A DNA stretch of 53,187 bases, from the IMG/VR virus record IMGVR_UViG_3300045988_092074, positions 1 to 53,187 of that record. One strand, written 5' to 3'. This document shows positions 1 to 53,187 of the stretch, piece by piece. Both the position numbers and the translations under genes were made by a program. Under the pieces are notes generated by a model. The model was not told where the DNA came from and ran no database searches. It saw only the letters and a list, made by a program, of their open reading frames with translations. The first letter of the stretch is position 1. Every line of letters begins with the position of its first letter. Source of the stretch: a virus.

Positions 1-85
1 ATTTTTTTTTATTCACTGCTTCCTGCTGAAGGAGCATTAACCCAATCAGTAAGAGGATTGAAGTCAAGTGATTCACGCTTAATAA
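1..85. repeat. Terminal 85-bp exact duplication (1-85 = 53103-53187): circular-assembly overlap or short direct terminal repeat
   Basis: Both ends read a+9T+attcactgcttcctgctgaaggagcattaacccaatcag...gattcacgcttaataa. Unit genome is 53,102 bp. Confidence 0.95.
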
Positions 86-665
86 TGTAGAATTTGTCAC
101 TCCAGTTAGGATTGAATGACCATTCAATGGTATTGCTGTCCGGCTCTTCAAAACCACCAAGTTTCTTATCGCCAACAAAGAACTTACCGATAGGAATTGG
201 GAAATATGCCGTAGGTTCATCCTGGTCATCTACCAAACAACCAATATTGCCGTTTTCATCAATCAGCCAAACACCAATCTCTTCGCACATGTATTGTTTC
301 AGCTGTGCAATTGTCTTTTGACTTTCCTGATAGATAGTGGCAGAGAATGTTGTCGGCTCACGGCCGATTGTAATCTCAATACCTCCAAGTGTTTGATTGC
401 CTCCGCCGAATGTGCGAGCTGCACCAGGCTCAGAAGTAGGCCCTTGGATATACGGAGAAACTGTCATTTTAGACCCATCCGCAGCAGAAAACAAGGTAGA
501 AAACGATGCTTTCTTAGTCGGGTTAGTGACAGAGTTCTTCGTTCCAGCTGTCTTATAGATACGCTGAAATGCAACTTTTTGAACTTGCCCCATACTCTCC
601 TTGCATTCAGCAATCTCAAGGTCGGCGATATGAGCACCGGCAGGGCATCCACAATTTAATCCCAT
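9..665 (-). CDS. Hypothetical protein, 218 aa, first gene of the transcription unit that continues across the junction into the portal gene
   Basis: ATG-initiated ORF preceded by a 250-bp intergenic region. No motif recognised. The 3' end lies in the terminal duplication. Confidence 0.6.
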   Translation of the reverse strand: MGLNCGCPAGAHIADLEIAECKESMGQVQKVAFQRIYKTAGTKNSVTNPTKKASFSTLFSAADGSKMTVSPYIQGPTSEPGAARTFGGGNQTLGGIEITIGREPTTFSATIYQESQKTIAQLKQYMCEEIGVWLIDENGNIGCLVDDQDEPTAYFPIPIGKFFVGDKKLGGFEEPDSNTIEWSFNPNWSDKFYIIKRESLDFNPLTDWVNAPSAGSSE

Positions 666-831
666 AATTTATTTATGTTTTAATGTTAATACTACCGAGC
701 AGTTACCCCTTAACTTGCATCGAATTACCTGTATTTGCTTCGAATTGACTTCTCCACAGTGTAAAGATACTAAATTTATTTATAAGTCATATAGTATTTA
801 ACATTTTTTATAGAGGTATTTTTTATCTCAT

Positions 832-918
832 ATTCTCGCATTGTGTTCATTCAAAGCTTATGTTTTAATCATCTTTATATAGCAAAAAGCCTAGAAATTG
901 CGAGAATAATGCGAGAAT
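832..918. promoter_or_regulatory. GCGAGAAT-box cluster: attctcgcatt (832-842) inverted relative to aatgcgagaat (908-918), plus a tandem copy at 900-907 (11-bp phasing)
   Basis: Read directly. An 11-nt perfect inverted repeat separated by 65 nt, and two direct copies 11 bp apart, in the intergenic region upstream of the 9..665 gene. Confidence 0.6.
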
Positions 919-1131
919 TTAATCTTTTATCACCTTATAACCTCTTTTTTGGAAAAATTCATCCATTACATAATAACTGCACTTATTTCTGCCGTTAATT
1001 ATGGCTTTATCTTTTTTAGCACACCATCTTGTAACTTTAGGTGCTCCAGCGTAATATAGCCATTTATTATGTAAACAGCTTGCACAACACATGTTTGCCT
1101 TAACCCCATTCGGACTTATCATCTTTTCCAT
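919..1131 (-). CDS. Small Cys-rich protein (70 aa), possible zinc-binding
   Basis: ORF abuts the terL stop. Cysteines at CCxxC ... WC ... KC. Confidence 0.5.
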   Translation of the reverse strand: MEKMISPNGVKANMCCASCLHNKWLYYAGAPKVTRWCAKKDKAIINGRNKCSYYVMDEFFQKRGYKVIKD

Positions 1132-1132
1132 A

Positions 1133-2704
1133 CTAGTTTCTTAAGTGTATTTTTTTACGTCCACCTTTTCTTGCATGCATTTCATATACTCCTGTTAAGC
1201 AATCTGGAGCATCGTCGTGCTGGTTTCTCTTCTTATTATCTTTACGATACGACATAAGAGCCTTATAAAACTTAGGCCATTTCCTCTCCCAGCCCTCTGG
1301 AAACAAAATATCACTTTGAACATTAGCAGAAGCTGTATAAATACGCGCCTTTTTGTTCTCTGTCTGTGTAAATGTTTTAATAGCACATCTAAAATTACGC
1401 AAATCAACTCTTAATATGCGCTTTACATTACGTGAATAGCCACGGCCTCCATTATTTGACTCGATTAAGGCCTCAACCGTGCCATTTTTGGTCAACATTT
1501 CGGCCTGTTTTGGCTCTGTGACCTCCATAGGTGCATCCGTAAACAAAATATCAGTTATATAGCAGTATTCAGGCGTATTTATAAAGCAGATTGAGCACAA
1601 ATCATCAGCTCCTGTGTCAGCTGTATCAGTGTAATTCCACTTTTGAAGTGCTTTTGTGCCAGTTGGAAGCTCTTCTATCTTATAAGTTCTAAATCCCTCA
1701 TACATAAGACCCTCTTTTGGTGTTGGGTCTTGCATGTACTGTGTATCGAACACAAGCGGATTTATCTCACGCATCTTATAAAGCTCTTCAAGTGTATGCT
1801 TCATTGGCCAAAGGGCGTGTTCTTCTCCAGTTTCTGGGTCTACTTGTATAACTGGAAGTGATAAAACAGTCCATTCGTCCGGCTCTATCTCTTGCAAATA
1901 GCCACAAAGGTCATGTTCATGCAGCCTTTGCATTATTATAATGATTGGAGTATTACGCGAGTTAGTACGGTTACGAATTGTGTTCTCAAATCGCATGTTA
2001 ATACGCTCACGGACAATATCTGACTCAGCATCTTCTGGCTTAATTGGGTCATCGATTACAATCGCGCCTTGGAAAATGTTTGCTGTAGCTCCTATCATAT
2101 CAAGCATCTCATTCGTATGGTCATCGAATGTGAATATATCATTGCCTCCATCCATTTTATCAATATCTGGGTCAATATCCACATTACCGGCTCCGAAACC
2201 TGTTACTTGACCTTGAGTTGATACTGCATAAAGCTCGCCTCCGGCCTTGGTTTTCCATCTTTTAGCCGAACCTTTCTCAGATGCAAGAGCCGAATTAGAA
2301 AAAAGAGTCTTATAAAGTTCTTCCTGCATGATATTTCTGATTGTTTCAGAATTATCATTCACAAGTATATCTGAATAAGATAGATGCAAAAATCGGCACT
2401 TAGGATTTAAGGCAAAACACCAACTTATAAATGATTTGATAACAAGCTCGGTTTTACCATATCGAGGAGCAATGTTAATTATAAGCCGTTTGCATCTGCC
2501 ATCGACAACATCCTGTAACGCCTTAAACATCTTCTTATGATGCTCTGCAACTATGAATGAACGATGGTACTGAGCCTTAAACATTGCTTTGGTATATTTC
2601 TCAAAAGAAGTCAGCAATTCAAGCTGAAGAAGCTCCTTAGGATTTACGGTTCCGCCCTTAGTCGCGTCTAAAGCTCTTTCCTGCATTGTTTTTAATGAGT
2701 CCAT
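1133..2704 (-). CDS. terL: Terminase large subunit
   Basis: 523 aa. Walker A-like APRYGKTE and Walker B-like IVIDDPIKPED. C-terminal nuclease-like region (ALIESNNGG...). Sits next to a small-terminase candidate and upstream of the portal. Confidence 0.85.
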   Translation of the reverse strand: MDSLKTMQERALDATKGGTVNPKELLQLELLTSFEKYTKAMFKAQYHRSFIVAEHHKKMFKALQDVVDGRCKRLIINIAPRYGKTELVIKSFISWCFALNPKCRFLHLSYSDILVNDNSETIRNIMQEELYKTLFSNSALASEKGSAKRWKTKAGGELYAVSTQGQVTGFGAGNVDIDPDIDKMDGGNDIFTFDDHTNEMLDMIGATANIFQGAIVIDDPIKPEDAESDIVRERINMRFENTIRNRTNSRNTPIIIIMQRLHEHDLCGYLQEIEPDEWTVLSLPVIQVDPETGEEHALWPMKHTLEELYKMREINPLVFDTQYMQDPTPKEGLMYEGFRTYKIEELPTGTKALQKWNYTDTADTGADDLCSICFINTPEYCYITDILFTDAPMEVTEPKQAEMLTKNGTVEALIESNNGGRGYSRNVKRILRVDLRNFRCAIKTFTQTENKKARIYTASANVQSDILFPEGWERKWPKFYKALMSYRKDNKKRNQHDDAPDCLTGVYEMHARKGGRKKIHLRN

Positions 2705-2741
2705 AAGTTTCTATATGAATGGTAAAGTACGTACGCGTTCT

Positions 2742-3530
2742 TTATTTAATTAAAGTATCTCTTATTACTATATAAGCCTCTCGTGATATTGGCACATTAG
2801 GAATAATGCCTGTTTGGAGCTGTTGCTGCTCTGGTAGATTAAGTTGCATTTGGCCTTTTCCAAATACACGGTCCCAAAGCTTCTCAACTGTTTCTATGTT
2901 ACCAAGTTTTGCGTCATCTTGCAAACGCTTTATAACTGTCTTGATAACAATTGGTATTTTTTTATTACTATATAGAGCCGCCAACTGTGCTTCATTGCAT
3001 GTTAACAAACAAGCCAATAAATTAGCTGTATCTTGCTTTGTAAGCTGAACACTTAAATTGATATTAAGGCTAGTAAGAAGCTTCGTTATCTCAGGTCTTG
3101 ATGCTCCTTGTAATTGAAGTGCTGAGCGTATAGCTGATGAGTATGAGCCTTTGCCAGAGTTATGGCGTTCTGCTAGCTCAGTTGCCTTAAGTGGCTCTAC
3201 AGTCTGAGCCTCAAGCGCCTCTATAGCCTCAACTCGTTTTTGTTGCTCTGCAATACGTTTGGCTTGGAGCTCAGTTTGGCCATCTGGTATTTCTTCCACG
3301 CCAAGTTCTTCTGCTAATGATTGGCGTTTTTCTTGTTTGGCTTGAAGGTTTTTAAGCTTTTGCTTTTCAAGATACTTAATACGAGCCAATTCTTTTGCAT
3401 CTTGCTTTGCCTTAATACGTGTGGCCTCTTGTTCTACAAGTTTGGATGTGTCCGGATTAGACATTCCAGGAACTACTGGGCGTGATGGCAGTATATCTGC
3501 TAATTTCTGTGCTATTTTATCTGTTTTCAT
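2742..3530 (-). CDS. terS: Terminase small subunit (putative)
   Basis: 262 aa, immediately upstream of terL. Coiled-coil N-terminus. C-terminal VEKLWDRVFGKG resembles the conserved ...DRAFGK end of Terminase_2-type small subunits. Confidence 0.5.
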   Translation of the reverse strand: MKTDKIAQKLADILPSRPVVPGMSNPDTSKLVEQEATRIKAKQDAKELARIKYLEKQKLKNLQAKQEKRQSLAEELGVEEIPDGQTELQAKRIAEQQKRVEAIEALEAQTVEPLKATELAERHNSGKGSYSSAIRSALQLQGASRPEITKLLTSLNINLSVQLTKQDTANLLACLLTCNEAQLAALYSNKKIPIVIKTVIKRLQDDAKLGNIETVEKLWDRVFGKGQMQLNLPEQQQLQTGIIPNVPISREAYIVIRDTLIK

Positions 3531-3531
3531 A

Positions 3532-4326
3532 TCAATTTTGATTTTTTGCGATAAATTCTTTTTGTCTTTCTATCAGTTCAGCTTCTGATGGTATCTGTGC
3601 TTCTCTAAAGCGCCTATCTTTACTTTGGCTTATATCAATTATGGGTTGATAGATATAAGACCATATATATCCTCCTGCTGATTTTATATGGCCATTGCAA
3701 CACATGGATATATTACTTGCACAAATCCCAGTTTCTTCAGCTGCATCTTTTATGGAGGCATATTCATTTATAAATAACCCAGTATTTCTATCATAACTGC
3801 ATACTGACTTTGAAAGTCGCCCTCTTCTACACATATTATAAATACTATTATGCGGGTACATAGCATTTTTATCTACCTCATTCATAAGTTCTTGTAATAA
3901 TATGTTGGCATAATTTTGTTCAAAAGCATTGCCTGCTTTTATGAGAGTATTGTAGCCATAAGGCAAATATGTTCTATTTGCTTTTATCAATTCATATTTA
4001 CGGGCAAGTACTTCTGACTCATCTGTGAGTCCATGTTTTTCTATATTAACAGTTATGTATTTGCTGTTTAATAAAGCTTGTCTTAGCTCTATACTCTTTG
4101 CGTTTATGCTTAGAATTTGTCTGATTAGACTTTTTACTCCTCTATACACTGATTGATTGAAAGTATGACAGACTATGAGCCTACTATCAAATTCAAATTC
4201 TACAGTGAAGACTGCCCATTCATTTGATAGGCTATCTATGCTTGTAGTAATATCTACCTGTATGCCATCAATATTTACCATATTAGAAATTTTATTGCTA
4301 TTTATATTTACAACGTGAAAATACAT
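3532..4326 (-). CDS. Homing-endonuclease-like protein (degenerate GIY-YIG-like N-terminal region plus NUMOD-type DNA-binding module)
   Basis: The C-terminal motif SVCSYDRNTGLFINEYASIKDAAEETGICASNISMCCNGHIKSAGGYIWSY is the typical helix-turn-helix module of free-standing phage homing endonucleases. The central region ...NIEKHGLTDESEVLARKYELIKANRTYLPYGYN resembles the GIY-YIG core end. Confidence 0.5.
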   Translation of the reverse strand: MYFHVVNINSNKISNMVNIDGIQVDITTSIDSLSNEWAVFTVEFEFDSRLIVCHTFNQSVYRGVKSLIRQILSINAKSIELRQALLNSKYITVNIEKHGLTDESEVLARKYELIKANRTYLPYGYNTLIKAGNAFEQNYANILLQELMNEVDKNAMYPHNSIYNMCRRGRLSKSVCSYDRNTGLFINEYASIKDAAEETGICASNISMCCNGHIKSAGGYIWSYIYQPIIDISQSKDRRFREAQIPSEAELIERQKEFIAKNQN

Positions 4327-4582
4327 AAATAACTATATATATAAAAATTCTCGCACAGAAAATTCATAGGAAAAAAATTTTCAAGAAACAATATAAAACT
4401 TTTTGTTTCTCAGCAAAGTATTAAAAATCAATTAGTTAAGCATTCTCGCATTGCAAAATAAACGAAACAACGAATGCTCACTTACTTTTTATGGAATATG
4501 TAATATGTATTTATTATATTTTGGTTCATAAGTATAATAATTATAAATTCTATATTACAATTCATTCTATTTTTTAGTAATT

Positions 4583-4675
4583 TTATTGTTTATTTGTTTA
4601 TAATATATCTAACTCATTGAAAATCAATCACTTACAGAGAAACAATCGATTGTTTATTTTGTTTCTCTTGTTTAC
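4583..4675. repeat. Iteron element copy A (ttattgtttatttgttta ... aaacaatcgattgtttattttgtttctcttgtttac), homologous to 27024-27116
   Basis: An 18/18 nt block and a 33/36 nt block with an identical 57-nt offset in both copies. Contains the perfect 16-bp palindrome aaacaatcgattgttt (4640-4655). Confidence 0.85.
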
Positions 4676-5211
4676 AGCCTTTTTGCGAGAATACCTGAAT
4701 GACAGATTTTGCGAATTTTTGATTTGGTGGCAATTTGCGAGAATGATTTGGGGCCAAAAAATTTTTTTCTGATCATGAACATGGCTCTGTATACTATATA
4801 TAAGGGGCACCCAGGCACTGCAGCAGGGGGCCTAATTTCCACATTGGCAAAATTCTTGAAATATAAAAATCTATCAGGTTAAGAAGTGTTAAGCCTATCA
4901 GCCTAATTCGTTAATTATGGTTTAATTCGTTAAAGGTTATTAAGATGACTACCTGTTAACAACTCTTAACTAAAATAACTTTCAAGTTTCAAACCAGAGA
5001 CAGGCACACAGCCTCTCATATGACAACCTTTAATGAATGTTTAACATTTCCTAACCTAATATATTTCATGGTTTCGTAGGTTTTATTATCATAAAGGTAT
5101 AATTTATCAATTTCAGATTATTAATCAAAACAACCATCACATCTAACATGATTTAACTCATAGAATTTTTATATGATATTTGTTTTACATCCATCAAAAA
5201 ATTATCATATA

Positions 5212-5262
5212 AATTTTTCAGGTTCATAAATTATTAGTATATTTACATATCGAAAATAACGG
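5212..5262 (+). promoter_or_regulatory. Early promoter P1 (Bacteroidota-type, -7 box tatattta at 5238-5245)
   Basis: tatatttacatatcgaaaataac matches the family consensus TATATTTRCA..ATC(A/G)AAAATAA. A T-rich -33-like tttttca lies upstream. Confidence 0.5.
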
Positions 5263-5312
5263 ATAAAACGATCGAGGTTATAAATAAAATTTAACATAAA
5301 AAATTGATCAAA

Positions 5313-5365
5313 AGTTTTTCCGGTTAAAATAAAATGAGTATATTTACAATATCAAAATAAAACGA
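5313..5365 (+). promoter_or_regulatory. Early promoter P2 (-7 box 5339-5346)
   Basis: gtttttcc..17 nt..tatatttacaatatcaaaataaaac, directly upstream of the ATG at 5368. Confidence 0.6.
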
Positions 5366-5367
5366 TT

Positions 5368-5541
5368 ATGACACAGTTAGAAAGCTTCTTATTTGAATTA
5401 TCATTCGGAGATATTAAAAAAATCCGTGATTACATGTTAAAAAGATACCACGTATATTGTGGTTCAATGGTAAAATTGGCAAAAGAAATAGACGAGAGAT
5501 TGCCCGAGCCACTTGAAGAACTGTACGAAGTGCTCGCGTAA
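5368..5541 (+). CDS. Small early ORF, 57 aa (below the ORF-track cutoff)
   Basis: My translation is MTQLESFLFELSFGDIKKIRDYMLKRYHVYCGSMVKLAKEIDERLPEPLEELYEVLA*, starting 22 nt after the P2 -7 box. Confidence 0.5.
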   Translation: MTQLESFLFELSFGDIKKIRDYMLKRYHVYCGSMVKLAKEIDERLPEPLEELYEVLA

Positions 5542-5551
5542 CAAGAGAACA

Positions 5552-5607
5552 TCCCGGGCAGGAGAATGGCCGTAATGGCATCAGTGGTTCAACTCCACTG
5601 CCGGGAA
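5552..5607 (+). other. tRNA-like minihelix (acceptor-like stem tcccgg/ccggga plus T-arm-like hairpin agtgg-ttcaact-ccact), flanked by AACAAGAGAA direct repeats
   Basis: Read directly. GGTTCAACTCC is a canonical T-stem-loop sequence. A 6-bp outer stem closes right after it. No D or anticodon arm, and no U-run. Confidence 0.3.
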
Positions 5608-5637
5608 CAAGAGAATTAACAAATAAAATTACAGTAA
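5606..5637 (+). repeat. 32-nt leader repeat copy 1 (aacaagagaattaacaaataaaattacagtaa), identical to 6615-6646
   Basis: Perfect 32/32 match. Each copy ends 1 nt before an ATG (5639 and 6648). Confidence 0.9.
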
Positions 5638-5638
5638 A

Positions 5639-5995
5639 ATGAAGACACTTAGAAATTATCGTTTCGTATTGACTAACATTCCTAATAGTATGTTAGAGAC
5701 AGGAGAAATAAGAATTGACAATGAGGAAGTAACCGGCGAGAGAATGTTTGTCAGTGAATGTCATTACTATGCCGAGAAAAATATCATTGAGTGTATAAAA
5801 GATGCAGCGAAACGCGATGACTTGCGCGGTTACTACGAACATACCTATTGTGTCTACAAAGAGGACAAATCGAAAAAGGAGACAGTAGAGCGCGAAGAGG
5901 GTGGCAAGAAAATTACCGAGACGAGAGAAATACCTGGCAAGGCGATATTGATCGAGGTGATTACCGTAGACGAGAACGGCATAAACATCCGATAA
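5639..5995 (+). CDS. Early hypothetical protein, 118 aa
   Basis: ORF preceded by the conserved 32-nt leader, on the same strand as the early promoters. Confidence 0.6.
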   Translation: MKTLRNYRFVLTNIPNSMLETGEIRIDNEEVTGERMFVSECHYYAEKNIIECIKDAAKRDDLRGYYEHTYCVYKEDKSKKETVEREEGGKKITETREIPGKAILIEVITVDENGINIR

Positions 5996-6060
5996 AAACG
6001 GATAGCCGTTCGCCCTCCGGATTGGACGAGTAAAACAATACCTAAATACAGAAGAATAAT

Positions 6061-6291
6061 ATGAAGAAGATAGCTTATTTGTATGTTGAAAGAGATGATA
6101 GCGAATATGACTATAAAGTCGGATTTGCAAGCTACACCGAGGCAAATGAATATCGACAAGAGTGCCAACGTAGATGGATAGGCCACTGTGACTATGTGTA
6201 TCTTTGGACCGGTTCCGAGAGAATTAACCTCACAAGAATGCCGAAAGACGAGAGAAATGAATTATTAAAACAATTTAACATACCGGAATAA
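6061..6291 (+). CDS. Early hypothetical protein, 76 aa
   Basis: ORF whose stop overlaps the next start (TAATG at 6289-6293). Confidence 0.55.
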   Translation: MKKIAYLYVERDDSEYDYKVGFASYTEANEYRQECQRRWIGHCDYVYLWTGSERINLTRMPKDERNELLKQFNIPE

Positions 6292-6539
6292 TGGAAAATA
6301 ACAAATCACAGTTCAAGAGAACAGGAGTTTTGCACGATGGAGCCGAGTGTATTGAGATACAAATAAGTCACTCAGGCGATGCGGCAAGGTATGTGAGCAC
6401 AATCACGTTCACAGTAAAGGACCCAGAGGTCACGAGAGGCCGTTGGCAAGAGATACACTACAGCAAGAGAAATGGCTATGCGTATATTGTGAAATACGGC
6501 AAGAGACTATATTTGCACAAATTTCTAAGAATATACTAA
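6291..6539 (+). CDS. Early hypothetical protein, 82 aa
   Basis: Start is coupled to the upstream ORF (TAATG). Confidence 0.55.
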   Translation: MENNKSQFKRTGVLHDGAECIEIQISHSGDAARYVSTITFTVKDPEVTRGRWQEIHYSKRNGYAYIVKYGKRLYLHKFLRIY

Positions 6540-6614
6540 CATGGCAGTAAGAATGAATGTAAAATAACCAACACTATTTAACGAAAAAAGTTCTTAAAGC
6601 AGTAACCAGATTAA

Positions 6615-6646
6615 AACAAGAGAATTAACAAATAAAATTACAGTAA
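6615..6646 (+). repeat. 32-nt leader repeat copy 2
   Basis: Identical to 5606-5637. Confidence 0.9.
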
Positions 6647-6647
6647 T

Positions 6648-6812
6648 ATGGTAACAATGAAATTTTCAGCAACTAAGTCAGAAACGCTGTTTTTGACACC
6701 AACAATTGCAGTTGAACAAGACAACTCAGAAACAGCAATCCGATTTGCTCTTTGGCACAGCGTGTTCAGCGTAGAGATAAGCAAGAGTTATAAAACTGTA
6801 AAAGCTAAATAA
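6648..6812 (+). CDS. Small early ORF, 54 aa (below the ORF-track cutoff)
   Basis: My translation is MVTMKFSATKSETLFLTPTIAVEQDNSETAIRFALWHSVFSVEISKSYKTVKAK*. Preceded by the conserved leader. The stop is 1 nt before the next ATG (6814). Confidence 0.5.
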   Translation: MVTMKFSATKSETLFLTPTIAVEQDNSETAIRFALWHSVFSVEISKSYKTVKAK

Positions 6813-6813
6813 T

Positions 6814-7080
6814 ATGGCAAGAAACGAAATGTTTGTAACAGCTTATAGGCTTGAAGTTGAGGCCATTCGAGAGAATTTGAGTAATATGGAGAACTTCATA
6901 GAAGCCATTTCGGATTGCGCTATCGTGTCCAATGAGGAAAGTAACGTAGCTATTATAGTAGCGTCTTCGGATGCCTTAGGAACAACGAAATTGGCTAATA
7001 TGGCACTCAGATTCTTTGGCAAGGAGGGATATAATATAAGTACTCTCGGACTTTTAGGGCCGTTCAAGAAACTCAATTGA
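6814..7080 (+). CDS. Early hypothetical protein, 88 aa
   Basis: ORF tightly packed after the 6648 ORF. Confidence 0.55.
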   Translation: MARNEMFVTAYRLEVEAIRENLSNMENFIEAISDCAIVSNEESNVAIIVASSDALGTTKLANMALRFFGKEGYNISTLGLLGPFKKLN

Positions 7081-7117
7081 TATTTTTTAACATAAAACTT
7101 GGAAAATAATTCTCAAA

Positions 7118-7172
7118 ACGGTTTTATAAATTGAATAAACATATTATATTTGCAATATCAAAATAAAACAAG
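7118..7172 (+). promoter_or_regulatory. Early promoter P3 (-7 box tatatttg at 7145-7152)
   Basis: ggttttat..17 nt..tatatttgcaatatcaaaataaaac. An exact TAnnTTTG match. The downstream leader aaaatttacagcattATG resembles the 32-nt leader end. Confidence 0.65.
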
Positions 7173-7198
7173 TAATAACAATTAAAATTTACAGCATT

Positions 7199-8320
7199 AT
7201 GGCAACAAAGAAATTTTCACAAATGACAACGAAGAAGTTAAATGCTCTTTTAGCAACAGCAAGTGACGAAGATAAAGCCGAGATTGAGGCTGTACTCGCA
7301 GCTCGTGAGCAAGCTCAAGCTCCAGTATCAGGAGAAACACAATCCGAAGTGGCAAACCCTGTACAGGAGTTCGAAGACACAGAGAACCCGTTAACACCTG
7401 AGGAAGAAGCAGCTATAAAAGCAGCAGAAGAGAACAATGGTGTCAATCCGATGAGCAATAGCAGCAAAGCAACTCTTGAGAAAAAGCCGAAGATGACCGA
7501 TGAGGAGCGCCATGCATTGGCCGAAGAGCTGAAAAAGAATATCAATCACCGCTGTCAAGCAGTCCCGTTCAATACTGTAGAATGGGTTGATGGTTACATC
7601 GCAGGAGTAGTCGAGGAGAAGCGCACAAACAAAGTTCTTTACGCTATTAAGACAGATGACGGACGCCGCATCGTTAAGGTGCATGACAGTAATCTTGTTC
7701 GCATTTTGGACGAAGTCATTGAGCCGGAAAAGAAAATTCGTGCTCGTAAAGCAAAAGATCCAGTAGATAAAATCGATTGGACACCGGAAGCAATCGCCGA
7801 AGAGATTAATGAAGTTATCGACAATGTCGGTAAAATGGTAGAATTTGAGAAATACCGTACTACAGATGAAAATGGTGAAGAGCATGCCGAAATGGTAGTC
7901 GGCCGTATTGTGGCAATCGTGCCAGATAAACGAGCTCAGCGTTTACTTTACCGTATTTTAGTCCCGACACCTATTGAAGGTAATCCACTTGCAGCAAAGA
8001 CAATGCATAAAGTCGCAAAAGCTGATGGCCTTAAAATTGCCGAAGAGTTCGACGAAGAAGGTATGCGGCTCAATGCTAAATATTTGGAACGCCGTGAGGC
8101 AGCAGCAACCCGCGCTCCGCTTACTCCGCAAGATCGCGTAATCCGTTGCGAAGAGAATGTTAAAAAGGCAGAAGAGAAGCTGCAGAAAGCTCAGGAAGAA
8201 CTGGAAGCTAAAAAGAAACAGCTTGAAGATGCAAAAAAGGAATTGGATGAATATTTAGCCGCTCAGGTGAATGAAACCCCAGCTAATGGTATTTCATCTG
8301 AAGAGGAATCACTTGCTTAA
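7199..8320 (+). CDS. Early acidic protein, 373 aa, with two internal beta-rich repeats and a C-terminal coiled coil
   Basis: Own promoter (P3) and a strong terminator. Internal repeat: VEWVDGYIAGVVEEKRTNKVLYAIKTDDGRRIVKV versus VEFEKY..AEMVVGRIVAIVPDKRAQRLLYRILV. Confidence 0.7.
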   Translation: MATKKFSQMTTKKLNALLATASDEDKAEIEAVLAAREQAQAPVSGETQSEVANPVQEFEDTENPLTPEEEAAIKAAEENNGVNPMSNSSKATLEKKPKMTDEERHALAEELKKNINHRCQAVPFNTVEWVDGYIAGVVEEKRTNKVLYAIKTDDGRRIVKVHDSNLVRILDEVIEPEKKIRARKAKDPVDKIDWTPEAIAEEINEVIDNVGKMVEFEKYRTTDENGEEHAEMVVGRIVAIVPDKRAQRLLYRILVPTPIEGNPLAAKTMHKVAKADGLKIAEEFDEEGMRLNAKYLERREAAATRAPLTPQDRVIRCEENVKKAEEKLQKAQEELEAKKKQLEDAKKELDEYLAAQVNETPANGISSEEESLA

Positions 8321-8346
8321 TGTTCGTTATATAGTTCTGCCATGAA

Positions 8347-8380
8347 AAGAGTCGTCTCGAAAGAGGCGGCTCTTTTTTTT
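8347..8380 (+). terminator. Rho-independent terminator
   Basis: aagagtcgtctc-gaaa-gaggcggctctt followed by a T-run reaching 8380 (two G:U pairs in the stem). Confidence 0.8.
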
Positions 8381-8663
8381 ATATCCTCACCATTTATGTT
8401 AAAATATGTAATCTTATAAAAGCATGCTTCTTTCGCGTTCTAGGACACTTTTAGGCTTTGAGTGTACTATAATATGGGTTAACTCAATTCGACGCGATAG
8501 AGGTCAAAAGAAGCGTATCTATCAATGTATTTTTATAAAGTCTATAATATGAATTGAGGTATGGACTTTCTTGAGTTTTAGGCCACCAGGCAGCTATATA
8601 AATAGTTGTTAAATTTATGGCTAATAGTTGACTCATTTTCTTGGCCTCTAGGATATTTTTATT

Positions 8664-9093
8664 CGAGAATAATAGTAAACCAAATCTATAAAAAGAAATG
8701 AGGAGAGAATGAACGAGAATAATGAAATTTCATATATTTTTGAATAGCTCAGAGGCTCTATGTTTTTGACCAAAGATGTGATGCAGCAGTGAAAATTTTT
8801 ATGTTAAAACCTGTAAAACAGCAATCTATTTCAAGGTTATTTTGTATTTTAGCTTATAAAAGAACAAAAGTAAAACTGTTAAAATATGTTACACACTAAA
8901 ATGCATAAAAGCCGCATGGCTATCATGGTTAAGCGGCTTATGCTTGTAGGTGCAGAGTGCATATTCTGTTATGCCTACGTAAGTGTGATACAGAAGTTAG
9001 CGGGAGAAACGGCCGAGAGAATACTTGCCATGACTGGACAAGAGAATACTATAAGGTCTAACAGGAGAAATATCACAAGCATAACAGGAGAAT
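8664..9093 (+). promoter_or_regulatory. Relaxed GAGAAT/GAGAAA repeats upstream of the 9096 gene (8664, 8705, 8715, then 9004, 9017, 9042, 9065, 9088)
   Basis: Read directly. cgagaataat appears twice. gagaat 8705 and 8715 are 10 bp apart. The last four copies are spaced 23-25 bp apart. Confidence 0.35.
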
Positions 9094-9095
9094 AA
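8886..9095 (+). CDS. Doubtful ORF, 69 aa
   Basis: The stop abuts the ATG of the next gene. However, the sequence is dominated by a hairpin (8903-8943) and GAGAAT repeats, so it may be a leader rather than a gene. Confidence 0.25.
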   Translation: MLHTKMHKSRMAIMVKRLMLVGAECIFCYAYVSVIQKLAGETAERILAMTGQENTIRSNRRNITSITGE

Positions 9096-9572
9096 ATGAG
9101 CAATTTTATTTTAGATTACAGCAAAAAGCAGACTTTGCAAATATCAAATGATGCTTTTTATTTTCTGTACTATGGTGAAGAGCCATTAGACGAAAATAAT
9201 TTAGAAGAAGCAAATGATGTGTCTGAAATGTTTTTCAATAACTTTTACATAGAAGATGATTGGAAAGCAGTTGATGATTCAGACCTTATAGAATGCACCT
9301 TTATTCCGTATATTGAAGATCAAGCAGATTATGATGAGTATGAGGATCTCACTAGACATATTCAGCAGCAAATAAAATGGCTTGATGCAAATCATGTTAG
9401 AGTATGGTGGTTTAATAGCCAAACTGGCACAAGAGAATTGCAAGGTGATTTTAAGGTTTATACAAACGAGTATGGTCATAAATGTTTTCATACCGGTAAT
9501 CAAGATGAGAACTTTATAACAGGAAAAATGTGTATATATTTTCTGAAAAATTTTAAGAAGCGCATATCCTAA
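9096..9572 (+). CDS. Hypothetical acidic protein, 158 aa
   Basis: ORF ending at the bidirectional terminator. Confidence 0.6.
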   Translation: MSNFILDYSKKQTLQISNDAFYFLYYGEEPLDENNLEEANDVSEMFFNNFYIEDDWKAVDDSDLIECTFIPYIEDQADYDEYEDLTRHIQQQIKWLDANHVRVWWFNSQTGTRELQGDFKVYTNEYGHKCFHTGNQDENFITGKMCIYFLKNFKKRIS

Positions 9573-9605
9573 AAAGCAGACTACAGAAAAGTAGTCTGCT
9601 TTTTT
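9571..9605. terminator. Bidirectional rho-independent terminator between convergent genes
   Basis: aaaaa-gcagactac-agaaaa-gtagtctgc-ttttt. An A-run and a T-run flank a perfect ~10-bp stem. Confidence 0.85.
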
Positions 9606-10326
9606 ACATTAGGCTTTCATCTTTTTCTACGACGAGAGAATAGCCGACACCTCTTATAGTTTCTATAACAACACGGCTGTCCATTTTAAGCATATTTCGC
9701 AACATACATATGTGAACGTCTAAGCTGCGTTTATTAAAGTAGTTATCATCAGCCCATACTTGTTGCATAAGTATTTTCTTAGGTAACGTTTCATTTTTAT
9801 AAGCGCATAGTAAAGCAAGAACTTGGCTTAGTTTATTATTAAGCTGTGTTTTTACATCGCCTACAGTAAGAATTTTATCTATTGTATTAAACAGGTAATC
9901 GCCTATCTCATAAGATGATTCTATATTTCTCACTCGTATACCGCACCTTTTTAAAACAGCTTTTATTCTTCTTATAAGCTCTTCAATATTATATGGCCTT
10001 ATTACGTAATCATCTGCACCTTCATCAAAAGCTTCTATGACATAATCATACCTAGCTTTATCTGACACCATTATTACTGGTATTTTATTATCTGATTTGC
10101 GTAAAAACTTTAATGGTTTTAACCTCATAGAAATATCTGTTGTCTTATAATGACTTAATATGCACAAGTCATAATTCTTTTCTCTGATTTTGGCCAATAT
10201 ATCCTTCTCAGTAGAGGTTATTACTTGAAAGCCATTATATACTAAGTAATCTACCAAAATTTTACAGTCTTCATCTTGATAGATTAAAATTCTCGGCAAT
10301 GCTAATTTAGTGTTATTACTTTTCAT
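9604..10326 (-). CDS. OmpR/PhoB-family response-regulator-like transcription factor with degenerate (phospho-acceptor-less) receiver domain
   Basis: 240 aa. The N-terminus aligns to the receiver fold (ILIYQDED..., VIMVSD, GADDYVIRPY). CILSHY sits where DLxxLD carries the acceptor Asp. The C-terminus is winged-helix Trans_reg_C-like (LSQVLALL...QQVW...RSLDVHICMLRNML...IETIRGVGYSL). Confidence 0.8.
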   Translation of the reverse strand: MKSNNTKLALPRILIYQDEDCKILVDYLVYNGFQVITSTEKDILAKIREKNYDLCILSHYKTTDISMRLKPLKFLRKSDNKIPVIMVSDKARYDYVIEAFDEGADDYVIRPYNIEELIRRIKAVLKRCGIRVRNIESSYEIGDYLFNTIDKILTVGDVKTQLNNKLSQVLALLCAYKNETLPKKILMQQVWADDNYFNKRSLDVHICMLRNMLKMDSRVVIETIRGVGYSLVVEKDESLM

Positions 10327-11201
10327 ACTATTTCTTTAATTTTGTTTTGTAAGTCATTATATAAAACTTCATACCAAAATGGATTAAGCCTTAACAAGTC
10401 AAAGTATGAGTATACACCTTTTTGGTATATTAAAGAAGCATATTTAAGCTCTTTGTCTGCTCTCTTTCTAAGATGCTCATGATAAAACTTTATGGACTGA
10501 TCTACATTTACCAAGAATAATGATTTATGCTCCATAAGAACTTTCTGCTCTGTGTTTTGAGCAAAATAGTATGGAATATCAGGCATTGCCCAAAAAGTCA
10601 ATCCAGAACCATATTCTTCACTTGCTTTGTATAAAAAGCCAGGGGATATTCGAATTGAGTCAGGATATAAGCTTTTACATATTCTTAATCTGCGCGGAAT
10701 AAAAGGATTAATCAATGTTGCTAATCGCTTATTTATATAAGCTGAATATTTATCCACCATCCGTGTATGCTCTTTAACAAGAGATGAAACCAGTAGTTTT
10801 ATTCTTTCGTTTCCTATAGGGTCACTAAGGCGTATATATTCTTGTCTAAAAGCTTCACGTTGGATGCGTATTCTATCTTCTTTAAGTCTTTGAGATTTTT
10901 TCTTTCTAGCTTCTATATTAGCCATTGCAGCTCTACGCTGTCCTTCAGGCCCAAATAGCTTTACACCATTGCAATTATTCCACCCTACACCAGTCCATGG
11001 CATTTTATCTCCATATCTAGCTTCAATCTCTCTGTTTTCCTGCTCTTCTTCAGATAATTCAACATGCTCTTCTTCCAAGGTAATTTTTTCAATTGCCTCA
11101 GATTGAGCCTCTTGAATATCCTCATCGTCGCTTTTAATTTCATCGAGAAATTCAAAGAGTTCCTTTTCGGTTAAGTCTCCATATTGCTTAATATCTTCCA
11201 T
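10323..11201 (-). CDS. Hypothetical protein, 292 aa (acidic N-terminus), translationally coupled to the regulator gene
   Basis: 4-nt overlap with the downstream gene. No kinase motifs seen. Confidence 0.6.
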   Translation of the reverse strand: MEDIKQYGDLTEKELFEFLDEIKSDDEDIQEAQSEAIEKITLEEEHVELSEEEQENREIEARYGDKMPWTGVGWNNCNGVKLFGPEGQRRAAMANIEARKKKSQRLKEDRIRIQREAFRQEYIRLSDPIGNERIKLLVSSLVKEHTRMVDKYSAYINKRLATLINPFIPRRLRICKSLYPDSIRISPGFLYKASEEYGSGLTFWAMPDIPYYFAQNTEQKVLMEHKSLFLVNVDQSIKFYHEHLRKRADKELKYASLIYQKGVYSYFDLLRLNPFWYEVLYNDLQNKIKEIV

Positions 11202-11373
11202 GCCACTTAAATAATGACTTGATTATATCTTTTCCAGCTTGCTTGTTAAGCAGTCCAAAATATGCGATCGCAAGCATGAGTCTTGCTATTTTATGCAATA
11301 CCCAGGCTAATAGATATATAGGGAAATAAAGTACACCTACACATCCCCATAAAAATTTAAGCACCTTTTTCAT
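11188..11373 (-). CDS. Small membrane protein (61 aa from MKKVLKF...)
   Basis: Hydrophobic segments. The ATG at 11373 overlaps the upstream stop (ATGA). The longer 79-aa ORF-track version is probably over-extended. Confidence 0.5.
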   Translation of the reverse strand: MKKVLKFLWGCVGVLYFPIYLLAWVLHKIARLMLAIAYFGLLNKQAGKDIIKSLFKWHGRY

Positions 11374-11612
11374 TTTTCTAATATATATAATGGTTGTTTT
11401 ATTTCGGCAAATTGTGCATTTATACACTGCATATTTGCCTGCTGGCTTATAACTTCTTTTATTGGGCTTTTTATTTCTTGCACACAGCTCATTGAACTTA
11501 TTATGCTAAACGGAGGGCATGCCATATAAACATCGGCCAATGCATCAACTAACTCATCTTTGCTTAGTTTCTGCAGATTGCTCTTTATTATCTCCCTTAT
11601 TGGATTGTTCAT
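11370..11612 (-). CDS. Hypothetical protein, 80 aa
   Basis: ORF overlaps the upstream ORF by 59 nt in another frame. Confidence 0.45.
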   Translation of the reverse strand: MNNPIREIIKSNLQKLSKDELVDALADVYMACPPFSIISSMSCVQEIKSPIKEVISQQANMQCINAQFAEIKQPLYILEK

Positions 11613-11934
11613 CTTCTGCTTGCTTTAATTCAACATAAGTTCTATGAAAAGCTTCATCGCCTATTCCTTTAATAAAAGTTCTAAGTGTAGAAGGATATTC
11701 GCTTGTATTTATAGTCTTATCGGCTACTTTCGCGTAAAGAGCAACAAGAGCTTTAGGCCCAAATACCTTTTTCTCTTGTAATCTTTCAATGGGACCTCTT
11801 TTGAATTGAGCATAAGGATTTCCATCCATAATCTTTGTACGAGTTAGGTACAAATCCTTAATTAAAGCCTCAATATGTTTTTCAAACTGAGGCATTTGAA
11901 TAATATCAATAACTTTCAAATCTTTCAGCTTCAT
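11554..11934 (-). CDS. Hypothetical protein, 126 aa
   Basis: ORF directly downstream of the hydroxymethylase-like gene. Confidence 0.55.
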   Translation of the reverse strand: MKLKDLKVIDIIQMPQFEKHIEALIKDLYLTRTKIMDGNPYAQFKRGPIERLQEKKVFGPKALVALYAKVADKTINTSEYPSTLRTFIKGIGDEAFHRTYVELKQAEDEQSNKGDNKEQSAETKQR

Positions 11935-11936
11935 TT

Positions 11937-12617
11937 TTATAAGTTTTTAAGTTTTTGTTTATAATACTTTTCTTGCATATCAAAGTGTCTCTTATATATA
12001 TGCAAATCATGAGCAAAATGATAATAAGTGCCAATAGGTACACCAAGTTCATCTGCAACTAATTGTTGAAGCTTTGTCCAACAATATTGGTCATTGCAAA
12101 AGCCATAAACCAAATCGTTGCTTCGCATAGTTACACACATATCAAGAGTTCCTATTTGAGGCTTAATATCAAATCCGACTGATAGTGTACAAGGTGTATC
12201 ATGTTTATAGTCGTCTTTTTCTTTGCCGTCAAATATAGTAAGCCAAGCTTGACGAGTATCTTTATTCTCTCTAAGCTGCTTAATGCACTTTGCCAATTGA
12301 TTGTTGCGAGTCCATTGCCACCCATAGTTAGAATTGACAATATTGTCGCCACCGTGCATTTTATCCCATATAGGAGCATACTTTTTAATTTCAGCTACAC
12401 TCCTATCACATGACATGTACCAAGCGTATTCACGCTCTGCATATCGTTCGCTGAATTTGCGCCATTCTGTCGTTATAACTCGCTGCTGAGGATTAAGTAA
12501 ATAAAAACCAATGTTGTAAACAGCTCTTGTACCGACATTAGTATTTACTCCTTGGCCCATAATAAAAGCGTATAGATCTTCAAAAGCCTCAGTAGCATTT
12601 TTATAGGCTATGTTCAT
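11937..12617 (-). CDS. Thymidylate-synthase-superfamily enzyme resembling T4 gp42 deoxycytidylate hydroxymethylase
   Basis: Motifs APIWDKM, VNSNYGWQW, DTPCTLS (catalytic Cys), TMRSNDLVYGFCNDQYCW and DLHIYKRHF match what I recall of the dCMP hydroxymethylase pattern (INSNYGW, MRSNDVVFGFRNDYAW, SLHVYSRHF). Asp sits where ThyA has the dUMP-specifying Asn. I place the start at ATG 12617 (ATGA overlap with the upstream small ORF) rather than the TTG at 12644. Confidence 0.65.
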   Translation of the reverse strand: MNIAYKNATEAFEDLYAFIMGQGVNTNVGTRAVYNIGFYLLNPQQRVITTEWRKFSERYAEREYAWYMSCDRSVAEIKKYAPIWDKMHGGDNIVNSNYGWQWTRNNQLAKCIKQLRENKDTRQAWLTIFDGKEKDDYKHDTPCTLSVGFDIKPQIGTLDMCVTMRSNDLVYGFCNDQYCWTKLQQLVADELGVPIGTYYHFAHDLHIYKRHFDMQEKYYKQKLKNL

Positions 12618-12751
12618 TCTACCCAAATTTGTTTTGTTTGCCAATCCATTCTATTTCTTGATATTTTAAAAGCCTCTGCTTGTTTCCACGTATTAAAATA
12701 TTTAAGCAAAGTTCCCGTCGAGTCAAATACACCATATTGAATTTTTCCCAT
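12614..12751 (-). CDS. Small ORF, 45 aa (below the ORF-track cutoff)
   Basis: My translation is MGKIQYGVFDSTGTLLKYFNTWKQAEAFKISRNRMDWQTKQIWVE*. It fills the gap between two genes and is coupled at both ends. Confidence 0.4.
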   Translation of the reverse strand: MGKIQYGVFDSTGTLLKYFNTWKQAEAFKISRNRMDWQTKQIWVE

Positions 12752-12752
12752 A

Positions 12753-13208
12753 TCACTTAGCTATTTTATTAGTGCTGCTGTTATAAACCCTGAATAATAT
12801 TTCTTCTGCTTCCTCATTCATAGAATCACAAATACTTATTGCTTCTTCCATAGATAAGCCTGTGAGTTCTTCGTCATTATCGTTTATAGCAATTTCACCT
12901 GTTATAACCCTAATGTCAAATGAGTTTACAGAAGCAAAAGTTTTAGTAGCGTTAAGAGCTTGCACACAGATATAACACACGGCATCTTTGTATATAAACG
13001 ATAAAGTACTTGTACCTTTTAGTATATCTGCATAAAATTCTCTTAACTTTTCCGGTTTAAACCATCCGCTTTCATCCATCCGTTTATATTCCACAAGCCA
13101 TTTACCATACCCATTTGAAGCTTTAAACCTGTTAGCATAAATGGCCACAAATCTGAGAAATTGGTCTGTGTAAATGACTTGTGGAATTTCAACTGTTTTC
13201 TTTTTCAT
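12753..13208 (-). CDS. Hypothetical protein, 151 aa
   Basis: ORF with a 4-nt overlap with the upstream gene. Confidence 0.55.
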   Translation of the reverse strand: MKKKTVEIPQVIYTDQFLRFVAIYANRFKASNGYGKWLVEYKRMDESGWFKPEKLREFYADILKGTSTLSFIYKDAVCYICVQALNATKTFASVNSFDIRVITGEIAINDNDEELTGLSMEEAISICDSMNEEAEEILFRVYNSSTNKIAK

Positions 13209-13459
13209 AGAGCATCAAACTCTTTTTGCAATTCGTCAATGCGCTTTTGTATTCTAGCCAAAGCTAAAAGTTTCACATCTTCGAAGTTTACAAAGTTATT
13301 ATCCACTTCCATATACTTAGATTGTCCGCAATATGTTATTGTAGTACTAAGTTCTATTTTGTGAATAGCATTTGCTTCTTCCCATTTTTCTTTTTGCTCT
13401 ATAAGGTGTTTTATATACTTTATTAGCTCTCCACCTTTATTTAATTTTTCTTCTGTCAT
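13205..13459 (-). CDS. Hypothetical protein, 84 aa
   Basis: The ATG lies 21 nt downstream of a GCGAGAAT box. Confidence 0.55.
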   Translation of the reverse strand: MTEEKLNKGGELIKYIKHLIEQKEKWEEANAIHKIELSTTITYCGQSKYMEVDNNFVNFEDVKLLALARIQKRIDELQKEFDAL

Positions 13460-13478
13460 GATAATTAAAAAGTTTATA

Positions 13479-13564
13479 TATTCTCGCGCGTTCTAGAGCA
13501 CGCTTATTATTCCATTATTATTCACCATTCATGTACTTAAAGCGCGATATTGCGCGCGAGAATA
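13479..13564. promoter_or_regulatory. Perfect 12-bp inverted repeat tattctcgcgcg / cgcgcgagaata (GCGAGAAT boxes) separated by 62 nt
   Basis: Read directly (13479-13490 and 13553-13564). Occupies the whole intergenic gap between dut and the next gene. Confidence 0.7.
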
Positions 13565-13580
13565 ATGTGAAAATCAATCC

Positions 13581-14075
13581 TTAGTATGACCCAGTAGACC
13601 CGAGTGCCCCATCACCACGCTCAGATGAACGGCTGAAAAGCTCTGACTCAGAAACTTCTTCAAGGCCTTCATACGATACAGGCACAAGAATAAATTGTGC
13701 TATTTTCATACCTGGTTTAATGTGGACTTTAGCTTTACCTACGTTAACAAGATGTATATGAATTTCACCTTGATAATCTTCATCTACAATCTTGGCTCCT
13801 AGGATAACAATGCTCTCAAATGCTTCTGGCTTCGGTTTTCTATTAGCCATAATACAAGCCCATTTAGAAGTTACGACTCCTGACTTATCAGCTGCCATAA
13901 GCATATATCCTTCTGGAATCTCCATCTTAATACCTGATGGTATTAAAATATCAGTTCCTGGATTTACGATAAAACCTTTGTTACTACCGAAATTAGGAAC
14001 GAAAAAATCAATTCCTGCTGCCTTACCAGTTCCACGAACAGGGGATTTTACATTTCTTATTTTTGCAAATTTCAT
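13581..14075 (-). CDS. dut: Trimeric dUTPase-family nucleotide pyrophosphatase
   Basis: Motifs KAAGIDFF, IVDEDYQGEIHIHL and the C-terminal SERGDGALGSTG. Motif 2 reads AADKSG instead of the usual PRSS. Confidence 0.8.
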   Translation of the reverse strand: MKFAKIRNVKSPVRGTGKAAGIDFFVPNFGSNKGFIVNPGTDILIPSGIKMEIPEGYMLMAADKSGVVTSKWACIMANRKPKPEAFESIVILGAKIVDEDYQGEIHIHLVNVGKAKVHIKPGMKIAQFILVPVSYEGLEEVSESELFSRSSERGDGALGSTGSY

Positions 14076-14077
14076 GG

Positions 14078-14458
14078 TTACATCATTTCAATGAGTTTCT
14101 TAGCCGCTATTTCTACAGCTTTAGCAAATCTGTTTTTAACTTCCGGGCTTATAAGGCTGTAAACTCCTTCATTTTCAAAAGCATCGGCCATGATAGCTTC
14201 AATTTTTGAAAGCTTAGGATTAGAAGCGTTAATGCCATATTTATCCATAAGTTCTTTGTTATACTCATACTTAATACCTCTGCCATTTTCTACAGGAACA
14301 AGTTTGGCTATTTCTGCATAAGTATTTGGCTTTCTGCTCGTAGGAACAGCGATAATAATCTCTTGATTTGTTGTCATGCACAGATCTGTGCACATTTCCA
14401 TTACTTCATTGAAGTCACGCTTATACTCTCTTGGAGTTACTGAAATTAAACTTTTCAT
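14078..14458 (-). CDS. Hypothetical protein, 126 aa
   Basis: ORF with a 4-nt overlap with the upstream gene. Confidence 0.55.
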   Translation of the reverse strand: MKSLISVTPREYKRDFNEVMEMCTDLCMTTNQEIIIAVPTSRKPNTYAEIAKLVPVENGRGIKYEYNKELMDKYGINASNPKLSKIEAIMADAFENEGVYSLISPEVKNRFAKAVEIAAKKLIEMM

Positions 14459-14988
14459 AACGATACCAAATTAGCAATTAAGTTCAACATATATTCTTTG
14501 TCTTTACATCTTCCGAGCTTCATCTTATCTTTTAAGGCGAGAGCTACTAGCTGAACATTTATAAGATGATGTTTTGCATGAGACTCTTCGATTATATCGA
14601 TTATATCCAATAATACCCCTTTGGATATAATCTCATCGTAGCTTTCAGTCTTGTCAATGATAGCATTTATCTTGACTCCACCGATTACAAATGAGTAACA
14701 CGTGCTTTCTTCATAGTTTTCATTCCCAAGGTCAGACAGGAATTGAAGTTCTTTTAACTTTGCTTTCTGCTCTTCTTTCAAATGAAATACCTTTATATCT
14801 ATATCCTGTGGATTAGACGGAACTCCGAGCATATCCAGAGCAGTTGTACCTGTTACCATATACTCAATTTTATTTACTCTGCAAAAGTCATCGAGTTTGA
14901 ATAAAGCTTCTTTTATCTTCATCATATTATCTATATTTTTTAATAATAAAATGTCACTAAGTTTAATTACATTTTCTTTTATATCCAT
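14455..14988 (-). CDS. Putative nucleotidyltransferase-fold protein, 177 aa
   Basis: VTGTTALDMLGV...x...DIDIKV resembles the hG[GS]...DxD minimal NTase signature. Confidence 0.4.
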   Translation of the reverse strand: MDIKENVIKLSDILLLKNIDNMMKIKEALFKLDDFCRVNKIEYMVTGTTALDMLGVPSNPQDIDIKVFHLKEEQKAKLKELQFLSDLGNENYEESTCYSFVIGGVKINAIIDKTESYDEIISKGVLLDIIDIIEESHAKHHLINVQLVALALKDKMKLGRCKDKEYMLNLIANLVSL

Positions 14989-14996
14989 ATGTATTA

Positions 14997-15818
14997 TTAC
15001 ATTAAATCGTCCTCGAATAAGCTTGGTTGCTCAGTGACTTTAGGAGCAACTTTTATATCTCCTGGCTTGCGCTCTAACACCCAAAGAGTATTGCGCGAAG
15101 CATCCGGAAACATAGGAGCCATTATATTGGAAACGAGATTTGAGTCATAGTAATCTTTAAGAGCATCAAACATTTTTTGTTGCCAATCATTCATCAATGG
15201 CTTATAGTCTTTAGCCGAAGCAAATGTGCCGAACTTATTTACTATATCAAAATGTTTCAACAATATGCCTTCAAGCTCCCAATGGTCAAACTCTTGTACG
15301 TCAACCCCACGCCCATCACCAGAATCATAAGTATGATTACCAGCCGCTCCTACAGATGGATCGTAGTTCGGAGTTGAAAGATAATAAGTGGCGTCGTTAT
15401 TACCACAAGCCTTAAAGTTTTCCAAAAAAGCATCTGCATTCTGTTTGCCAACGTGCTCGATCACTTCAAAGGCACATACTTTATCAGCATTAAACTTGCT
15501 GAAATCCATGCAGTTTTTAACAAGATCAGCGACATAGAAATGAGCCCAAGGTATATCAGCATATTTTTCTGCTGCTCCTTGAATTGTTTTCTCACGAATA
15601 TCAATACCGATATATTCTTTCTGCTTAAACTTGTTTCGGTATAATACTTCAAGCAAGTTAGCAGCCCCACAGCCAAAATCAACAATAGATTCGCCAATCT
15701 TAGCCTCTTTCAGAATGTGAGTCCATCGCAGATAATGCGCAAATTGGTCTCTGTGGAATACGTGGCGCTCAAAAGCCTGATCAGGCCTGAGGTCTGTTGT
15801 GTTATATACTTTTGCCAT
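14997..15818 (-). CDS. Class I SAM-dependent methyltransferase, 273 aa (substrate unknown)
   Basis: Motif I VDFGCGAANLL, post-I GIDI, and FEVIEHV. No DPPY/NPPY-type DNA-MTase motif seen. Confidence 0.7.
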   Translation of the reverse strand: MAKVYNTTDLRPDQAFERHVFHRDQFAHYLRWTHILKEAKIGESIVDFGCGAANLLEVLYRNKFKQKEYIGIDIREKTIQGAAEKYADIPWAHFYVADLVKNCMDFSKFNADKVCAFEVIEHVGKQNADAFLENFKACGNNDATYYLSTPNYDPSVGAAGNHTYDSGDGRGVDVQEFDHWELEGILLKHFDIVNKFGTFASAKDYKPLMNDWQQKMFDALKDYYDSNLVSNIMAPMFPDASRNTLWVLERKPGDIKVAPKVTEQPSLFEDDLM

Positions 15819-15835
15819 ATTACTTAATGATTATT

Positions 15836-16129
15836 TTACATTTCATTTTCTTCCAGTTCACACTCTTCCAAATAGTCATTCATAGAGCCCATATAAGCTA
15901 CAGCATCGAGAAGATTATCTTCTTTGTGTGCGTAAGCTTCACGTGATAATTTAAGAGCTATCATAGCTCTATACATGCCAGCAGTTGTTATCGTCTGGCC
16001 TTCGGGTGTTATTAAGTTATAAATAGCGGCGGCTTTCGCCATTGACGCCATAAAAGGCCCGTACTGACGCTCTTTTTCCTCTGAGCGCTTATTCACAATC
16101 TGATTTGCTTTTTCTAAAATATTACTCAT
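15836..16129 (-). CDS. Hypothetical protein, 97 aa (DUF6378-like helical domain?)
   Basis: The ERQYGPF...MIALKLSREAY..EDNLLDAVAY pattern recurs in phage nucleotide-metabolism neighbourhoods. Confidence 0.4.
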   Translation of the reverse strand: MSNILEKANQIVNKRSEEKERQYGPFMASMAKAAAIYNLITPEGQTITTAGMYRAMIALKLSREAYAHKEDNLLDAVAYMGSMNDYLEECELEENEM

Positions 16130-16157
16130 GATTTAAAACTGTTTATTATTTCATCCA

Positions 16158-16397
16158 TTACAACATTGATTTTAGTTCCGCTTTTAGCTTATTAGCATCA
16201 GCACCTCTAAATGTCTGCGCATTCGCCAAAAAATATCTGACAATATCTCCTGCAGTATCATACATATACGTGTCATTTGGGTCTGAAGTATCAAGTGTTA
16301 GCATTGCCTCCAAATAAGGTACAGCACCAAAATATACATTAAGCCATACTGACTTTATGTCTCTGGCTATTTGCTGAAATGTTCGTTTCTTGTCCAT
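16158..16397 (-). CDS. Hypothetical protein, 79 aa
   Basis: ORF directly downstream of early-type promoter P5. Confidence 0.55.
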   Translation of the reverse strand: MDKKRTFQQIARDIKSVWLNVYFGAVPYLEAMLTLDTSDPNDTYMYDTAGDIVRYFLANAQTFRGADANKLKAELKSML

Positions 16398-16404
16398 CTT
16401 ATTA

Positions 16405-16458
16405 TCTTTATTTTGATGTGTAAATATATCAATTTTCTCCGAGAATAGAAAATTTTTT
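16405..16458 (-). promoter_or_regulatory. Early-type promoter P5 (minus strand, -7 box = complement of 16421-16428)
   Basis: The minus strand reads ttttctattctcggagaaaattga-tatatttacacatcaaaataaagataataagATG. Confidence 0.6.
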
Positions 16459-16503
16459 CATCATAAAATGCATCTACTTAACACTTCTTAACTTAGCAAT
16501 GCT

Positions 16504-16878
16504 TTATTGCTTTTCCGGGTATTCTATCTGCAGCAATTCTTTGCATAAAGTTATTACAACGTTATACTTATTGCTTAGTGCATTTATTATAATGCCTCTT
16601 TGCAATATAGTAAGCTTATTTTTTGCTACGAATAGATTGGTTTCTTTTATATAAGTGTCACTTCTGTAATACTTTCTATCTTTTAGCTGAATAGCCATTT
16701 CTGCATAATGAATACATTTCTCTATATCCTGTGCTCCGTTTTTAGCTTTATATCTGCTAATATACTTTATAATGCATCCTTGTATAAAGGAGCATCCTAA
16801 AGTGTTTATAAGTTCTATTGGCTGCATAATCATATCTTTATAATGGTTACCGCCTATTTGTATGTCTGTTGCTTTCAT
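16504..16878 (-). CDS. DUF3310-like phage protein, 124 aa
   Basis: The GGNHYKD..QPIELI...CIIKYISRYKAKNGAQDIEKCIHY pattern is typical of DUF3310. Confidence 0.55.
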   Translation of the reverse strand: MKATDIQIGGNHYKDMIMQPIELINTLGCSFIQGCIIKYISRYKAKNGAQDIEKCIHYAEMAIQLKDRKYYRSDTYIKETNLFVAKNKLTILQRGIIINALSNKYNVVITLCKELLQIEYPEKQ

Positions 16879-17057
16879 ATTTCTACTTTTGTATAATTAT
16901 TAAAATCACAATATGTATATTTAGGAGTTTTAGCATCGTTTGCATATCTACAAGTAGTTGTCCATGCATTTTTTATGACTACTTCGTATATTACCCCACG
17001 ATAACAGAAAATATCTCCAACCTTTAACCTTGATAATTTAATACAATTTACGCTCAT
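16875..17057 (-). CDS. Hypothetical protein, 60 aa
   Basis: ORF coupled to its neighbours. Confidence 0.4.
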   Translation of the reverse strand: MSVNCIKLSRLKVGDIFCYRGVIYEVVIKNAWTTTCRYANDAKTPKYTYCDFNNYTKVEI

Positions 17058-17355
17058 GATTATCAGCTATAAATCCATTTGCTACTCTCAATTCATCCAT
17101 AAACATCACAGAGTTATAATGTTTAGGAAACGGTTTTACTATCTCATACATTGTATCTTTATGCATCACAAAACCGTCGTTTACAGCTTTTACATACTCT
17201 AGTTTTATAAACTTGTAAAGATACGCAGTTTCTGAATTTCTGCCTGGCTCTTTGCCAAGTAAAATTTCTTTTGAACTTATTTTTTTACCAACATTGTTGT
17301 TGATAAAATTTACCATTTCAGTAAATACTGAAGGCTTTTTGCCATTACGTCCCAT
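17038..17355 (-). CDS. Hypothetical protein, 105 aa
   Basis: ORF downstream of the SNF2 gene. Confidence 0.5.
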   Translation of the reverse strand: MGRNGKKPSVFTEMVNFINNNVGKKISSKEILLGKEPGRNSETAYLYKFIKLEYVKAVNDGFVMHKDTMYEIVKPFPKHYNSVMFMDELRVANGFIADNHERKLY

Positions 17356-17358
17356 AGT

Positions 17359-18801
17359 TTACATAAATTTTTTATATTTATCGATTTTTGCTTTTATGCT
17401 ATCCATTAAAGAGCTTTGCTTTTTATCTTTCAATTTAAGTGCTGTGATTACATCTTCGTCATGAGTGCCTTGCAGTATCAGATGATTTATGACAACGTGG
17501 TTCTGTTGGCCTTGGCGGTATAAACGCCCGTTAAATTGTTGATACAACTCAAGACTCCATGTTTGCCCAAACCAAACTATTACGCTGCCTCCTGCTTGAA
17601 GATTAAGACCATGCCCAGCTGATGCTGGGTGCGCCAACATAACTTGTATTTTGCCAGCATTCCAGTCTTCAATGTCTTTATTGTTTTTAAGTTCTCTTGG
17701 CTTGTATTGTTTAAGATATTCCATGATTCTATCCCTATCAAATTGATAAGTCCAGGCCACTAGTACAGACTGGCCATTCGCATCTTCAATTATCTCTTTA
17801 AGAGCATCGAGCTTAATATCATGGATTGGAAACACGTTTCTTTTCTCATCATATATGGCCCCATTTGCGAATTGAAGTAATTTATTTGAAAGAGCTGCAG
17901 CATTAATAGCATTTACTTCTACTGGTTTTTCTATAAATGCTGAATCCCCGTTTTCATCTTTTTGCTCAATTGTTTCAGTAGCATTTATTAAGTCAAGTAC
18001 TTTGTTCTTTTCAAAATCATCATATTGCTTTTTTATAGCTTCTGGCATCCTGAGCTTTATATAGTTATCTGTCCTGAGTGGCATTTCAAGATAATCATCT
18101 GCTCTCATGCTTATGCAAATGTCCTCTATTTTTTTATGTATTATATATTCTGAGTCATTCATCAGATCATAAGAATATACGATATGACCATTTGATTTGC
18201 CTGGCCGAAAATATCTTTCTCTATATCTGGATATTGTCTTTTCAAGGCGCTCACCTCTATCCATAAGATATATTTGAGGCCATAGGTCAATAAGCCCATT
18301 TGGGGCTGGTGTGCCAGTCAATCCAACTAAGCGCTTGAGATACGGCCTAGCTCCACGTAACGCCTTAAAGCGCTCTGACTTATATGACTTAAAACTACTA
18401 AGCTCGTCAACTACTACCATATCAAAAGGTAATTTGCCCCCGCCATACAAAGCGCAAAGCCACGCTACATTATCTCTTGATATAACATAGATATCAGCTT
18501 TTGTTTCCATGACAGCTGCTATTCGCTGCTTAGCAGTACCTATAATCTTAGAAAAGCGCAAATGCTTTAAGTGATCCCATTTCTCTGCTTCTTCTTGCCA
18601 GACTGACTCAGCTACTCTCTTTGGCGCTATGACTAGCACTGAGCTAATATCAAGATAGTCAAACATCAAATAGTTTATAGCTGTTAGGGTTGATACTGTC
18701 TTACCTAAGCCAAGATCGAGAAATACTCCACAAAATGGGTGCGTTATTATGTGCTCAATACAAGCTAATTGGTATTTATGTAAATTATTCTCTGTTAGCA
18801 T
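17359..18801 (-). CDS. SNF2/Rad54-family helicase
   Basis: Motif I DLGLGKT, motif II VVDELSSFK, LTGTP, and the C-terminal helicase block AGHGLNLQ...GRLYRQGQ. Confidence 0.85.
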   Translation of the reverse strand: MLTENNLHKYQLACIEHIITHPFCGVFLDLGLGKTVSTLTAINYLMFDYLDISSVLVIAPKRVAESVWQEEAEKWDHLKHLRFSKIIGTAKQRIAAVMETKADIYVISRDNVAWLCALYGGGKLPFDMVVVDELSSFKSYKSERFKALRGARPYLKRLVGLTGTPAPNGLIDLWPQIYLMDRGERLEKTISRYRERYFRPGKSNGHIVYSYDLMNDSEYIIHKKIEDICISMRADDYLEMPLRTDNYIKLRMPEAIKKQYDDFEKNKVLDLINATETIEQKDENGDSAFIEKPVEVNAINAAALSNKLLQFANGAIYDEKRNVFPIHDIKLDALKEIIEDANGQSVLVAWTYQFDRDRIMEYLKQYKPRELKNNKDIEDWNAGKIQVMLAHPASAGHGLNLQAGGSVIVWFGQTWSLELYQQFNGRLYRQGQQNHVVINHLILQGTHDEDVITALKLKDKKQSSLMDSIKAKIDKYKKFM

Positions 18802-18979
18802 TTTGTTCTTTTAGCAAGTACTTAATTTCTATTATATTTTTAGCTATACATTTAAGTAAAGCTTCACTGCTATTAGTAAATTTTAAAAGGCTTAACTCTG
18901 CATCTAAAAGTGTTTGGTTAAGCGCATTATTAACTTTTTGTGTATCTTTAATAAGTTTATCAGCTTCTTCTTCCATCAA
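18785..18979 (-). CDS. Hypothetical protein, 64 aa
   Basis: Fills the 158-nt gap between the VRR-NUC and SNF2 genes, with short overlaps at both ends. Confidence 0.45.
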   Translation of the reverse strand: MMEEEADKLIKDTQKVNNALNQTLLDAELSLLKFTNSSEALLKCIAKNIIEIKYLLKEQNANRE

Positions 18980-19268
18980 GTATGTTATTTATAAACTGTT
19001 CAACACCTTTTATTGTATCTATCACTTCGACTCTAAAGCCTAATGCTTGAAGCTTATTATACATATACATTTGTATACGTTTGGGCTTTTGTCCTGTCGT
19101 TTTTAATTCCACAAAAACTATTTTATGGCCTGGGAATAAGCACATCCTATCTGGTAAGCCTATAAGCTGGTCGCATAACAATTTTATGCACATACCACCA
19201 CTCATTTTGACAAGCTCAACCAATTTACGCTCTACAACTTTTTCGCTATCTACCGTCTTTTTATTCAT
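18960..19268 (-). CDS. VRR-NUC domain nuclease
   Basis: 102 aa. GLPDRMCLFPGHKIVFVELKTTGQKP is a PD-(D/E)XK motif typical of VRR-NUC. Confidence 0.7.
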   Translation of the reverse strand: MNKKTVDSEKVVERKLVELVKMSGGMCIKLLCDQLIGLPDRMCLFPGHKIVFVELKTTGQKPKRIQMYMYNKLQALGFRVEVIDTIKGVEQFINNILDGRRS

Positions 19269-19453
19269 AATCTGGCCATATAAATGTTATACTCACACTT
19301 ATCTAAATTAAATTCTAATCTGTCAACACAAAACATTTGGCCATTGTGTATAACAATTGTTTTGACAGACGGAATATGCTCTATGTTTTTTGTAACAAGG
19401 AGCACGGAATTACGGTAATTTCCATATTGCATTTTATAAAAATTCGCTATCAT
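19265..19453 (-). CDS. Hypothetical protein, 62 aa
   Basis: ORF coupled at both ends. Confidence 0.45.
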   Translation of the reverse strand: MIANFYKMQYGNYRNSVLLVTKNIEHIPSVKTIVIHNGQMFCVDRLEFNLDKCEYNIYMARL

Positions 19454-21852
19454 AATAAACTATCTTTACGCTTATAGTATTTTTGTTTGCCATATAGTGA
19501 AAAATTCTTAGTAGATGCTATAGCTTCCCATTCAGGCATTGACCTAATAATTTCATTAATCTCTCTTGTGTTATACCTAGACATATCATTCTTTTCTTTG
19601 CTAAGGCACTCACACCATATTTCAGCGATGCATACAAAGTCTTTTTGTACTGTGCCATTCTTAGACAATGGGTCTTCAAGCCAACGTCTTCTGTCGTACA
19701 AGTCCATTTTATCCCAGTCATCTGGAAATTTAGTATTAAGATACTCCTCGATAATACCTCTACGCTCATCTGTCTCTGAATGTTTGTGCTGCTCAATCTT
19801 AGCGATTATGTCTTCGTCACCAACAAGGTATAAAGGCTCTTTTGCTAAATATAGCTGATATGCCTCAGCCCATATTTGGTCTACTTCATCTTGAGTAAGA
19901 TCATCTATAACAGATTTTGTAACGTATTCTGGCCTTACATCTATAGGCATAAAGCGCCGGTTTCCTGTCGGGTCGCGTAAAAAGTCTTTATTGTTAGTAG
20001 TACCAAAAAACACGCATTGCCTTTTGTATGTTTCCACTGTTCTACCATACGCTGGCCTGAACATATCTTCTCTTTTTGATATGTAATGCTTAATCGATTC
20101 TACTTCTGCTTTCTTAAGACCTGAAAGCTCTGCCATTTCAATTAGCCACGCTCCTTGTATCTGCTCAAATGATTCCTTGCCCTGTACAGTCGTGAATGTA
20201 TCTGAGAACCATTCCATGCCGAGCTTTTTAACGAAAGTACTTTTATACGTTCCTTGTTCTCCGACCAATATGAGTGATGTGTCGAATTTAACTCCGGGCT
20301 CAAAAACTCTGGCGACTGCAGCACAGAGCATTTTTCTAATGGCAGCTCTAGTATAGGCATTATCTTCAGCCCCAAAATAATCGATTAACAGTGTATTGAC
20401 TCTAGGTATACTATCCCATTCTTGTTCCAGCAAGTACTTTCTTATAGGATGAAACTTCTTCTTTTCAAACTCAAGCGCAAGTGCGTCATCAACCTTTTGG
20501 CTTGATACAATACCATAAACACACTCAATATAATTACGCACACCGGAATAATCAACATCACGAAAAGGATCAATAGCGTCAATTTTACGCCAAGGTAACG
20601 AACGTGTAACATATCTTTTATTATCAAAAATATTTAACTTAAATACATCTTTTAAAAACTGATCATGTTGAATTATTATGTTCAGGTTGTTTGCTGAATT
20701 GTCATATTCGCCTTTTGTATTAGCATCAAGCTCTTCTGTCCATGAAGTATCATAGTCTTCAGGAGCTTCTGCTTTTGCTTCTTCTGTGAACTCGAATTTA
20801 GCTTCAGCAAACTTTTCTTCAGCGATATGCTTTTTTGTTGTAGAGTCTTTAGAGGCAAATTCTTCCATTGCCTTAAAGCTCTTTTTATCTTTGTCTTCTT
20901 TTTCTTTGCCTGTATCTAAATGGCCAAATTTATGTATGCGGACTAAGTCAAATGCATTACATAATCTGCCTCCTGCTGGGTCTGTTCCATGATGGGAATA
21001 TGCAAATTTATCATCATAGACTATTAAGCCCGCAGCCGTAGAGCCATTTATATATGTATATCGCCCTTCTCCAGCTGGTGTATATACATCTGAAAGAAAA
21101 GTCTCAATAGCTTCTTGTATAGTATAAGTACGGCAGAAAACACCAATTATGCCTTTTTTATCTTCTGGGTCTTCTTGCTTTTTAATAGCTTGCATTATTA
21201 CATCTGTGCTATCTGTAGCAGTTGGCCATTCGTTTGTGTCATGCCAATCATTATATAGCCCAAGGATATAATCAGCTTCAAGAAAAGGCCCGTCTTGAAA
21301 CTCAAAGTAGTATTCCATATCTGATGATACAGACGGCCAGAACATAAGTCTATTTACATCAAAAGTTGACTGGTCAAACAAATCAATGTTTAAGTCTCCT
21401 GCGACTTTTCTAGCAATAGCTTGATATTCTTCTTGCGATACTTCTCTATCGAGCGGAATTATCAATCTGTGCCGTGGCTTTTCAGGACACGACTTGTGAG
21501 TTGAATGTATAGCCGCAGCACACCCGAATAGCATTGTAAAATCCCACCAAAAATTTTCATGAGAAAAGTCAATATCCAATGTAATTAACTGGCGGTAAAG
21601 CACATTTGTTTTATCGCGCCTACCATTTGTAAGAAAGCCACCTACAAATCCTCCTACATCTTTTATCTTACTTTGCTCTTCTTTTGTAGCATTTATAAAC
21701 CGCTTGTATGTTTCAGTGGTTACTACAGGAGTAGCTAATTTTTGGACTAATCCGCTCCAAGTAATTTTGGTATTTTTCCATACTTTACTTGAGACATTTA
21801 GCCCTATAGCTATGCTCAAATTCTCATCATATTTCAATTTATCTACTTGCAT
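19450..21852 (-). CDS. Primase-polymerase / VirE-D5-type helicase fusion
   Basis: 800 aa. N-terminal prim-pol-like DxD (LITLDIDF). C-terminal P-loop VGEQGTYKSTF and FFGTTN...RRF, typical of VirE/D5 replicative NTPases. Confidence 0.75.
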   Translation of the reverse strand: MQVDKLKYDENLSIAIGLNVSSKVWKNTKITWSGLVQKLATPVVTTETYKRFINATKEEQSKIKDVGGFVGGFLTNGRRDKTNVLYRQLITLDIDFSHENFWWDFTMLFGCAAAIHSTHKSCPEKPRHRLIIPLDREVSQEEYQAIARKVAGDLNIDLFDQSTFDVNRLMFWPSVSSDMEYYFEFQDGPFLEADYILGLYNDWHDTNEWPTATDSTDVIMQAIKKQEDPEDKKGIIGVFCRTYTIQEAIETFLSDVYTPAGEGRYTYINGSTAAGLIVYDDKFAYSHHGTDPAGGRLCNAFDLVRIHKFGHLDTGKEKEDKDKKSFKAMEEFASKDSTTKKHIAEEKFAEAKFEFTEEAKAEAPEDYDTSWTEELDANTKGEYDNSANNLNIIIQHDQFLKDVFKLNIFDNKRYVTRSLPWRKIDAIDPFRDVDYSGVRNYIECVYGIVSSQKVDDALALEFEKKKFHPIRKYLLEQEWDSIPRVNTLLIDYFGAEDNAYTRAAIRKMLCAAVARVFEPGVKFDTSLILVGEQGTYKSTFVKKLGMEWFSDTFTTVQGKESFEQIQGAWLIEMAELSGLKKAEVESIKHYISKREDMFRPAYGRTVETYKRQCVFFGTTNNKDFLRDPTGNRRFMPIDVRPEYVTKSVIDDLTQDEVDQIWAEAYQLYLAKEPLYLVGDEDIIAKIEQHKHSETDERRGIIEEYLNTKFPDDWDKMDLYDRRRWLEDPLSKNGTVQKDFVCIAEIWCECLSKEKNDMSRYNTREINEIIRSMPEWEAIASTKNFSLYGKQKYYKRKDSLL

Positions 21853-21892
21853 AATACGCGTAAATAATATATAAGCACACCATAATCATATT

Positions 21893-23869
21893 TTAGTCTT
21901 TTAAGTAGAATGGTGTTATATACCCATCTGCTTTTAGTGGAAAATCTGAAGCCCAATGAGGCACTTTTTCCATGGCTTTAATCATATTGTTATAATGCTC
22001 TTTAGCATTTTCAAGAGGTATTTCTGCTATAGCTTCATCATGCACGTGCATAGCTATTTCAAAATCTTCTTCTTGCATATTAAGCATGGAATTTCCAAGT
22101 AAATCACGAGCAATAGCTTGAACTATATTCTCTGTAAGTTTACCACCATACGTATCAATCTCACCCCATTGCTTGGTTTCTTGCACAACTCCTTGATAGC
22201 ATAATACTCTTGTTGGCATTGTAGAACGGCCTATTTTCTTATCTTTGAATTTAGGCCCATAATAGAATAGTTGTCTACCGGAAGGTAGTTTGATTGTCAT
22301 GAATTTTCCATCACAATCGAATACTATATTTCTACATGTGCATGATACTGGCCTTTGGTATCTAACAGCTTCTTTTGAGGCTTCATCTATCTCTTTCCAC
22401 ATATCTACAATAGCAGGATTAGCCATACGCCATTTGCGCACCAGGCTCATCATTTCTGTATCAGATAACCCCATGCGTTCTCCACCCATTCGCTTAAGAG
22501 CTCCTAATGAACCTTCATACCCGAGTGCTAGCTCTGAAATTTTAGACTTATCACGCAGTACTGAACCTTTAGTAATCGCGGATATTGGCACATTAAACAT
22601 CTTAGAGCCGGTGGCTTCATAAATTTTGCCATCGCCTTTAAACACGTCCATACGCCACTTTTCATTAGCAAGCCAAGAAATTACGCGCGCCTCAATAGCT
22701 GAAAAGTCAGCAACTGCAAATGTTTTATGCTCAGGAGCTATTAAAGCTGTTCTTACTAGCTGGGATAAAATATCAGACACATCATCGTATAGCATTTCTA
22801 CAGATTCCCAATCGCGAGCTCTAACTAGTTCACGTGGTATTTCTATGTGTGATATGTGGTTCTTTGACAGATTCTGCAATTGCAATAGTCTACCGGCCCA
22901 TCGCCCAGTTCTATTTGCACCATAAAATTGAAATAAGCCTCTACACCTATTATCTTTCATGGCGCAGTTGAGCATTGCATAATACTTTTTGATGGAAGTC
23001 TTTGACAGCTTTTTGCGTATATTAAGCAACTCTATTACATCTGGGTAGTCAGCAAACTCTTTAAATAAATCTGGCATTGTTTCCTTAGAAAGAGATAATA
23101 CTACACTGCCCGTTTTCTTCTCGACCCATTGTCTTATCTGAGTTGGTGAATTTGGATTTTCAAGTCCTGTTAGCTGCTGAGCATGTTGAGTTAACATAGA
23201 AGTATATGTATTATCTACGTCAATAGCAGACTTTGCTAATTCCATATCTACAAGAATGCCCCTGTCATTTATATTCTGATCAAGAACATACATTTTATGT
23301 TCTATTTCAGGAATGATATATGCCTTTAAACTATTAAATATCTCACGCTCTGCAAGTACATCATACTTGTTATATTCCTTATACATTTCCCACTTTTCAG
23401 GAGCATGTTCAGGATAATTTCGAGTGCGCATACCATTAACTCGAGTTGCTTTGCATGGGCATGAGAAGTATTTAATAAGTGCTTTACCAGTATCTAGTTT
23501 TTTATCAGTAAGATTAAGAGCTTTTGATACTCCGTCCAAAGAAAGTGGTAAACCACAATATGCAGCTTTTACAGAAGTACAATACCACTGCTCTGCTGGA
23601 ACATCATATCCTACGCGCTTAAAACACAAGCGCTCAAATACAGCGTTGTGCGCCACCTTTATGCAATCCGGGTCAAGCAAAGCTTCTTCAAGCTCTTCAG
23701 GCATTTCTTCGCCTTGAGCTAAGTCTACTATTTTTACCGGACTATCATCTAAAGCATACCCTATTATAAGAATTTCAAAATCTGGCGACTCTATATACTT
23801 ATAAGCTCCAGACTCTTTAATATCTACAGATGAATATGTTTCAACGTCTATAAAAAGATTTTCTGCCAT
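21893..23869 (-). CDS. Family A DNA polymerase with 3'-5' exonuclease domain
   Basis: ExoI FIDVETYS. Pol motif A VADFSAIEARV, motif B RDKSKISELALGYEGS, motif C HVHDEAI. Confidence 0.85.
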   Translation of the reverse strand: MAENLFIDVETYSSVDIKESGAYKYIESPDFEILIIGYALDDSPVKIVDLAQGEEMPEELEEALLDPDCIKVAHNAVFERLCFKRVGYDVPAEQWYCTSVKAAYCGLPLSLDGVSKALNLTDKKLDTGKALIKYFSCPCKATRVNGMRTRNYPEHAPEKWEMYKEYNKYDVLAEREIFNSLKAYIIPEIEHKMYVLDQNINDRGILVDMELAKSAIDVDNTYTSMLTQHAQQLTGLENPNSPTQIRQWVEKKTGSVVLSLSKETMPDLFKEFADYPDVIELLNIRKKLSKTSIKKYYAMLNCAMKDNRCRGLFQFYGANRTGRWAGRLLQLQNLSKNHISHIEIPRELVRARDWESVEMLYDDVSDILSQLVRTALIAPEHKTFAVADFSAIEARVISWLANEKWRMDVFKGDGKIYEATGSKMFNVPISAITKGSVLRDKSKISELALGYEGSLGALKRMGGERMGLSDTEMMSLVRKWRMANPAIVDMWKEIDEASKEAVRYQRPVSCTCRNIVFDCDGKFMTIKLPSGRQLFYYGPKFKDKKIGRSTMPTRVLCYQGVVQETKQWGEIDTYGGKLTENIVQAIARDLLGNSMLNMQEEDFEIAMHVHDEAIAEIPLENAKEHYNNMIKAMEKVPHWASDFPLKADGYITPFYLKD

Positions 23870-23896
23870 TATTGTTTTATTTATTATTTATAATAG

Positions 23897-23971
23897 TGGG
23901 ATAGACGGGAGTCGAACCCGCAAGTGAACGCCTATACCTCGCCCTGTTTTACCAGTTAAACTTACTATCCC
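23897..23971 (-). tRNA. tRNA-like gene with canonical acceptor, D and T arms but aberrant anticodon arm (isotype undetermined)
   Basis: The minus strand reads GGGATAG-TA-AGTT-TAACTGGTAA-AACA-GGGCGAGGTATAGGCGTTC-ACTT-GCGGG-TTCGACT-CCCGT-CTATCCC-A. The anticodon region folds only as GGGCG/CGTTC (2 G:U pairs) with a 9-nt loop AGGTATAGG, or as a mismatched stem with loop GGTATAG lacking U33. Confidence 0.6.
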
Positions 23972-24032
23972 ATAAAAGAGGCCCAGGCTAATTAGTCCGG
24001 GCCTATCCCGGCGTAAACAAATGCCTCCGATA

Positions 24033-24593
24033 TTACATCATATCGTCATCCTGAACAGCATTCTCTCCACCGAAATCTTCTTCAGCTGTTGAACCACCGG
24101 CCAACATCTCTCCATCTTCGAGCTTCTGAAGGTTGTTCAACCCAGCAGCGATGCCTTTGGATGAAACATTGAAAGCATAGAAGTTAATTGAAGCGCGGCC
24201 ATAACAACCAGAGTAGAACTCGTCTCTGCTCATGATTGGATTGAGTGAGCGGTCTACAATGCTCGGCTGGCGCATCGAGTTTGCATTGATGAAATAGTGG
24301 TCCTCAAATGCAGGGTCATCCGGGCGCTCTTCATCGCCATCACGCAGAGGCAATTTGAGATTTGCTGGGATACGGCCGTTCTTATCTGCGAGTTTTGCCT
24401 TACCTGCTTCCTTTGCAGCTTCTATAGCTTTCTTGATTTTGTCAATAGTAGCCGTATCGCTCTTAGGAATAAGAATACAGATATTGTACTTGGGGGTATC
24501 ACCCTCATTCATAGCTGTGGGCTCGAACACATTTACATAACAAAATCTTACTTTGCCAGTTACTACTTTGGTTGAATTTACTTGATTACTCAT
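24033..24593 (-). CDS. ssDNA-binding protein (DUF2815-type)
   Basis: 186 aa. N-terminal GKVRFCYVNVFEP and acidic tail ...VQDDDMM. Conserved position between the DUF2800 nuclease and PolA. Confidence 0.6.
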   Translation of the reverse strand: MSNQVNSTKVVTGKVRFCYVNVFEPTAMNEGDTPKYNICILIPKSDTATIDKIKKAIEAAKEAGKAKLADKNGRIPANLKLPLRDGDEERPDDPAFEDHYFINANSMRQPSIVDRSLNPIMSRDEFYSGCYGRASINFYAFNVSSKGIAAGLNNLQKLEDGEMLAGGSTAEEDFGGENAVQDDDMM

Positions 24594-24616
24594 TTTCTTT
24601 AATTTTTAAGTTGTTA

Positions 24617-25819
24617 TTATTCTTTAAAATCTAATTGCGCTTGAGTATATCCCATTGCTGGTCTCTTGTCCTCAAGCGGTACAAGAGTAGGTTTGCCTTG
24701 TGGCTTGACAACCACATCTGAGAGTATTTCCTCAAAACGCTTTTTACCTACTAACTTCTCAATAGAAGTAATTGGTTTAAGCTTCATATTGAAAATCTCA
24801 TCCTCTGAAAGTTCAGGACAACGTGCAAAAATTGCGTTAGAAGCTTGATCTTCATCAGCCCATTTGCGCCGACTGATTCCTTCGACCAATTTAAGTCCTG
24901 GCCATTGCTTATTCTCGTTGATTGCTTTAGTTTGTGCGTATTCTGCTATTGAATTAGCCCACTCTATTAACTTAGGTGTGCGTTTAACTATATCAGCAAT
25001 CTCATCGTCTGTTAATAACTTTGGATCTGCGAATTCATGCCGTGCGATTTCGAGTTGTTGCTCATAAAGCTTACGGCATTGATTACGCACAGCACAAAAT
25101 CTGCACCAATCCCCAGCATTAAGATCTCCTTTGCCCTCAAAAGCGAGTTCAGCTCTTGGTCTAAGTTCTTCTTCTGCCCATCTGTGTAGTTCTTCAACAG
25201 ATATTTGCCAACTTGATATATTGTTAATACGAGGTTGCACAATAGTCAATCGTATTTCCGTTATATCATACATAGTGTCATATTTCTGCAAAGCCCCAAG
25301 TCCATAAAGCATAAGTTGCTTATTCCATTCAGCATACACTGGAACACCTTTTCCATATTTCAAGTCAATGACTTCCATAAGATCATCATTGATAATAACA
25401 CAGTCAGCTGTTCCAAAGCTTTCAGGCACATATTCTGTCAAATCAAGTTTCTGCTCGATTTCCATAACGGCTAACGGATTTTCAGTTCTTGCTTCAGCTA
25501 ATTGCTCTGAGCAATAATCCGTATAGATAGGCACGACTTCAAGCATTTCCTCGCTGAACAAATCATTCATCATTATCTCTTCGAGCCTTTGATCAAAATC
25601 CTGCTCGTTAACGCTGTCTAGCGTATCTTTTCTCAGATAAAGCTCTGAGAGCTCATGAGCTAATGTACCTTCTTCTGCATATACCGAAGACTTCTTTTCT
25701 CCGTATTCATCTTCAAGCTTGGCAGACGGAGTACAATTCAGCCATCTTCCTGCTCCAGAAGCCGAAAGAAGTGCATGACTTCTTTGGCTATGCTTCTGCG
25801 GTTTAGTACTACTTGCCAT
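24617..25819 (-). CDS. PD-(D/E)XK nuclease, DUF2800/Cas4-like with Cys cluster
   Basis: 400 aa. DCVII..x..VIDLKYGKG catalytic motif. Four cysteines (LNCTPS ... CRFCAVRNQC) as in Cas4/AddB Fe-S nucleases. Confidence 0.7.
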   Translation of the reverse strand: MASSTKPQKHSQRSHALLSASGAGRWLNCTPSAKLEDEYGEKKSSVYAEEGTLAHELSELYLRKDTLDSVNEQDFDQRLEEIMMNDLFSEEMLEVVPIYTDYCSEQLAEARTENPLAVMEIEQKLDLTEYVPESFGTADCVIINDDLMEVIDLKYGKGVPVYAEWNKQLMLYGLGALQKYDTMYDITEIRLTIVQPRINNISSWQISVEELHRWAEEELRPRAELAFEGKGDLNAGDWCRFCAVRNQCRKLYEQQLEIARHEFADPKLLTDDEIADIVKRTPKLIEWANSIAEYAQTKAINENKQWPGLKLVEGISRRKWADEDQASNAIFARCPELSEDEIFNMKLKPITSIEKLVGKKRFEEILSDVVVKPQGKPTLVPLEDKRPAMGYTQAQLDFKE

Positions 25820-25934
25820 TTGACTTATATATTTCTGCCAGTTTTGTTAATCCATAGCAACATCGAATATAAAGCATTGGATTTTCTCTACGAAACTTCT
25901 GAGCCATCTTTTGCAACTTCTTTGTACTTGACAT
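25809..25934 (-). CDS. Small ORF, 41 aa (below the ORF-track cutoff)
   Basis: My translation is MSSTKKLQKMAQKFRRENPMLYIRCCYGLTKLAEIYKSNGK*. It fills the gap between two genes. Confidence 0.35.
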   Translation of the reverse strand: MSSTKKLQKMAQKFRRENPMLYIRCCYGLTKLAEIYKSNGK

Positions 25935-25936
25935 AG

Positions 25937-26356
25937 TTACAGTGATTCTAAGAAGTTATACATTTCGTCATATTTAGCCGGGTCAAGCTTTGTCACACTC
26001 GGGGCTCCAAGCTCATTGAGTTTCTGCTTAATCTCGTCACGATGCTCATTGACTTTTTCTGCGAGCATGCCGCGAACATCCTCAATGTTCTTAGAGGCAG
26101 AAGAAGCAGCCGGAGCAGCAGGTGCTGAAGGTGCAGGTTTGGCAGCGCTTTGAGTCTGAGCAGGTGCTGCAGGCTGGGTAGTAGGTTTTGCAGGAGCTGG
26201 CTTTGCTGGTGCGGCAGGAGCAGCCGGAGCGGGCTTGGCAGCCGGAGCAGCAGGTGCTGAAGGAGCAATAGCATTACCAAACAATGACTTAATGAAATTC
26301 TGCGTATTTTCAGACAGGTTTACGCTAACCTCAACAGAAATTTTAATCGTTTCCAT
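25937..26356 (-). CDS. Two-domain protein with a ~70-aa Ala/Pro-rich linker, 139 aa
   Basis: APSAPAAPAAKPAPAAPAAPAKPAPAKPTTQPAAPAQTQSAAKPAPSAPAAPAA low-complexity core. Locally GC-rich DNA. Confidence 0.6.
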   Translation of the reverse strand: METIKISVEVSVNLSENTQNFIKSLFGNAIAPSAPAAPAAKPAPAAPAAPAKPAPAKPTTQPAAPAQTQSAAKPAPSAPAAPAASSASKNIEDVRGMLAEKVNEHRDEIKQKLNELGAPSVTKLDPAKYDEMYNFLESL

Positions 26357-26759
26357 TTTCGTAATTTTTAATAAAGTTATCTAAATAGTTAATAAACTCG
26401 CTTACTGTCATATCTGGTACGTTTGAGAGCTTCTGATGAATAAGTTCATTGTTCTTATATATAGATACGTACACGCCTTTATAATTCAGTTTTACCTTGT
26501 ATTCACCTTTAAGCATTGTCAGGCATCCGTCTTCAGATGAACCTTTCCAAGTATTTGCTGAAAACAAGTCAGTTACTAACACGCCAATATGATTGGCCAA
26601 TCGCTCTAGCTGTATAACATCCAAATTGGCTTCGCCTTTTAACACGCGGTCAAAGGCTTGTTTCGGATATTTAACAGTAGGAAATAACACCTTTGCTAAA
26701 TCTTCTGTATTTAGCTTGTAGTGCTCAATAACATTACCTATATTAAATTGTTGCTCCAT
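26343..26759 (-). CDS. XRE/Cro-type helix-turn-helix protein (putative early regulator)
   Basis: 138 aa. The N-terminus NTEDLAKVLFPTVKYPKQAFDRVLKGEANLDVIQLERLANHIGVLVTDLF fits an HTH_3-like pattern. First gene after promoter P4. Confidence 0.55.
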   Translation of the reverse strand: MEQQFNIGNVIEHYKLNTEDLAKVLFPTVKYPKQAFDRVLKGEANLDVIQLERLANHIGVLVTDLFSANTWKGSSEDGCLTMLKGEYKVKLNYKGVYVSIYKNNELIHQKLSNVPDMTVSEFINYLDNFIKNYENGND

Positions 26760-26780
26760 ATTTTGGTGATTTTTATTATC

Positions 26781-26828
26781 TTATTTTTGATATGCAAATA
26801 TACAAATTATTCTCGATAGAAAAAATTT
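26781..26828 (-). promoter_or_regulatory. Early-type promoter P4 (minus strand, -7 box = complement of 26795-26802) with a CGAGAATAAT box in the spacer
   Basis: The minus strand reads ttttttctatcgagaataatttg-tatatttgcatatcaaaaataagataat...ATG(26759). Confidence 0.6.
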
Positions 26829-26871
26829 ATTTCATTAATTTTGAGAATTTATTTTGTTAAAAATATTTAAG

Positions 26872-26904
26872 CGGCAATTTTAGTAGGAGGGCTTGAAATT
26901 GCCG
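26872..26904 (-). terminator. Hairpin, candidate terminator of the late transcription unit
   Basis: cggcaattt / aaattgccg is a 9-bp perfect stem with a 15-nt loop. On the minus strand it is followed by ttaaatattttt. Confidence 0.45.
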
Positions 26905-27023
26905 TAAACAAAGAAACAATAGAAACAATCTCCCCTATTATTTCAAACTTAATTTCTTAATTTCCGATTAACATTAGTGTTAATAAGAAATACCAGCTTT
27001 TACTACGAGAAGATTTAATGAAA

Positions 27024-27116
27024 TTATTGTTTATTTGTTTACAGCATATATAAGTAATTGATTTTGAGCACTTTAGGCGTAAACAATGGATTGTTTATAT
27101 TGTTTCTATTGTTTAC
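27024..27116. repeat. Iteron element copy B (homolog of 4583-4675). More half-sites at 26904-26930 (gtaaacaaagaaacaatagaaacaatc).
   Basis: See copy A. The last block overlaps the stop codon of the spanin-like gene. Confidence 0.85.
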
Positions 27117-27505
27117 CGCTTTATAAAGTATTTTGCACACAGCCCTATAATTATTAAGATTATGGTAGTTTTCAGGTATTCGTCTATGTTAATTTTTATC
27201 TTTTGCCACTTTGTGAGCTGAGCTTCCACAGGATATGCAATTTGAATCGTATCAACTTTTTCTCGCCAGAGAGTATCATGCTTTTCTATGTATTTATACA
27301 AATATTTATATTTACTGAGATACACGGTATCACCTTTGCGCTCTACATAGATTGAATCTCTATGATATATGCTATCAATTTTGGTCTGAGATAAGTAAGT
27401 AGTATCTCTTTTCATTGTTTCCACAGGCACATATTGAATTGACTTACAGCTGTATAATATAGTGGCTAAAAATATAAATGTAATTATTCTCGCTAATTCT
27501 CGCAT
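27113..27505 (-). CDS. Unimolecular-spanin candidate (N-terminal lipoprotein signal plus C-terminal transmembrane helix)
   Basis: 130 aa. MRELARIITFIFLATILYSC has a lipobox-like LYSC. The C-terminus TTIILIIIGLCAKYFIKR is hydrophobic. Last gene of the lysis cassette. Same architecture and size class as T1 gp11. Confidence 0.55.
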   Translation of the reverse strand: MRELARIITFIFLATILYSCKSIQYVPVETMKRDTTYLSQTKIDSIYHRDSIYVERKGDTVYLSKYKYLYKYIEKHDTLWREKVDTIQIAYPVEAQLTKWQKIKINIDEYLKTTIILIIIGLCAKYFIKR

Positions 27506-27544
27506 AATCTTCGAATTTTATTTGTTATTATTCATATTTAATAT

Positions 27545-27589
27545 AAAAACCATTCTCGTAATAATTTCTTATGTGCGAGAATGGTTTTT
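27545..27589. terminator. Bidirectional terminator-like hairpin whose stem is built from GAGAAT boxes
   Basis: aaaaaccattctcg / cgagaatggttttt is a 14-bp perfect stem with a 17-nt loop, flanked by A- and T-runs. It sits between the amidase and spanin-like genes. Confidence 0.65.
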
Positions 27590-27596
27590 ATACACT

Positions 27597-28010
27597 TCAG
27601 AGATCTTTATACTCGTACTTAGCATCAAAGCTGGGGCATGCCTTAGCTGCAAATTCTCTATGCCCATGGATAGTAGCATTTGGGTATTTTACCTTTAAGA
27701 TTTTCAATGTTTCGAGTAAAGATCGCTTTTGAGCCTCAGTGCGCGTATCTTTAGGAGTTTTACCGTCTTTAGCAACACCTCCTACATAGCATACTCCTAT
27801 AGAGTTCGCATTTTGGCCTGAACAGTGTGCTCCAGCTACACTTTCATCTCTACCTCTGTGAACAGAGCCATCGAGCTCAATCACATAGTGGTAGCCAATG
27901 TCTTTCCAGTGATTACCGTCCACATGCCAATCTCGTATGGTCTCTGTTTTGACATCCTGCCCTTCAGGAGTAGCAGAGCAATGGACTATGATTTTATTTA
28001 TCTTTCTCAT
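27597..28010 (-). CDS. N-acetylmuramoyl-L-alanine amidase endolysin (Amidase_2/PGRP, T7-lysozyme-like)
   Basis: IIVHCSATP...GYHYVI..DGSVHRGR...GAHC..NANSIGVCYVGG...HREF..KACPSF. The zinc ligands H, H and C are conserved. Confidence 0.85.
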   Translation of the reverse strand: MRKINKIIVHCSATPEGQDVKTETIRDWHVDGNHWKDIGYHYVIELDGSVHRGRDESVAGAHCSGQNANSIGVCYVGGVAKDGKTPKDTRTEAQKRSLLETLKILKVKYPNATIHGHREFAAKACPSFDAKYEYKDL

Positions 28011-28522
28011 ACTTTACCTTGCGCGATAAGTTCATAAAATAATTCAGCTAAATAGCCACCTCCTTGTTGCAAGCATTGCTCATCGATGCTTTTCAAAATT
28101 TTAGCTGTGTCAGACAAATCAATTGAGGCGTGCTCATCTGTAAAAATATCACCTTGCTTATCTTTTACAGTAACTGAGAAGTTAGCAGGTAAAGAAGCAT
28201 AGCCTACGTCCTTTTTGGCTTCAAGCATTAAGCGATTCATCTTTTGTAGATTAACCGTCAATTTTGTTTTGTCTGAACCTACAGACCATTCTCCGTTTCC
28301 TGCCTGACTTATTTCTGTAAAATCAGCGGCTGGAGAAAAGGTAAGCTCTGAATTGCTTACGAAATCTTCAAGAGTATTATATTTTGCAAAATCTATGATA
28401 ATCCAAGGCAGACTAGATTTACTTGCTTCATAATCATATTGCTTACGATACTCTTCGCTTACATACTTATTGTATTCGTATTCATTGCGAACTACGCTGA
28501 TACTAATTCCTTGCAGTTTCAT
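28007..28522 (-). CDS. Hypothetical protein, 171 aa (in the lysis cassette)
   Basis: ORF coupled to the holin and amidase genes. Confidence 0.55.
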   Translation of the reverse strand: MKLQGISISVVRNEYEYNKYVSEEYRKQYDYEASKSSLPWIIIDFAKYNTLEDFVSNSELTFSPAADFTEISQAGNGEWSVGSDKTKLTVNLQKMNRLMLEAKKDVGYASLPANFSVTVKDKQGDIFTDEHASIDLSDTAKILKSIDEQCLQQGGGYLAELFYELIAQGKV

Positions 28523-28992
28523 TTATATTTCTCATTTAGTGCTAATAATTGGTTTATTTTATTTAATATCTCATGGCCCTGCTCAGTAGTTGTAGCTTGC
28601 ACAATCTGTTTAACTATATCAGGTACTTCTGCAGCATGAGCTTTTTTACGTTTACTATTTTCAACTACAGATTTACCTTCAATGTATATAATAGCGACAG
28701 TGCATAGAATTGTGGCGAATGGAACTATATAGAATGATAACAAGCTCCCAAGTATATCAAACATAAGAGCAAAAAGCATCAGCCTTACATAATCACCGAT
28801 TTTTGTGATTGTTCTACGAAACCCATGTGACATTAATTTTTGGTCAAGTGCTTTTGCTGTTGTTGTTCCACTCCAGAAATCTACTATACTACTTAGTACC
28901 ATGAAAAGCCAGCAGGCTAAAATAATACAAACTCTAACGGCTATGAAAAATATAAGCCCATCAAAGTTTTTGGCTTCAATTAGTTCTAACAT
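28519..28992 (-). CDS. Holin candidate (3-4 transmembrane segments)
   Basis: 157 aa with hydrophobic helices (IFFIAVRVCIILACWLFMVLSSIV, LMLFALMFDILGSLL, IVPFATILCTVAIIYI) and a charged C-terminus. Lies upstream of the endolysin. Confidence 0.6.
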   Translation of the reverse strand: MLELIEAKNFDGLIFFIAVRVCIILACWLFMVLSSIVDFWSGTTTAKALDQKLMSHGFRRTITKIGDYVRLMLFALMFDILGSLLSFYIVPFATILCTVAIIYIEGKSVVENSKRKKAHAAEVPDIVKQIVQATTTEQGHEILNKINQLLALNEKYK

Positions 28993-28994
28993 GG

Positions 28995-29537
28995 CTATAC
29001 AAATTTTTCCCAGTCCAATTTGATTGCTTTCCCTATCGCGTCAGCAGTCCATCTACAAAAAATCATGCCATCATACCCGTCAGGGTCATTTGCTATTTTA
29101 TAAGCAGCTCTAAGGCACGATGCTTCATCTTTTAAAGGATCCGGGTAAAGATCTGCATAATACATGTTAGCAAGATATGCAGCATCCCCATGTGTTACAT
29201 GTTTAGGGATTGTTAGGCCTAAACTTTCCATGGACTTTTTAACCTGGCTTGTAGTCCAAGAATGTTGTTGGCCACTAGCATTTACCATCATTTTGCTTAC
29301 ATGTTCTGCAAGAGCATCTGTAAAGTGATAGCCATGCTTTTTTACATACTCAGAATATCCTTTAGCGGACATAAGAGCATTCGCTGCTTGCTCATAAGGC
29401 AAATCGAATTTAACCTCATGCTCACCGTACTCACCATGATGAGTAGATATTTTGCTTTCTACTACTACATCTTTGTGTTCCTTATCACGGCCACATTCAC
29501 GGTATTTTACTATAATACATTTTAATTTACGTCCCAT
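28995..29537 (-). CDS. Hypothetical protein, 180 aa
   Basis: ORF only. Confidence 0.55.
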   Translation of the reverse strand: MGRKLKCIIVKYRECGRDKEHKDVVVESKISTHHGEYGEHEVKFDLPYEQAANALMSAKGYSEYVKKHGYHFTDALAEHVSKMMVNASGQQHSWTTSQVKKSMESLGLTIPKHVTHGDAAYLANMYYADLYPDPLKDEASCLRAAYKIANDPDGYDGMIFCRWTADAIGKAIKLDWEKFV

Positions 29538-29542
29538 AGCTT

Positions 29543-30037
29543 TTAATTTTCAAATTTTTTGATGAAATTTTCCATCATTTCCTGTTGTTTTTTCATAAGT
29601 TCCTCCATATTGTTGATTGATGTCTCAATCTTACCGAAACGTTGTTCTGTTTCTTGCTTTTCCTTATACATAGGATTAAGCTCTGCGAGCAATGAAGGAG
29701 CTTTTTTAATAATGTTTTGTGCTTTAGAAGCAGAAGCTAAAACTTGTTCTGCACTTGCCTTCTGAGCTTCAACCTCACTTGCCAACCCAGGTTTTTCTGT
29801 TGCTAAAACGAGATGCCCAGCATAAGTAACTGAATGGTTTTCAGGAATAGTATATGTTGCTATTTTCCCATTAGCCTCTATAGTGACATCCACTACCATC
29901 TCAGTTTTACCGGTTTTCTGGTTCATTTCCAATCTAGGAAATGATACCTGAGTAGCTTTGCCTTGAATAATATCAAACTCCTGTGTATCTAGAATATATA
30001 CAGGATAATTCTGTTTTATGTCTTTAAACAATATCAT
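29543..30037 (-). CDS. Hypothetical protein, 164 aa (coiled-coil C-terminus)
   Basis: ORF only. Confidence 0.55.
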   Translation of the reverse strand: MILFKDIKQNYPVYILDTQEFDIIQGKATQVSFPRLEMNQKTGKTEMVVDVTIEANGKIATYTIPENHSVTYAGHLVLATEKPGLASEVEAQKASAEQVLASASKAQNIIKKAPSLLAELNPMYKEKQETEQRFGKIETSINNMEELMKKQQEMMENFIKKFEN

Positions 30038-30068
30038 ATAGCTTATCTTCTTAAGTTGTTAATAAAAT

Positions 30069-30107
30069 AGGGTACTCAGAAAAGTATAAAACTTTCCTAA
30101 GTACCCT
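30069..30107 (-). terminator. Rho-independent terminator-like hairpin after the 138-aa gene
   Basis: agggtact...agtaccct is an 8-bp outer stem with extended imperfect pairing inside. On the minus strand it is followed by attttatt. Confidence 0.55.
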
Positions 30108-30116
30108 TGATTTCAA

Positions 30117-30533
30117 TTAGGCTGCAGGCGCAGCAATAGAAACAGTCAAAGAACTATTAATAGCATAGCAATTGGATTTTCCGCATACTATTTTAATAAG
30201 TCCTTGAGTCATACCGACTTGAGTAATAACAACAGATGCAGGAAGTGTCGTTACACCTTGGAATGCAACCACAAATCGCTCATTGATTACTTGTGTTTCT
30301 GCTTGACATTTGCAAGCATTAGGAGTAACAATAGTGATTGTTGCTACAATAGGTACAAAAACCGTAGTTCCATTGAGAACTGGCGTTTCGTTCCTGTAAG
30401 TAACAGTTGCGAATGGTTGATTAGTAGAAGTTGCGCAAACGCAACGACACAATTTCTCCTTAAATGTGGCCAAGAACGAAACTTGGTTTGCCACAGGAGC
30501 AGCGGCTAAGCCTACTGGTGATAATGTAACCAT
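30117..30533 (-). CDS. Hypothetical Cys-containing beta-rich protein, 138 aa
   Basis: ORF with CRCVC, CKC and CGKSNC motifs. Followed by a terminator. Confidence 0.6.
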   Translation of the reverse strand: MVTLSPVGLAAAPVANQVSFLATFKEKLCRCVCATSTNQPFATVTYRNETPVLNGTTVFVPIVATITIVTPNACKCQAETQVINERFVVAFQGVTTLPASVVITQVGMTQGLIKIVCGKSNCYAINSSLTVSIAAPAA

Positions 30534-30559
30534 AATCTTTATAGTTTAATGGTTAAACA

Positions 30560-31432
30560 TTATTGGCCACAGCCACATCCACAGCTATTATTACAGCCAC
30601 AACCGTTACCACCAAGGCGAGATAACAACAGATTATTCTGGCGCTCTTGAGACAATTCAAACTTAAGATCTTGAATCTTCAGAGCTTGTTCATCCTTCCA
30701 GTGGTTATTCAGAGTATCGATGATGCGCTGAGTGTTGTCTTGACCGGCGCGAAGAATATCGCACTTATCTTGCTGAGCCTGGAAAGCAGTAGCTGAGAAA
30801 CCTTGTGTAATTGCAAAACCAAGATCGCGTTGGCCATTGCGAATCTCAGATGTGTCTTTACAGTTCTGAAGTAACAGATCAGCACGGAAATCTGCAATCT
30901 GGCGTTGAGTTTGGCAGCAGCAATTCTGTAAAGCTTGAATGATGTTGCAATCACCCAGGTTAACAGCATTGATAACGCGTTCAGCAGAGAAATTGACTTG
31001 ACCAGCAACTTGCTGAATAGCAGCTTGAATATCGCAGCAGCACTTCTGAAGAGTATTGAAGTCGATATTAAGCATCTGCGATAACTGGCTAATAGCAAAG
31101 CCATTGCCTTGAATAGCAGATTTAATGCAATCAGCATTCTGGTTATCCTGCAATTGAGTGCGGATGGCATTAAGCTGAGCTTGAGTTTCGATACCCTGTG
31201 TAGCGGCACCGGTTCCATCTCCATTAAAGCCAAAACCTCCATTGCGGAATAAAGCCAAGAACATGATGTACGCAAATGGATTGTTCATCCAGTTGTTCAT
31301 ACCTCCACTCATCATGGCGGCCATCGGACCCCAATCATCTCTGCGATTATTACCATTTGCTAAAATAGCAGCTGCAAGTGCGTTGTCGTTATTGTCACGA
31401 TCGCAACAGTAGATTCTTTCTACAGGTCCCAT
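30560..31432 (-). CDS. Cysteine-rich repeat protein, 290 aa (CCC triads, C-terminal GCGCNNSCGCGCGQ)
   Basis: N-terminus YCCD. A Gly/Asn/Met-rich hydrophobic stretch. Three Q/N-rich helical repeats punctuated by C, CCC, C, CCC, C, C. Cys-Gly tail. Confidence 0.65.
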   Translation of the reverse strand: MGPVERIYCCDRDNNDNALAAAILANGNNRRDDWGPMAAMMSGGMNNWMNNPFAYIMFLALFRNGGFGFNGDGTGAATQGIETQAQLNAIRTQLQDNQNADCIKSAIQGNGFAISQLSQMLNIDFNTLQKCCCDIQAAIQQVAGQVNFSAERVINAVNLGDCNIIQALQNCCCQTQRQIADFRADLLLQNCKDTSEIRNGQRDLGFAITQGFSATAFQAQQDKCDILRAGQDNTQRIIDTLNNHWKDEQALKIQDLKFELSQERQNNLLLSRLGGNGCGCNNSCGCGCGQ

Positions 31433-31516
31433 AATTCTGAAAAATTTAAAATTTGTTAAACAATAAAACTAATTTATATGTAAGTACCTCTCTAGAAAAG
31501 GTACAAAACACCAATT

Positions 31517-31957
31517 TTAAGATAGATGCACATAGATAATAGCTAGCTGGCTAGCCTCTATATCATTGGCGTCCAAGAGTTTCTCAAGGTTTGGGGTATC
31601 AAGCTTCTCCAGCTCTATGCCTGCATCCTCATTAAGGATCTTCTCGATAAAATCATTTACCTCTTTGTTGTAGCTTTCGATGGCAGATGACACTTCCTTT
31701 AACTCCTCTGCAGACATAGTAGGCTTACCACCAGTATTCACAGAGTCATTGTGTTCTCGAGCCTTTTTTGTCAACTCATCAAAGCCTTCAGGTTTTAATT
31801 TCTCAATAGCTTCCTTCACATCAGACTCATATGCCTCAGACACTGGGCGCAAACTTCTAAGGTTGTTAAGTACAATCATCTTTGAGGATGACACCATGCC
31901 AGTCAGCTTGCATCCGTTCAACACCTTGTATAATTCAATGGCTTCTTTCTTTTTCAT
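31517..31957 (-). CDS. Hypothetical protein, 146 aa
   Basis: ORF only. Confidence 0.55.
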   Translation of the reverse strand: MKKKEAIELYKVLNGCKLTGMVSSSKMIVLNNLRSLRPVSEAYESDVKEAIEKLKPEGFDELTKKAREHNDSVNTGGKPTMSAEELKEVSSAIESYNKEVNDFIEKILNEDAGIELEKLDTPNLEKLLDANDIEASQLAIIYVHLS

Positions 31958-32029
31958 GATCTATGTTTTTTATATTATAATTCAACTTGTAAGCCCGGTC
32001 GCATCGAAATAACACGACTGGAAAAATAA

Positions 32030-32323
32030 TTAATCCATCGTTACTGATACTTGATTCTCGATAGTGTCGATGTATTTCAAGACCTCACCGCTTACCTGAA
32101 GAACGGTAAATGTGCTATCATTTACATTGACACTCAATCCCCCAAATCTAGTGTAGTTATAGCTTCCGATATAAACGGCTTGCTTGTTATAAACCTGTCC
32201 GTTCGCCTCGGACACCTTGTTCTCGCTCGTTATCGTGACACGGCTCTCCTTGATATCAAGGATATCTCCGGTGCCATTAATGAGTTTTGTTACGCTCTCT
32301 GTCTTTACTTCTTGTAATGTCAT
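32030..32323 (-). CDS. Hypothetical protein, 97 aa
   Basis: ORF only. Locally higher GC than its neighbours. Confidence 0.5.
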   Translation of the reverse strand: MTLQEVKTESVTKLINGTGDILDIKESRVTITSENKVSEANGQVYNKQAVYIGSYNYTRFGGLSVNVNDSTFTVLQVSGEVLKYIDTIENQVSVTMD

Positions 32324-32368
32324 AATCTTTAGTTTTTAAAATGTTAATTATCAATGTTTATATATCCA

Positions 32369-33463
32369 TCATGGAGCCTTCGTGTCAATCTCGAAGTCCC
32401 CATAATTCAAATAGTCATTATCCGACACGAACTTAACGCGGTATAGATTATTAAGATCGTATCCGCTAATATACCCAGGCTTAGAGGACAGATCAACGCT
32501 GCCGGTTATCAATGTCTTTGTAGACCCCGCATTAAGGGTGAATGTCAATATTTGCTTATCTTGGAATACGACAGTATCATTAGACCGTAGCATAAACACG
32601 ACAGACACGCTTACGTTCGTGAACGTTCCGGAGGATGATCCAATATTCTTAACGGATGCCGTGTAATCCACGATAGCCGAACCATAAGTCCGTTGCTCCG
32701 CGTAAACATCAGTCCTGTACGCGCTTGTCAATACCTTAAATGACTTGGGGGCGAATGGAAGAGGAACTATGGTGCCGGAAGGATCGCCCCCTTCGGTAGA
32801 CGTTTTCTTTGCCGATGACAGGAATGAATATACCTTATACGTATATCCCGACTGAGTGCCTTGAAGCGGCAAGTCAACCTGTATGGATTTGCCCGCCCCT
32901 ATAGTATCTTCATATGTCTTCCATATGTAACCGCCAGTAGGATATTTCATCAGGGCGGCAAAATAGTATGAGGATAAATTGGATATGTCGGTAATATTCA
33001 ATATTGTATCATCTATCTCTGCGTCCCAATCAACGTTTACTTGTAAATATCCCGCAGTTTGATAGAATACATCAGGTATTATCGGCTCAGATAAAGGGAA
33101 ATATGCGCCGTGGTTATATCCAGCATAATCGCCTAACCTAAAAGGCTCAGTTGAATTTCCTCGTGGGGGAAGATATGTCCACTGTATTCCGGAATCCATG
33201 GCTGAAAGGATATTCGCTATATTGGATGATGGGTATGTAGGGATAGACAAGCCGCAAAATCCATCATTTGCCTTCCACCAATTGGCAGGCCTGTTATCGC
33301 TAAAGTTGTAACGCACAGGCTTGTATTTCGCCCACTTGTTTATCTTAGCGGCGCAAGCCGCCACACCCCCACATAATGTACCCAAATCGGTGCTTGGATA
33401 GCCAAGCGCATTACGCACGTGCAGTATGTGTAAATCCTTTTTTGGCAATATCAACGCTCCCAT
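32369..33463 (-). CDS. Putative tail-fibre-associated / receptor-binding accessory protein, 364 aa
   Basis: Immediately downstream of the tail fibre (its ATG follows the fibre stop by 1 nt). Beta-rich. Confidence 0.4.
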   Translation of the reverse strand: MGALILPKKDLHILHVRNALGYPSTDLGTLCGGVAACAAKINKWAKYKPVRYNFSDNRPANWWKANDGFCGLSIPTYPSSNIANILSAMDSGIQWTYLPPRGNSTEPFRLGDYAGYNHGAYFPLSEPIIPDVFYQTAGYLQVNVDWDAEIDDTILNITDISNLSSYYFAALMKYPTGGYIWKTYEDTIGAGKSIQVDLPLQGTQSGYTYKVYSFLSSAKKTSTEGGDPSGTIVPLPFAPKSFKVLTSAYRTDVYAEQRTYGSAIVDYTASVKNIGSSSGTFTNVSVSVVFMLRSNDTVVFQDKQILTFTLNAGSTKTLITGSVDLSSKPGYISGYDLNNLYRVKFVSDNDYLNYGDFEIDTKAP

Positions 33464-33464
33464 T

Positions 33465-36400
33465 TTACGCCGCTTTTAAATTGTTCAACTCTTCTCTTAA
33501 CTCTTTCACCTCTTCTTCAAGGTCTGCTATACGCTTGTCCTTGTCGGTCATCCATGACTTTGTAGGGCCGATGAACTTATCCAGCTTAATATTAAGCTCA
33601 TTGATGCCATTGATTGACACTACAGTAGCCAGCGTAGCGTAATCAACGGTCAATATATCACCATAATCCGGCGTGCTAGCGGCGCCTATAACCTCCGGGA
33701 ATACATTACGCACCTCTTGGGCGCTAACGCCTATCCTAGTCTTTTTGTCACCTATATCAATGCGCTTGTGATAGAAAGCATACAAGTTTTTTATCTTGTC
33801 AAGAACGCCAGATACGTTCATGCCTCGTTCTTTTAAGCGTATATCCGAACCATTGGTATAGTTACCTGCTACGTACATATTTCCAGATGGAGAGAATGAG
33901 CCTTTATTGTTGTTTGTTCCTCCAAAACAGAAATATACTATATTATCACCACGCTGCGACAAATAGAAATTGTTTGTACCTCCTTGTAACCCAAATGCAG
34001 CCCATGTAGCTTTTACTGTTACGATGTTAGTAACAATACCACCGTTGAATGAAGGTCCTGCAGGCCCAGTCGGCCCCTGTGGCCCAGTCGGCCCCTGTGG
34101 GCCGGTAGCACCTTTAGGCCCCTGTGGCCCGGTAGCCCCTTGCGGCCCACGAATATTCCTCGTGGTTGGAGTAGTCGTTGACGTGCTGTTCGTCCAGCTA
34201 AGATTACCACTCGTATCAACCGATGGATACCAGTATTTAAATGGAGCTGGAGCGTTCCCCGTGGAATATGCCACGACATCACCAGTGGCTCTTATATTTT
34301 TGCTAGACGTGAAATTACTCGTACAATTCAACGTGTCGCTTGACGTGGTTATGAGCCGGGACGTGTAATCAGCCGTGCTATTACCGTGGTGGAAGTCGAT
34401 ATGTGGAGTGGAAGCATTTAGCTCAATAGATCCTTTACCAATATAAGTATTACTGCTATTACTATTAGCACTTGTATTAGCTTCTCCCACATATACGCCT
34501 TGCGTAAAATATCCATTTGCGAATCTAGTTCCCGTACTTCCTATATTATAAGTGTTGTTAGCTCTAGGATAGATATGGTTACTGTTGATATTTGTTTTTA
34601 TAGTAAAAATACTATTATTCCAATATCCTATTTCCGATCCTACAGCATCTCCAGCTCCAGTTCCAGCGTAAAAACTATATCCTGATGTTCCCCTGTGGCC
34701 AAACAGTATAATATTAGCATCATAGGCATTTATATTAAGCTGGCCACTTTCTAATGAAGTTAATAAATATATGCCATTTCTGTATATAGTAAAAGTGTTG
34801 TTAGTCGAATAGATATTGCCGACATTTTCTAAGCTACCAAAAATGTTGGCCGTTCCATCAAACGATCTTCCCCAAATGGTTCTGGCCGTCATTAGCTTCG
34901 TGGCGCTTGAGGCGCTTGAGGCGTTTCCGATTAATGATCCTTCAAAAATAGATGCTGTTATATGGGAATCTTTAGCATAATTCCCACCATTATCGGATTT
35001 TGACAAGGCTATTGGCTCTACATAGTATTCATAACCAGCTGAAGTACTTCCAACATTAGTTCTAGCATAGTAAGTATTTATACTGTTTATTCCAGCACTG
35101 CAATATATTCTATAAGTAGCTGTTCCCCCTCTTAGCCAAAATACGATAATGGGTTTGTCATTTCCCCGAACTTCTACTTTCTTCAACAAACTTGCATACG
35201 GTTGTAGATTGCATAGTGTAGTAAAAAAGTTCGCATTGCCATCCCAAGACCCTATTCTGCCAATACCTATGTAATTAATACTACTAGTTTTATTACTATG
35301 GTTGCCATCCCAATTAGGATTTGATGTTGAACCTAACGATTTACCTACACCTATTGTATATGGGACTCCATTGGTATTAACTGCAACTTCTAAAACTACA
35401 GGATAGAATGCGTTATAATCATTTGTTACCGTTATTTCCCTAGACCTAGCAGTACTAGTATGATACCAATCAATTGTTGTATTATATAAATTACTCCTAT
35501 GATACCCATCTACCATATCAGCGTTAAGGTTATTGCATAACGTGGTAGAAACCACATCAATAGGTTTAGTTCCAGTGGCTACCTTGGAGATATAACGGCC
35601 TGTGTTGTACAGAAACATATTAGGGTCGCTACCCTCTAAAATGCCTTCCTTGCTTATAGCGATCCCATATCCAGCTAAAAACGTATCATAATACTCGTGT
35701 CTTAATATCACGTTTTGTGTTGCGTCTTGCGCAGCGGTGAATTTTATACCTGCGGCCTTGCTTTTTGCATCACTAACAGTTGATTTAAGTGTCAATTGGC
35801 TATTGATAGTATTAGATGCTATAGTTAACGCCCCGGTCATCGTATCACCTGCTTTTTTCACGTACTTGCTGTCGAGCGTAGCAGCATAATTAGCAGTGGT
35901 CAACGCTGTTAAATCCTTGGTAAACGTTATTATCTTCTTGTCAGAGCTGAGCGTTGCGTTTGTAAGTACATTGCCATTTCCTGTAACTGATATCCCCCCG
36001 ATAGTACCGGTTCCAGATACTGATATAGTTCCGTCAGCTGATATAGATATGCCAGACCCGATCTTCACCGCCCCAAGCGAGTTTGTACCGGCTATAGGAA
36101 GGACTATGTCGCCGGAACCAGTGGCGTAAGCGACTACATCGCCACCCGCTTTCACGTTTCCACTAAATATTGAATCAATTGCATTAATATTAAATTCCTT
36201 CAAACACGTATTTAAGTACCCGCTTAGATGAAAATTATATGATGCTACACCATTTTTACCATATTGCAACCATAGATCAGTTGAAGTTGATTCTACTATT
36301 CTAAATGATGTACCATTATTAGCGTGATATCCGTCTATGTATGTATATGATACATTTGCTGTACCATCGGCTTTAAGCCCTAACAATGATGATGCGCCTC

Positions 36401-39113
36401 TTATATCTAGTTTTGCTTGTGGGGCGGTCGTACCTATACCAACGTTTCCATTAGATATAATTCTCATCCTTTCATTTAAATCGGTAGATGTTCTGAATAT
36501 AATGGTGGAACCAGATAAGATAGTATTAGTATTTTTTTGTGCGTTACCAGTGCCAATGAACAATTCGTTAAATGAGCTAATATAAAATACAGACATATCA
36601 CTCCCATCTGTATGTTTGGCATATATATTTCTTGCGTTATTCATAGTTATATTCCCTACCCCTGTCATATTACCGGATACGTTCTGTGTCCCATCGAAGT
36701 TTTGGCCCCAAATGGTTCGGGCCGTCATTAGCTTCGTGGCGCTTGAGGCGTTTCCGACAAATGCCCCTGAATATCTCCACTTATTATTCTCCGTGCCGAA
36801 CAATTGCAAATTTCCACTAAGACTATTGAACTGCCCACTACAATACTTAGGTAATAGTGTTGTCGCATCATACCCATTGCTACTATATAATGATAGCACA
36901 AACCATCCATTGGAATTAGGAGTTGCTATTCCTTGCAGCGTTATACTCCCACGATTGGCGTAACTCTTAATAGCCCATTTACATATAGCTTTCAAATAAT
37001 CCTCTGTGGGATGCCCAGCGCTTTCATAATCACTTCTTAGCAATCCTTGGGAAATCAAAGTGCTCCATGATGGGAAATTAAGGTACAGAGCTACTTGATT
37101 ATTTGCAAACCCAGCGTGATGCCCATCTACCATATCAGCATCCAATCCGGAGCCGGAGCCATCATTATCCTTATGCCAGAACGTGAGCCCCTTGGTAAAG
37201 GCTATAATCTTATTATCGTTCGTCAACTCTACATCTGTAAGGGCGTTCCCGGTTCCTGTTTTCGTTATACCAGACACGCTACCACCGACATCGCCCGCCA
37301 CGCTCAGCGTTCCATCTGTAGCTATATTAAGACCGCTCCCAACCTTGACCATGCCTAACGCCCCGGTACCGGCTATAGGGCTTATGATATCATAATTCCC
37401 TGTAGCGTAGGCAACGATATCACCGGTAGCCAAAACGTTATCACTGGCGTCCACCTTGACATAATGGTTATCGTCCTTATAATTGAGGTATAAGTTGGAC
37501 AGCACGGCGTTCGTGCCTGTCATCCCGTTAATCGAGTTACCCCCAGAGAAACGGACCCATTGCGCCGATTTATCCTTGGCCACGTCAAATGTCTTGTCGC
37601 TGTTAAGGTGTATGAGGCCGTTGATGCTCGGCACGCCTGTCATCGCCCCGGTAGCTATCCCGTTGGAGTTGAGTTTCTGCCCCCACCATGTGGCGGCGTA
37701 TAGCTTGTCTCCTTCCAGTACAGTGCCCTTGGCATTACCGAACTTCACTGCGAACTGGTTCTGCGTATCCTCCGTGTTAGGTTGGTTCAATAATTGCAAA
37801 CCCGTTCCAGCGTAATAGATCTTACCCTTGCCGCCGAAATCAGGATCCAGCGATAATAGGCCGGTGGCAGAATCAATGATGAGCCCACTATCCTCCTTTA
37901 TCATAACAGCACCCAACATGCCATATCCTGCGTGGGGGAGTATGATGTCATGATCAGAGGTAGCGTAAGCCACGATGTCTCCTATTGATAATATGTGCTT
38001 AGCATTCTTAGGAATAAGATAACTATTATCTGGATCTGTATCAACATAGTTCCAATATCTATCAGCTAACTTATTGATAGAAAGCTTCATAGCTTCACCG
38101 TATCCTAAGTCTAATGCTAGATAACCGACTTCTGGTAAAGCATCATTCACATACTCAGTTAATTCTCTGATTAGTTTACCAGCAAATTCTGCTTGTACTG
38201 ATACTTGAACAGTTCTTGTATACTGCGCTATTACATCCTTGCCAAACATCAAGGGACTGCTCTTTTCATATAATAGCGCGTTATTAAAAGTCGTTCCAGA
38301 TTCAGAAGGGCCATTCAGTATATTTGCTATCTTAGTAACTACAGTATCTGTCTCAAATTCTGCGTCGACTGCCGCAACATCGCCGTAGTCTTCCCAATCC
38401 ACATTGACTGAGAATGATAAAGCTCTATATACTTTTCCATCGCTTGTTATATTTATGTTATCACACATACGAACAAGCCTTAATGCATCACACATAAATT
38501 CTGGTGCATTAAAAGTCATGTTGTATACTTTAGAACTGGTTTGCTTTTCTATAAACTTATAACCATCTCTTTCAGTAAGTTCTTCTTCAAAAGGATACGA
38601 AGGTTTACCTATTTTAGTGCTAAGATAGCATACAAACTTAAACCCTGAAGTGTAATCTATATGACCACCTTTAAAATAAAGATTGTCGTTATCCCAGTAC
38701 TCAAGTTTTATATAGCAACTAATGTTAGAAACTACTGTAAATACCTCTGAATACCAGGTTTTAGTACCTTGCTTTAATACTATATAGTGTCTGCCCTCGC
38801 TTAGTTTTGGAGATATTGTGCTATTCCCCTTATGCATCACTATGCTATAAGCATTGTTATCATCATCTGTATGATTAGTAACCTGTATATCGAGTTTGCC
38901 CGTTAAATCTATAGATTTATTACTATTAAGACTCTTTACTACTATACTGGTAACATTTCCTAGTGAGCCTGGAGACACGAATTGAAAGGGAAGAATGCTA
39001 TTATCCGGGGCTATAAGACCCCAGATACTACCATACACGTATGACTTGCGATGATTCTGTTGATCAATAGAATCATACCAAGCTAATATGTTAAAATTAT
39101 TGTTAGGTGACAT
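33465..39113 (-). CDS. Tail fibre, 1882 aa, with collagen-like triple-helix segment and C-terminal S74-type intramolecular chaperone domain
   Basis: (G-X-Y)10 [33 protein letters not shown]-terminal SDIRLKE...[14 protein letters not shown]...VDYATL (about 33468-33848) plus a terminal coiled coil. Repeated modules GD(I/V)VAYATxxxDIxxPIAGxxxLGxVKxGSG (four copies), LxADMVDG(H/Y)H (three copies) and [17 protein letters not shown] (two copies). Confidence 0.9.
34053..34148 (-). repeat. Collagen-like G-X-Y repeat coding segment (32 codons)
   Basis: Read directly. This GC-rich block generates spurious ORFs in other frames and on the other strand. Confidence 0.9.
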
Positions 39114-39199
39114 TGTACAGCAGCTTTTTGTTATTGCGAATATATGTATATAATATGAAAGAAAAAATTAATTTAACTATTTTTAATAAAAACTATACT

Positions 39200-41467
39200 T
39201 TATTTAGGCTTACTTAATATGGTTACTTCAGCTTGTTTAGATATTAAGTCTATAAGCATTTCAGATATATAGCCGATCCCTAAATCTGTTTTGATCGCAC
39301 TATATAAATCAGGTATAGTATTTAATATGGAAAATTTTACTTCCTGCGATACACATGCCTTAACACTTATAACTTCAAGTGATGTTAATTCAGAATAGCT
39401 TATATTGTCTCCTGGCATATCAAGCATATAAAACTTTATTAAATAAAACCACGATAGATACCCATTCTGTAAATTAAGCGAATATAATAAGCCACTATCG
39501 CTTGAAGTCAATTCAAATTTAATAAATGGTAGTTCCCAATTAGAGCCTACTTTTTTAGCAGCCATGAGAGCGAAACCATCCATCGAGAAATCGGATGGGC
39601 TTAAAAGCATATAATCGATATCAGATGTGAAATTACTTACTGATACATCTTCGTTAAGACTCTTATCCACGTAAGTTGATTTTACATCTATGCTAGTACC
39701 CTTGAATGCATCAGTCACTGTGTCCATCCAGCTAAATTCATACCTAGATGCCAATTCCTGTTTCACATATGACACCTCAGTTTGTTTATACCCTACATGT
39801 TTTAAATTACGTGGGTCTGTCATAGTTGTAAGATCATACTGCACAACTTGATTACCTCCAGTTACATATGTGCGCCCATTATTATACCAAGAAACATGCT
39901 CTATTATAAACTTACCATTTTCTATATGCCAATAGCATCTAAAGCACTGTTCGAGCATATCCATTATACTTTTCAATGACAAAGTAGCTCTTTGGGCTGC
40001 TTGATCATATTCTCCTTTTAGTATATTGGATTTAGGTGTAATAAATAGCGTAAATGTATCATATACAATAGGGTTGGGGCTTCCATATAAAAATTTACTA
40101 TATTCTTCAGTAGCTTCATGCGATATGCCAGGCGCTATTTTAGATAATAAAGCTTTTATTACATCTGATAATTTAAATGCATCTTTAAGTTTATATTTTT
40201 TTCTTGTAGATGTATCGATACTATCGTATGCCATAGAATATATATACCATATAGAAGCATTACTCCATGAATTGCGGCATATAGGAAGTGGAGAACTAAA
40301 CCCAGTAGATAATGATATAAACGCACTAGTGAAATAATCTCCATTATCATTTATGCCAAATCTGGTTGGTTGCTTTGACGTTCTAGATGTTGCTACTATA
40401 GTATTTGAAGATCTTAAACCTATTACTTTTTTGTAATTACTACTATTATTAGCTATGTCTTCAAGTGGTATATCATATGTATTTTTGACATTTCCGGAAG
40501 TTATTTCGATAGAATCAACATCGCATAACAGCCTTTGGTATATGCTATGTACCATAGCATATTTAGGTTTAAATGCTACTGTTTCAGATTGAGTACCATT
40601 TGAGCTGTCCCATTTATAGAAATTAATTTCATTACCTATATAAAAAGGAGTCGTGCTATCAAATAATGGTTCCCAAAATTCGCCTTCTAGCTTTATAATA
40701 TTAGTAACCGGCTCAGACCTATATATAGCAACATTTGACGCATTATATAGATAGTATCTACCCTTTTTGTCATTGTCTTTCTTATACTGCAAATAGTACA
40801 GATTCTCATTGCGTATTTTACCAGATACACCATCAGGATTAACTGCAGCATATACCCCATCCACTCCAGATGCTACGCCTGTTATATTTACTTCTGATAT
40901 ACCACCGTAAGGCTCAAAATAGTATTTTTCCATCAGCTCCTTGGCGTCGCTTACTATCTCGTTCACGTCTTGCTCCCAGTATGTTCCGCCTACGAAGTTA
41001 GTTACAGTAGAGCTACCAGCTATATACACCTGTATACATGCGCGTTTATATAGATAAAGAGGTGTAATGACTGGTGGTATCTCTAGGAGCTCATATTCAT
41101 TCTCATAATTATCAACGATGTTAGAATAGCTATCGATTGGAGAAATTTTTGGCTCACACATCTTAAAACTAACATCGAATTTACAATCAGTTTTACTAAA
41201 TGTGCCTCTGAAAAATTCTCTCTTTTTGCCTGATACTTCTTCTTCAATTATTAATGTAAACTTTGTGTTAATATTCGAATTATATATTAACTCAAAATTC
41301 TGGCCAAAAAACTGTATTTTACCTTCAAGTGTCTCTCTGAAAAACCTTTTGCCATTTTCAAATGCATACTTCTTTTTCAGATTCTTAAAATGAGGTGATA
41401 CTTCAGTTATATCATACCCGGTAACCGTATCGCGCCTTATCTTAAACGTATACTTATTTACTTTCAT
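39200..41467 (-). CDS. Distal tail / baseplate protein (Dit/Tal position), 755 aa
   Basis: Directly downstream of the tape measure (4-nt overlap) and upstream of the fibre. Assigned by position only. Confidence 0.45.
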   Translation of the reverse strand: MKVNKYTFKIRRDTVTGYDITEVSPHFKNLKKKYAFENGKRFFRETLEGKIQFFGQNFELIYNSNINTKFTLIIEEEVSGKKREFFRGTFSKTDCKFDVSFKMCEPKISPIDSYSNIVDNYENEYELLEIPPVITPLYLYKRACIQVYIAGSSTVTNFVGGTYWEQDVNEIVSDAKELMEKYYFEPYGGISEVNITGVASGVDGVYAAVNPDGVSGKIRNENLYYLQYKKDNDKKGRYYLYNASNVAIYRSEPVTNIIKLEGEFWEPLFDSTTPFYIGNEINFYKWDSSNGTQSETVAFKPKYAMVHSIYQRLLCDVDSIEITSGNVKNTYDIPLEDIANNSSNYKKVIGLRSSNTIVATSRTSKQPTRFGINDNGDYFTSAFISLSTGFSSPLPICRNSWSNASIWYIYSMAYDSIDTSTRKKYKLKDAFKLSDVIKALLSKIAPGISHEATEEYSKFLYGSPNPIVYDTFTLFITPKSNILKGEYDQAAQRATLSLKSIMDMLEQCFRCYWHIENGKFIIEHVSWYNNGRTYVTGGNQVVQYDLTTMTDPRNLKHVGYKQTEVSYVKQELASRYEFSWMDTVTDAFKGTSIDVKSTYVDKSLNEDVSVSNFTSDIDYMLLSPSDFSMDGFALMAAKKVGSNWELPFIKFELTSSDSGLLYSLNLQNGYLSWFYLIKFYMLDMPGDNISYSELTSLEVISVKACVSQEVKFSILNTIPDLYSAIKTDLGIGYISEMLIDLISKQAEVTILSKPK

Positions 41468-44400
41468 GAGCGTATAATTTTAGTTAGATTACCATTTCTT
41501 ATAATAGTTCTACCTTGGCCATCTACAAATATCTTTTCACCATTCTGCTTTATTATCTTATCAAGACTGCTTTCGATTTTGTGCAGATCAGCATTTGACT
41601 GATTTATGAATATATCAGCATCGGCATCTCTATTAAAAGCGTTGGCGTATTTATCTTCAAATATCCCTTTGTTTAAGCTATTAATAACGTCTGGTAATAT
41701 CTTACGGTATTTCCTTGTCTTATTCTTGTTAATGATAGCAAGGGCTTCTCCACCTTCAGCTTTCATCCTGTGTTTCTTTTTATTCTTTACACCTAAGTCA
41801 ATATCGTTGCCAGATGCATGAGATCCTCCTTCCAAAAACTCGAGACCACCTTCACCATATTCATCTGATTGACTTACTGTTACTTGCTTAGCTTTAACTT
41901 TAGCTGTAGCAAATGAAGTCCACATTGTAGCTATAGCGGCTAATGCAAGTGCTGGGCCAACAATAGGGATTGAAGAAAATGAGCTCCATAAATTAGCGGA
42001 TGCAGTAATAAGTGAAGATGCCTGAGTAATGCTATTCAATGATTCTTGACGTCTTTGGGCTGCTTCAAGCATTTTTTGCTTTTCTTGTTGATTTTTCTTT
42101 TCTTGTTCAAGCTCTTTTCTAGCGGTTGCTACATTATTAGCATAACCATTATTACGAGCCTCAATTTCAGCATCATAGGCTTTTTGTGCAGCTTCTACTC
42201 TAGCCTCAGCTGCTTCTACAATCTGCTTAGACATTTCAACCTCAGCATCAACAATGGATTGAAGTTGTTCTATTACTATATTTACTGCATCTTTTAAAGC
42301 ATCAACTTGATCATCATCAAAACCGAGTTTCTCAAGCAGAGTGCCACCTAAACCTTTTTTGCCGATATTTTTAATAAAATCATTGAGCTCTGACAATTCA
42401 CGATCTATACCTTTAACAGTAGCTTTGGCAGCATCAATCTGAGCTTGACTCCAATCTAATCCGCCGGTTTCTGCTAAACGTATTTGTTCTTGCCATCTAG
42501 CTTTTTCTTGCTCAAGTTTGAATCTGGTTATCTCAGTTTCGCTGCGCTTAACTTCATTAAATATAGCTTCATCAAGAGCTTGTTGCTCATCAAAACTTGA
42601 CATGCTAAAACTACCAACAGCAATAGCTTTTTGTTTATCAAAAGATGTGTTTATAGCACTTGTAGGTTGCCTTTTAGCTTCTGGCAACTGAGCATTCTTA
42701 AGTAATGCTATTTGTCTTTCAACATCCAATCGTTTTAAAGAATTGCTGAGTTCTTCATAAGAGCCTTTTTTAGATACTTCGCCTTCTAACTCTAATAACT
42801 CTAACAGCTGTTCAGCTTTTTGTATTTCTACATCTATATTAAGCAAATCTAGGCTTAAAGTTAAGCCTTTTTGCTTATTCTCTATAGCGTTTTCTATATC
42901 CTCTAATGCTTTAATAGCCGTTTCTTTTTGACTTTCTGTAAGCTCTTTATATTTTTCATCTTGACCTTTTAATATTTTTTGGATTCTGGTGTATTTATCA
43001 TTTAAATCAGCTATTTCTTGATTAAATGATGCGAACGCTTCAGCTCTGCGCTTCTTATTTTCATCTCTCTCTATCTCCGTGCGACTCTTTTGATATGCTT
43101 TTTCAGCTGCTAAAGCAAGAGTATTCAGTCTATCATCAGCATCTCTCGGTGTGCGTTTTTTATCTTTTTTATGAGATTCTTCTAAACCGATTTCTTTAAA
43201 TAGAGCATCTGCTTGATCTTCATAAAATTTCCATACATTAAAATAACTTTCAACTTCTTGCTCAAGAGATTTTGCGTCTTTTTGTAGGCTTTCTACATTT
43301 CTCTGCCTTTGCTTTTTTAACCTAGTTTCAAGTGACAAATCAGAATCTGGCCCAGAGATGCCGCCCCATAAGGCTTTAAAATAATTCATAGTTTTATCGA
43401 AAAAGCCGTATTCACGCACTTTCTCTGCCTCGGCCTTATTCTCTGCAGCTAATAATTTTTGATATTGTTGAGATACAATATTCAATGCAGCTTCTGCTTT
43501 AGCTCTTGCTTTATACGCAGCTACAACAGATTCTGTGTTTTCTACGAAAGCATTATTAGCGTCATTTATGTTATCTATGGTGATTCCTAGTTTGCCAAAT
43601 TCCTTTTCATTATCCTTAATCCACTGTGTTTGTGCTTTTATGTTATCACCTAAATCTCTCCAATTTTCAGATAACCTTCTTAGCACAGCTATTTGCTGAC
43701 CATATGCACCAGTTGAGCCTTTTCCTAATTCACTGTTTAAATCTTCTAATGCGTCTTCAAAAGATTTTGCTGCATCTCTACCTGCTAATGTTTTGTCAAT
43801 CCATGTGATAATTTCTTTACCATACATAGAAAACACGGTAAGTAGCACAACAAGTGCAGTATTCCAGCCAAATAAAGCTTTAACTATTGAACCTGTTACA
43901 CTTATTTGCTTTTTTCCTTCTGCAGCTAATAGCTCATTTTGTCTTCTTAGTCTTTTAATTTCATCGACCACCATAGGTATATTATTCGATATACCTAAGA
44001 AAAAAGTATTAAGTGATACAGCTGCAGCAGGTAATTCTCGTACTACTTGAGAAATAGAAATACCTAAACCATCCCATGTTTTTTGGTAATGACCTACAGA
44101 TAATCTATAATTACCTGTTGCTTCTTGCAATTTTATCATCTGTTGATAAATTGCATTTGTCTCGGTTTCAAGTTTTTTACCAGAGTCAGCAGCTTCTCTT
44201 TCAGCTGCAGACATTTGGTTAAGTCGTATCTTATTCAACGCATATTGAGCTGAAAGCCTATTATAAGAGCCTTCTGCAGAATTAGCGATTGTGGCTTGTA
44301 GTTGAGCAATTTGATTTGCCTCTCGTATCTGGGTTGAATAGAGTTTAAGCTGCTTGTTTTCTTCTGATTGGGCATAGGCAAGTTTCTCTTGAGCCTGAGT

Positions 44401-45066
44401 TAATGGGTCTACTGTAGCTTTCTGCTGTTTTCTAGCAGAAGTAAGTTCAGAAATCTTAGCTTTCAACTCGATTAATCTTTTGCCTTCATCAGATTGCAAG
44501 TAAGCTAGTCTCTGCTCCGCTTTTTCTACTTCAGATAAAGTTTGGATATGAGGTTTCATTTGGTCATCAAGAGCCTTAATCTGATTTTTCAAATTAAGAA
44601 TATCGTTGAGCAATTGCTGCCCCATTTCACTATCTGCCCTTTCAGCTGCAGTTAAAGATTTATATAATTCGACTGTCTGCTTCAAATCAGACTTAAGACG
44701 ATCATAAGAAGATATAGCTTGCTGTATATAGCGCTGCTGTTCTACAGTTGCTTTATTAGCATCTGAAGTTTGTGCTTTGAGCCAAGCAATTTGCCTACCC
44801 GTATCAGATAAAGCTAATTTAAGCTCATTTTGAGCTCTTTCAAGCCTTGATGTAGATACTGTTGCTTCATCAATAGCCTTACGCCCTTCACTTGTAGCTC
44901 CGCTAGCTGATTTGAGTGAGTGTACAATCCTATCAGCTCCTGCTCTAATAGCATTCACCATTGTCTCATATGACTGGTTGAGCTCGCCGAGTTGCTTGAC
45001 AAGTTTTTCAATCGAGTCATCTGGCTCAATTATATCGCTATATTTTATTTTATCATCTTCAGCCAT
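41464..45066 (-). CDS. Tape measure protein
   Basis: 1200 aa. Very long coiled-coil regions. Hydrophobic segments (ALFGWNTALVVLLTVFSMYG, IVGPALALAAIATMWTSFA). Canonical position. Confidence 0.85.
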   Translation of the reverse strand: MAEDDKIKYSDIIEPDDSIEKLVKQLGELNQSYETMVNAIRAGADRIVHSLKSASGATSEGRKAIDEATVSTSRLERAQNELKLALSDTGRQIAWLKAQTSDANKATVEQQRYIQQAISSYDRLKSDLKQTVELYKSLTAAERADSEMGQQLLNDILNLKNQIKALDDQMKPHIQTLSEVEKAEQRLAYLQSDEGKRLIELKAKISELTSARKQQKATVDPLTQAQEKLAYAQSEENKQLKLYSTQIREANQIAQLQATIANSAEGSYNRLSAQYALNKIRLNQMSAAEREAADSGKKLETETNAIYQQMIKLQEATGNYRLSVGHYQKTWDGLGISISQVVRELPAAAVSLNTFFLGISNNIPMVVDEIKRLRRQNELLAAEGKKQISVTGSIVKALFGWNTALVVLLTVFSMYGKEIITWIDKTLAGRDAAKSFEDALEDLNSELGKGSTGAYGQQIAVLRRLSENWRDLGDNIKAQTQWIKDNEKEFGKLGITIDNINDANNAFVENTESVVAAYKARAKAEAALNIVSQQYQKLLAAENKAEAEKVREYGFFDKTMNYFKALWGGISGPDSDLSLETRLKKQRQRNVESLQKDAKSLEQEVESYFNVWKFYEDQADALFKEIGLEESHKKDKKRTPRDADDRLNTLALAAEKAYQKSRTEIERDENKKRRAEAFASFNQEIADLNDKYTRIQKILKGQDEKYKELTESQKETAIKALEDIENAIENKQKGLTLSLDLLNIDVEIQKAEQLLELLELEGEVSKKGSYEELSNSLKRLDVERQIALLKNAQLPEAKRQPTSAINTSFDKQKAIAVGSFSMSSFDEQQALDEAIFNEVKRSETEITRFKLEQEKARWQEQIRLAETGGLDWSQAQIDAAKATVKGIDRELSELNDFIKNIGKKGLGGTLLEKLGFDDDQVDALKDAVNIVIEQLQSIVDAEVEMSKQIVEAAEARVEAAQKAYDAEIEARNNGYANNVATARKELEQEKKNQQEKQKMLEAAQRRQESLNSITQASSLITASANLWSSFSSIPIVGPALALAAIATMWTSFATAKVKAKQVTVSQSDEYGEGGLEFLEGGSHASGNDIDLGVKNKKKHRMKAEGGEALAIINKNKTRKYRKILPDVINSLNKGIFEDKYANAFNRDADADIFINQSNADLHKIESSLDKIIKQNGEKIFVDGQGRTIIRNGNLTKIIRS

Positions 45067-45068
45067 GA

Positions 45069-45842
45069 TTATCTCATTTTATGCCGTTTAACACTCTTAC
45101 TTTCTGCCTCTAATTGCTGTTTTATATTATCAACAGCATTATAGAATTGAAGTACTGTCATTTTTTTAGCATCCATGCTTGTCTTTTGGGCTATTAAGAG
45201 GCAAGTACTTTCAAATTGCTTATCATATTTTATTTCAACAGATTCACTCCCAATATATGATTTTGGGGAATGCATATTAAGCATTACCATATCTATGGTT
45301 TCTATTTGCTCAGAATTATCTGTGCCATTTATCATAGAATCTAATACAAAAAGTGTTCTCTGCTTCAACTTATCATATGCGTCTTTTTCCTTTGGGTTTA
45401 CAAAATCTCCAGGAAAGTACATTTCAAGTTCGGTTGTTACTTTTTTTTTAAGCCAAACTAAAAAGTCTATAATCTTTGAATGTTTTATTTCTTTAAGTCT
45501 AGCCAATACATTTTTAAGCCCATCGTCTGATAAGTCATTAACCTCTTCGCCATCTATGCTATGAATAAGAGCTGCAAAAGCTAAGTATTTAGGTGAAATT
45601 TCGCTATTCACCATATACATGTTTTGCCTCATATTCTGCAACTCTTGCAAAGCTTTTTTAGCATTATTGCTTTTAATGAACTTAGCAATACGGGCTATAT
45701 GGGCATCAATGTCATCAACATCTGAACCGATCCCAGAGTCTATAAGCAAATACTTATTGTATTTCTGGAAATTTATGATAGGCATCTCATCTATGCTATC
45801 ATAAACCCTCACTGTTTTCTTATTTACTGTAAGATTCTTCAT
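45069..45842 (-). CDS. Hypothetical protein, 257 aa (position of a tail assembly chaperone)
   Basis: Position only. Confidence 0.5.
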   Translation of the reverse strand: MKNLTVNKKTVRVYDSIDEMPIINFQKYNKYLLIDSGIGSDVDDIDAHIARIAKFIKSNNAKKALQELQNMRQNMYMVNSEISPKYLAFAALIHSIDGEEVNDLSDDGLKNVLARLKEIKHSKIIDFLVWLKKKVTTELEMYFPGDFVNPKEKDAYDKLKQRTLFVLDSMINGTDNSEQIETIDMVMLNMHSPKSYIGSESVEIKYDKQFESTCLLIAQKTSMDAKKMTVLQFYNAVDNIKQQLEAESKSVKRHKMR

Positions 45843-46111
45843 AATAAAATTCGCGTTATAGGGGTTGACACTATAGGAGTAAATATAATGCTCATCTCGT
45901 TAAAGATAATAGCGAGAATAATAGCGAGAATAAGTGACGTCCAAAAACTTAAACAAAAATCACACTCGAATAATTGAGAGATAAGCTTAGGGGCCTCAGC
46001 GACTATTTTGTCGCGTATGCCAAGCCTTTCAGCAAGTAAAATAGCAAATGCGGCTGATGAAGATATGTATATCAAAGCCGAAAGCATTGTTATAAAATAT
46101 ACCGTTGACAT
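45839..46111 (-). CDS. Small membrane protein, 90 aa
   Basis: Three hydrophobic segments. Contains a 12-nt tandem duplication carrying two GCGAGAAT words (45912-45919 and 45924-45931, coding ILAIILAI). Confidence 0.5.
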   Translation of the reverse strand: MSTVYFITMLSALIYISSSAAFAILLAERLGIRDKIVAEAPKLISQLFECDFCLSFWTSLILAIILAIIFNEMSIIFTPIVSTPITRILL

Positions 46112-46725
46112 AATTCTCTAGTTGTTAAAGTAAATTCAATCCGTATTCCTGCATAAGGGTACATAAAGAATTGTTTATCAATATCTTGTATGCCCTCTCC
46201 TTTATAAGCATAGTTATTATAGACTTTCTCTATCGAATAACCTTTGTATATATTCTCAAAGCGCTCATATATATCATCTATAGTAAGCTTACCTGTTGTG
46301 GTAATAAGACCTGGAGTAGTTAATACCCGCATGATCTCATCTTTTACTTCTTCTGTATGCATAACCGTTTCATCTTCATAGATACTACTAAGGTCATACC
46401 AAAATATAATAGCCCCACTGAAAGTATATTGAGGTAATGATTGAACTACTTCAGTAATCCTTTGTGGGTCATAGATATCGAACCATGAAAAGTTACCGAA
46501 GTTATCGTTCGGTAAAAGTGATACATATTCTCCGTTGCCGTTGTATACTGCTGGATATACGAATTTATTACCATCTGGCCTATGCTCTACGAGTTTATAA
46601 GCTCTACCGAATGCGTAATTAAGCCACTTAAGCTTATCCATAAGTGACTTTTGCATATCCTGTAATATCTTATCAAGCAATACAGGATCTTTCTTAAACT
46701 GTATTTGCACTGAATTTTCTTTCAT
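46090..46725 (-). CDS. Structural protein, 211 aa (possible tail tube or neck component)
   Basis: Position only. Confidence 0.5.
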   Translation of the reverse strand: MKENSVQIQFKKDPVLLDKILQDMQKSLMDKLKWLNYAFGRAYKLVEHRPDGNKFVYPAVYNGNGEYVSLLPNDNFGNFSWFDIYDPQRITEVVQSLPQYTFSGAIIFWYDLSSIYEDETVMHTEEVKDEIMRVLTTPGLITTTGKLTIDDIYERFENIYKGYSIEKVYNNYAYKGEGIQDIDKQFFMYPYAGIRIEFTLTTRELCQRYIL

Positions 46726-47189
46726 TTCCTTATTGCTCGTTTTAATCGTTTTGCTAATTCTTTTCTTACATGCGAGCGGATTATTCTCGTAAAGTTTTTA
46801 TCTGTTAAACGAAAAATCTCTTCGCCATATTTCTCAATGAGTTCAGGCGTTTTTTCGTCACTAGCAGTCACGTAAAAACCTTCTGAATCGAATACTACAA
46901 ACATAGATTTGTGAAAATCACCTGTATCTCGCAATGTGACCCTTGTAGTAGGTTGCCCTTTTCTCTTTTTTATCTGTATAGTTTTAGGCTTATATGGCAT
47001 ATAGCTCATTATCTTTTCACCTCTACCGTTAATACCACGACGATACAGCTGATCATCTGCTATGGCTGATACTATCACGTCTTCTTTATCGCGTATAATA
47101 TCCTCCAATAGCATAGGCAAGCTATCTTTAAAGTTTCGTAACCTATACTCCAGATTACGAAGTGTCGCATTGTATCGTTTTACAGCCAT
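46722..47189 (-). CDS. Head-tail joining protein (HK97 gp10-like?), 155 aa
   Basis: Size, position and the TLRDTGDFHKS motif resemble tail-completion/morphogenesis proteins. Confidence 0.4.
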   Translation of the reverse strand: MAVKRYNATLRNLEYRLRNFKDSLPMLLEDIIRDKEDVIVSAIADDQLYRRGINGRGEKIMSYMPYKPKTIQIKKRKGQPTTRVTLRDTGDFHKSMFVVFDSEGFYVTASDEKTPELIEKYGEEIFRLTDKNFTRIIRSHVRKELAKRLKRAIRK

Positions 47190-47191
47190 AT

Positions 47192-48511
47192 TTACACAAC
47201 TCTATATTTTATACCATTATTTTTGCATGGTAAACATACTCTATCAATCCCAGAAGTGCTTAGCTTAATAGCCTTAAAAGCTATATCTAGCTGATAGCTT
47301 AAACCTGACTTTTTCATAGAAGAAGAGTCGCCATCCACTTCGTATAATATATCGAGCCTAGAAGCATTGATTGAATGCCTGTTTGTTCTCACATTAGAGT
47401 TGTACGCGAATTCACGCAACATATCTATCGCTACCTGCTTAGCTATGACATCTTGAAACATCATTCTCTGCTCAACTATAAAGTCTGTAATATCACAGCT
47501 TACAGTAACTTCTAAATTCAACCCATAGTTATTATCATATGTATATTGATTATTCTCAACATCCCATAGATGTAAACTCTCATCTTCTATGTCTGTAAGC
47601 TCTTCATTCACATAAAATGGGTGAATCTCGAGGTATTTAGACCATGCCATCCAAGCGAGCAATTCTCTACGTGAGCATGACCCGCATGGCTCTTTTGACC
47701 AGTCTTTATTTTTTCTAATAGCTTGACTTCCTTCTGGAAGCTCAGATTGAGAATAGCATAAATACCAACTTCCTCCTGCATCAATGTCTTCACTTTGATA
47801 CGGTAAATAGAGGTCATCGATAGTAAACCATTCAGCACTATTATCTCGTGTCTTTGTCAGTTTTATAGTTCTGATCGGCTCATACATACTTGAATGCATA
47901 AGATACAAAGTATATTCTCCAGCTTTAGTGAACTGAAGACATATCTTATTTATTTTTGTGGTTACGCCTTTTGCCCGTATAGGTACAATCTCGAAGCCGA
48001 CTAAGTTTTTCTTATTCTTTACAGTATCTACTAATCTACCTGTCCCGTCAAACAGAGTACGACTTTCGCATAATGGCTTGTTTGTTCCTTCTGCTGTTTT
48101 TTCATTACAGTATCTAGTAATAGCTTTTTGAATACTTGCTTTTGTTTTACCCTCAAGCCATTCTGAGAACGGATTAGTCTCTACCCAGTATTCAGAGTTA
48201 TAAGGAGGTACAAGTTGTTTCTGCTCGTCTCTATTTGTTTCACGTATTAGCTTATATGTTTTGCCCTTATAGGCTACTATATTTCCTTTGCTAAATTCCT
48301 TATTCTCATACTCTGGAAAAGTAATATTTTTAAAATCCGGAGCAATACATGACATATTCTGCAAAGTCAGCAAAGGATGAATCTGCTGAAAATATAGGCC
48401 ACTTTCACTCACGGTTAAAGCATCAGATATTTTTAGGTCTGATGTGTCATAATTCTGCTCCCACCCAATAAGATGTAACAGCTTTTCTTGTATATCACAG
48501 GCTCTAACCAT
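47192..48511 (-). CDS. Structural protein, 439 aa from ATG 48511
   Basis: The ORF track starts at GTG 48544, inside the terminator hairpin. The ATG at 48511 (MVRACDIQ...) is more plausible. Confidence 0.55.
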   Translation of the reverse strand: MVRACDIQEKLLHLIGWEQNYDTSDLKISDALTVSESGLYFQQIHPLLTLQNMSCIAPDFKNITFPEYENKEFSKGNIVAYKGKTYKLIRETNRDEQKQLVPPYNSEYWVETNPFSEWLEGKTKASIQKAITRYCNEKTAEGTNKPLCESRTLFDGTGRLVDTVKNKKNLVGFEIVPIRAKGVTTKINKICLQFTKAGEYTLYLMHSSMYEPIRTIKLTKTRDNSAEWFTIDDLYLPYQSEDIDAGGSWYLCYSQSELPEGSQAIRKNKDWSKEPCGSCSRRELLAWMAWSKYLEIHPFYVNEELTDIEDESLHLWDVENNQYTYDNNYGLNLEVTVSCDITDFIVEQRMMFQDVIAKQVAIDMLREFAYNSNVRTNRHSINASRLDILYEVDGDSSSMKKSGLSYQLDIAFKAIKLSTSGIDRVCLPCKNNGIKYRVV

Positions 48512-48524
48512 AATTCTTAATTTA

Positions 48525-48571
48525 AATGAAAAATAGGAGGCCACTATCGCCAGTGGCTCAGTGTACCTCCT
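48525..48571 (-). terminator. Rho-independent terminator after the major capsid gene
   Basis: aggagg-ccact...agtgg...cctcct nested stems. On the minus strand it is followed by attttttcattt. Confidence 0.6.
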
Positions 48572-48611
48572 ACCAAAGCTAATAACAACCTAACGATCTG
48601 CTATCGATTTA

Positions 48612-49730
48612 TCATCCCCCAGCACCCACGGCTTTAGTGTTTACAGGGCTGTCTTCAGAGTTGACAACAACGACAGGCTTAGCGTAAACTGCATTTTCGC
48701 TTGATATATTGAATGACAGAATAGGACTTGCCAATGTAGTAGGTGAGCTGTTATATGCTGTCAAGAAGGCTACATCAACAGCAAAGCCATAGTGCTCTTT
48801 GCGAGTGCGATTCATATCAGCGGTAGCAGCCCCCGCGATAGCACTGTAGTCACCTACAGAATCATAGAAGTATGTGCCAACAGGCATGTTCAACAAAGGC
48901 AGAGTAGCAATACCCCACTCATGACCATCGCCGGAAACAGTTCCGAGCAAGCAATCACGCTCGAAACGGGTCAACATTCCAAGAGAGCCGGCATTTACAG
49001 CATAACCTTGAGCATATTTGCCACTGTTAGCTGCAATATTGTTCGTCAAGTGAACAATCTTTGTACCAAACTCATTTTGCTTGTTCACATCGTTATAAAG
49101 GCCATGTTGCTGTAACTTACGCATGATAGACTCAACGCCAGGATCACCAACAATATGCAACTGACCATAGAAGTCATTTGCCCCCATCATAACCTCAAGA
49201 TCGCCGAATACGTTTTCACGCTCAGACCACTTTGCGTTTATGGCATTAGAAGAGAAGTCATACAGCAGCTTGTTCTTCAAAACCTGTGTTTTGTTAGCGG
49301 CAAGAGCAGCAAGAGCAGTTTCATCAAGCTTTTTCGCAAAAGCATAGATGTACTTCATCATCTTGGTCTCGAAGTCTTTCTGGATGCCAATCTCATTATT
49401 CATATACATCGCCGGAGCGATAGTGAATCCCCATGCGTAAGTGGCAAATGTGATTTGAACCATCTTAGAAGTATTTTCACTATCAGTAATCTCCAATGTG
49501 CGGGTACTACCGATAGTAATATCAGCATCATAGTTGATTACTGGAGTTTCCAATACATTACCAATAGAAGTTCTTGCTTTTTGCTTTAACTCCTCAGTAA
49601 GAATACCGGTAGGGTCTTCGGATTGCACCATAAAAGCATTTAGCGCACCGTACCTACTGGGGCGATATTCAAACTTATCAAAGTTAGAATTCGCACGGAT
49701 GTTCTGGATACGTGTTAAAACTAGACTCAT
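48612..49730 (-). CDS. Major capsid protein (putative)
   Basis: 372 aa. Follows the scaffold-like gene and is followed by a terminator. Size typical of an HK97-fold MCP. No motif proof. Confidence 0.6.
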   Translation of the reverse strand: MSLVLTRIQNIRANSNFDKFEYRPSRYGALNAFMVQSEDPTGILTEELKQKARTSIGNVLETPVINYDADITIGSTRTLEITDSENTSKMVQITFATYAWGFTIAPAMYMNNEIGIQKDFETKMMKYIYAFAKKLDETALAALAANKTQVLKNKLLYDFSSNAINAKWSERENVFGDLEVMMGANDFYGQLHIVGDPGVESIMRKLQQHGLYNDVNKQNEFGTKIVHLTNNIAANSGKYAQGYAVNAGSLGMLTRFERDCLLGTVSGDGHEWGIATLPLLNMPVGTYFYDSVGDYSAIAGAATADMNRTRKEHYGFAVDVAFLTAYNSSPTTLASPILSFNISSENAVYAKPVVVVNSEDSPVNTKAVGAGG

Positions 49731-49808
49731 AACTTTTAAAGTTTTTTAATTGTTAATACTTACGCTATTGTGGTGCATTACCCTTTTACGCCTCATAGCA
49801 TTTTTCAT

Positions 49809-50756
49809 TTATCTAATGGGCAAACTTGCCACGTTATTTTCAGTTCTCAACTGCATTGACTGGTCTGAGAATTCTTGCGAGTCGCGGGTCAAACCATTTG
49901 CAAGCAGATGCGCCTCGATAGCTTTATCAGCCTCAACTTGGCTATTAATACCTGACAGATCAAGTGTTCCACCTGTTCCGCCTGAGCCGGATCCAAAGCC
50001 TCCTGTTCCACCACCTGTCTGCTGACGGCCTGTGTCGACTACATCTTTAAGCGATGTCTCCATTACAAGTTCCTGTAATGTATAAGGATTAAGGTTGTTC
50101 TTCGGGTTGTTAAGGATATTACCATCCGCACCGCGAATAACAAGCTTCTTTCCTCCTTTGTCATCTTCTACAAACTCAGGAGTGCCTTTTGCAAGGACTT
50201 CTGCTTTTGCAGCATTGAGCAGTGTCTTCTGAATAGGCTCAGTAATACCACTCTTAAATTTTAGACCTGCTGTAGCAGCTTGAAAAGCATAATCTACATG
50301 CGTGTCCTTAATAGTTTTATCAAACTCTGCTTTTTTGGTATTGAACTCAGTTTCCTTTGTCTGAAGCTGAGTTTGAAGCTGAGTTACTTGAGCTTTAGCA
50401 TCTTTCAGCTGTTGCTTCAAAGTTTCATCACCAGCTCCTTTTTCAAGTTTAGACTGGAGCTCTGCGACCTGTGCCTGAGCAGCAGTAAGCTGAGTTTGAA
50501 TTGTTTTCGCAGATTCTGCTTTAGTTTTGTACTCACCGAGCACGCGTTTAGCATAGTCATAACTCTTTTCACCGTCTTTCTTTTTAATGCCTGTGATATT
50601 AAGAATATCAGTATCATATTGGCCATGCAATGCGCCAATCTTAGTGCCTATAACGGTGTTCTCATCATTTCTTGACATTTCAGCAATCGCATTCAACTGG
50701 TTATCAGTAAGACCTGCTAAATCTGAGCTCTGTCGTAGCATCTCAATTGTTAACAT
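49809..50756 (-). CDS. Scaffolding protein (putative)
   Basis: 315 aa. A long coiled coil (AQVAELQSKLEK...QLQTQLQTKETEF) and a Gly-rich segment GGGTGGFGSGSGGTGGT. Lies between the portal and the MCP. Confidence 0.55.
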   Translation of the reverse strand: MLTIEMLRQSSDLAGLTDNQLNAIAEMSRNDENTVIGTKIGALHGQYDTDILNITGIKKKDGEKSYDYAKRVLGEYKTKAESAKTIQTQLTAAQAQVAELQSKLEKGAGDETLKQQLKDAKAQVTQLQTQLQTKETEFNTKKAEFDKTIKDTHVDYAFQAATAGLKFKSGITEPIQKTLLNAAKAEVLAKGTPEFVEDDKGGKKLVIRGADGNILNNPKNNLNPYTLQELVMETSLKDVVDTGRQQTGGGTGGFGSGSGGTGGTLDLSGINSQVEADKAIEAHLLANGLTRDSQEFSDQSMQLRTENNVASLPIR

Positions 50757-50778
50757 ATAGCTTTGTTTTTATTGTTGA

Positions 50779-51237
50779 TTACTTTTGTACTAACTCTGCA
50801 GCATCTCCATACGGATCATGCAAGACTGCCATAATGGTATAGCCAAGACCTTTATATGCTTTCTTGAAAAGCTGCCATTCTGCAAATGTGAACATCTGAG
50901 TAAACGCCGGTGACTCTTCTTTACCTGTCATTGGGTTAAACCTACGGCCACGCACAATCGACAGATGCACCATTTTTTCAGTGCCAGGCTTAATAACATA
51001 TTCATTTTTAGTAGTCGAAGTAGCTTCTTTTTGCTTTTCTTCAATAATATCATCAACATCCACTAGGAAAAGAACTACCTCATCAAGCTCTTCCTGTAAA
51101 TCACTTGTCCAAGCTTTTCCACCTTTAGCCTTAGCAGCTTCTAGTTCTGCTTTACGCTCTACAGCCTTTTTCTTGTAAGACTTAATATCTTCAAGGCTGA
51201 GCGCCTGTAATTGCTGAAGTTCCAATTTCTGTAACAT
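50779..51237 (-). CDS. Hypothetical head-module protein, 152 aa
   Basis: ORF that overlaps the portal 3' end by 47 nt. Confidence 0.5.
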   Translation of the reverse strand: MLQKLELQQLQALSLEDIKSYKKKAVERKAELEAAKAKGGKAWTSDLQEELDEVVLFLVDVDDIIEEKQKEATSTTKNEYVIKPGTEKMVHLSIVRGRRFNPMTGKEESPAFTQMFTFAEWQLFKKAYKGLGYTIMAVLHDPYGDAAELVQK

Positions 51238-52933
51238 ATTCCAAAAGTTTTTTACTTATAATATCTATTTTTTCTCTCATTGGCTTATTTGAAGCAAACT
51301 CAATTATGTTAATATTCTCACGCTCAAATTTTTCAACTAAAGTACTAAAATTTATTTTAAGCTTTACTAGATTTTCATTTAATAACTCTTTTTCATACAA
51401 TTTTAACACTTCATCCAATGTTTTATGTGGATACGGCTCCAATTGCTTTAAGATAAGCATTCTCTGAAGTACTAAAGGATTATTGCGATATTCAACTTCA
51501 AGAATTTGTTGCGATATAGCATCTAGTTCAGAGTTAGACGCACCATTTTCCTTTGCTTGTTTATACTTAGAGTATAGCTCTGTTACTGTGAAAACATAAA
51601 ACTCTGTACCCCAGCTTACAGAAGATGATATGAAAGCATCTCCATATCTGAGTTTGCAAATAGTATCTTCAACAAACTTCTGTGCCAATTCAAAGTTGGT
51701 CTTTAATGCGTTGAGAACTGAAGTTTTGCTTTCAAAGTTAGCAGTTACTTGAGTCTCGTTAATAGCTTCTTTTTCGCTTACAGTCCCACCCGAACCAACA
51801 ACAGAAATTACGATTTCATTTTTAAGCCTTACACATTCATTGACATTATAGTCAAGTGAATCTTTATCAATAGTAGTTATCTGAACAGGATTACGCATAT
51901 CTGCGACACCTTCAGATTGATTTGGCACGGGAACTTCTAAGAATGAACCAGGGCCAGCTATGCGCTTTTCGCTACAGCAAGGACATTTTTCGACTGTTCC
52001 ATCATTGAGAATCTTGTACTCACCTTTCGCGTTACGTAGAAAACCTCCGTCACAGTAATCACCAGTCTCATTATTCTCAAAGTTACAATCAGCCTCATAG
52101 GCACTATATATAGGATAAGGTGCGTACAAGTCTAAATGTTGCTTTGAAATAGAGAAGAACAAATACCAATCAAGATTTGATAGCTCTTTTGTGATCGGAT
52201 TTTTCTTAAGATCTTTGTTTTTCTCATTGAGTTGTATTGACCAAAAGAATCGAGCCGGGCAATATTTTAAATCATGCTTTGCCTCTGAAATAAGAAACTG
52301 AATTTCATTCTTCTCATTTAGCTGATATACTCTTATAAAAGTATCATCGAATACAGCTATTCGGTTTTCTGGCTGTTTGAAAATAAGCCACTCAAATTGA
52401 TTTTCATCGAGTTTAGAAGTCTGATAATCAATTACTGCATCAATCTCAAGCCAATAAAAATAAGGTTCAGGCCGAGCGGATGATTGTATTTGAGGAAGGT
52501 CTACTACCAAAATACTATTTGGCGATACCTGCATTCTTTTCCATCCAATTGTTTTCCATATTTCTGGCTCATTGAGGTTATTCTTTTTATATTGAGACCA
52601 ATCCTCTGCAAGCTCTGAGTCTGTGAACTGATATGAACTTGATGAGTTACGGCTATAGAAAACTCTTTCAAGTTCTCTATAGACGTCCTCAACTACAGCA
52701 GGTGTAGGCAATGGAAACTTAAACAAATGAAGGAATATATTATATTTGTCCTTCGGAAGCAACTGTCTTACCCAATCAAGAAATATAGTCGTAGGTTGGT
52801 TAATATCAGATACAGCGATATTCGTCTCAGTATGAAACCTAAGACGGCGCTGCATGTTTACAGCTTTCTGAATAGTCTGACGCTTAGTCGGCTTTTGCAG
52901 AATTTGCTTTATCTGATTTAACTCTAAGGCCAT
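51191..52933 (-). CDS. Portal protein (putative), 580 aa from ATG 52933
   Basis: Size and position downstream of terL. The start MALELNQIK is preferred over the upstream ATG at 52981. Confidence 0.55.
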   Translation of the reverse strand: MALELNQIKQILQKPTKRQTIQKAVNMQRRLRFHTETNIAVSDINQPTTIFLDWVRQLLPKDKYNIFLHLFKFPLPTPAVVEDVYRELERVFYSRNSSSSYQFTDSELAEDWSQYKKNNLNEPEIWKTIGWKRMQVSPNSILVVDLPQIQSSARPEPYFYWLEIDAVIDYQTSKLDENQFEWLIFKQPENRIAVFDDTFIRVYQLNEKNEIQFLISEAKHDLKYCPARFFWSIQLNEKNKDLKKNPITKELSNLDWYLFFSISKQHLDLYAPYPIYSAYEADCNFENNETGDYCDGGFLRNAKGEYKILNDGTVEKCPCCSEKRIAGPGSFLEVPVPNQSEGVADMRNPVQITTIDKDSLDYNVNECVRLKNEIVISVVGSGGTVSEKEAINETQVTANFESKTSVLNALKTNFELAQKFVEDTICKLRYGDAFISSSVSWGTEFYVFTVTELYSKYKQAKENGASNSELDAISQQILEVEYRNNPLVLQRMLILKQLEPYPHKTLDEVLKLYEKELLNENLVKLKINFSTLVEKFERENINIIEFASNKPMREKIDIISKKLLEYVTEIGTSAITGAQP

Positions 52934-53096
52934 TTTCTTCGTCGTAAATATAATTACTATCTTTAGGTAATTCCCATCCACCGTTTAATGCCGTGCCCAT
53001 GTCAAGTAAACGCTCTGCGTGTTGAATGCCAAATTCTTGTGTCATACCATACTTGGGCACAGTCAATGTTACTGTTTGTTCTTTTTTCTTTCTCAT
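52884..53096 (-). CDS. Hypothetical protein, 70 aa
   Basis: The ATG lies 14 nt after the stop of the 218-aa gene once the circle is closed. Confidence 0.45.
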   Translation of the reverse strand: MRKKKEQTVTLTVPKYGMTQEFGIQHAERLLDMGTALNGGWELPKDSNYIYDEENGLRVKSDKANSAKAD

Positions 53097-53102
53097 GGCT
53101 GA

Positions 53103-53187
53103 ATTTTTTTTTATTCACTGCTTCCTGCTGAAGGAGCATTAACCCAATCAGTAAGAGGATTGAAGTCAAGTGATTCACGCTTAATAA
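53103..53187. repeat. Second copy of the 85-bp terminal duplication
   Basis: Identical to 1-85. Confidence 0.95.

Follow-up and report, generated by a model that had tools for sequence, protein, structure and literature searches.

What is the role of a DNA element that occurs twice in a phage genome, once beside each end of the late genes? The question arose from an initial annotation of the window, i.e. the whole 53,187-nt stretch of viral DNA analysed here, which offered three possible answers: operator arrays for an adjacent XRE-type helix–turn–helix (HTH) protein, replication-origin iterons next to a DNA-unwinding element, or boundary and antitermination sites.

A duplicated element in a circular phage genome

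The window represents a circular assembly of 53,102 bp, as its bases 1–85 recur at 53,103–53,187, and it belongs to a phage of the gut Bacteroidota type, from a clade that is very abundant in the human gut. More than 100 close relatives are present among IMG/VR contigs, one related record comes from human faeces, and a single protein cluster already comprises 2475 member sequences. The nearest cultured relatives are the Bacteroides fragilis phage BF486P2 and its kin (about 70% amino-acid identity), the Croceibacter phage P2559Y (about 57%), which shares no more than its replication module and structural genes with the window phage, and the Elizabethkingia phage TCUEAP1 (about 48%). No integrase was encountered among the proteins scanned, Rfam and tRNA scans of the window gave no match, and a 26-nt core of the element had no match in the bacterial genomes scanned and thus provides no clue to a prophage or a host. 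The ORF listing and family scans yield the following gene layout:

4326 down to 1, then 53,102 down to about 27,600, minus strand: late unit, with a NUMOD/I-HmuI-like ORF, a putative small terminase, the large terminase, structural genes and an amidase
27,113–27,505, minus strand: a 130-aa ORF, separate, after the amidase gene of the late unit
26,759 down to 9604, minus strand: replication and nucleotide-metabolism module
5368–9572, plus strand: small genes, with no family-scan hit for any of them

The replication module opens with a 138-aa protein, followed by an Ala/Pro-rich 139-aa protein, a DUF2800 nuclease, a Gp2.5/Enc34-type ssDNA-binding protein and PolA, and continues with an 800-aa VapE-type primase-helicase, a small endonuclease, an SNF2 helicase, thymidylate synthase, dUTPase and an OmpR-type response regulator. 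The element itself is present as two full copies:

4583–4675, plus strand: copy A, the right arm of locus A, conserved in the A-type copies of related contigs
27,024–27,116, plus strand: copy B, the right arm of locus B, found upstream of the gene for the 138-aa protein in 79 of 80 related loci

The two copies share, as initially annotated, block 1 (ttattgtttatttgttta, 18 of 18 nt matching, at 4583 and 27,024) and block 2 (33 of 36 nt, 4640–4675 versus 27,081–27,116), separated by the same 57-nt offset in both. A comparison of the genome with itself, proposed earlier as a check, confirms the pairing: when every gapless 93-nt direct pair of the circular genome is scored, the one starting at 4583 and 27,024 is the single best direct repeat, with 70 of 93 positions matching, versus maxima of 51–55 of 93 in ten composition-preserving block shuffles. 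The duplicated element is real and far above chance; it is also conserved in about 100 related viral contigs and looks functional.

At the core of the element is an iteron, TTGTTT(A/C). The hexamer AAACAA/TTGTTT occurs at 18 sites in loci A and B (nine in each), against 0.68 expected. The 8-mer ATTGTTTA shows a weak genome-wide enrichment (10 occurrences versus 5.8 expected), and with the total so little raised the signal lies in the clustering of the sites, not in their genome-wide count. Block 1 of copy A contains two iterons (4586 and 4594), while its block 2 starts with a back-to-back iteron pair forming the perfect 16-bp palindrome AAACAATCGATTGTTT (4640–4655), which had been recognized from the outset, and continues with two direct iterons 9 nt apart (4659 and 4668). 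The corresponding parts of copy B are the block 1 iterons at 27,027 and 27,035, the near-palindrome AAACAATGGATTGTTT at 27,081–27,096, and the direct iterons at 27,100 and 27,109. The last of these shares bases with the stop codon of the 130-aa ORF; contrary to the initial annotation, which let copy B start at the stop codon of the last late gene, this codon (27,113–27,115) marks the end of the copy. The centre of each element holds an IHF-like consensus, seen in copy A at the palindrome ATTGAAAATCAAT (4616–4634) and in copy B on the minus strand (27,051–27,063). The iterons are spaced by 8–9 nt, i.e. off the helical repeat, which is a point against reading the arrays as an origin.

The earlier statement that the element brackets the late unit holds for the positions of the copies, which are conserved in relatives. 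It holds less well for the transcript: the 130-aa ORF is a swappable cassette in relatives, and a terminator-like hairpin with an 18-bp stem (27,548–27,593, z = −7.8) lies between this ORF and the amidase gene, so the ORF is probably outside the main late transcript. Position is likewise what could speak for a transcription boundary, with the copies acting as terminators or as antitermination (nut/put-like) RNA at both ends of the late genes. However, the RNA folds of both strands of both copies were not significant relative to shuffles (z from −0.4 to −1.8), no terminator-like pattern and no Rfam family was detected in them, and the strong hairpin terminator candidate lies elsewhere, at the site just mentioned. 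Scans for sigma-70 promoters and terminators around both loci gave hits no commoner than in shuffled sequence. Furthermore, the centre of the palindrome varies among copies (CG, GG, TG or a single C) and the arms are fixed, a pattern that fits protein half-sites, given that a loop of 0–2 nt cannot form a hairpin. The boundary or antitermination role suggested initially thus finds no support, and we regard it as exceedingly improbable.

Two-armed arrays and their counterparts in related phages

Each full copy is one arm of a larger, two-armed structure, in which a weaker inverted arm lies across a spacer. An nhmmer profile built from 19 homologous copies and used to scan for partial copies delimited the remaining parts of the two loci:

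4384–4470, minus strand: A′, the left arm of locus A, a degenerate inverted partial copy (nhmmer match 4463 to 4384, E = 1.4e-5)
4471–4582, no strand: AT-rich spacer of locus A, 82% AT, a candidate DNA-unwinding element
26,891–26,963, minus strand: B′, the inverted left arm of locus B (nhmmer match 26,963 to 26,891, E = 7.8e-5)
26,964–27,023, no strand: spacer between the arms of locus B, within the top 4.5% least stable windows

A′ carries iterons at 4386–4391 (minus strand), 4403–4408 (plus) and 4465–4470 (minus) together with a WATCAANNNNTTR-like site (4426–4438), and an equivalent inverted arm was also found in other relatives from the clade. B′ carries three inverted iterons (26,906, 26,914 and 26,923) that face the promoter of the replication module. 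These sites account for the extra half-sites that had been listed near both copies; the inverted arms as such, and a partner protein, were absent from the initial annotation. The sites of each locus are therefore arranged in head-to-head arms around the spacer, and each module also contains an extra conserved motif, ATTGA-N3-TCAAT, common to the window phage, BF486P2 and a metagenomic lineage referred to here as lineage X.

Nowhere in the genome is the DNA less stable than in the spacer of locus A, where a 100-nt window beginning at 4508 is 89% AT and has −96.6 kcal/mol, versus a mean of −126.6 (s.d. 8). At locus B, the region 26,931–27,023 is 74% AT; its spacer is moderately AT-rich, less so than that of locus A, and this weighs against an origin there. 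Among close relatives the spacer exists in several unrelated sequence versions, with the AT content kept at 72–87% and with the iterons and the inverted left arm retained, a pattern expected of an unwinding element flanked by protein-binding sites. Footprinting across the window's own clade, where relatives are at least 90% alike per column, did not separate the sites from the spacer. GC and AT skew in the window phage, P2559Y and TCUEAP1 follow the coding strand or transcription and hence give no usable origin signal; that GC skew carries none is a further point against the origin reading.

The search for the half-site array in relatives, another check that had been proposed, recovered it beyond the phage's own clade. 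In related phages, one copy separates the lysis genes from the replication module and the other lies upstream of the terminase or late genes. The best 60-nt repeat in the entire P2559Y genome (57 of 60 positions) matches a site upstream of the homologue of the 138-aa protein to one upstream of the terminase genes, and both loci feature dense (G/A)TAAACAAT iterons and the palindrome AAACAATCATTGTTT, with inverted arrays around AT-rich DNA. Lineage X (contigs L185, L186 and L188) has the same iteron and palindrome as the window phage, again at two loci. TCUEAP1 uses a different iteron, TGTCTCA, with 10 of its 13 genomic copies falling into the two equivalent regions, where they form inverted arrays with about 100 nt of AT-rich DNA between them. 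BF486P2, in turn, although the closest of the cultured relatives, is without TTGTTT arrays and has another duplicated element of ~125 nt in the corresponding two places. When this phage was searched for short enriched iterons, none that is clearly defined emerged, and the lack of a sharply enriched one counts against the origin reading. The layout is thus old and kept and the recognized sequence is lineage-specific, which is the signature of a site co-evolving with a phage-encoded binding protein. In the literature on BF486P2 and P2559Y we found nothing on the replication of either phage.

Two other explanations can be weighed against this distribution. One of them sees in the copies the sites of a host DNA-binding protein, or recombination hot spots for cassette exchange at module boundaries. 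Consistent with it, copy B is duplicated around swappable ORF cassettes, in a rearranged region, in the relatives L061, L094, L024 and L065, and the IHF-like consensus sits in the centre of each element. A host factor, however, fails to explain why BF486P2, a phage of Bacteroides, lacks the iteron and a phage of the marine Croceibacter has it. Any dispersed repeat can give rise to cassette exchange as a side effect, and the family scans show no recombinase encoded nearby, all of which makes this explanation very improbable. The other takes the arrays for a packaging (pac) site read by the small terminase subunit, a notion encouraged by the location of the locus A equivalents, which immediately precede the terminase genes in P2559Y and TCUEAP1, and of locus A itself, 1–2 kb upstream of these genes in the window. 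The second copy is nevertheless far from the terminase genes. Moreover, no homologue of the putative small terminase (2742–3530) was detectable in P2559Y, whose iterons are identical, and the protein is 43% identical to that of BF486P2, which is without these iterons. A pac function is in our opinion hardly credible.

A candidate protein partner and a possible mechanism

Which phage protein could then read the iterons? Two candidates encoded in the replication module deserve attention:

26,343–26,759, minus strand: 138-aa protein, first gene of the replication module (AF2 and Foldseek)
19,450–21,852, minus strand: 800-aa primase-helicase with a VapE-like SF3 domain, homologue of the Rep protein of SaPIs (Staphylococcus aureus pathogenicity islands), proposed initiator
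19,453–19,662, minus strand: C-terminal winged-helix domain of the latter (residues 731–800), proposed iteron reader (AF2 and Foldseek)

The 138-aa protein is the one to which the initial annotation had assigned the arrays as operators, repressing the late genes and regulating its own operon. Pfam and PHROG gave no family for it, and its HTH nature is a matter of the predicted fold: the AF2 model (pLDDT 84) combines an XRE/Cro-like five-helix N-terminal domain with a beta-rich C-terminal domain, and Foldseek points to the HTH domains of PrgX, C.BclI, DdrO and Stl, with probabilities of 0.97–1.0 and weak E-values. The predicted Cro/C1-like N-terminal fold thus agrees with that part of the earlier claim, the gene adjoins locus B in a position kept in all lineages, and the element contains palindromes of the kind favoured by dimeric HTH proteins. 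The iterons, however, do not track this protein. Its HTH segment (residues 21–40) shares 85% identity with that of BF486P2, a phage without TTGTTT arrays, whereas the whole protein has just 25–29% identity with the P2559Y and lineage X homologues despite the same iteron and palindrome. With the operator sequence not co-varying with the HTH region, the 138-aa protein is a poor candidate for the iteron reader. Nine short hexamers per locus at 8–9-nt spacing would also be atypical for an XRE protein, and the 138-aa protein may instead bind ATTGA-N3-TCAAT or act as a regulator. We accordingly disfavour the operator explanation and hold it to be improbable.

The 800-aa protein, assigned to PHROG 256/9765 and to the Pfam family VapE-like_dom (1.5e-80), matches SaPI1 Rep (7PDS) over its residues 381–772 (E = 1.7e-76). 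An AF2 model of its C-terminal 130 residues (pLDDT 84) is a winged helix with the H-H-H plus beta-hairpin topology, for which the top Foldseek matches are the SaPI1 Rep chains of 7PDS (E = 2e-5, probability 1.0), followed by winged helices of the Fox, IRF, GntR and MarR types. The candidate recognition helix is REINEIIRS (residues 763–771) and the predicted wing STKNF...GKQKYY; the residues that differ in BF486P2 and TCUEAP1 cluster in this helix and in the first wing strand, STKNF. We compared sequence identities of the body (residues 1–730) and the C-terminal domain (residues 731–800) across six lineages:

Window versus BF486P2: body 72%, C-terminal domain 46%
Window versus P2559Y: body 57%, C-terminal domain 66%
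Window versus lineage X: body 60%, C-terminal domain 63%
Window-like sublineage L187 versus P2559Y: body 57%, C-terminal domain 74%
TCUEAP1 versus any other lineage: body 52–55%, C-terminal domain 22–28%

These identities indicate that the C-terminal domain follows the iteron and the body follows the phylogeny; in a tblastn search with the C-terminal domain alone, P2559Y indeed ranks above BF486P2. Over the six lineages, the lineage-specific matching of domain and iteron comprises few independent events, namely one clear switch (BF486P2) and one outgroup (TCUEAP1), which is a point against the origin reading. No such reversal of identities was found in the HTH protein, the SNF2 helicase, the DUF2800 nuclease or the Gp2.5-like protein; PolA exhibits small reversals only, and the Ala/Pro-rich 139-aa protein shows one only in a poorly alignable linker. 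Judging from these alignments, no other protein tested co-varies with the iteron as the C-terminal domain does.

Inverted arrays, between them the most AT-rich and least stable DNA of the genome, a Rep homologue and this co-variation together lead us to favour the initially suggested replication-origin iterons with an adjacent unwinding element. Specifically, we consider it reasonably probable that the phage has a Rep-type iteron replication-origin module, present twice (4384–4675 and 26,891–27,116), the duplicated element being most likely the stronger arm of each module. Arrays of the iteron in opposite directions would flank the AT-rich spacer, with one back-to-back pair making up the 16-bp palindrome. 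The C-terminal winged helix of the primase-helicase would bind the iterons; the protein would then assemble on both arms, melt the spacer, load itself as the replicative helicase and prime for the phage PolA. We infer binding, melting and initiation at the two loci by analogy with SaPI Rep and P4 alpha. The two modules could represent either two origins or one origin plus a cis-acting enhancer; of the two loci, A is the likelier main origin, as its DNA is the easiest to melt. Duplicated modules are unusual for this type of origin, which counts against the reading.

The arrays may also be bound by the primase-helicase without one or both of the copies being initiation sites; they could serve as a cis enhancer of a single origin (like crr of P4), could restrain initiation through pairing or 'handcuffing', or could be autoregulatory. 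The evidence linking the protein to the iterons applies equally here. Locus B is located about 100 bp upstream of the replication-module promoter, with B′ just upstream of its Bacteroidetes-type −7 box (TATATTTG, about 26,800), and the lower AT content of the locus B spacer is in line with such a role. Four to five lineages have kept exactly two copies, which likewise fits and suggests that the copies cooperate. On the other hand, both loci have the full two-armed architecture and an AT-rich centre, and no sequence feature tells an enhancer from an origin. A non-initiating role appears rather unlikely to us. It is conceivable, too, but unlikely, that the two modules constitute a conserved paired system instead of two independent origins, in which helicase-initiator complexes bound at the boundary of lysis and replication genes and at the boundary near the terminase would pair and loop the genome into a replication/early and a late domain. 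If so, replication initiation would be coupled to the late-transcription switch or to packaging, and the dispersed repeats would double as recombination joints for swaps of moron cassettes.

We know of no replication origin mapped for this kind of Bacteroidota phage. The iteron-origin reading supplies a testable pair, namely the TTGTTT arrays and the C-terminal winged helix of the primase-helicase, with candidate specificity residues and with BF486P2 and TCUEAP1 as natural specificity variants. The modules could also seed shuttle or phagemid vectors for Bacteroides, and they bear on the reading of coverage peaks in gut viromes.

Comparison with known iteron systems

The Rep proteins of SaPIs are helicases that load themselves and recognize iterons of 5–6 nt by a C-terminal winged helix; a SaPI origin has 6–12 iterons flanking an AT-rich centre, two or more to either side and in opposite directions (PMC9371898). 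Loci A and B share this organization, each having nine opposed hexamers with an AT-rich centre, and the 800-aa protein is a Rep-family SF3 helicase by homology and carries a C-terminal winged helix in its predicted fold. Co-variation of iteron and domain is a further likeness. The position of the arrays is different. Whereas a SaPI origin comes immediately after rep, and the staphylococcal phage QT1, with a related helicase, has its repeats right behind that gene, the window phage lacks an iteron cluster at the end of its primase-helicase gene (19,450), and its arrays lie 5–7 kb and about 15 kb away from it, at module boundaries; this remoteness weighs against the origin reading. The window phage also differs from SaPIs in having two modules per genome, which include the back-to-back iteron palindrome and the ATTGA-N3-TCAAT and IHF-like motifs, in the phylum of its host (Bacteroidota), and in being a 53-kb phage with no integrase among the proteins scanned.

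Another likeness is offered by the iteron plasmids and phage lambda, in which initiators of the winged-helix or related type (RepA of pPS10, pi of R6K, TrfA of RK2, and lambda O) bind direct iterons beside an AT-rich unwinding element. In iteron plasmids and ori-lambda, inverted copies of the iteron are often extra (operator) sites, and IHF-type sites are often embedded. Unlike the 800-aa protein, with which they have no homology, these initiators are not helicases and recruit the host DnaB.

In the satellite phage P4, primase and helicase are combined in one polypeptide, the alpha protein, whose C-terminal winged-helix domain binds the origin by reading short repeated sites. Its iteron, the octamer TGTTCACC, is present in two separated cis regions, ori and crr, which are about 4.5 kb apart in a replicon of 11.6 kb; crr itself consists of two direct repeats of 120 bp. 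These facts reportedly go back to the work of Flensburg & Calendar in 1987, Ziegelin et al. in 1993 and Yeo et al. in 2002. The window phage resembles P4 in having two separated, conserved regions that share one iteron, here a hexamer instead of an octamer. Two origin-like modules at module boundaries depart from the SaPI rule of one origin after rep, and the question is why two have been kept. The SaPI Rep and its iteron origin are the closest mechanistic and evolutionary relative of the system described here, while P4 alpha with ori and crr offers, by analogy, the nearest functional precedent for a pair of iteron regions that lie apart.

Motifs in and around the iteron arrays

The motif GCGAGAAT is present in 14 copies in the window against 1.6 expected, with 12 of the 14 being intergenic, and is arranged in tandem pairs with a spacing of 10-12 nt. 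It flanks locus A, the first of the two TTGTTT iteron loci, on either side as inverted sets facing outward. A gap of 20 nt separates the motif from the downstream start codons (ATG) at 4326 and 13459.

832-918, 4347-4449, 4685-4744, 13480-13563, 27486-27582 and 45912-45931: GCGAGAAT sites
9604-10326, minus strand: OmpR-type response regulator gene (receiver domain and Trans_reg_C winged helix)

The motif could represent a middle or late promoter or an activator site, perhaps one used by the phage's own response regulator. No homologue of this regulator was found in the cultured phages BF486P2, P2559Y and TCUEAP1, and BF486P2 is almost devoid of GCGAGAAT.

A second conserved motif, the palindrome ATTGA-N3-TCAAT, occupies a central position in each iteron element and is overlapped by an IHF-like consensus, WATCAANNNNTTR. 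Comparison across the lineages shows the palindrome to be common to the window phage, BF486P2 and the metagenomic lineage X, and absent from P2559Y and TCUEAP1.

Palindrome/IHF-like sites:
Window, 4616-4634, 4426-4438 and 27051-27063 (minus strand)
BF486P2 (L099), 6879 and 30318
Lineage X member L186, 509, 18076, 18156 and 18333

The neighbourhood of locus A

3532-4326, minus strand: first ORF of the late unit
5238, 5339 and 7145, plus strand, and about 26800, minus strand: promoter-like repeat family

The first late-unit ORF, conserved only in part in BF486P2, is homing-endonuclease-like, as it combines an I-HmuI/NUMOD-like DNA-binding domain with a match to an HNH-endonuclease PHROG. On the right side of copy A, a stretch of approximately 700 nt (4676-5367) contains no convincing gene. 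Within this region, at about 4805-4833, lies a GC-rich hairpin followed by TAATTT, possibly representing a small RNA or terminator; its counterpart is kept in BF486P2 (about 29890-29930), and the z-score of its fold in the window is not significant.

The promoter-like repeats, carrying a Bacteroidetes-type -7 box (TATATTTG/A ... ATCAAAATA), are located upstream of the small genes on the plus strand as well as of the 138-aa gene, which encodes the HTH protein. This family is consistent with a host from the Bacteroidota and with the replication module being expressed early. The 139-aa ORF beside the HTH gene includes an Ala/Pro-rich low-complexity linker (26097-26267), and a 1882-aa ORF harbours collagen-like repeats with a 9-nt period (34054-34143).

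The boundary at copy B

In relatives, the ORF adjoining copy B is an interchangeable cassette: the position is taken by a lipoprotein-like ORF of 130 aa or by one of 214 aa, each with an element B of its own behind it (L061, 1343-2785; L094, 1733-2785; L024; L065). One relative carries a duplication of the 138-aa gene's 5' end together with its promoter. Element B is a marker of a recombination-prone boundary.

27548-27593: hairpin (18-bp stem) flanked by A/T runs on either side (z -7.8)

This hairpin, which bears the CGAGAAT motif within its stem, separates the amidase gene from the 130-aa ORF and looks like a bidirectional terminator.

Comparison with Staphylococcus phage QT1

In QT1, annotated repeat regions (2942-3300), consisting of opposed short repeats of the CGTCCC / GGCACG type, lie directly 3' of the homologous helicase gene. 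Such placement of the QT1 repeats after the helicase gene corresponds to the SaPI-like position of a putative origin.

Follow-up and report, generated by a model that had tools for sequence, protein, structure and literature searches.

The gene at 9604..10326 (- strand) raises the question of what a virulent-looking phage does with a two-component response regulator whose phosphorylation site has been dismantled, and where in its own genome such a protein might act. The window, by which we mean the whole 53,187-nucleotide stretch of DNA that was analysed, is a complete circular phage genome of 53.1 kb. The phage is of a Bacteroides type that is very common in the human gut. Pfam searches of the 55 window proteins found no integrase, and the nearest cultured relatives are B. 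fragilis phages isolated from sewage; both observations agree with the first-pass annotation of this DNA, which had described the phage as virulent-looking. The same searches found no second recognisable transcription factor beside the regulator.

The open reading frame begins with ATG and encodes 240 residues, including the segments ILIYQDED, DLCILSHYK and VIRPY and the C-terminal ...IETIRGVGYSLV. Its identification as an OmpR/PhoB-type regulator with a pseudo-receiver domain draws on the reading frame itself, Pfam, NCBIfam, an AF2 model and Foldseek. A receiver-like domain spans residues 12-127 (9946..10293, - strand), as judged from alignments, secondary structure, Foldseek, dN/dS and a codon check, and a winged-helix DNA-binding domain spans residues 138-233 (9628..9915, - strand), as judged from the Trans_reg_C match, the strand/helix pattern and dN/dS. 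Both Pfam profiles score above their cut-offs, Response_reg with 39.1 bits (9.6e-10; cut-off 30.2) and Trans_reg_C (PF00486) with 62.2 bits over residues 160-231 (4.9e-17; cut-off 26.2). The AF2 model (pLDDT 89) has the complete two-domain OmpR/PhoB fold, in which the receiver part forms five strand/helix repeats at a pLDDT of about 90, the CheY-like (beta/alpha)5 fold, and superposes on PmrA and VicR receiver domains with TM scores of 0.85-0.89 and rmsd values of 1.8-2.1 Å. Foldseek pairs the full-length model with KdpE, PrrA, RpaA and PmrA. The protein therefore has the N-terminal receiver fold and the C-terminal Trans_reg_C winged helix that define the OmpR/PhoB architecture, as the first-pass annotation had proposed by eye.

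Loss of the phospho-acceptor, also read by eye at first, is reproduced by three independent alignments (phmmer against PrrA, phmmer against RegX3, and MAFFT against PhoB and OmpR). All three place Ser58 (AGT, 10153-10155) in the acceptor column, opposite the Asp of PrrA, that of RegX3, or PhoB D53 and OmpR D55, and Arg110 (9997-9999) at the position of the conserved Lys. They also put Gln17 (10276-10278) and Asp18 opposite PhoB E9-D10 and the PrrA DD, so that the acidic pair, which had been described as retained, is only half so: Asp18 is kept and the first acidic residue has given way to Gln17. Ser88 stands at the T/S position and Tyr107 at the aromatic switch, and the MAFFT alignment shows D105, D106, E116, R120 and R127 to be invariant with PhoB and OmpR. 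In the AF2 model the active-site-equivalent residues sit where strands beta1, beta3, beta4 and beta5 reach their C-terminal ends, as in true receivers. The protein thus lacks the acceptor Asp, the full acidic pair and the Lys of a canonical receiver while keeping the T/S position as Ser88, and falls into the class of pseudo-receivers or atypical response regulators.

These substitutions are shared by relatives. Across 81 unique phage genes Gln17 is found in 80, Arg110 in 79 and Ser88 in all 81, and position 58 is Ser in 76, Gly in 3 and Asp in 2. In successive clades the acceptor codon runs from Asp (GAT/GAC) through Gly (GGT/GGA) to Ser (AGT), a stepwise path of active-site decay within the family. 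The regulator falls in a 90%-identity protein cluster of 2863 sequences, dozens of IMG/VR contigs of ~50 kb carry the gene, and all 28 of the nearest 50%-identity cluster representatives are pseudo-receivers. At least 70 clusters (50% identity) share the synteny, and each of the six family members sampled ends the same phage replication/nucleotide module. The phage gene is one of a large pseudo-receiver regulator family.

Its nearest canonical relatives are found in cells. Among NCBIfam models RprY scores best (NF051850; 167 bits, 4.3e-49), ~60 bits above PhoB, but the score is far from the RprY equivalog cut-off of 370 bits, and the regulator is a derived RprY relative and not an orthologue. 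Two cellular RprY-like regulators (P0149 and P0150) are the closest relatives with a canonical receiver, each beside a HisKA/HATPase_c kinase, and their recognition-helix regions are very close to that of the phage protein (DDNYFNxRSxDV...LRxxLKxD). The phage itself encodes no such partner: none of the 55 window proteins has a HisKA or HATPase_c match in Pfam, in line with what had been claimed from the letters.

As first suggested, the regulator is the last gene of a leftward operon, which runs from 13459 to 9604. It is followed by a perfect hairpin, AAAAAGCAGACTACAGAAAAGTAGTCTGCTTTTTT, read directly from the sequence at about 9573-9603 (9573..9603, no strand assigned), which resembles a bidirectional intrinsic terminator and separates the regulator from a convergent + strand gene (9096-9572). 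Upstream, the stop codon of a 292-residue protein (10323..11201, - strand) overlaps the regulator start as ATGA. This neighbour has no assigned family, with no significant match in Pfam, NCBIfam or PHROG, and its AF2 model was unusable (pLDDT 43; the alignment held sequences of ≥92% identity). From gene order only, we infer that the regulator would build up just before late expression.

The candidate targets of the regulator are copies of GCGAGAAT, which occurs exactly 14 times in the whole genome against 1.61 ± 1.14 in shuffled sequences, an excess of about 9-fold. Ten of the 14 are intergenic, in a genome of which intergenic DNA makes up 7.9%, and the extended box reads YGCGAGAATR. The boxes stand in tandem at 10, 11 or 12 bp or have inverted partners ~77 bp apart; for most, no second half-site can be detected at a distance of 10-11 bp. 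They mark four (or five) module junctions. Three are upstream of the packaging operon, the head gene and the regulator operon, and another follows the lysis cassette. Unit a (832..918) precedes the head-protein gene (665..9), which matches the major head protein family phrog_8193, and contains a single box at 832-839 (-) as well as a tandem pair on the + strand (900-907 and 911-918; period 11 bp). The divergent control region that separates the packaging operon from the early genes of the + strand (4347..4744) has boxes at 4347-4354 (-), 4442-4449 (-), 4685-4692 (+) and 4737-4744 (+), the first of them 20 nt before the ATG at 4326. Unit c (13460..13580, - strand), between the dUTPase gene and the regulator's operon, holds an inverted pair (13480-13487 and 13556-13563) whose proximal box again lies 20 nt before an ATG, that of the terminal operon which ends with the regulator. 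For an activator site these two positions 20 nt before a start codon are odd. Unit d (27486..27582), which follows the lysis cassette with its amidase and holin genes, has a tandem pair at 27486-27493 and 27496-27503 (-) with a period of 10 bp and a further box at 27575-27582 (+). There is also a degenerate tandem pair, GAGAGAAT-GA-ACGAGAAT (8703..8720, + strand; period 10 bp), followed after 14 nt by a -7 element of the Bacteroidota type, TATTTTTG (8735-8742). A sigma-70 promoter scan of the window performed no better than on shuffled sequences, as expected for a Bacteroidota host. Repeats of the AAACAA type were considered separately as regulator sites and rejected; the 53-kb window has 28, confined to two duplicated segments of ~110 nt, and 50 kb of the regulator-lacking sister phage BF503P2 has 34.

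The boxes track the regulator gene. Their density is 3.2-6.6 per 10 kb in phage loci that carry the regulator and 0-1.4 in those that lack it (Mann-Whitney p = 2.7e-5), which is the co-occurrence that the first-pass annotation had looked to if the regulator reads the boxes. The few boxes of the regulator-lacking loci are isolated and, by reading (no ORFs were called there), in coding-like context. In the 50 kb of BF503P2, for example, there are 2 boxes, and the head gene is preceded by a canonical TTTG/TATATTTG promoter. In regulator-carrying phages the position and sequence of the boxes, including those of unit c, are conserved down to 41-43% regulator identity. Two regulator-carrying phages at 35-37% identity have no exact boxes, and their recognition helices read QSTLTV and GRCMDVA as against RSLDV[HY]. 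The residue aligned with the base-contacting Arg201 of PhoB is variously M, R, T, H or I among phages with the same box. Co-occurrence may go back to a single evolutionary gain and is therefore not phylogenetically independent evidence. Taken with the enrichment, intergenic placing and tandem spacing of the boxes, and with the lack of a second recognisable transcription factor, it gives the regulator as candidate reader of the boxes independent but correlative support.

We propose that a cellular RprY-like OmpR/PhoB two-component regulator was captured by the phage lineage, its kinase being left behind, and was then domesticated. The sequence shows an acceptor site taken apart at three positions, where E/D has become Gln17, Asp has become Ser58 and Lys has become Arg110, in a protein whose two domains are both kept under strong purifying selection. 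The product would be active without phosphorylation, in the manner of HP1043, ChxR and GlnR, its pseudo-receiver serving as a constitutive dimerisation module through alpha4-beta5-alpha5, where the conserved charged residues are retained. Its activity would depend on how much of it is produced from its distal place in the replication/nucleotide-metabolism operon. Its targets would be the YGCGAGAATR boxes, whose tandem 10-12 bp period fits a head-to-tail OmpR-type dimer, and because these boxes lie at module junctions, including that upstream of its own operon, it would govern the middle-to-late programme together with its own synthesis. To this whole chain, from domesticated kinase-less regulator through box targets to middle-to-late and self control, we give a probability of roughly 0.55. 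Its parts differ in strength. That the protein is a functional, phosphorylation-independent DNA-binding protein is very probable, whereas we would put even odds on the GCGAGAAT boxes as its sites.

The chief alternative accepts such a regulator but takes the boxes to be structural or genomic elements, such as terminator or RNA-processing stems or module-boundary sequences; the regulator would then act elsewhere, for example in early-gene shut-off or on its own operon through sites that escaped detection. Several boxes do pair into stable hairpins, and so could be RNA or DNA structural or module-boundary elements. In unit d the box at 27575-27582 and a near-copy at 27552-27559 form a 15-bp hairpin (folding z = -5.2) flanked by A and U runs, with the U-run following, and the unit looks like a bidirectional terminator; unit c has a long-range stem of 12 bp (z = -3.35), and in unit a two boxes pair with each other (z = -2.3). 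Two relatives (L129 and L082) have short box-loop-box hairpins followed by T-runs, the inverted pairs are invariably at module junctions, and in unit c a box-adjacent hairpin has survived sense-strand changes that are compatible with G.U pairing. tRNA and Rfam scans of the window gave no match, so the inverted units are not known RNA families. Against structure alone, the tandem direct repeats 10-12 bp apart and the arrays within 4347-4744 do not fold (z = 0.3 and -0.7), and the sister phages that lack the regulator gene have lost the boxes as well. The identical 8-mer moreover recurs at non-homologous junctions and across phages in which the intervening sequence has diverged, and its conservation while the surroundings differ points to sequence-specific recognition over mere complementarity. 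We regard the structural account as possible but doubtful.

A further reading casts the protein as a host-takeover factor that has kept RprY-like specificity, or that pairs with a host RprY-type regulator, and so rewires gene expression in the host as a constitutively active or dominant-negative mimic. The ranking of RprY as the best NCBIfam model and the near-match of the recognition-helix region to P0149 and P0150 both favour this, and conservation of the alpha4-beta5-alpha5 residues makes heterodimers conceivable. In P. gingivalis, RprY is an autoregulating repressor (PMC6032018), but the RprY studies, that one included, give no binding motif with which the boxes could be compared. Five cellular rprXY-like loci, which are not from known hosts, contain neither GCGAGAAT nor CGAGAAT, whereas the boxes are plentiful in the phage's own genome and track the regulator gene. 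A scan of contigs for GCGAGAATN{2,4}GCGAGAAT is silent on a host regulon, the matches listed being scattered over unrelated taxa with no enrichment for Bacteroidota. We consider host takeover unlikely, and it is compatible with the domesticated-regulator explanation rather than exclusive of it.

Selection bears on whether the receiver still responds to a signal. Over 1953 gene pairs the receiver had a dN/dS of 0.063 and the DNA-binding domain one of 0.102, values that indicate strong purifying selection on the degenerate receiver and winged helix alike. That the receiver is the more constrained of the two would suit a sensor, controlled by a small ligand, by a partner such as the 292-residue protein or by a host kinase that targets a different residue. 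Pseudo-receivers regulated by ligands, redox state or partners are known (PMC12632262), and the gene for the 292-residue protein is translationally coupled to that of the regulator, an adjacency kept in several lineages. Homologues of this protein are, however, also present in sister phages without the regulator, BF503P2 among them, no kinase is encoded by the phage and nothing points to a ligand; with the Asp, the Lys and the first acidic residue lost, canonical phosphotransfer is implausible. Signal control of this kind therefore seems improbable. The idea that the gene is a functionless, decaying remnant of a captured host regulator, for which the loss of three of five catalytic residues might speak, is effectively refuted by the selection analysis, and the gene is intact within its 2863-member cluster and syntenic across the 70 or more clusters noted above. 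The substitutions, the fold, the missing kinase and the purifying selection all favour the phosphorylation-independent pseudo-receiver factor that the first-pass annotation had envisaged.

Proteins of this kind have been seen before under other names. The PHROG family phrog_731, of unassigned function, matches the regulator over its full length (1.3e-33), so response-regulator-like proteins of phages or prophages were already catalogued, and public records label the protein 'DNA-binding response OmpR family regulator' or 'response regulator [Caudoviricetes sp.]'. Among GenBank phages, megablast with the 4.2-kb region gave no match, and tblastn with the regulator gave less than 60% identity throughout (best ~33%) and no Bacteroides phage. 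Many of the records listed by tblastn look like host-genome fragments and not true phages. A literature search on phage-encoded response regulators found nothing relevant. Neither the pseudo-receiver nature of the family nor its proposed link to a box regulon is annotated in phrog_731 or the public records.

A more far-reaching reading, which we hold tentatively, is that in a whole lytic lineage of abundant gut Bacteroidota phages the host-type promoters of the late and middle junctions have given way to a private YGCGAGAATR regulon read by this family, the pseudo-receiver timing or sensing when the packaging, head and lysis genes fire. The device would be either concentration-dependent dimerisation or the sensing of a host cue. 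If true, a disabled two-component response regulator would here serve as a phage developmental switch, the first of its kind to be characterised. How gut Bacteroides phages outside the crAss-like group time their gene expression is, to our knowledge, essentially unknown. The locus offers a testable candidate regulator-operator pair, with one protein, a box of 8-10 bp and a natural comparison in sister phages that lack both.

At pho boxes, PhoB binds tandem direct repeats of 7-8 bp with an 11-bp period, which replace the upstream promoter element. The phage tandem boxes are similar in their 10-12 bp period and in the placing of the degenerate pair 14 nt upstream of a -7 element; PhoB, in contrast, requires phosphorylation, and the phage boxes are mostly single or have a distant inverted copy. 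RprX-RprY of the Bacteroidota is the best-scoring curated family and has a similar recognition-helix region, and the nearest canonical relatives of the phage protein have an rprX-like kinase immediately upstream; the phage regulator differs in lacking the Asp, the Lys, the first acidic residue and the kinase, and in its score of less than half the RprY cut-off. The alpha4-beta5-alpha5 face is where OmpR/PhoB regulators form dimers, and many pseudo-receivers pair there unphosphorylated (PMC12632262). Among these, GlnR of actinomycetes (8hih) and RitR of Streptococcus (5u8m) are atypical OmpR-family members, both found by Foldseek, with receiver-like domains repurposed for dimerisation or redox sensing (PMC12632262). 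GlnR keeps its Asp, in charge interactions, and RitR relies on a linker Cys; the phage protein shows no evident sign of either. HP1043 (HsrA) of Helicobacter pylori (PDB 2hqr; Foldseek rank 22, phmmer 7e-14) is likewise an orphan OmpR/PhoB member with a degenerate receiver and is phosphorylation-independent (PMC8345958, PMC5253667). It is a cellular, essential master regulator of about 23% identity, whereas the phage protein is virus-specific and of the Bacteroidota RprY-like lineage. The closest model for binding of tandem boxes by a constitutive dimer is ChxR of Chlamydia trachomatis, an atypical OmpR/PhoB protein that forms dimers and recognises direct repeats while unphosphorylated (PMC3960148); its gene lies on the chromosome of an intracellular bacterium, and the likeness is at the level of the family. 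Phosphorylation-independent OmpR-family members are thus already well established, and our understanding of response regulators is unchanged by one more. The catalogue of pseudo-receivers nevertheless gains a virus-specific family, phages being unmentioned in a 2025 review of bacterial pseudo-receivers (PMC12632262), and the regulator described here is a phage-specific addition to that known class.

The reading frame at 9604-10326 (minus strand) encodes a 240-residue protein carrying exactly the motifs quoted in the first-pass annotation, and both of its halves gave Pfam matches above the gathering cut-off: Response_reg (9.6e-10, 39.1 bits) and Trans_reg_C (4.9e-17, 62.2 bits). The top NCBIfam model was the Bacteroidota regulator RprY (4.3e-49, at 167 bits far lower than the equivalog cut-off of 370 bits), followed by PhoB, OmpR and other family members, and phmmer against PDB sequences aligned the protein over its full length with PrrA, RegX3, PmrA/BasR, MtrA and others. 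Active-site positions were read from the phmmer alignments with PrrA and RegX3 and from MAFFT alignments with E. coli PhoB and OmpR, all of which agree. The phospho-acceptor column holds Ser58, with no Asp, and the conserved Lys column Arg110, just as the annotation had proposed; the Thr/Ser column is Ser88 and the aromatic-switch column Tyr107. Its statement that the acidic pair is retained was only half right, because the alignments place Gln17-Asp18 there: Asp18 is kept and the first position is now Gln. Three of the five catalytic residues are altered. An AlphaFold2 model (pLDDT 89.2) puts these substitutions at the C-terminal ends of β1, β3 and β5 of a (β/α)5 receiver that is followed, as expected, by a winged helix. 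Foldseek matched this model to full-length OmpR/PhoB regulators at probability 1.0 and to isolated receiver domains at TM 0.85-0.89. The fold of the regulator is that of OmpR/PhoB, and its phosphorylation site is disabled.

More than 500 homologues of the regulator were found; 2863 proteins, on contigs about 50 kb long, fall into its own 90%-identity cluster. Gln17 is present in 80 of 81 unique genes taken from IMG/VR and other contigs, Ser58 in 76 (Gly in 3 and Asp in 2) and Arg110 in 79. Both domains are under strong selection, and the substitution rates indicate a degenerate receiver that is functional and is not decaying, with a median pairwise dN/dS of 0.063 (0.102 for the DNA-binding domain). 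In an exhaustive search reduced to 50%-identity representatives, the closest 28 clusters are all pseudo-receivers, the majority having the Asp but lacking the acidic pair or the Lys; pseudo-receivers make up 76 of the 140 full-length representatives, and the first canonical E-D-D...D...T...K proteins come in at about 39% identity. The six pseudo-receiver relatives whose contigs were examined all come last in one and the same phage module, preceded by SNF2, DUF6378, dUTPase and Thymidylat_synt genes. The two closest canonical proteins are cellular, and a HisKA/HATPase_c kinase is encoded directly upstream of each. The acceptor codon is GAT/GAC (Asp) in distant clades, GGT/GGA (Gly) in a sister clade and AGT (Ser) in the window phage, a path of single-nucleotide steps. 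The simplest history would be that an RprY-like regulator was captured without its kinase and later lost the phosphorylation chemistry. The regulator represents a large, virus-specific family that occupies one fixed position in a widespread gut phage lineage.

Because positions 1-85 recur exactly at 53103-53187 as an 85-nt direct repeat, the window represents an entire phage genome of about 53.1 kb, circular or terminally redundant. Pfam and PHROG searches identified terminase, scaffold and head proteins, a tail fibre with an S74 chaperone, holin and amidase, together with a family-A DNA polymerase, VapE-type primase/helicase, SNF2 helicase, DUF2800 nuclease, Enc34-type ssDNA-binding protein and thymidylate-synthase-like enzyme. 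The tail fibre (33465-39113, 1882 residues) carries collagen-like GPxGPx repeats (34054-34143) as well as its C-terminal S74 domain, and a small protein at 25937-26356 has Ala/Gly-rich repeats of 9-nt period at 26097-26267. The nearest cultured relatives are the sewage-derived Bacteroides fragilis phages BF503P2, BF486P2 and others, which are fully syntenic with the window phage (terminase 68% identical) and which lack the regulator gene but keep its 292-residue neighbour. The dUTPase homologue at 13581-14075 was assigned by correspondence with the annotated dUTPase of BF503P2 and related contigs. It lies between the thymidylate-synthase-like gene (11937-12644), whose BF503P2 homologue is annotated as a deoxycytidylate 5-hydroxymethyltransferase, and a SAM methyltransferase gene (14997-15818); as a set, the three are a hint that DNA bases may be modified in phages of this group. 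A homing-endonuclease-like protein with NUMOD1 and I-HmuI-like domains is encoded at 3532-4326, with the control region on one side and the terminase genes on the other; only a 45-residue piece of it matches BF503P2, which makes a mobile insertion probable.

Pfam scans of all 55 window proteins detected no HisKA, HATPase_c, integrase or sigma-factor domain, bearing out the earlier claim that the phage encodes no histidine kinase, and no sequence-specific transcription-factor domain other than that of the regulator. The regulator gene had also been placed last in a leftward operon. It is indeed the final gene of a long minus-strand replication and nucleotide-metabolism block, its start overlapping the stop of the 292-residue gene (10323-11201) in an ATGA, and between it and the convergent plus-strand genes lies a perfect bidirectional terminator hairpin.

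The window holds 14 copies of GCGAGAAT (1.61 ± 1.14 in shuffled sequences). Ten of them fall in intergenic DNA, which makes up 7.9% of the genome, and 2 more right where an ORF begins. The consensus drawn from 219 distinct instances in related phages is YGCGAGAATR. These boxes recur in two layouts, as tandem direct repeats spaced by 10-12 bp and as inverted pairs, always ATTCTCGC...GCGAGAAT, spaced by 68-79 bp in units of 84-87 bp. Box units are located at module junctions. One precedes the head-protein gene (832-918) and another lies in the divergent control region ahead of the packaging operon (4347-4744); a third follows the dUTPase gene (13480-13563), which places it upstream of the operon whose last gene is the regulator, and a fourth comes after the lysis cassette (27486-27582). 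The -7 element at 8735 has a degenerate tandem pair 14 nt upstream. Two exact boxes 12 nt apart at 45912-45931, conserved in relatives, fall within a 90-residue ORF (45839-46111) and may merely encode a repeated hydrophobic peptide, the product of a 12-nt tandem duplication, and not a regulatory site.

That the boxes are binding sites of the regulator we put at about even odds (roughly 0.5), since there is evidence on both sides. The regulator is the sole recognisable transcription factor of the genome, and the tandem period of the boxes suits head-to-tail OmpR-type dimers. Regulator-carrying phages down to 41-43% regulator identity (contigs L082, L164/165 and L295) keep both the boxes and the post-dUTPase unit, with divergent sequence in between. 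A search for co-occurrence of gene and box in related phages, proposed in the first-pass annotation, covered terminase-related IMG/VR loci spanning the relevant region and found 3.2-6.6 boxes per 10 kb in 10 loci with the regulator and 0-1.4 in 13 without it (Mann-Whitney p = 2.7e-5), the few boxes of the latter being isolated and in apparently coding-like contexts. In the 50 kb of BF503P2 there are two boxes, and its head gene is preceded by a canonical TTTG/TATATTTG promoter; two remoter regulator-carrying phages without exact boxes differ in the recognition helix. The motif is private and enriched, and co-occurs with the regulator gene. Against this, or neutral, the co-occurrence could have arisen in a single evolutionary event, phages that share the box differ in the residue aligned with PhoB Arg201, and two boxes lie 20 nt ahead of a start codon. 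Several boxes form stable paired structures, among them a terminator-like 15-bp hairpin in the unit after the lysis cassette (z = -5.2) and a 12-bp long-range stem in the post-dUTPase unit (z = -3.35); no folding was seen for the direct-repeat boxes in the control region (4347-4744). In a host-genome scan for tandem boxes the matches listed were scattered and apparently due to chance, and the RprY papers give no binding motif.

The scan of the window returned no Rfam family or tRNA accounting for the box units. In comparison with L082, L164 and L295, a small GC hairpin (GCGCG-CAATAT-CGCGC) that adjoins the upstream box of the post-dUTPase unit (13474-13569) is preserved; because the relatives' changes stay G.U-compatible on the sense strand only, and because a TCTAGA-centred palindrome by the downstream box is also conserved, an RNA-level element is suggested. 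At 27545-27590 a box and its near-complement form a 15-bp hairpin flanked by A- and U-runs (z = -5.2), a structure resembling a bidirectional terminator where the lysis cassette ends. A duplicated intergenic segment of about 110 nt (79-88% identity), with one copy in the divergent control region (4573-4681) and the other upstream of the replication module (27014-27122), is rich in (G/T)(A/T)AAACAA repeats and 16-18 bp palindromes such as AAACAATCGATTGTTT, and could represent iterons, an origin or the sites of another factor. Bacteroidota-type -7 elements (TAnnTTTG variants) lie upstream of the plus-strand early genes and the replication module, and are matched by a promoter-like repeat, TATATTT(A/G)CA(A/T)ATC(A/G)AAAATAA, found upstream of the early genes (5197-5267, 5298-5368 and 7104-7174) and, on the minus strand, of replication-module genes (26773-26835 and 16399-16461), the last two with a one-mismatch box directly upstream (TCGAGAAT and CCGAGAAT). 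The distant regulator-carrying phage contig L166 (37% regulator identity, higher GC) has apparent tRNA-like genes (GGACTCGAACC-type 3' arms) and no GCGAGAAT box in a 430-nt gap at 10128-10557, and its phage probably infects a different host.

We infer that the regulator dimerises constitutively through α4-β5-α5, because the MAFFT alignment shows D105, D106, E116, R120 and R127 to be identical in PhoB and OmpR, and because OmpR/PhoB regulators use this face for dimerisation, many pseudo-receivers among them without being phosphorylated (PMC12632262). Such a dimer would bind the boxes in a way that depends on its concentration, and would control late and middle transcription units as well as its own operon.

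Pseudo-receivers account for several percent of all receiver domains. Literature searches yielded no characterised phage-encoded regulator of the pseudo-receiver OmpR type; phosphorylation-independent OmpR-family regulators are well established in HP1043, ChxR, GlnR and RitR (PMC8345958, PMC5253667, PMC3960148, PMC12632262), and the atypical regulators HP1043, RitR and GlnR were among the Foldseek matches to our model. Databases already label the phage protein as a response regulator ("DNA-binding response OmpR family regulator", "response regulator [Caudoviricetes sp.]"), and PHROGs holds a matching family, phrog_731, annotated as of unknown function. What is new is its recognition as a pseudo-receiver, its place in a large virus-specific family that holds a constant position in a widespread lineage of gut phages, and its tie, by association, to a conserved box system missing from the sister phages.

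Follow-up and report, generated by a model that had tools for sequence, protein, structure and literature searches.

A conserved hydroxymethylase-methyltransferase module predicts methyl-capped hydroxymethylcytosine in the DNA of a gut phage

The window analyzed here is a 53,187-nucleotide stretch of viral DNA (IMG/VR record IMGVR_UViG_3300045988_092074). It contains a block of tightly packed, co-directional genes, all on the minus strand, whose predicted products are listed in Table 1.

Table 1. Features of the gene block and its flank, with the basis of each assignment.
Coordinates	Strand	Feature	Basis
11937..12617	-	Predicted dCMP 5-hydroxymethylase, T4 gp42 type (ThyA superfamily)	Pfam, PDB, active-site residues
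12753..13208	-	151-aa conserved protein, between dUTPase and hydroxymethylase	Conservation only
13205..13459	-	84-aa ORF, poorly conserved filler	8/80 close relatives
13581..14075	-	Trimeric dUTPase-family nucleotide pyrophosphatase, candidate dUTP/dCTP-clearing, dNMP-supplying enzyme	Pfam, TIGR00576, PDB
14078..14458	-	126-aa protein, kept in close relatives only	Conservation
14455..14988	-	177-aa TM1012-like minimal nucleotidyltransferase-fold candidate	Weak PDB match
14997..15818	-	Class I SAM-dependent methyltransferase, Hen1/UbiG-like, predicted tailoring enzyme	Pfam, linkage
15836..16129	-	DUF6378 four-helix-bundle protein, usually directly upstream of the methyltransferase in this lineage	Pfam 1.3e-10
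16504..16878	-	DUF3310 protein, weak candidate for T7 gp1.7-like nucleotide kinase function	Pfam 1.5e-08

The ThyA homologue is 226 aa long when counted from its ATG, the length given in the sequence-only reading, and it contains the strings VNSNYGW, TMRSNDLVYGFCNDQYCW and LHIYKRHF reported there. An alternative TTG start at 12644 would extend it to 235 aa; its homologues begin MNIAYK. Pfam (Thymidylat_synt, 5.8e-24), PHROG and NCBIfam all attach the label thymidylate synthase. However, the best PDB matches are T4 dCMP hydroxymethylase (1.5e-17) and the CMP hydroxymethylase MilA (1e-16), with thymidylate synthases at 1e-10 or worse, and the protein scores far under every cut-off of the NCBIfam thymidylate-synthase equivalogs (for example, 77.5 vs 327 bits). 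It has the residue of T4 gp42 at 13 of the 14 landmark positions of the active site. In E. coli numbering the landmarks read E58, W80, Y94, L143 changed to Asp, the catalytic C146, H147 changed to Thr, R166, S167, D169 (kept), N177 changed to Asp, H207 and Y209; for Asn177, Leu143, His147 and Trp83 of thymidylate synthase, the window protein has exactly the replacements that T4 gp42 has. The substitution at 177 had been proposed before as a dCMP-type feature, and the alignment confirms it: the Asp of the FCND motif falls on T4 gp42 D179 and E. coli N177. In thymidylate synthase the segment C-terminal to Y209 closes the active site; here it comprises 18 residues, compared with 55 in E. coli ThyA. 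The active-site signature is kept in the family members that were aligned, which come from phages of the gut, the sea and soil.

Published residue rules allow substrate and product to be read from these positions: N177D denotes dCMP as substrate, L143D/E a hydroxymethyl product, and D169N a 5-hydroxy-dCMP synthase, with Asn in all 5hodCMP synthases tested (PMC13326640). We checked the rules on RB69 gp48, SPO1 gp29, M6 gp58 and E. coli ThyA. The RB69 5-hydroxy-dCMP synthase gp48 carries D169N, whereas the window protein retains D169; the dUMP hydroxymethylases SPO1 gp29 and M6 gp58 have Asn at 177, whereas the window protein has Asp; and its residue 143, Asp, is of the hydroxymethyl type rather than bulky and hydrophobic. 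The comparison with T4 gp42, SPO1 gp29 and ThyA, specificity residue included, thus sides with T4 gp42. It makes very improbable the alternatives that the enzyme produces 5-methyl-dCMP (as in XP12), 5-hydroxy-dCMP (as in RB69) or 5-hydroxymethyl-dUMP (as in SPO1 and M6), even though the residue rules are correlative and some relatives encode an HMUDK_hel protein, of a family so far characterized only on 5-hmdU DNA (PMC8989533).

Could the block instead serve ordinary nucleotide salvage, with the dUTPase supplying dUMP, the ThyA homologue converting it to dTMP and the DNA left unmodified? A dUTPase beside a ThyA is the classical pairing, and the database labels agree with it. Yet the equivalog scores, the gp42-like substitutions and the short C-terminal tail all speak against this explanation, as does the fact that related phages also encode ThyX, and we find it scarcely credible. 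Because relatives encode both ThyX and dCMP deaminase beside the ThyA homologue, their dTMP does not come from this homologue; their ThyX also argues against replacement of T. The sequence-only reading had left open whether C or T is replaced; with N177D and ThyX in relatives, C stands and T falls away. Together, the active-site signature and the closest PDB relatives support its assignment of the protein to the cytosine-specific hydroxymethylase type rather than to the thymidylate synthases.

The dUTPase-family protein is recognized by Pfam (dUTPase, 1.6e-16), by TIGR00576 (1.4e-23) and by a dUTPase as best PDB match (9e-15). Its motif 2 reads DKSG, compared with PRSG in E. coli, and is followed by a 14-aa insert; motifs 1 and 3–5 are intact, and the Lys-for-Arg exchange in motif 2 is found throughout this phage lineage. 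The enzyme looks catalytically canonical, and motif 2 does not reveal its base specificity: the unusual motif noted earlier is real, but the altered specificity read from it does not follow, since Lys merely replaces Arg. In gut and marine phages the dUTPase gene lies between those of the methyltransferase and the hydroxymethylase, and distant modules have a PRA-PH/MazG-type NTP pyrophosphatase in its place. This positional argument, the one available, makes the enzyme possibly dCTPase-like. It has no homology to T4 gp56.

The smaller genes differ widely in conservation. The 151-aa protein occurs in 79 of 86 related loci, with 41% identity in B. fragilis phage BF486P2, and had no match in Pfam, PHROG, NCBIfam or PDB. 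The 126-aa protein is present in 68 of the 86 and missing from distant modules, and family and PDB searches returned no match; the 84-aa ORF likewise matched no family. The nucleotidyltransferase candidate aligns full-length (residues 28–163), weakly (E 0.017), with the PDB entry TM1012, a 'putative nucleotidyltransferase', and shares with it VTG[ST]..GVP....DIDI, a G[ST]...DxD motif; Pfam, PHROG and NCBIfam gave no match. Its gene occurs in 45 of the 86 related loci and in no distant module. The fold suggested in the sequence-only reading thus survives as a candidate through TM1012, while membership of the pathway does not; the gene is probably accessory and outside it. The DUF6378 gene (78 of 86 loci) also adjoins the methyltransferase gene in divergent loci (L093–L095, L100, L151, L155, L159, L160, L163 and L165). 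An AF2 model of its product (pLDDT 91.6) has four helices; in a structural search of the PDB it had no match with E below 0.9, and the protein has no similarity to T4 gp56. The DUF3310 protein matches several 'nucleotide kinase' PHROGs (best phrog_236, 1.3e-15), in its DUF3310 part only; in a direct comparison with T7 gp1.7, only the C-terminal 70 residues of gp1.7 aligned (E 0.14).

The remaining enzyme of the block is a class I SAM methyltransferase, as the sequence-only reading had recognized: it matches Pfam Methyltransf_23/12/25/31/11, and no DPPY-type or PC-type DNA-methyltransferase motif can be read in its sequence. Its only sequence relatives in the PDB are Hen1 2'-O-methyltransferase domains (3e-5 with the single sequence, 2.6e-7 with a profile), and its family shares with the Hen1 O-methyltransferases the motifs E-V-[IL]-E-H and STPN. 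Foldseek searches with an AF2 model (pLDDT 86.7) returned only generic class I methyltransferases (TM about 0.5), among them N- and C-methyltransferases; the top matches were N-methyltransferases and cap N7-methyltransferases.

The genomic context of this gene is far more specific. The methyltransferase is present in 80 of 86 non-redundant ThyA-like loci, and conversely all 18 divergent methyltransferase loci have a D177-type ThyA-like gene at most 5 kb away. Marine phages carry contiguous methyltransferase-dUTPase-hydroxymethylase operons with methyltransferase orthologues about 72% identical to that of the window; between gut and marine phages the methyltransferases share 72–73% identity and the neighboring genes 43–60%. 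We also collected 44 environmental loci, on diverse contigs that continue downstream of the methyltransferase for 3 kb or more, whose remote orthologues are 25–35% identical to the window enzyme. In 43 of them the order is methyltransferase, PRA-PH NTP-pyrophosphatase, dNMP kinase and ThyA-like gene (with RS[SN]D and PYD), and 35 of these 43 add a dCMP deaminase. The same operon, methyltransferase included, is found in the cultured Stenotrophomonas phage AXL3, in PW916 and in MW202510, and one relative's module also has a SAM-synthetase-like gene. Recurrence of the operon across gut, marine and environmental loci bears out the proposal that this neighborhood is a base-modification module. Among the partners of the hydroxymethylase, the methyltransferase, previously listed as one item among many, is by these sequence comparisons the most conserved and the most diagnostic. 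That it is an obligate partner, predicted to be the tailoring enzyme, is our chief new result.

The DNA could also carry plain 5-hydroxymethylcytosine, with the methyltransferase inherited in the block and acting on another target, such as RNA 3' ends (Hen1-like 2'-O-methylation) or a small molecule. Its nearest solved sequence relatives are RNA 3'-terminal 2'-O-methyltransferases, its Foldseek matches are non-specific, and descent alone can conserve gene order in the replication modules of phages. Nevertheless, we consider this unlikely. The linkage holds down to about 25–30% methyltransferase identity and across unrelated architectures (sipho-like gut phages, marine phages, podovirus-like MAGs and AXL3), the methyltransferase always directly adjoins nucleotide-pool enzymes and lacks a D177-type ThyA homologue in only 1 of the 44 loci with enough flank, and the window contains no adjacent RNA-repair partners (Pnkp, ligase).

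Sister phages add a further argument, because they place hydroxymethyl-tailoring enzymes in the methyltransferase slot. BF486P2-type phages have a carbamoyltransferase and an AAA_28 kinase there, and locus L166 an HMUDK_hel (5-hmdU-DNA-kinase-like) protein. A carbamoyltransferase of the BF486P2 family acts specifically on 5hmC (PMC8670742). In L155-type relatives, however, both the methyltransferase and an HMUDK-like kinase are present; if 5-CH2OH were the target of each, they would be rivals for one hydroxyl, which counts against O-methylation. Since this kinase-like protein needs a free hydroxyl, and since the top Foldseek matches are N- and cap N7-methyltransferases, the methyl group might go to another atom, as in N4-methyl-5-hydroxymethylcytosine, leaving the 5-CH2OH free for tailoring. 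We regard this as quite unlikely, for in other relatives the hydroxyl-directed enzymes replace rather than accompany the methyltransferase, and its sequence-level relatives are O-methyltransferases.

Published experiments on related modules concur with the predicted modification. Besides the carbamoyltransferase, there is the digestion of AXL3 DNA with 37 restriction enzymes: the 35 that have G/C in their recognition sites fail to cut it, and the two with A/T-only sites do cut (PMC7504290). Contigs experimentally selected for modified cytosine are enriched in the Pfam families Thymidylat_synt, dUTPase, DUF2800, SNF2_N, AAA_28 and Carbam_trans. On the other hand, the genome still shows under-representation of GATC and of certain other palindromes containing G/C, which complete protection of C-containing sites does not predict and which counts against our preferred explanation. 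As the sequence-only reading had noted for dNMP kinase and glycosyltransferase, the 53-kb window has no recognizable dNMP kinase, P-loop kinase, glycosyltransferase, dCTPase, dCMP deaminase or ThyX; distant modules and BF486P2, unlike the window, have a P-loop kinase. Without a dNMP kinase, dCTPase or dCMP deaminase, replacement of C could be partial.

Taken together, we favor, with a probability of roughly 55%, a pre-replicative 5hmC pathway of the T4 type with its core at 11937–16129 on the minus strand and methylation as the tailoring step, possibly to 5-methoxymethylcytosine. To judge from its active-site residues, the ThyA homologue would convert dCMP and methylene-tetrahydrofolate to 5-hydroxymethyl-dCMP, the exocyclic methylene intermediate being resolved by water, not hydride. 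The dUTPase-family enzyme, judged by its place in the module, would most likely yield the monophosphate from dUTP and possibly also from dCTP, feeding the pathway while keeping the unwanted triphosphate from the DNA. A host kinase or an unrecognized phage kinase would phosphorylate 5-hydroxymethyl-dCMP, and the phage's own family-A DNA polymerase would incorporate the modified nucleotide. The Hen1/UbiG-like methyltransferase, in the slot that sister phages give to a 5hmC carbamoyltransferase or hydroxymethyl-base DNA kinase, would be a dedicated tailoring enzyme that most likely methylates hydroxymethylcytosine; the most parsimonious product is 5-methoxymethylcytosine, by O-methylation of the 5-CH2OH at either the nucleotide or the DNA level. 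The nucleotidyltransferase-fold gene and the small ORFs would not be required parts. If this is true, the module of hydroxymethylase, pyrophosphatase and methyltransferase gives this gut (Bacteroides-type) phage virion DNA in which C is a methyl-capped hydroxymethylcytosine, resistant to classical as well as hmC-dependent type IV enzymes. Cytosine would then be replaced before replication, as in T4, but the tailoring chemistry would differ.

The 53-kb window looks like the near-complete genome of a siphovirus-like phage: besides a large terminase and a replication module, it encodes lysis genes and a long structural block. No nucleotide-level match to it was found among 50,697 phage records. 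The nearest cultured relatives are the Bacteroides fragilis phages BF486P2, BF494P1 and BF503P, which are 52–54 kb long, syntenic with the window and 38–74% identical to it at the protein level, and its ThyA-like gene recurs at 88–99% identity in more than 80 IMG/VR contigs of ~50 kb. The genes analyzed here form a single tightly packed, co-directional block on the minus strand. Elsewhere in the window we noticed a homing-endonuclease-type protein resembling I-HmuI and NUMOD1, encoded two genes from the large terminase (I-HmuI itself serves as intron endonuclease in SPO1, a phage whose DNA contains hmU), and an OmpR-type response regulator with a receiver domain and a winged-helix Trans_reg_C domain. 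The regulator, for which no cognate kinase is visible, is kept in 74 close relatives and in two distant ones (loci L166 and L167).

Positions of the features discussed, in the window and in related loci
Feature	Record	Positions	Strand	Remark
Large terminase	window	1133-2704		
262-aa ORF	window	2742-3530		between large terminase and I-HmuI-like gene
I-HmuI-like / NUMOD1 protein	window	3532-4326	-	
OmpR-type response regulator	window	9604-10326	-	
ThyA homologue	window	11937-12617	-	226 aa; predicted hydroxymethylase
45-aa ORF	window	12614-12751	-	in 31 of 80 close relatives
151-aa ORF	window	12753-13208	-	no family or PDB match
84-aa ORF	window	13205-13459	-	in 8 of 80 close relatives
dUTPase	window	13581-14075	-	
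126-aa ORF	window	14078-14458	-	no family or PDB match
NTase-fold protein	window	14455-14988	-	177 aa; candidate fold
MTase	window	14997-15818	-	class I SAM methyltransferase
DUF6378 protein	window	15836-16129	-	
DUF3310 protein	window	16504-16878	-	
Replication module	window	17359-25819	-	DUF2800 exonuclease, Enc34-type SSB, family-A DNA polymerase, VapE primase-helicase, VRR-NUC, SNF2 helicase
Carbamoyltransferase, AAA_28 kinase, second ThyA homologue	BF486P2 (L001, OP172667)	3653-6929		
HMUDK_hel protein beside ThyA homologue	L155	8865-11399		
HMUDK_hel protein in the MTase slot	L166	6471-7472		
gp27-gp31 cluster	AXL3 (L272, MT536174)	6971-11005		

The ThyA homologue, whose ATG start is backed by the N-termini of its own homologues, matched Pfam Thymidylat_synt at 5.8e-24 and scored far under every NCBIfam thymidylate-synthase equivalog cut-off. 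Searched against all PDB sequences, it ranked T4 dCMP hydroxymethylase first (1.5e-17), followed by the CMP hydroxymethylase MilA (1e-16), with the best true thymidylate synthase at 1e-10. Residue rules for the ThyA superfamily have recently been summarised and experimentally extended, in E. coli ThyA numbering (2026, PMC13326640): N177D selects dCMP, an acidic residue at L143 accompanies hydroxymethyl rather than methyl products, and D169N is characteristic of the recently discovered flavin-dependent 5-hydroxy-dCMP synthases RB69 gp48 and DLP3 gp80. The window protein and its relatives were aligned to T4 gp42, RB69 gp48, SPO1 gp29 and M6 gp58, each taken from its genome record; the E. coli ThyA sequence used carried the correct residue at all 17 landmark positions checked.

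At the landmark positions the window protein reads E58, W80, M83, Y94, D143, C146, T147, R166, S167, N168, D169, D177, H207 and Y209, and 13 of these 14 are identical in T4 gp42. The catalytic Cys (E. coli C146, T4 C148) and the phosphate-binding R166 and S167 are present, and H207 and Y209 are kept. The motif HDTPC sets an Asp three residues before the Cys, at the L143 position, as in T4, SPO1 and M6, where E. coli has Leu. The sequence-only reading had proposed a comparison of the specificity residue with T4 gp42, SPO1 gp29 and ThyA, and here the Asp of FCND aligned with T4 D179 and E. coli N177, a position occupied by Asn in SPO1 gp29, M6 gp58 and E. coli ThyA. This active-site signature was also present in the aligned gut, marine, AXL3 and freshwater podovirus MAG members of the family, which numbers more than 4,400 database proteins. 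IMG/VR scans seeded with more distant ThyA-like proteins returned mostly the same gut-phage clade.

Other activities of the superfamily fit the protein poorly. We rejected a bona fide thymidylate synthase: Asn177, Leu143, His147 and Trp83 are replaced by D, D, T and M, and the ~55-residue folate-closing C-terminus is missing, with 18 residues after Y209 compared to 55 in ThyA; the E. coli enzyme departs from the window's landmarks at 143, 147, 168 and 177. The proven dUMP hydroxymethylases SPO1 gp29 and M6 gp58 depart at 177 and have tails of 157 and 134 residues after Y209, and Asp177 and the short tail of the window enzyme argue against a dUMP hydroxymethylase of this type. RB69 gp48 departs at 169, where its RSQN has Asn; the window's RSND keeps Asp169, which argues against a 5-hydroxy-dCMP synthase of the RB69 gp48 or DLP3 gp80 type. 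The dCMP methyltransferase of XP12 was not among the 60 listed of the 89 records matching the AXL3 enzyme, so it is only the L143 rule that argues against a 5-methyl-dCMP product. We file the ThyA homologue, by its predicted activity, with the dCMP hydroxymethylase type. That it is gp42-like rather than a true thymidylate synthase had been proposed at the outset, partly from short strings, all of which are present in the protein, and the landmarks, the PDB ranking and the NCBIfam scores bear this out. The same reading had allowed replacement of either C or T; its core stands, narrowed to cytosine, and the T alternative falls away.

The neighboring pyrophosphatase gene encodes a solid trimeric dUTPase (Pfam, 1.6e-16; PDB dUTPases, 9e-15). 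All five motifs are present (AGIDF, (D)KSG, VDEDYQGE, KIAQ and RGDGALGSTG); among them are motif 3, with its catalytic Asp and Tyr, and the C-terminal, P-loop-like motif 5. Motif 2 is indeed atypical, as first noticed by eye: it reads DKSG instead of PRSG, with Lys for Arg, and is followed by a 14-residue insert. Lys replaces the near-universal Arg across the whole phage lineage (as DKSG, NKSG or NKSS), and the insert, lying between motifs 2 and 3, is also found in the gut-phage branch. In established dUTPase structures the base is recognized by backbone atoms of the motif-3 hairpin, and for that reason the sequence does not decide between dUTP and dCTP specificity. Homology to the T4 dCTPase/dUTPase gp56 was rejected, as BLASTP gave no alignment.

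The MTase contains VDFGCG, the GxGxG SAM motif, and GIDIR, with the acidic residue after strand 2, and scored above cut-off against five Pfam Methyltransf families. Its AF2 model (pLDDT 86.7) matched class I methyltransferases in Foldseek at E 1e-11. DNA-methyltransferase motif IV, (D/N/S)PP(Y/F/W), and the PC dipeptide are absent from the sequence, which has no DNA-methyltransferase Pfam match, and no DNA methyltransferase appeared among the best 50 Foldseek matches listed for the model. Pfam and the sequence thus agree with the initial description of a class I SAM methyltransferase lacking motif IV. In a profile search of the PDB, Hen1 domains (2.6e-7) were the sole sequence matches bar one weaker, the methyltransferase HvrF. 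The motifs E-V-[IL]-E-H and STPN are common to the MTase family and the Hen1 O-methyltransferases. Hen1-type enzymes are metal-dependent O-methyltransferases of RNA 3' ends that bind the metal through E-x-x-E-H and a His further on. Within the MTase family E118, E121 and H122 (EVIEH) and H162 are invariant; the Hen1 alignment ends before H162, and against the Hen1 family TIGR04074 the MTase scored 27 bits compared to a cut-off of 340. The substrate could not be read from structure: Foldseek against the PDB returned ~940 generic class I matches at TM ~0.5 and no specific relative. Among longer members of the family (P0370, P0458, P0472 and others), a search for Rosetta-stone fusions found no Pfam-recognisable extra domain.

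Relatives of the MTase occur in 5 of 50,697 records of cultured phages and are abundant in metagenomes. A ThyA-like gene lay within 5 kb of the MTase in all 18 divergent IMG/VR MTase loci, and the MTase was present in 80 of the 86 non-redundant ThyA-like loci whose upstream sequence was long enough. Its conservation is unusual, at 72–73% identity from gut to marine phages; the neighboring dUTPase, hydroxymethylase and SNF2 helicase are 43–60% identical. On the marine phage contigs, MTase, dUTPase and ThyA-like genes are contiguous and adjoin the same replication module and a dCMP deaminase gene; on a contig from an NCBI assembly the cluster additionally holds ThyX. More remote orthologues, 25–35% identical to the window's MTase with ~40 invariant residues in common, are carried by Stenotrophomonas phage AXL3, Pseudoxanthomonas phage PW916 and a freshwater podovirus genome. 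In these three the gene order is MTase, NTP pyrophosphatase (PRA-PH, MazG-like), dNMP kinase, ThyA homologue, dCMP deaminase. Scanning metagenome contigs gave at least 427 MTase relatives, and this remote order held in 43 of the 44 loci that extended 3 kb or more beyond the MTase on its downstream side. The P-loop dNMP kinase was present in 41 and the dCMP deaminase in 35 of these 44 environmental loci, whose ThyA homologues carry RS[SN]D and PYD, that is, D169 kept and Asp at 177. Clustered at 50% identity (E<=1e-30), the MTase family formed 140 clusters in a representative library of 1.84 billion proteins.

We define the module as an orthologous MTase located a few genes upstream, on the same strand, of a ThyA homologue of the D143/D169/D177 type, the two being separated by a nucleotide pyrophosphatase gene. 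The window has MTase, dUTPase and ThyA-like genes in this arrangement, all on the minus strand, and its relatives have the same order; the kinase and deaminase of the full module are missing from it. A search of the entire 53-kb window found no P-loop (Walker-A) kinase, glycosyltransferase, dCMP deaminase or ThyX, in line with the earlier remark that neither a dNMP kinase nor a glycosyltransferase could be recognized. The MTase is a real partner of the hydroxymethylase, and defines a widespread uncharacterised module.

One cultured carrier of the module has a known phenotype. AXL3 DNA is cut by only 2 of 37 restriction enzymes, TasI and Tru1I, both with A/T-only sites, and resists every tested enzyme with G or C in its site; the authors inferred that G/C bases are modified in an unspecified manner, and listed gp27-gp31 as 'thymidylate synthesis' genes (PMC7504290). 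By the residue rules, AXL3 gp28 is predicted to be a cytosine-type hydroxymethylase, and the real source of dTMP is gp50 (ThyX). The cytosine-type signature of gp28 probably explains the published G/C-site resistance. Our finding gains weight because the MTase marks a widespread module with documented restriction resistance in one cultured member.

What stands at the position of the MTase, beside the dUTPase and hydroxymethylase, varies among sister phages. The B. fragilis phages have no MTase between the SNF2/DUF3310 genes and the dUTPase; what they encode there is a carbamoyltransferase of 611 aa (Carbam_trans_N/C), a P-loop kinase of the AAA_28 family and a second ThyA homologue of divergent sequence, which in BF486P2 come in addition to the gp42-type enzyme. 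In this second homologue E58 is replaced by Leu and W80 by Lys, and C146, D169 and D177 are kept; both ThyA homologues of the B. fragilis phages are annotated as 'deoxycytidylate 5-hydroxymethyltransferases'. One such carbamoyltransferase, encoded on a sewage phage contig together with a thymidylate-synthase homologue, was shown to convert 5hmC, and not 5mC or 5hmU, to 5-carbamoyloxymethylcytosine, on DNA and on the triphosphate (MetaGPA, eLife 2021, PMC8670742). In the same study, physical selection for modified cytosines yielded contigs enriched in the Pfam families Thymidylat_synt, dUTPase, DUF2800, SNF2_N, AAA_28 and Carbam_trans (PMC8670742). The cultured B. fragilis phages probably contain 5-carbamoyloxymethylcytosine.

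In a further relative, L166, with a ThyA-like protein 74–77% identical to the window's, the slot is occupied by a protein of the HMUDK_hel family, which comprises 5-hydroxymethyl-base DNA kinases (PMC8989533). Locus L155 (likewise L151, L160 and L165) has a strong HMUDK_hel match (4e-51) beside a ThyA homologue with Asp177, and this Asp suggests that the HMUDK_hel proteins of these relatives are 5-hydroxymethylcytosine rather than 5-hmdU DNA kinases. The cluster of L155 that contains the MTase also encodes a 272-aa protein whose match to SAM synthetase is confined to the N-terminal domain. Since carbamoyltransferase, HMUDK_hel protein and MTase are all found there, the slot alternates three enzymes which themselves target the base hydroxymethyl group or have relatives that do, beside the same hydroxymethylase.

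The candidate NTase-fold protein had no match in the profile libraries (Pfam, PHROG, NCBIfam) and a weak but full-length match to the putative nucleotidyltransferase TM1012 (E 0.017), in which TG[ST] and DIDI (hG[GS] and DxD) align. The sequence-only reading had listed it among the genes that fit the theme; its gene is limited to roughly half of the close relatives and was seen in no distant module, and we regard it as accessory. The DUF6378 gene usually precedes the MTase, and its product is modeled by AF2 as a confident four-helix bundle. We rejected it as a MazG- or gp56-like dCTPase: the profile-profile probability against gp56 was 0.1%, with no PDB sequence match and no structural match. 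For the DUF3310 protein, similarity to the T7 nucleotide kinase gp1.7 is confined to the C-terminal part of gp1.7 (E 0.14), and the protein is a weak possibility for the missing kinase. The 45-aa and 84-aa ORFs, carried by only 31 and 8 of 80 close relatives, mark hot spots of small-gene turnover in an otherwise conserved operon.

The sequences show a gp42-type active site, a dUTPase-family pyrophosphatase that appears catalytically intact, a class I SAM methyltransferase and a strict linkage between their genes. In the pathway we propose, the ThyA homologue would convert dCMP to 5hm-dCMP. The dUTPase-family pyrophosphatase may play a gp56-like role, in which it would supply the monophosphate and remove the triphosphate that competes; this is argued from its position, which equals that of the PRA-PH enzymes, and not from homology. 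A host or unrecognised kinase would phosphorylate 5hm-dCMP for incorporation by the phage polymerase, and the MTase would tailor hydroxymethylcytosine, with 5-methoxymethylcytosine, formed by O-methylation, as the favored product. O-methylation is favored because the enzymes replacing the MTase in sister phages are hydroxyl-directed, and because its sequence-level relatives in the PDB are the Hen1 O-methyltransferases. Tailoring by the MTase is nevertheless the weakest step, because the AF2 model matches generic class I enzymes only and because L155-type relatives carry the MTase together with HMUDK-like and SAM-synthetase-like proteins, a gene set that fits methylation at another atom just as well. 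Neither the kinase nor the deaminase of the full module is encoded in the window, so C may be replaced only in part, or in a way that depends on the host.

The boldest reading is tentative, and we give it a probability of about 0.4: the module makes a methylated 5-hydroxymethylcytosine, most simply 5-methoxymethylcytosine, a base undescribed in nature, which replaces C in an abundant Bacteroides-type phage group of the human gut and in many phages of marine, freshwater and soil origin; this base is the G/C modification of AXL3; and the MTase founds a new family of nucleobase hydroxymethyl O-methyltransferases. In the literature searched we found no mention of methoxymethylcytosine or a similar base, no paper on the BF486P phages and, the Iyer/Aravind 2013 survey of base-modification systems lying outside that search, no link between a hydroxymethylase and a SAM methyltransferase in phages. 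Over the whole window, GATC occurs at 0.50 of expectation (156 compared to 310 Markov-expected, both strands), CTAG at 0.61, CATG at 0.70 and GAATTC at 0.25. GATC and some other G/C-containing palindromes are still under-represented although C is predicted to be modified, and these statistics are ambiguous.

If the reading is right, the module is a common genetic signature of an uncharacterised cytosine hypermodification whose carriers include prevalent ~50-kb human-gut phages. It would bear on restriction and CRISPR evasion, on the recovery of these phages by sequencing and enzymatic library methods, and on host-range engineering of Bacteroides phages, and SAM-dependent capping would join the chemistries already known to tailor phage pyrimidines, namely glucosyl, arabinosyl, carbamoyl and amino-acid addition. 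The prediction is open to immediate testing in AXL3, a cultured carrier of the module that already shows the expected restriction phenotype.

How does this system compare to those already known? The hmC pathway of T4 comprises the dCTPase/dUTPase gp56, gp42, the dNMP kinase gp1, the dCMP deaminase cd and the alpha- and beta-glucosyltransferases. The window shares the gp42 active-site pattern with it; the distant modules, like T4, combine NTP pyrophosphatase, dNMP kinase, hydroxymethylase and dCMP deaminase, in their case in one operon; and the predicted tailoring gene lies beside the hydroxymethylase as T4 beta-gt lies beside gene 42. Unlike in T4, the window enzyme is only 26–28% identical to gp42, the pyrophosphatase is a trimeric dUTPase unrelated to gp56, kinase, deaminase and glycosyltransferase are lacking, and the putative tailoring enzyme is a SAM methyltransferase rather than a glucosyltransferase. 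BF486P2, BF503P and their relatives have the same genome architecture as the window (ThyA-like protein 60%, dUTPase 55% and SNF2 helicase 74% identical) and they too combine a hydroxymethylase with a tailoring enzyme that is hydroxyl-directed, in the same slot of the genome. Where they have carbamoyltransferase, AAA_28 kinase and second ThyA homologue, however, the window has MTase, DUF6378, 177-aa and 126-aa genes, so its predicted product is not 5-carbamoyloxymethylcytosine.

The gp27-gp31 clusters of AXL3 and PW916 share with the window an orthologous MTase with invariant HRD..H..RW, GCG, EV[IL]EH, STP, A.NH and RN.LW, which adjoins genes for NTP pyrophosphatase, kinase, a ThyA homologue of the D177/D143 type and dCMP deaminase. 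The MTases are only 25–27% identical, however, and the window type carries a 12-aa insert, TYDSGDGRGVDV; AXL3 has a PRA-PH/MazG pyrophosphatase instead of the dUTPase, plus kinase, deaminase and ThyX. In the thymidine hypermodification systems of Pseudomonas phage M6 and Salmonella phage ViI (5-HMUDK pathway, PMC8989533) a ThyA-family hydroxymethylase also makes a CH2OH handle before replication, which modular enzymes then tailor, and HMUDK_hel proteins occupy the same slot in some relatives of the window phage. Unlike the window enzyme with its Asp177, M6 gp58 keeps Asn177 and acts on dUMP, and HMUDK and aGPT-Pplase genes are absent from the window. MilA, of the mildiomycin pathway, is the second-best solved relative of the window enzyme. 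Bacimethrin biosynthesis provides a precedent for the pairing itself, between a ThyA-type cytosine hydroxymethylase (BcmA) and a SAM methyltransferase (BcmC). The bacimethrin and mildiomycin pathways act on ribonucleotides or the free base and yield antibiotics; the atom methylated by BcmC is O2, and a base so modified would not be compatible with base pairing. We read the system in the window as a new version of the known pre-replicative hydroxymethyl-pyrimidine strategy, with a final base of predicted chemistry.
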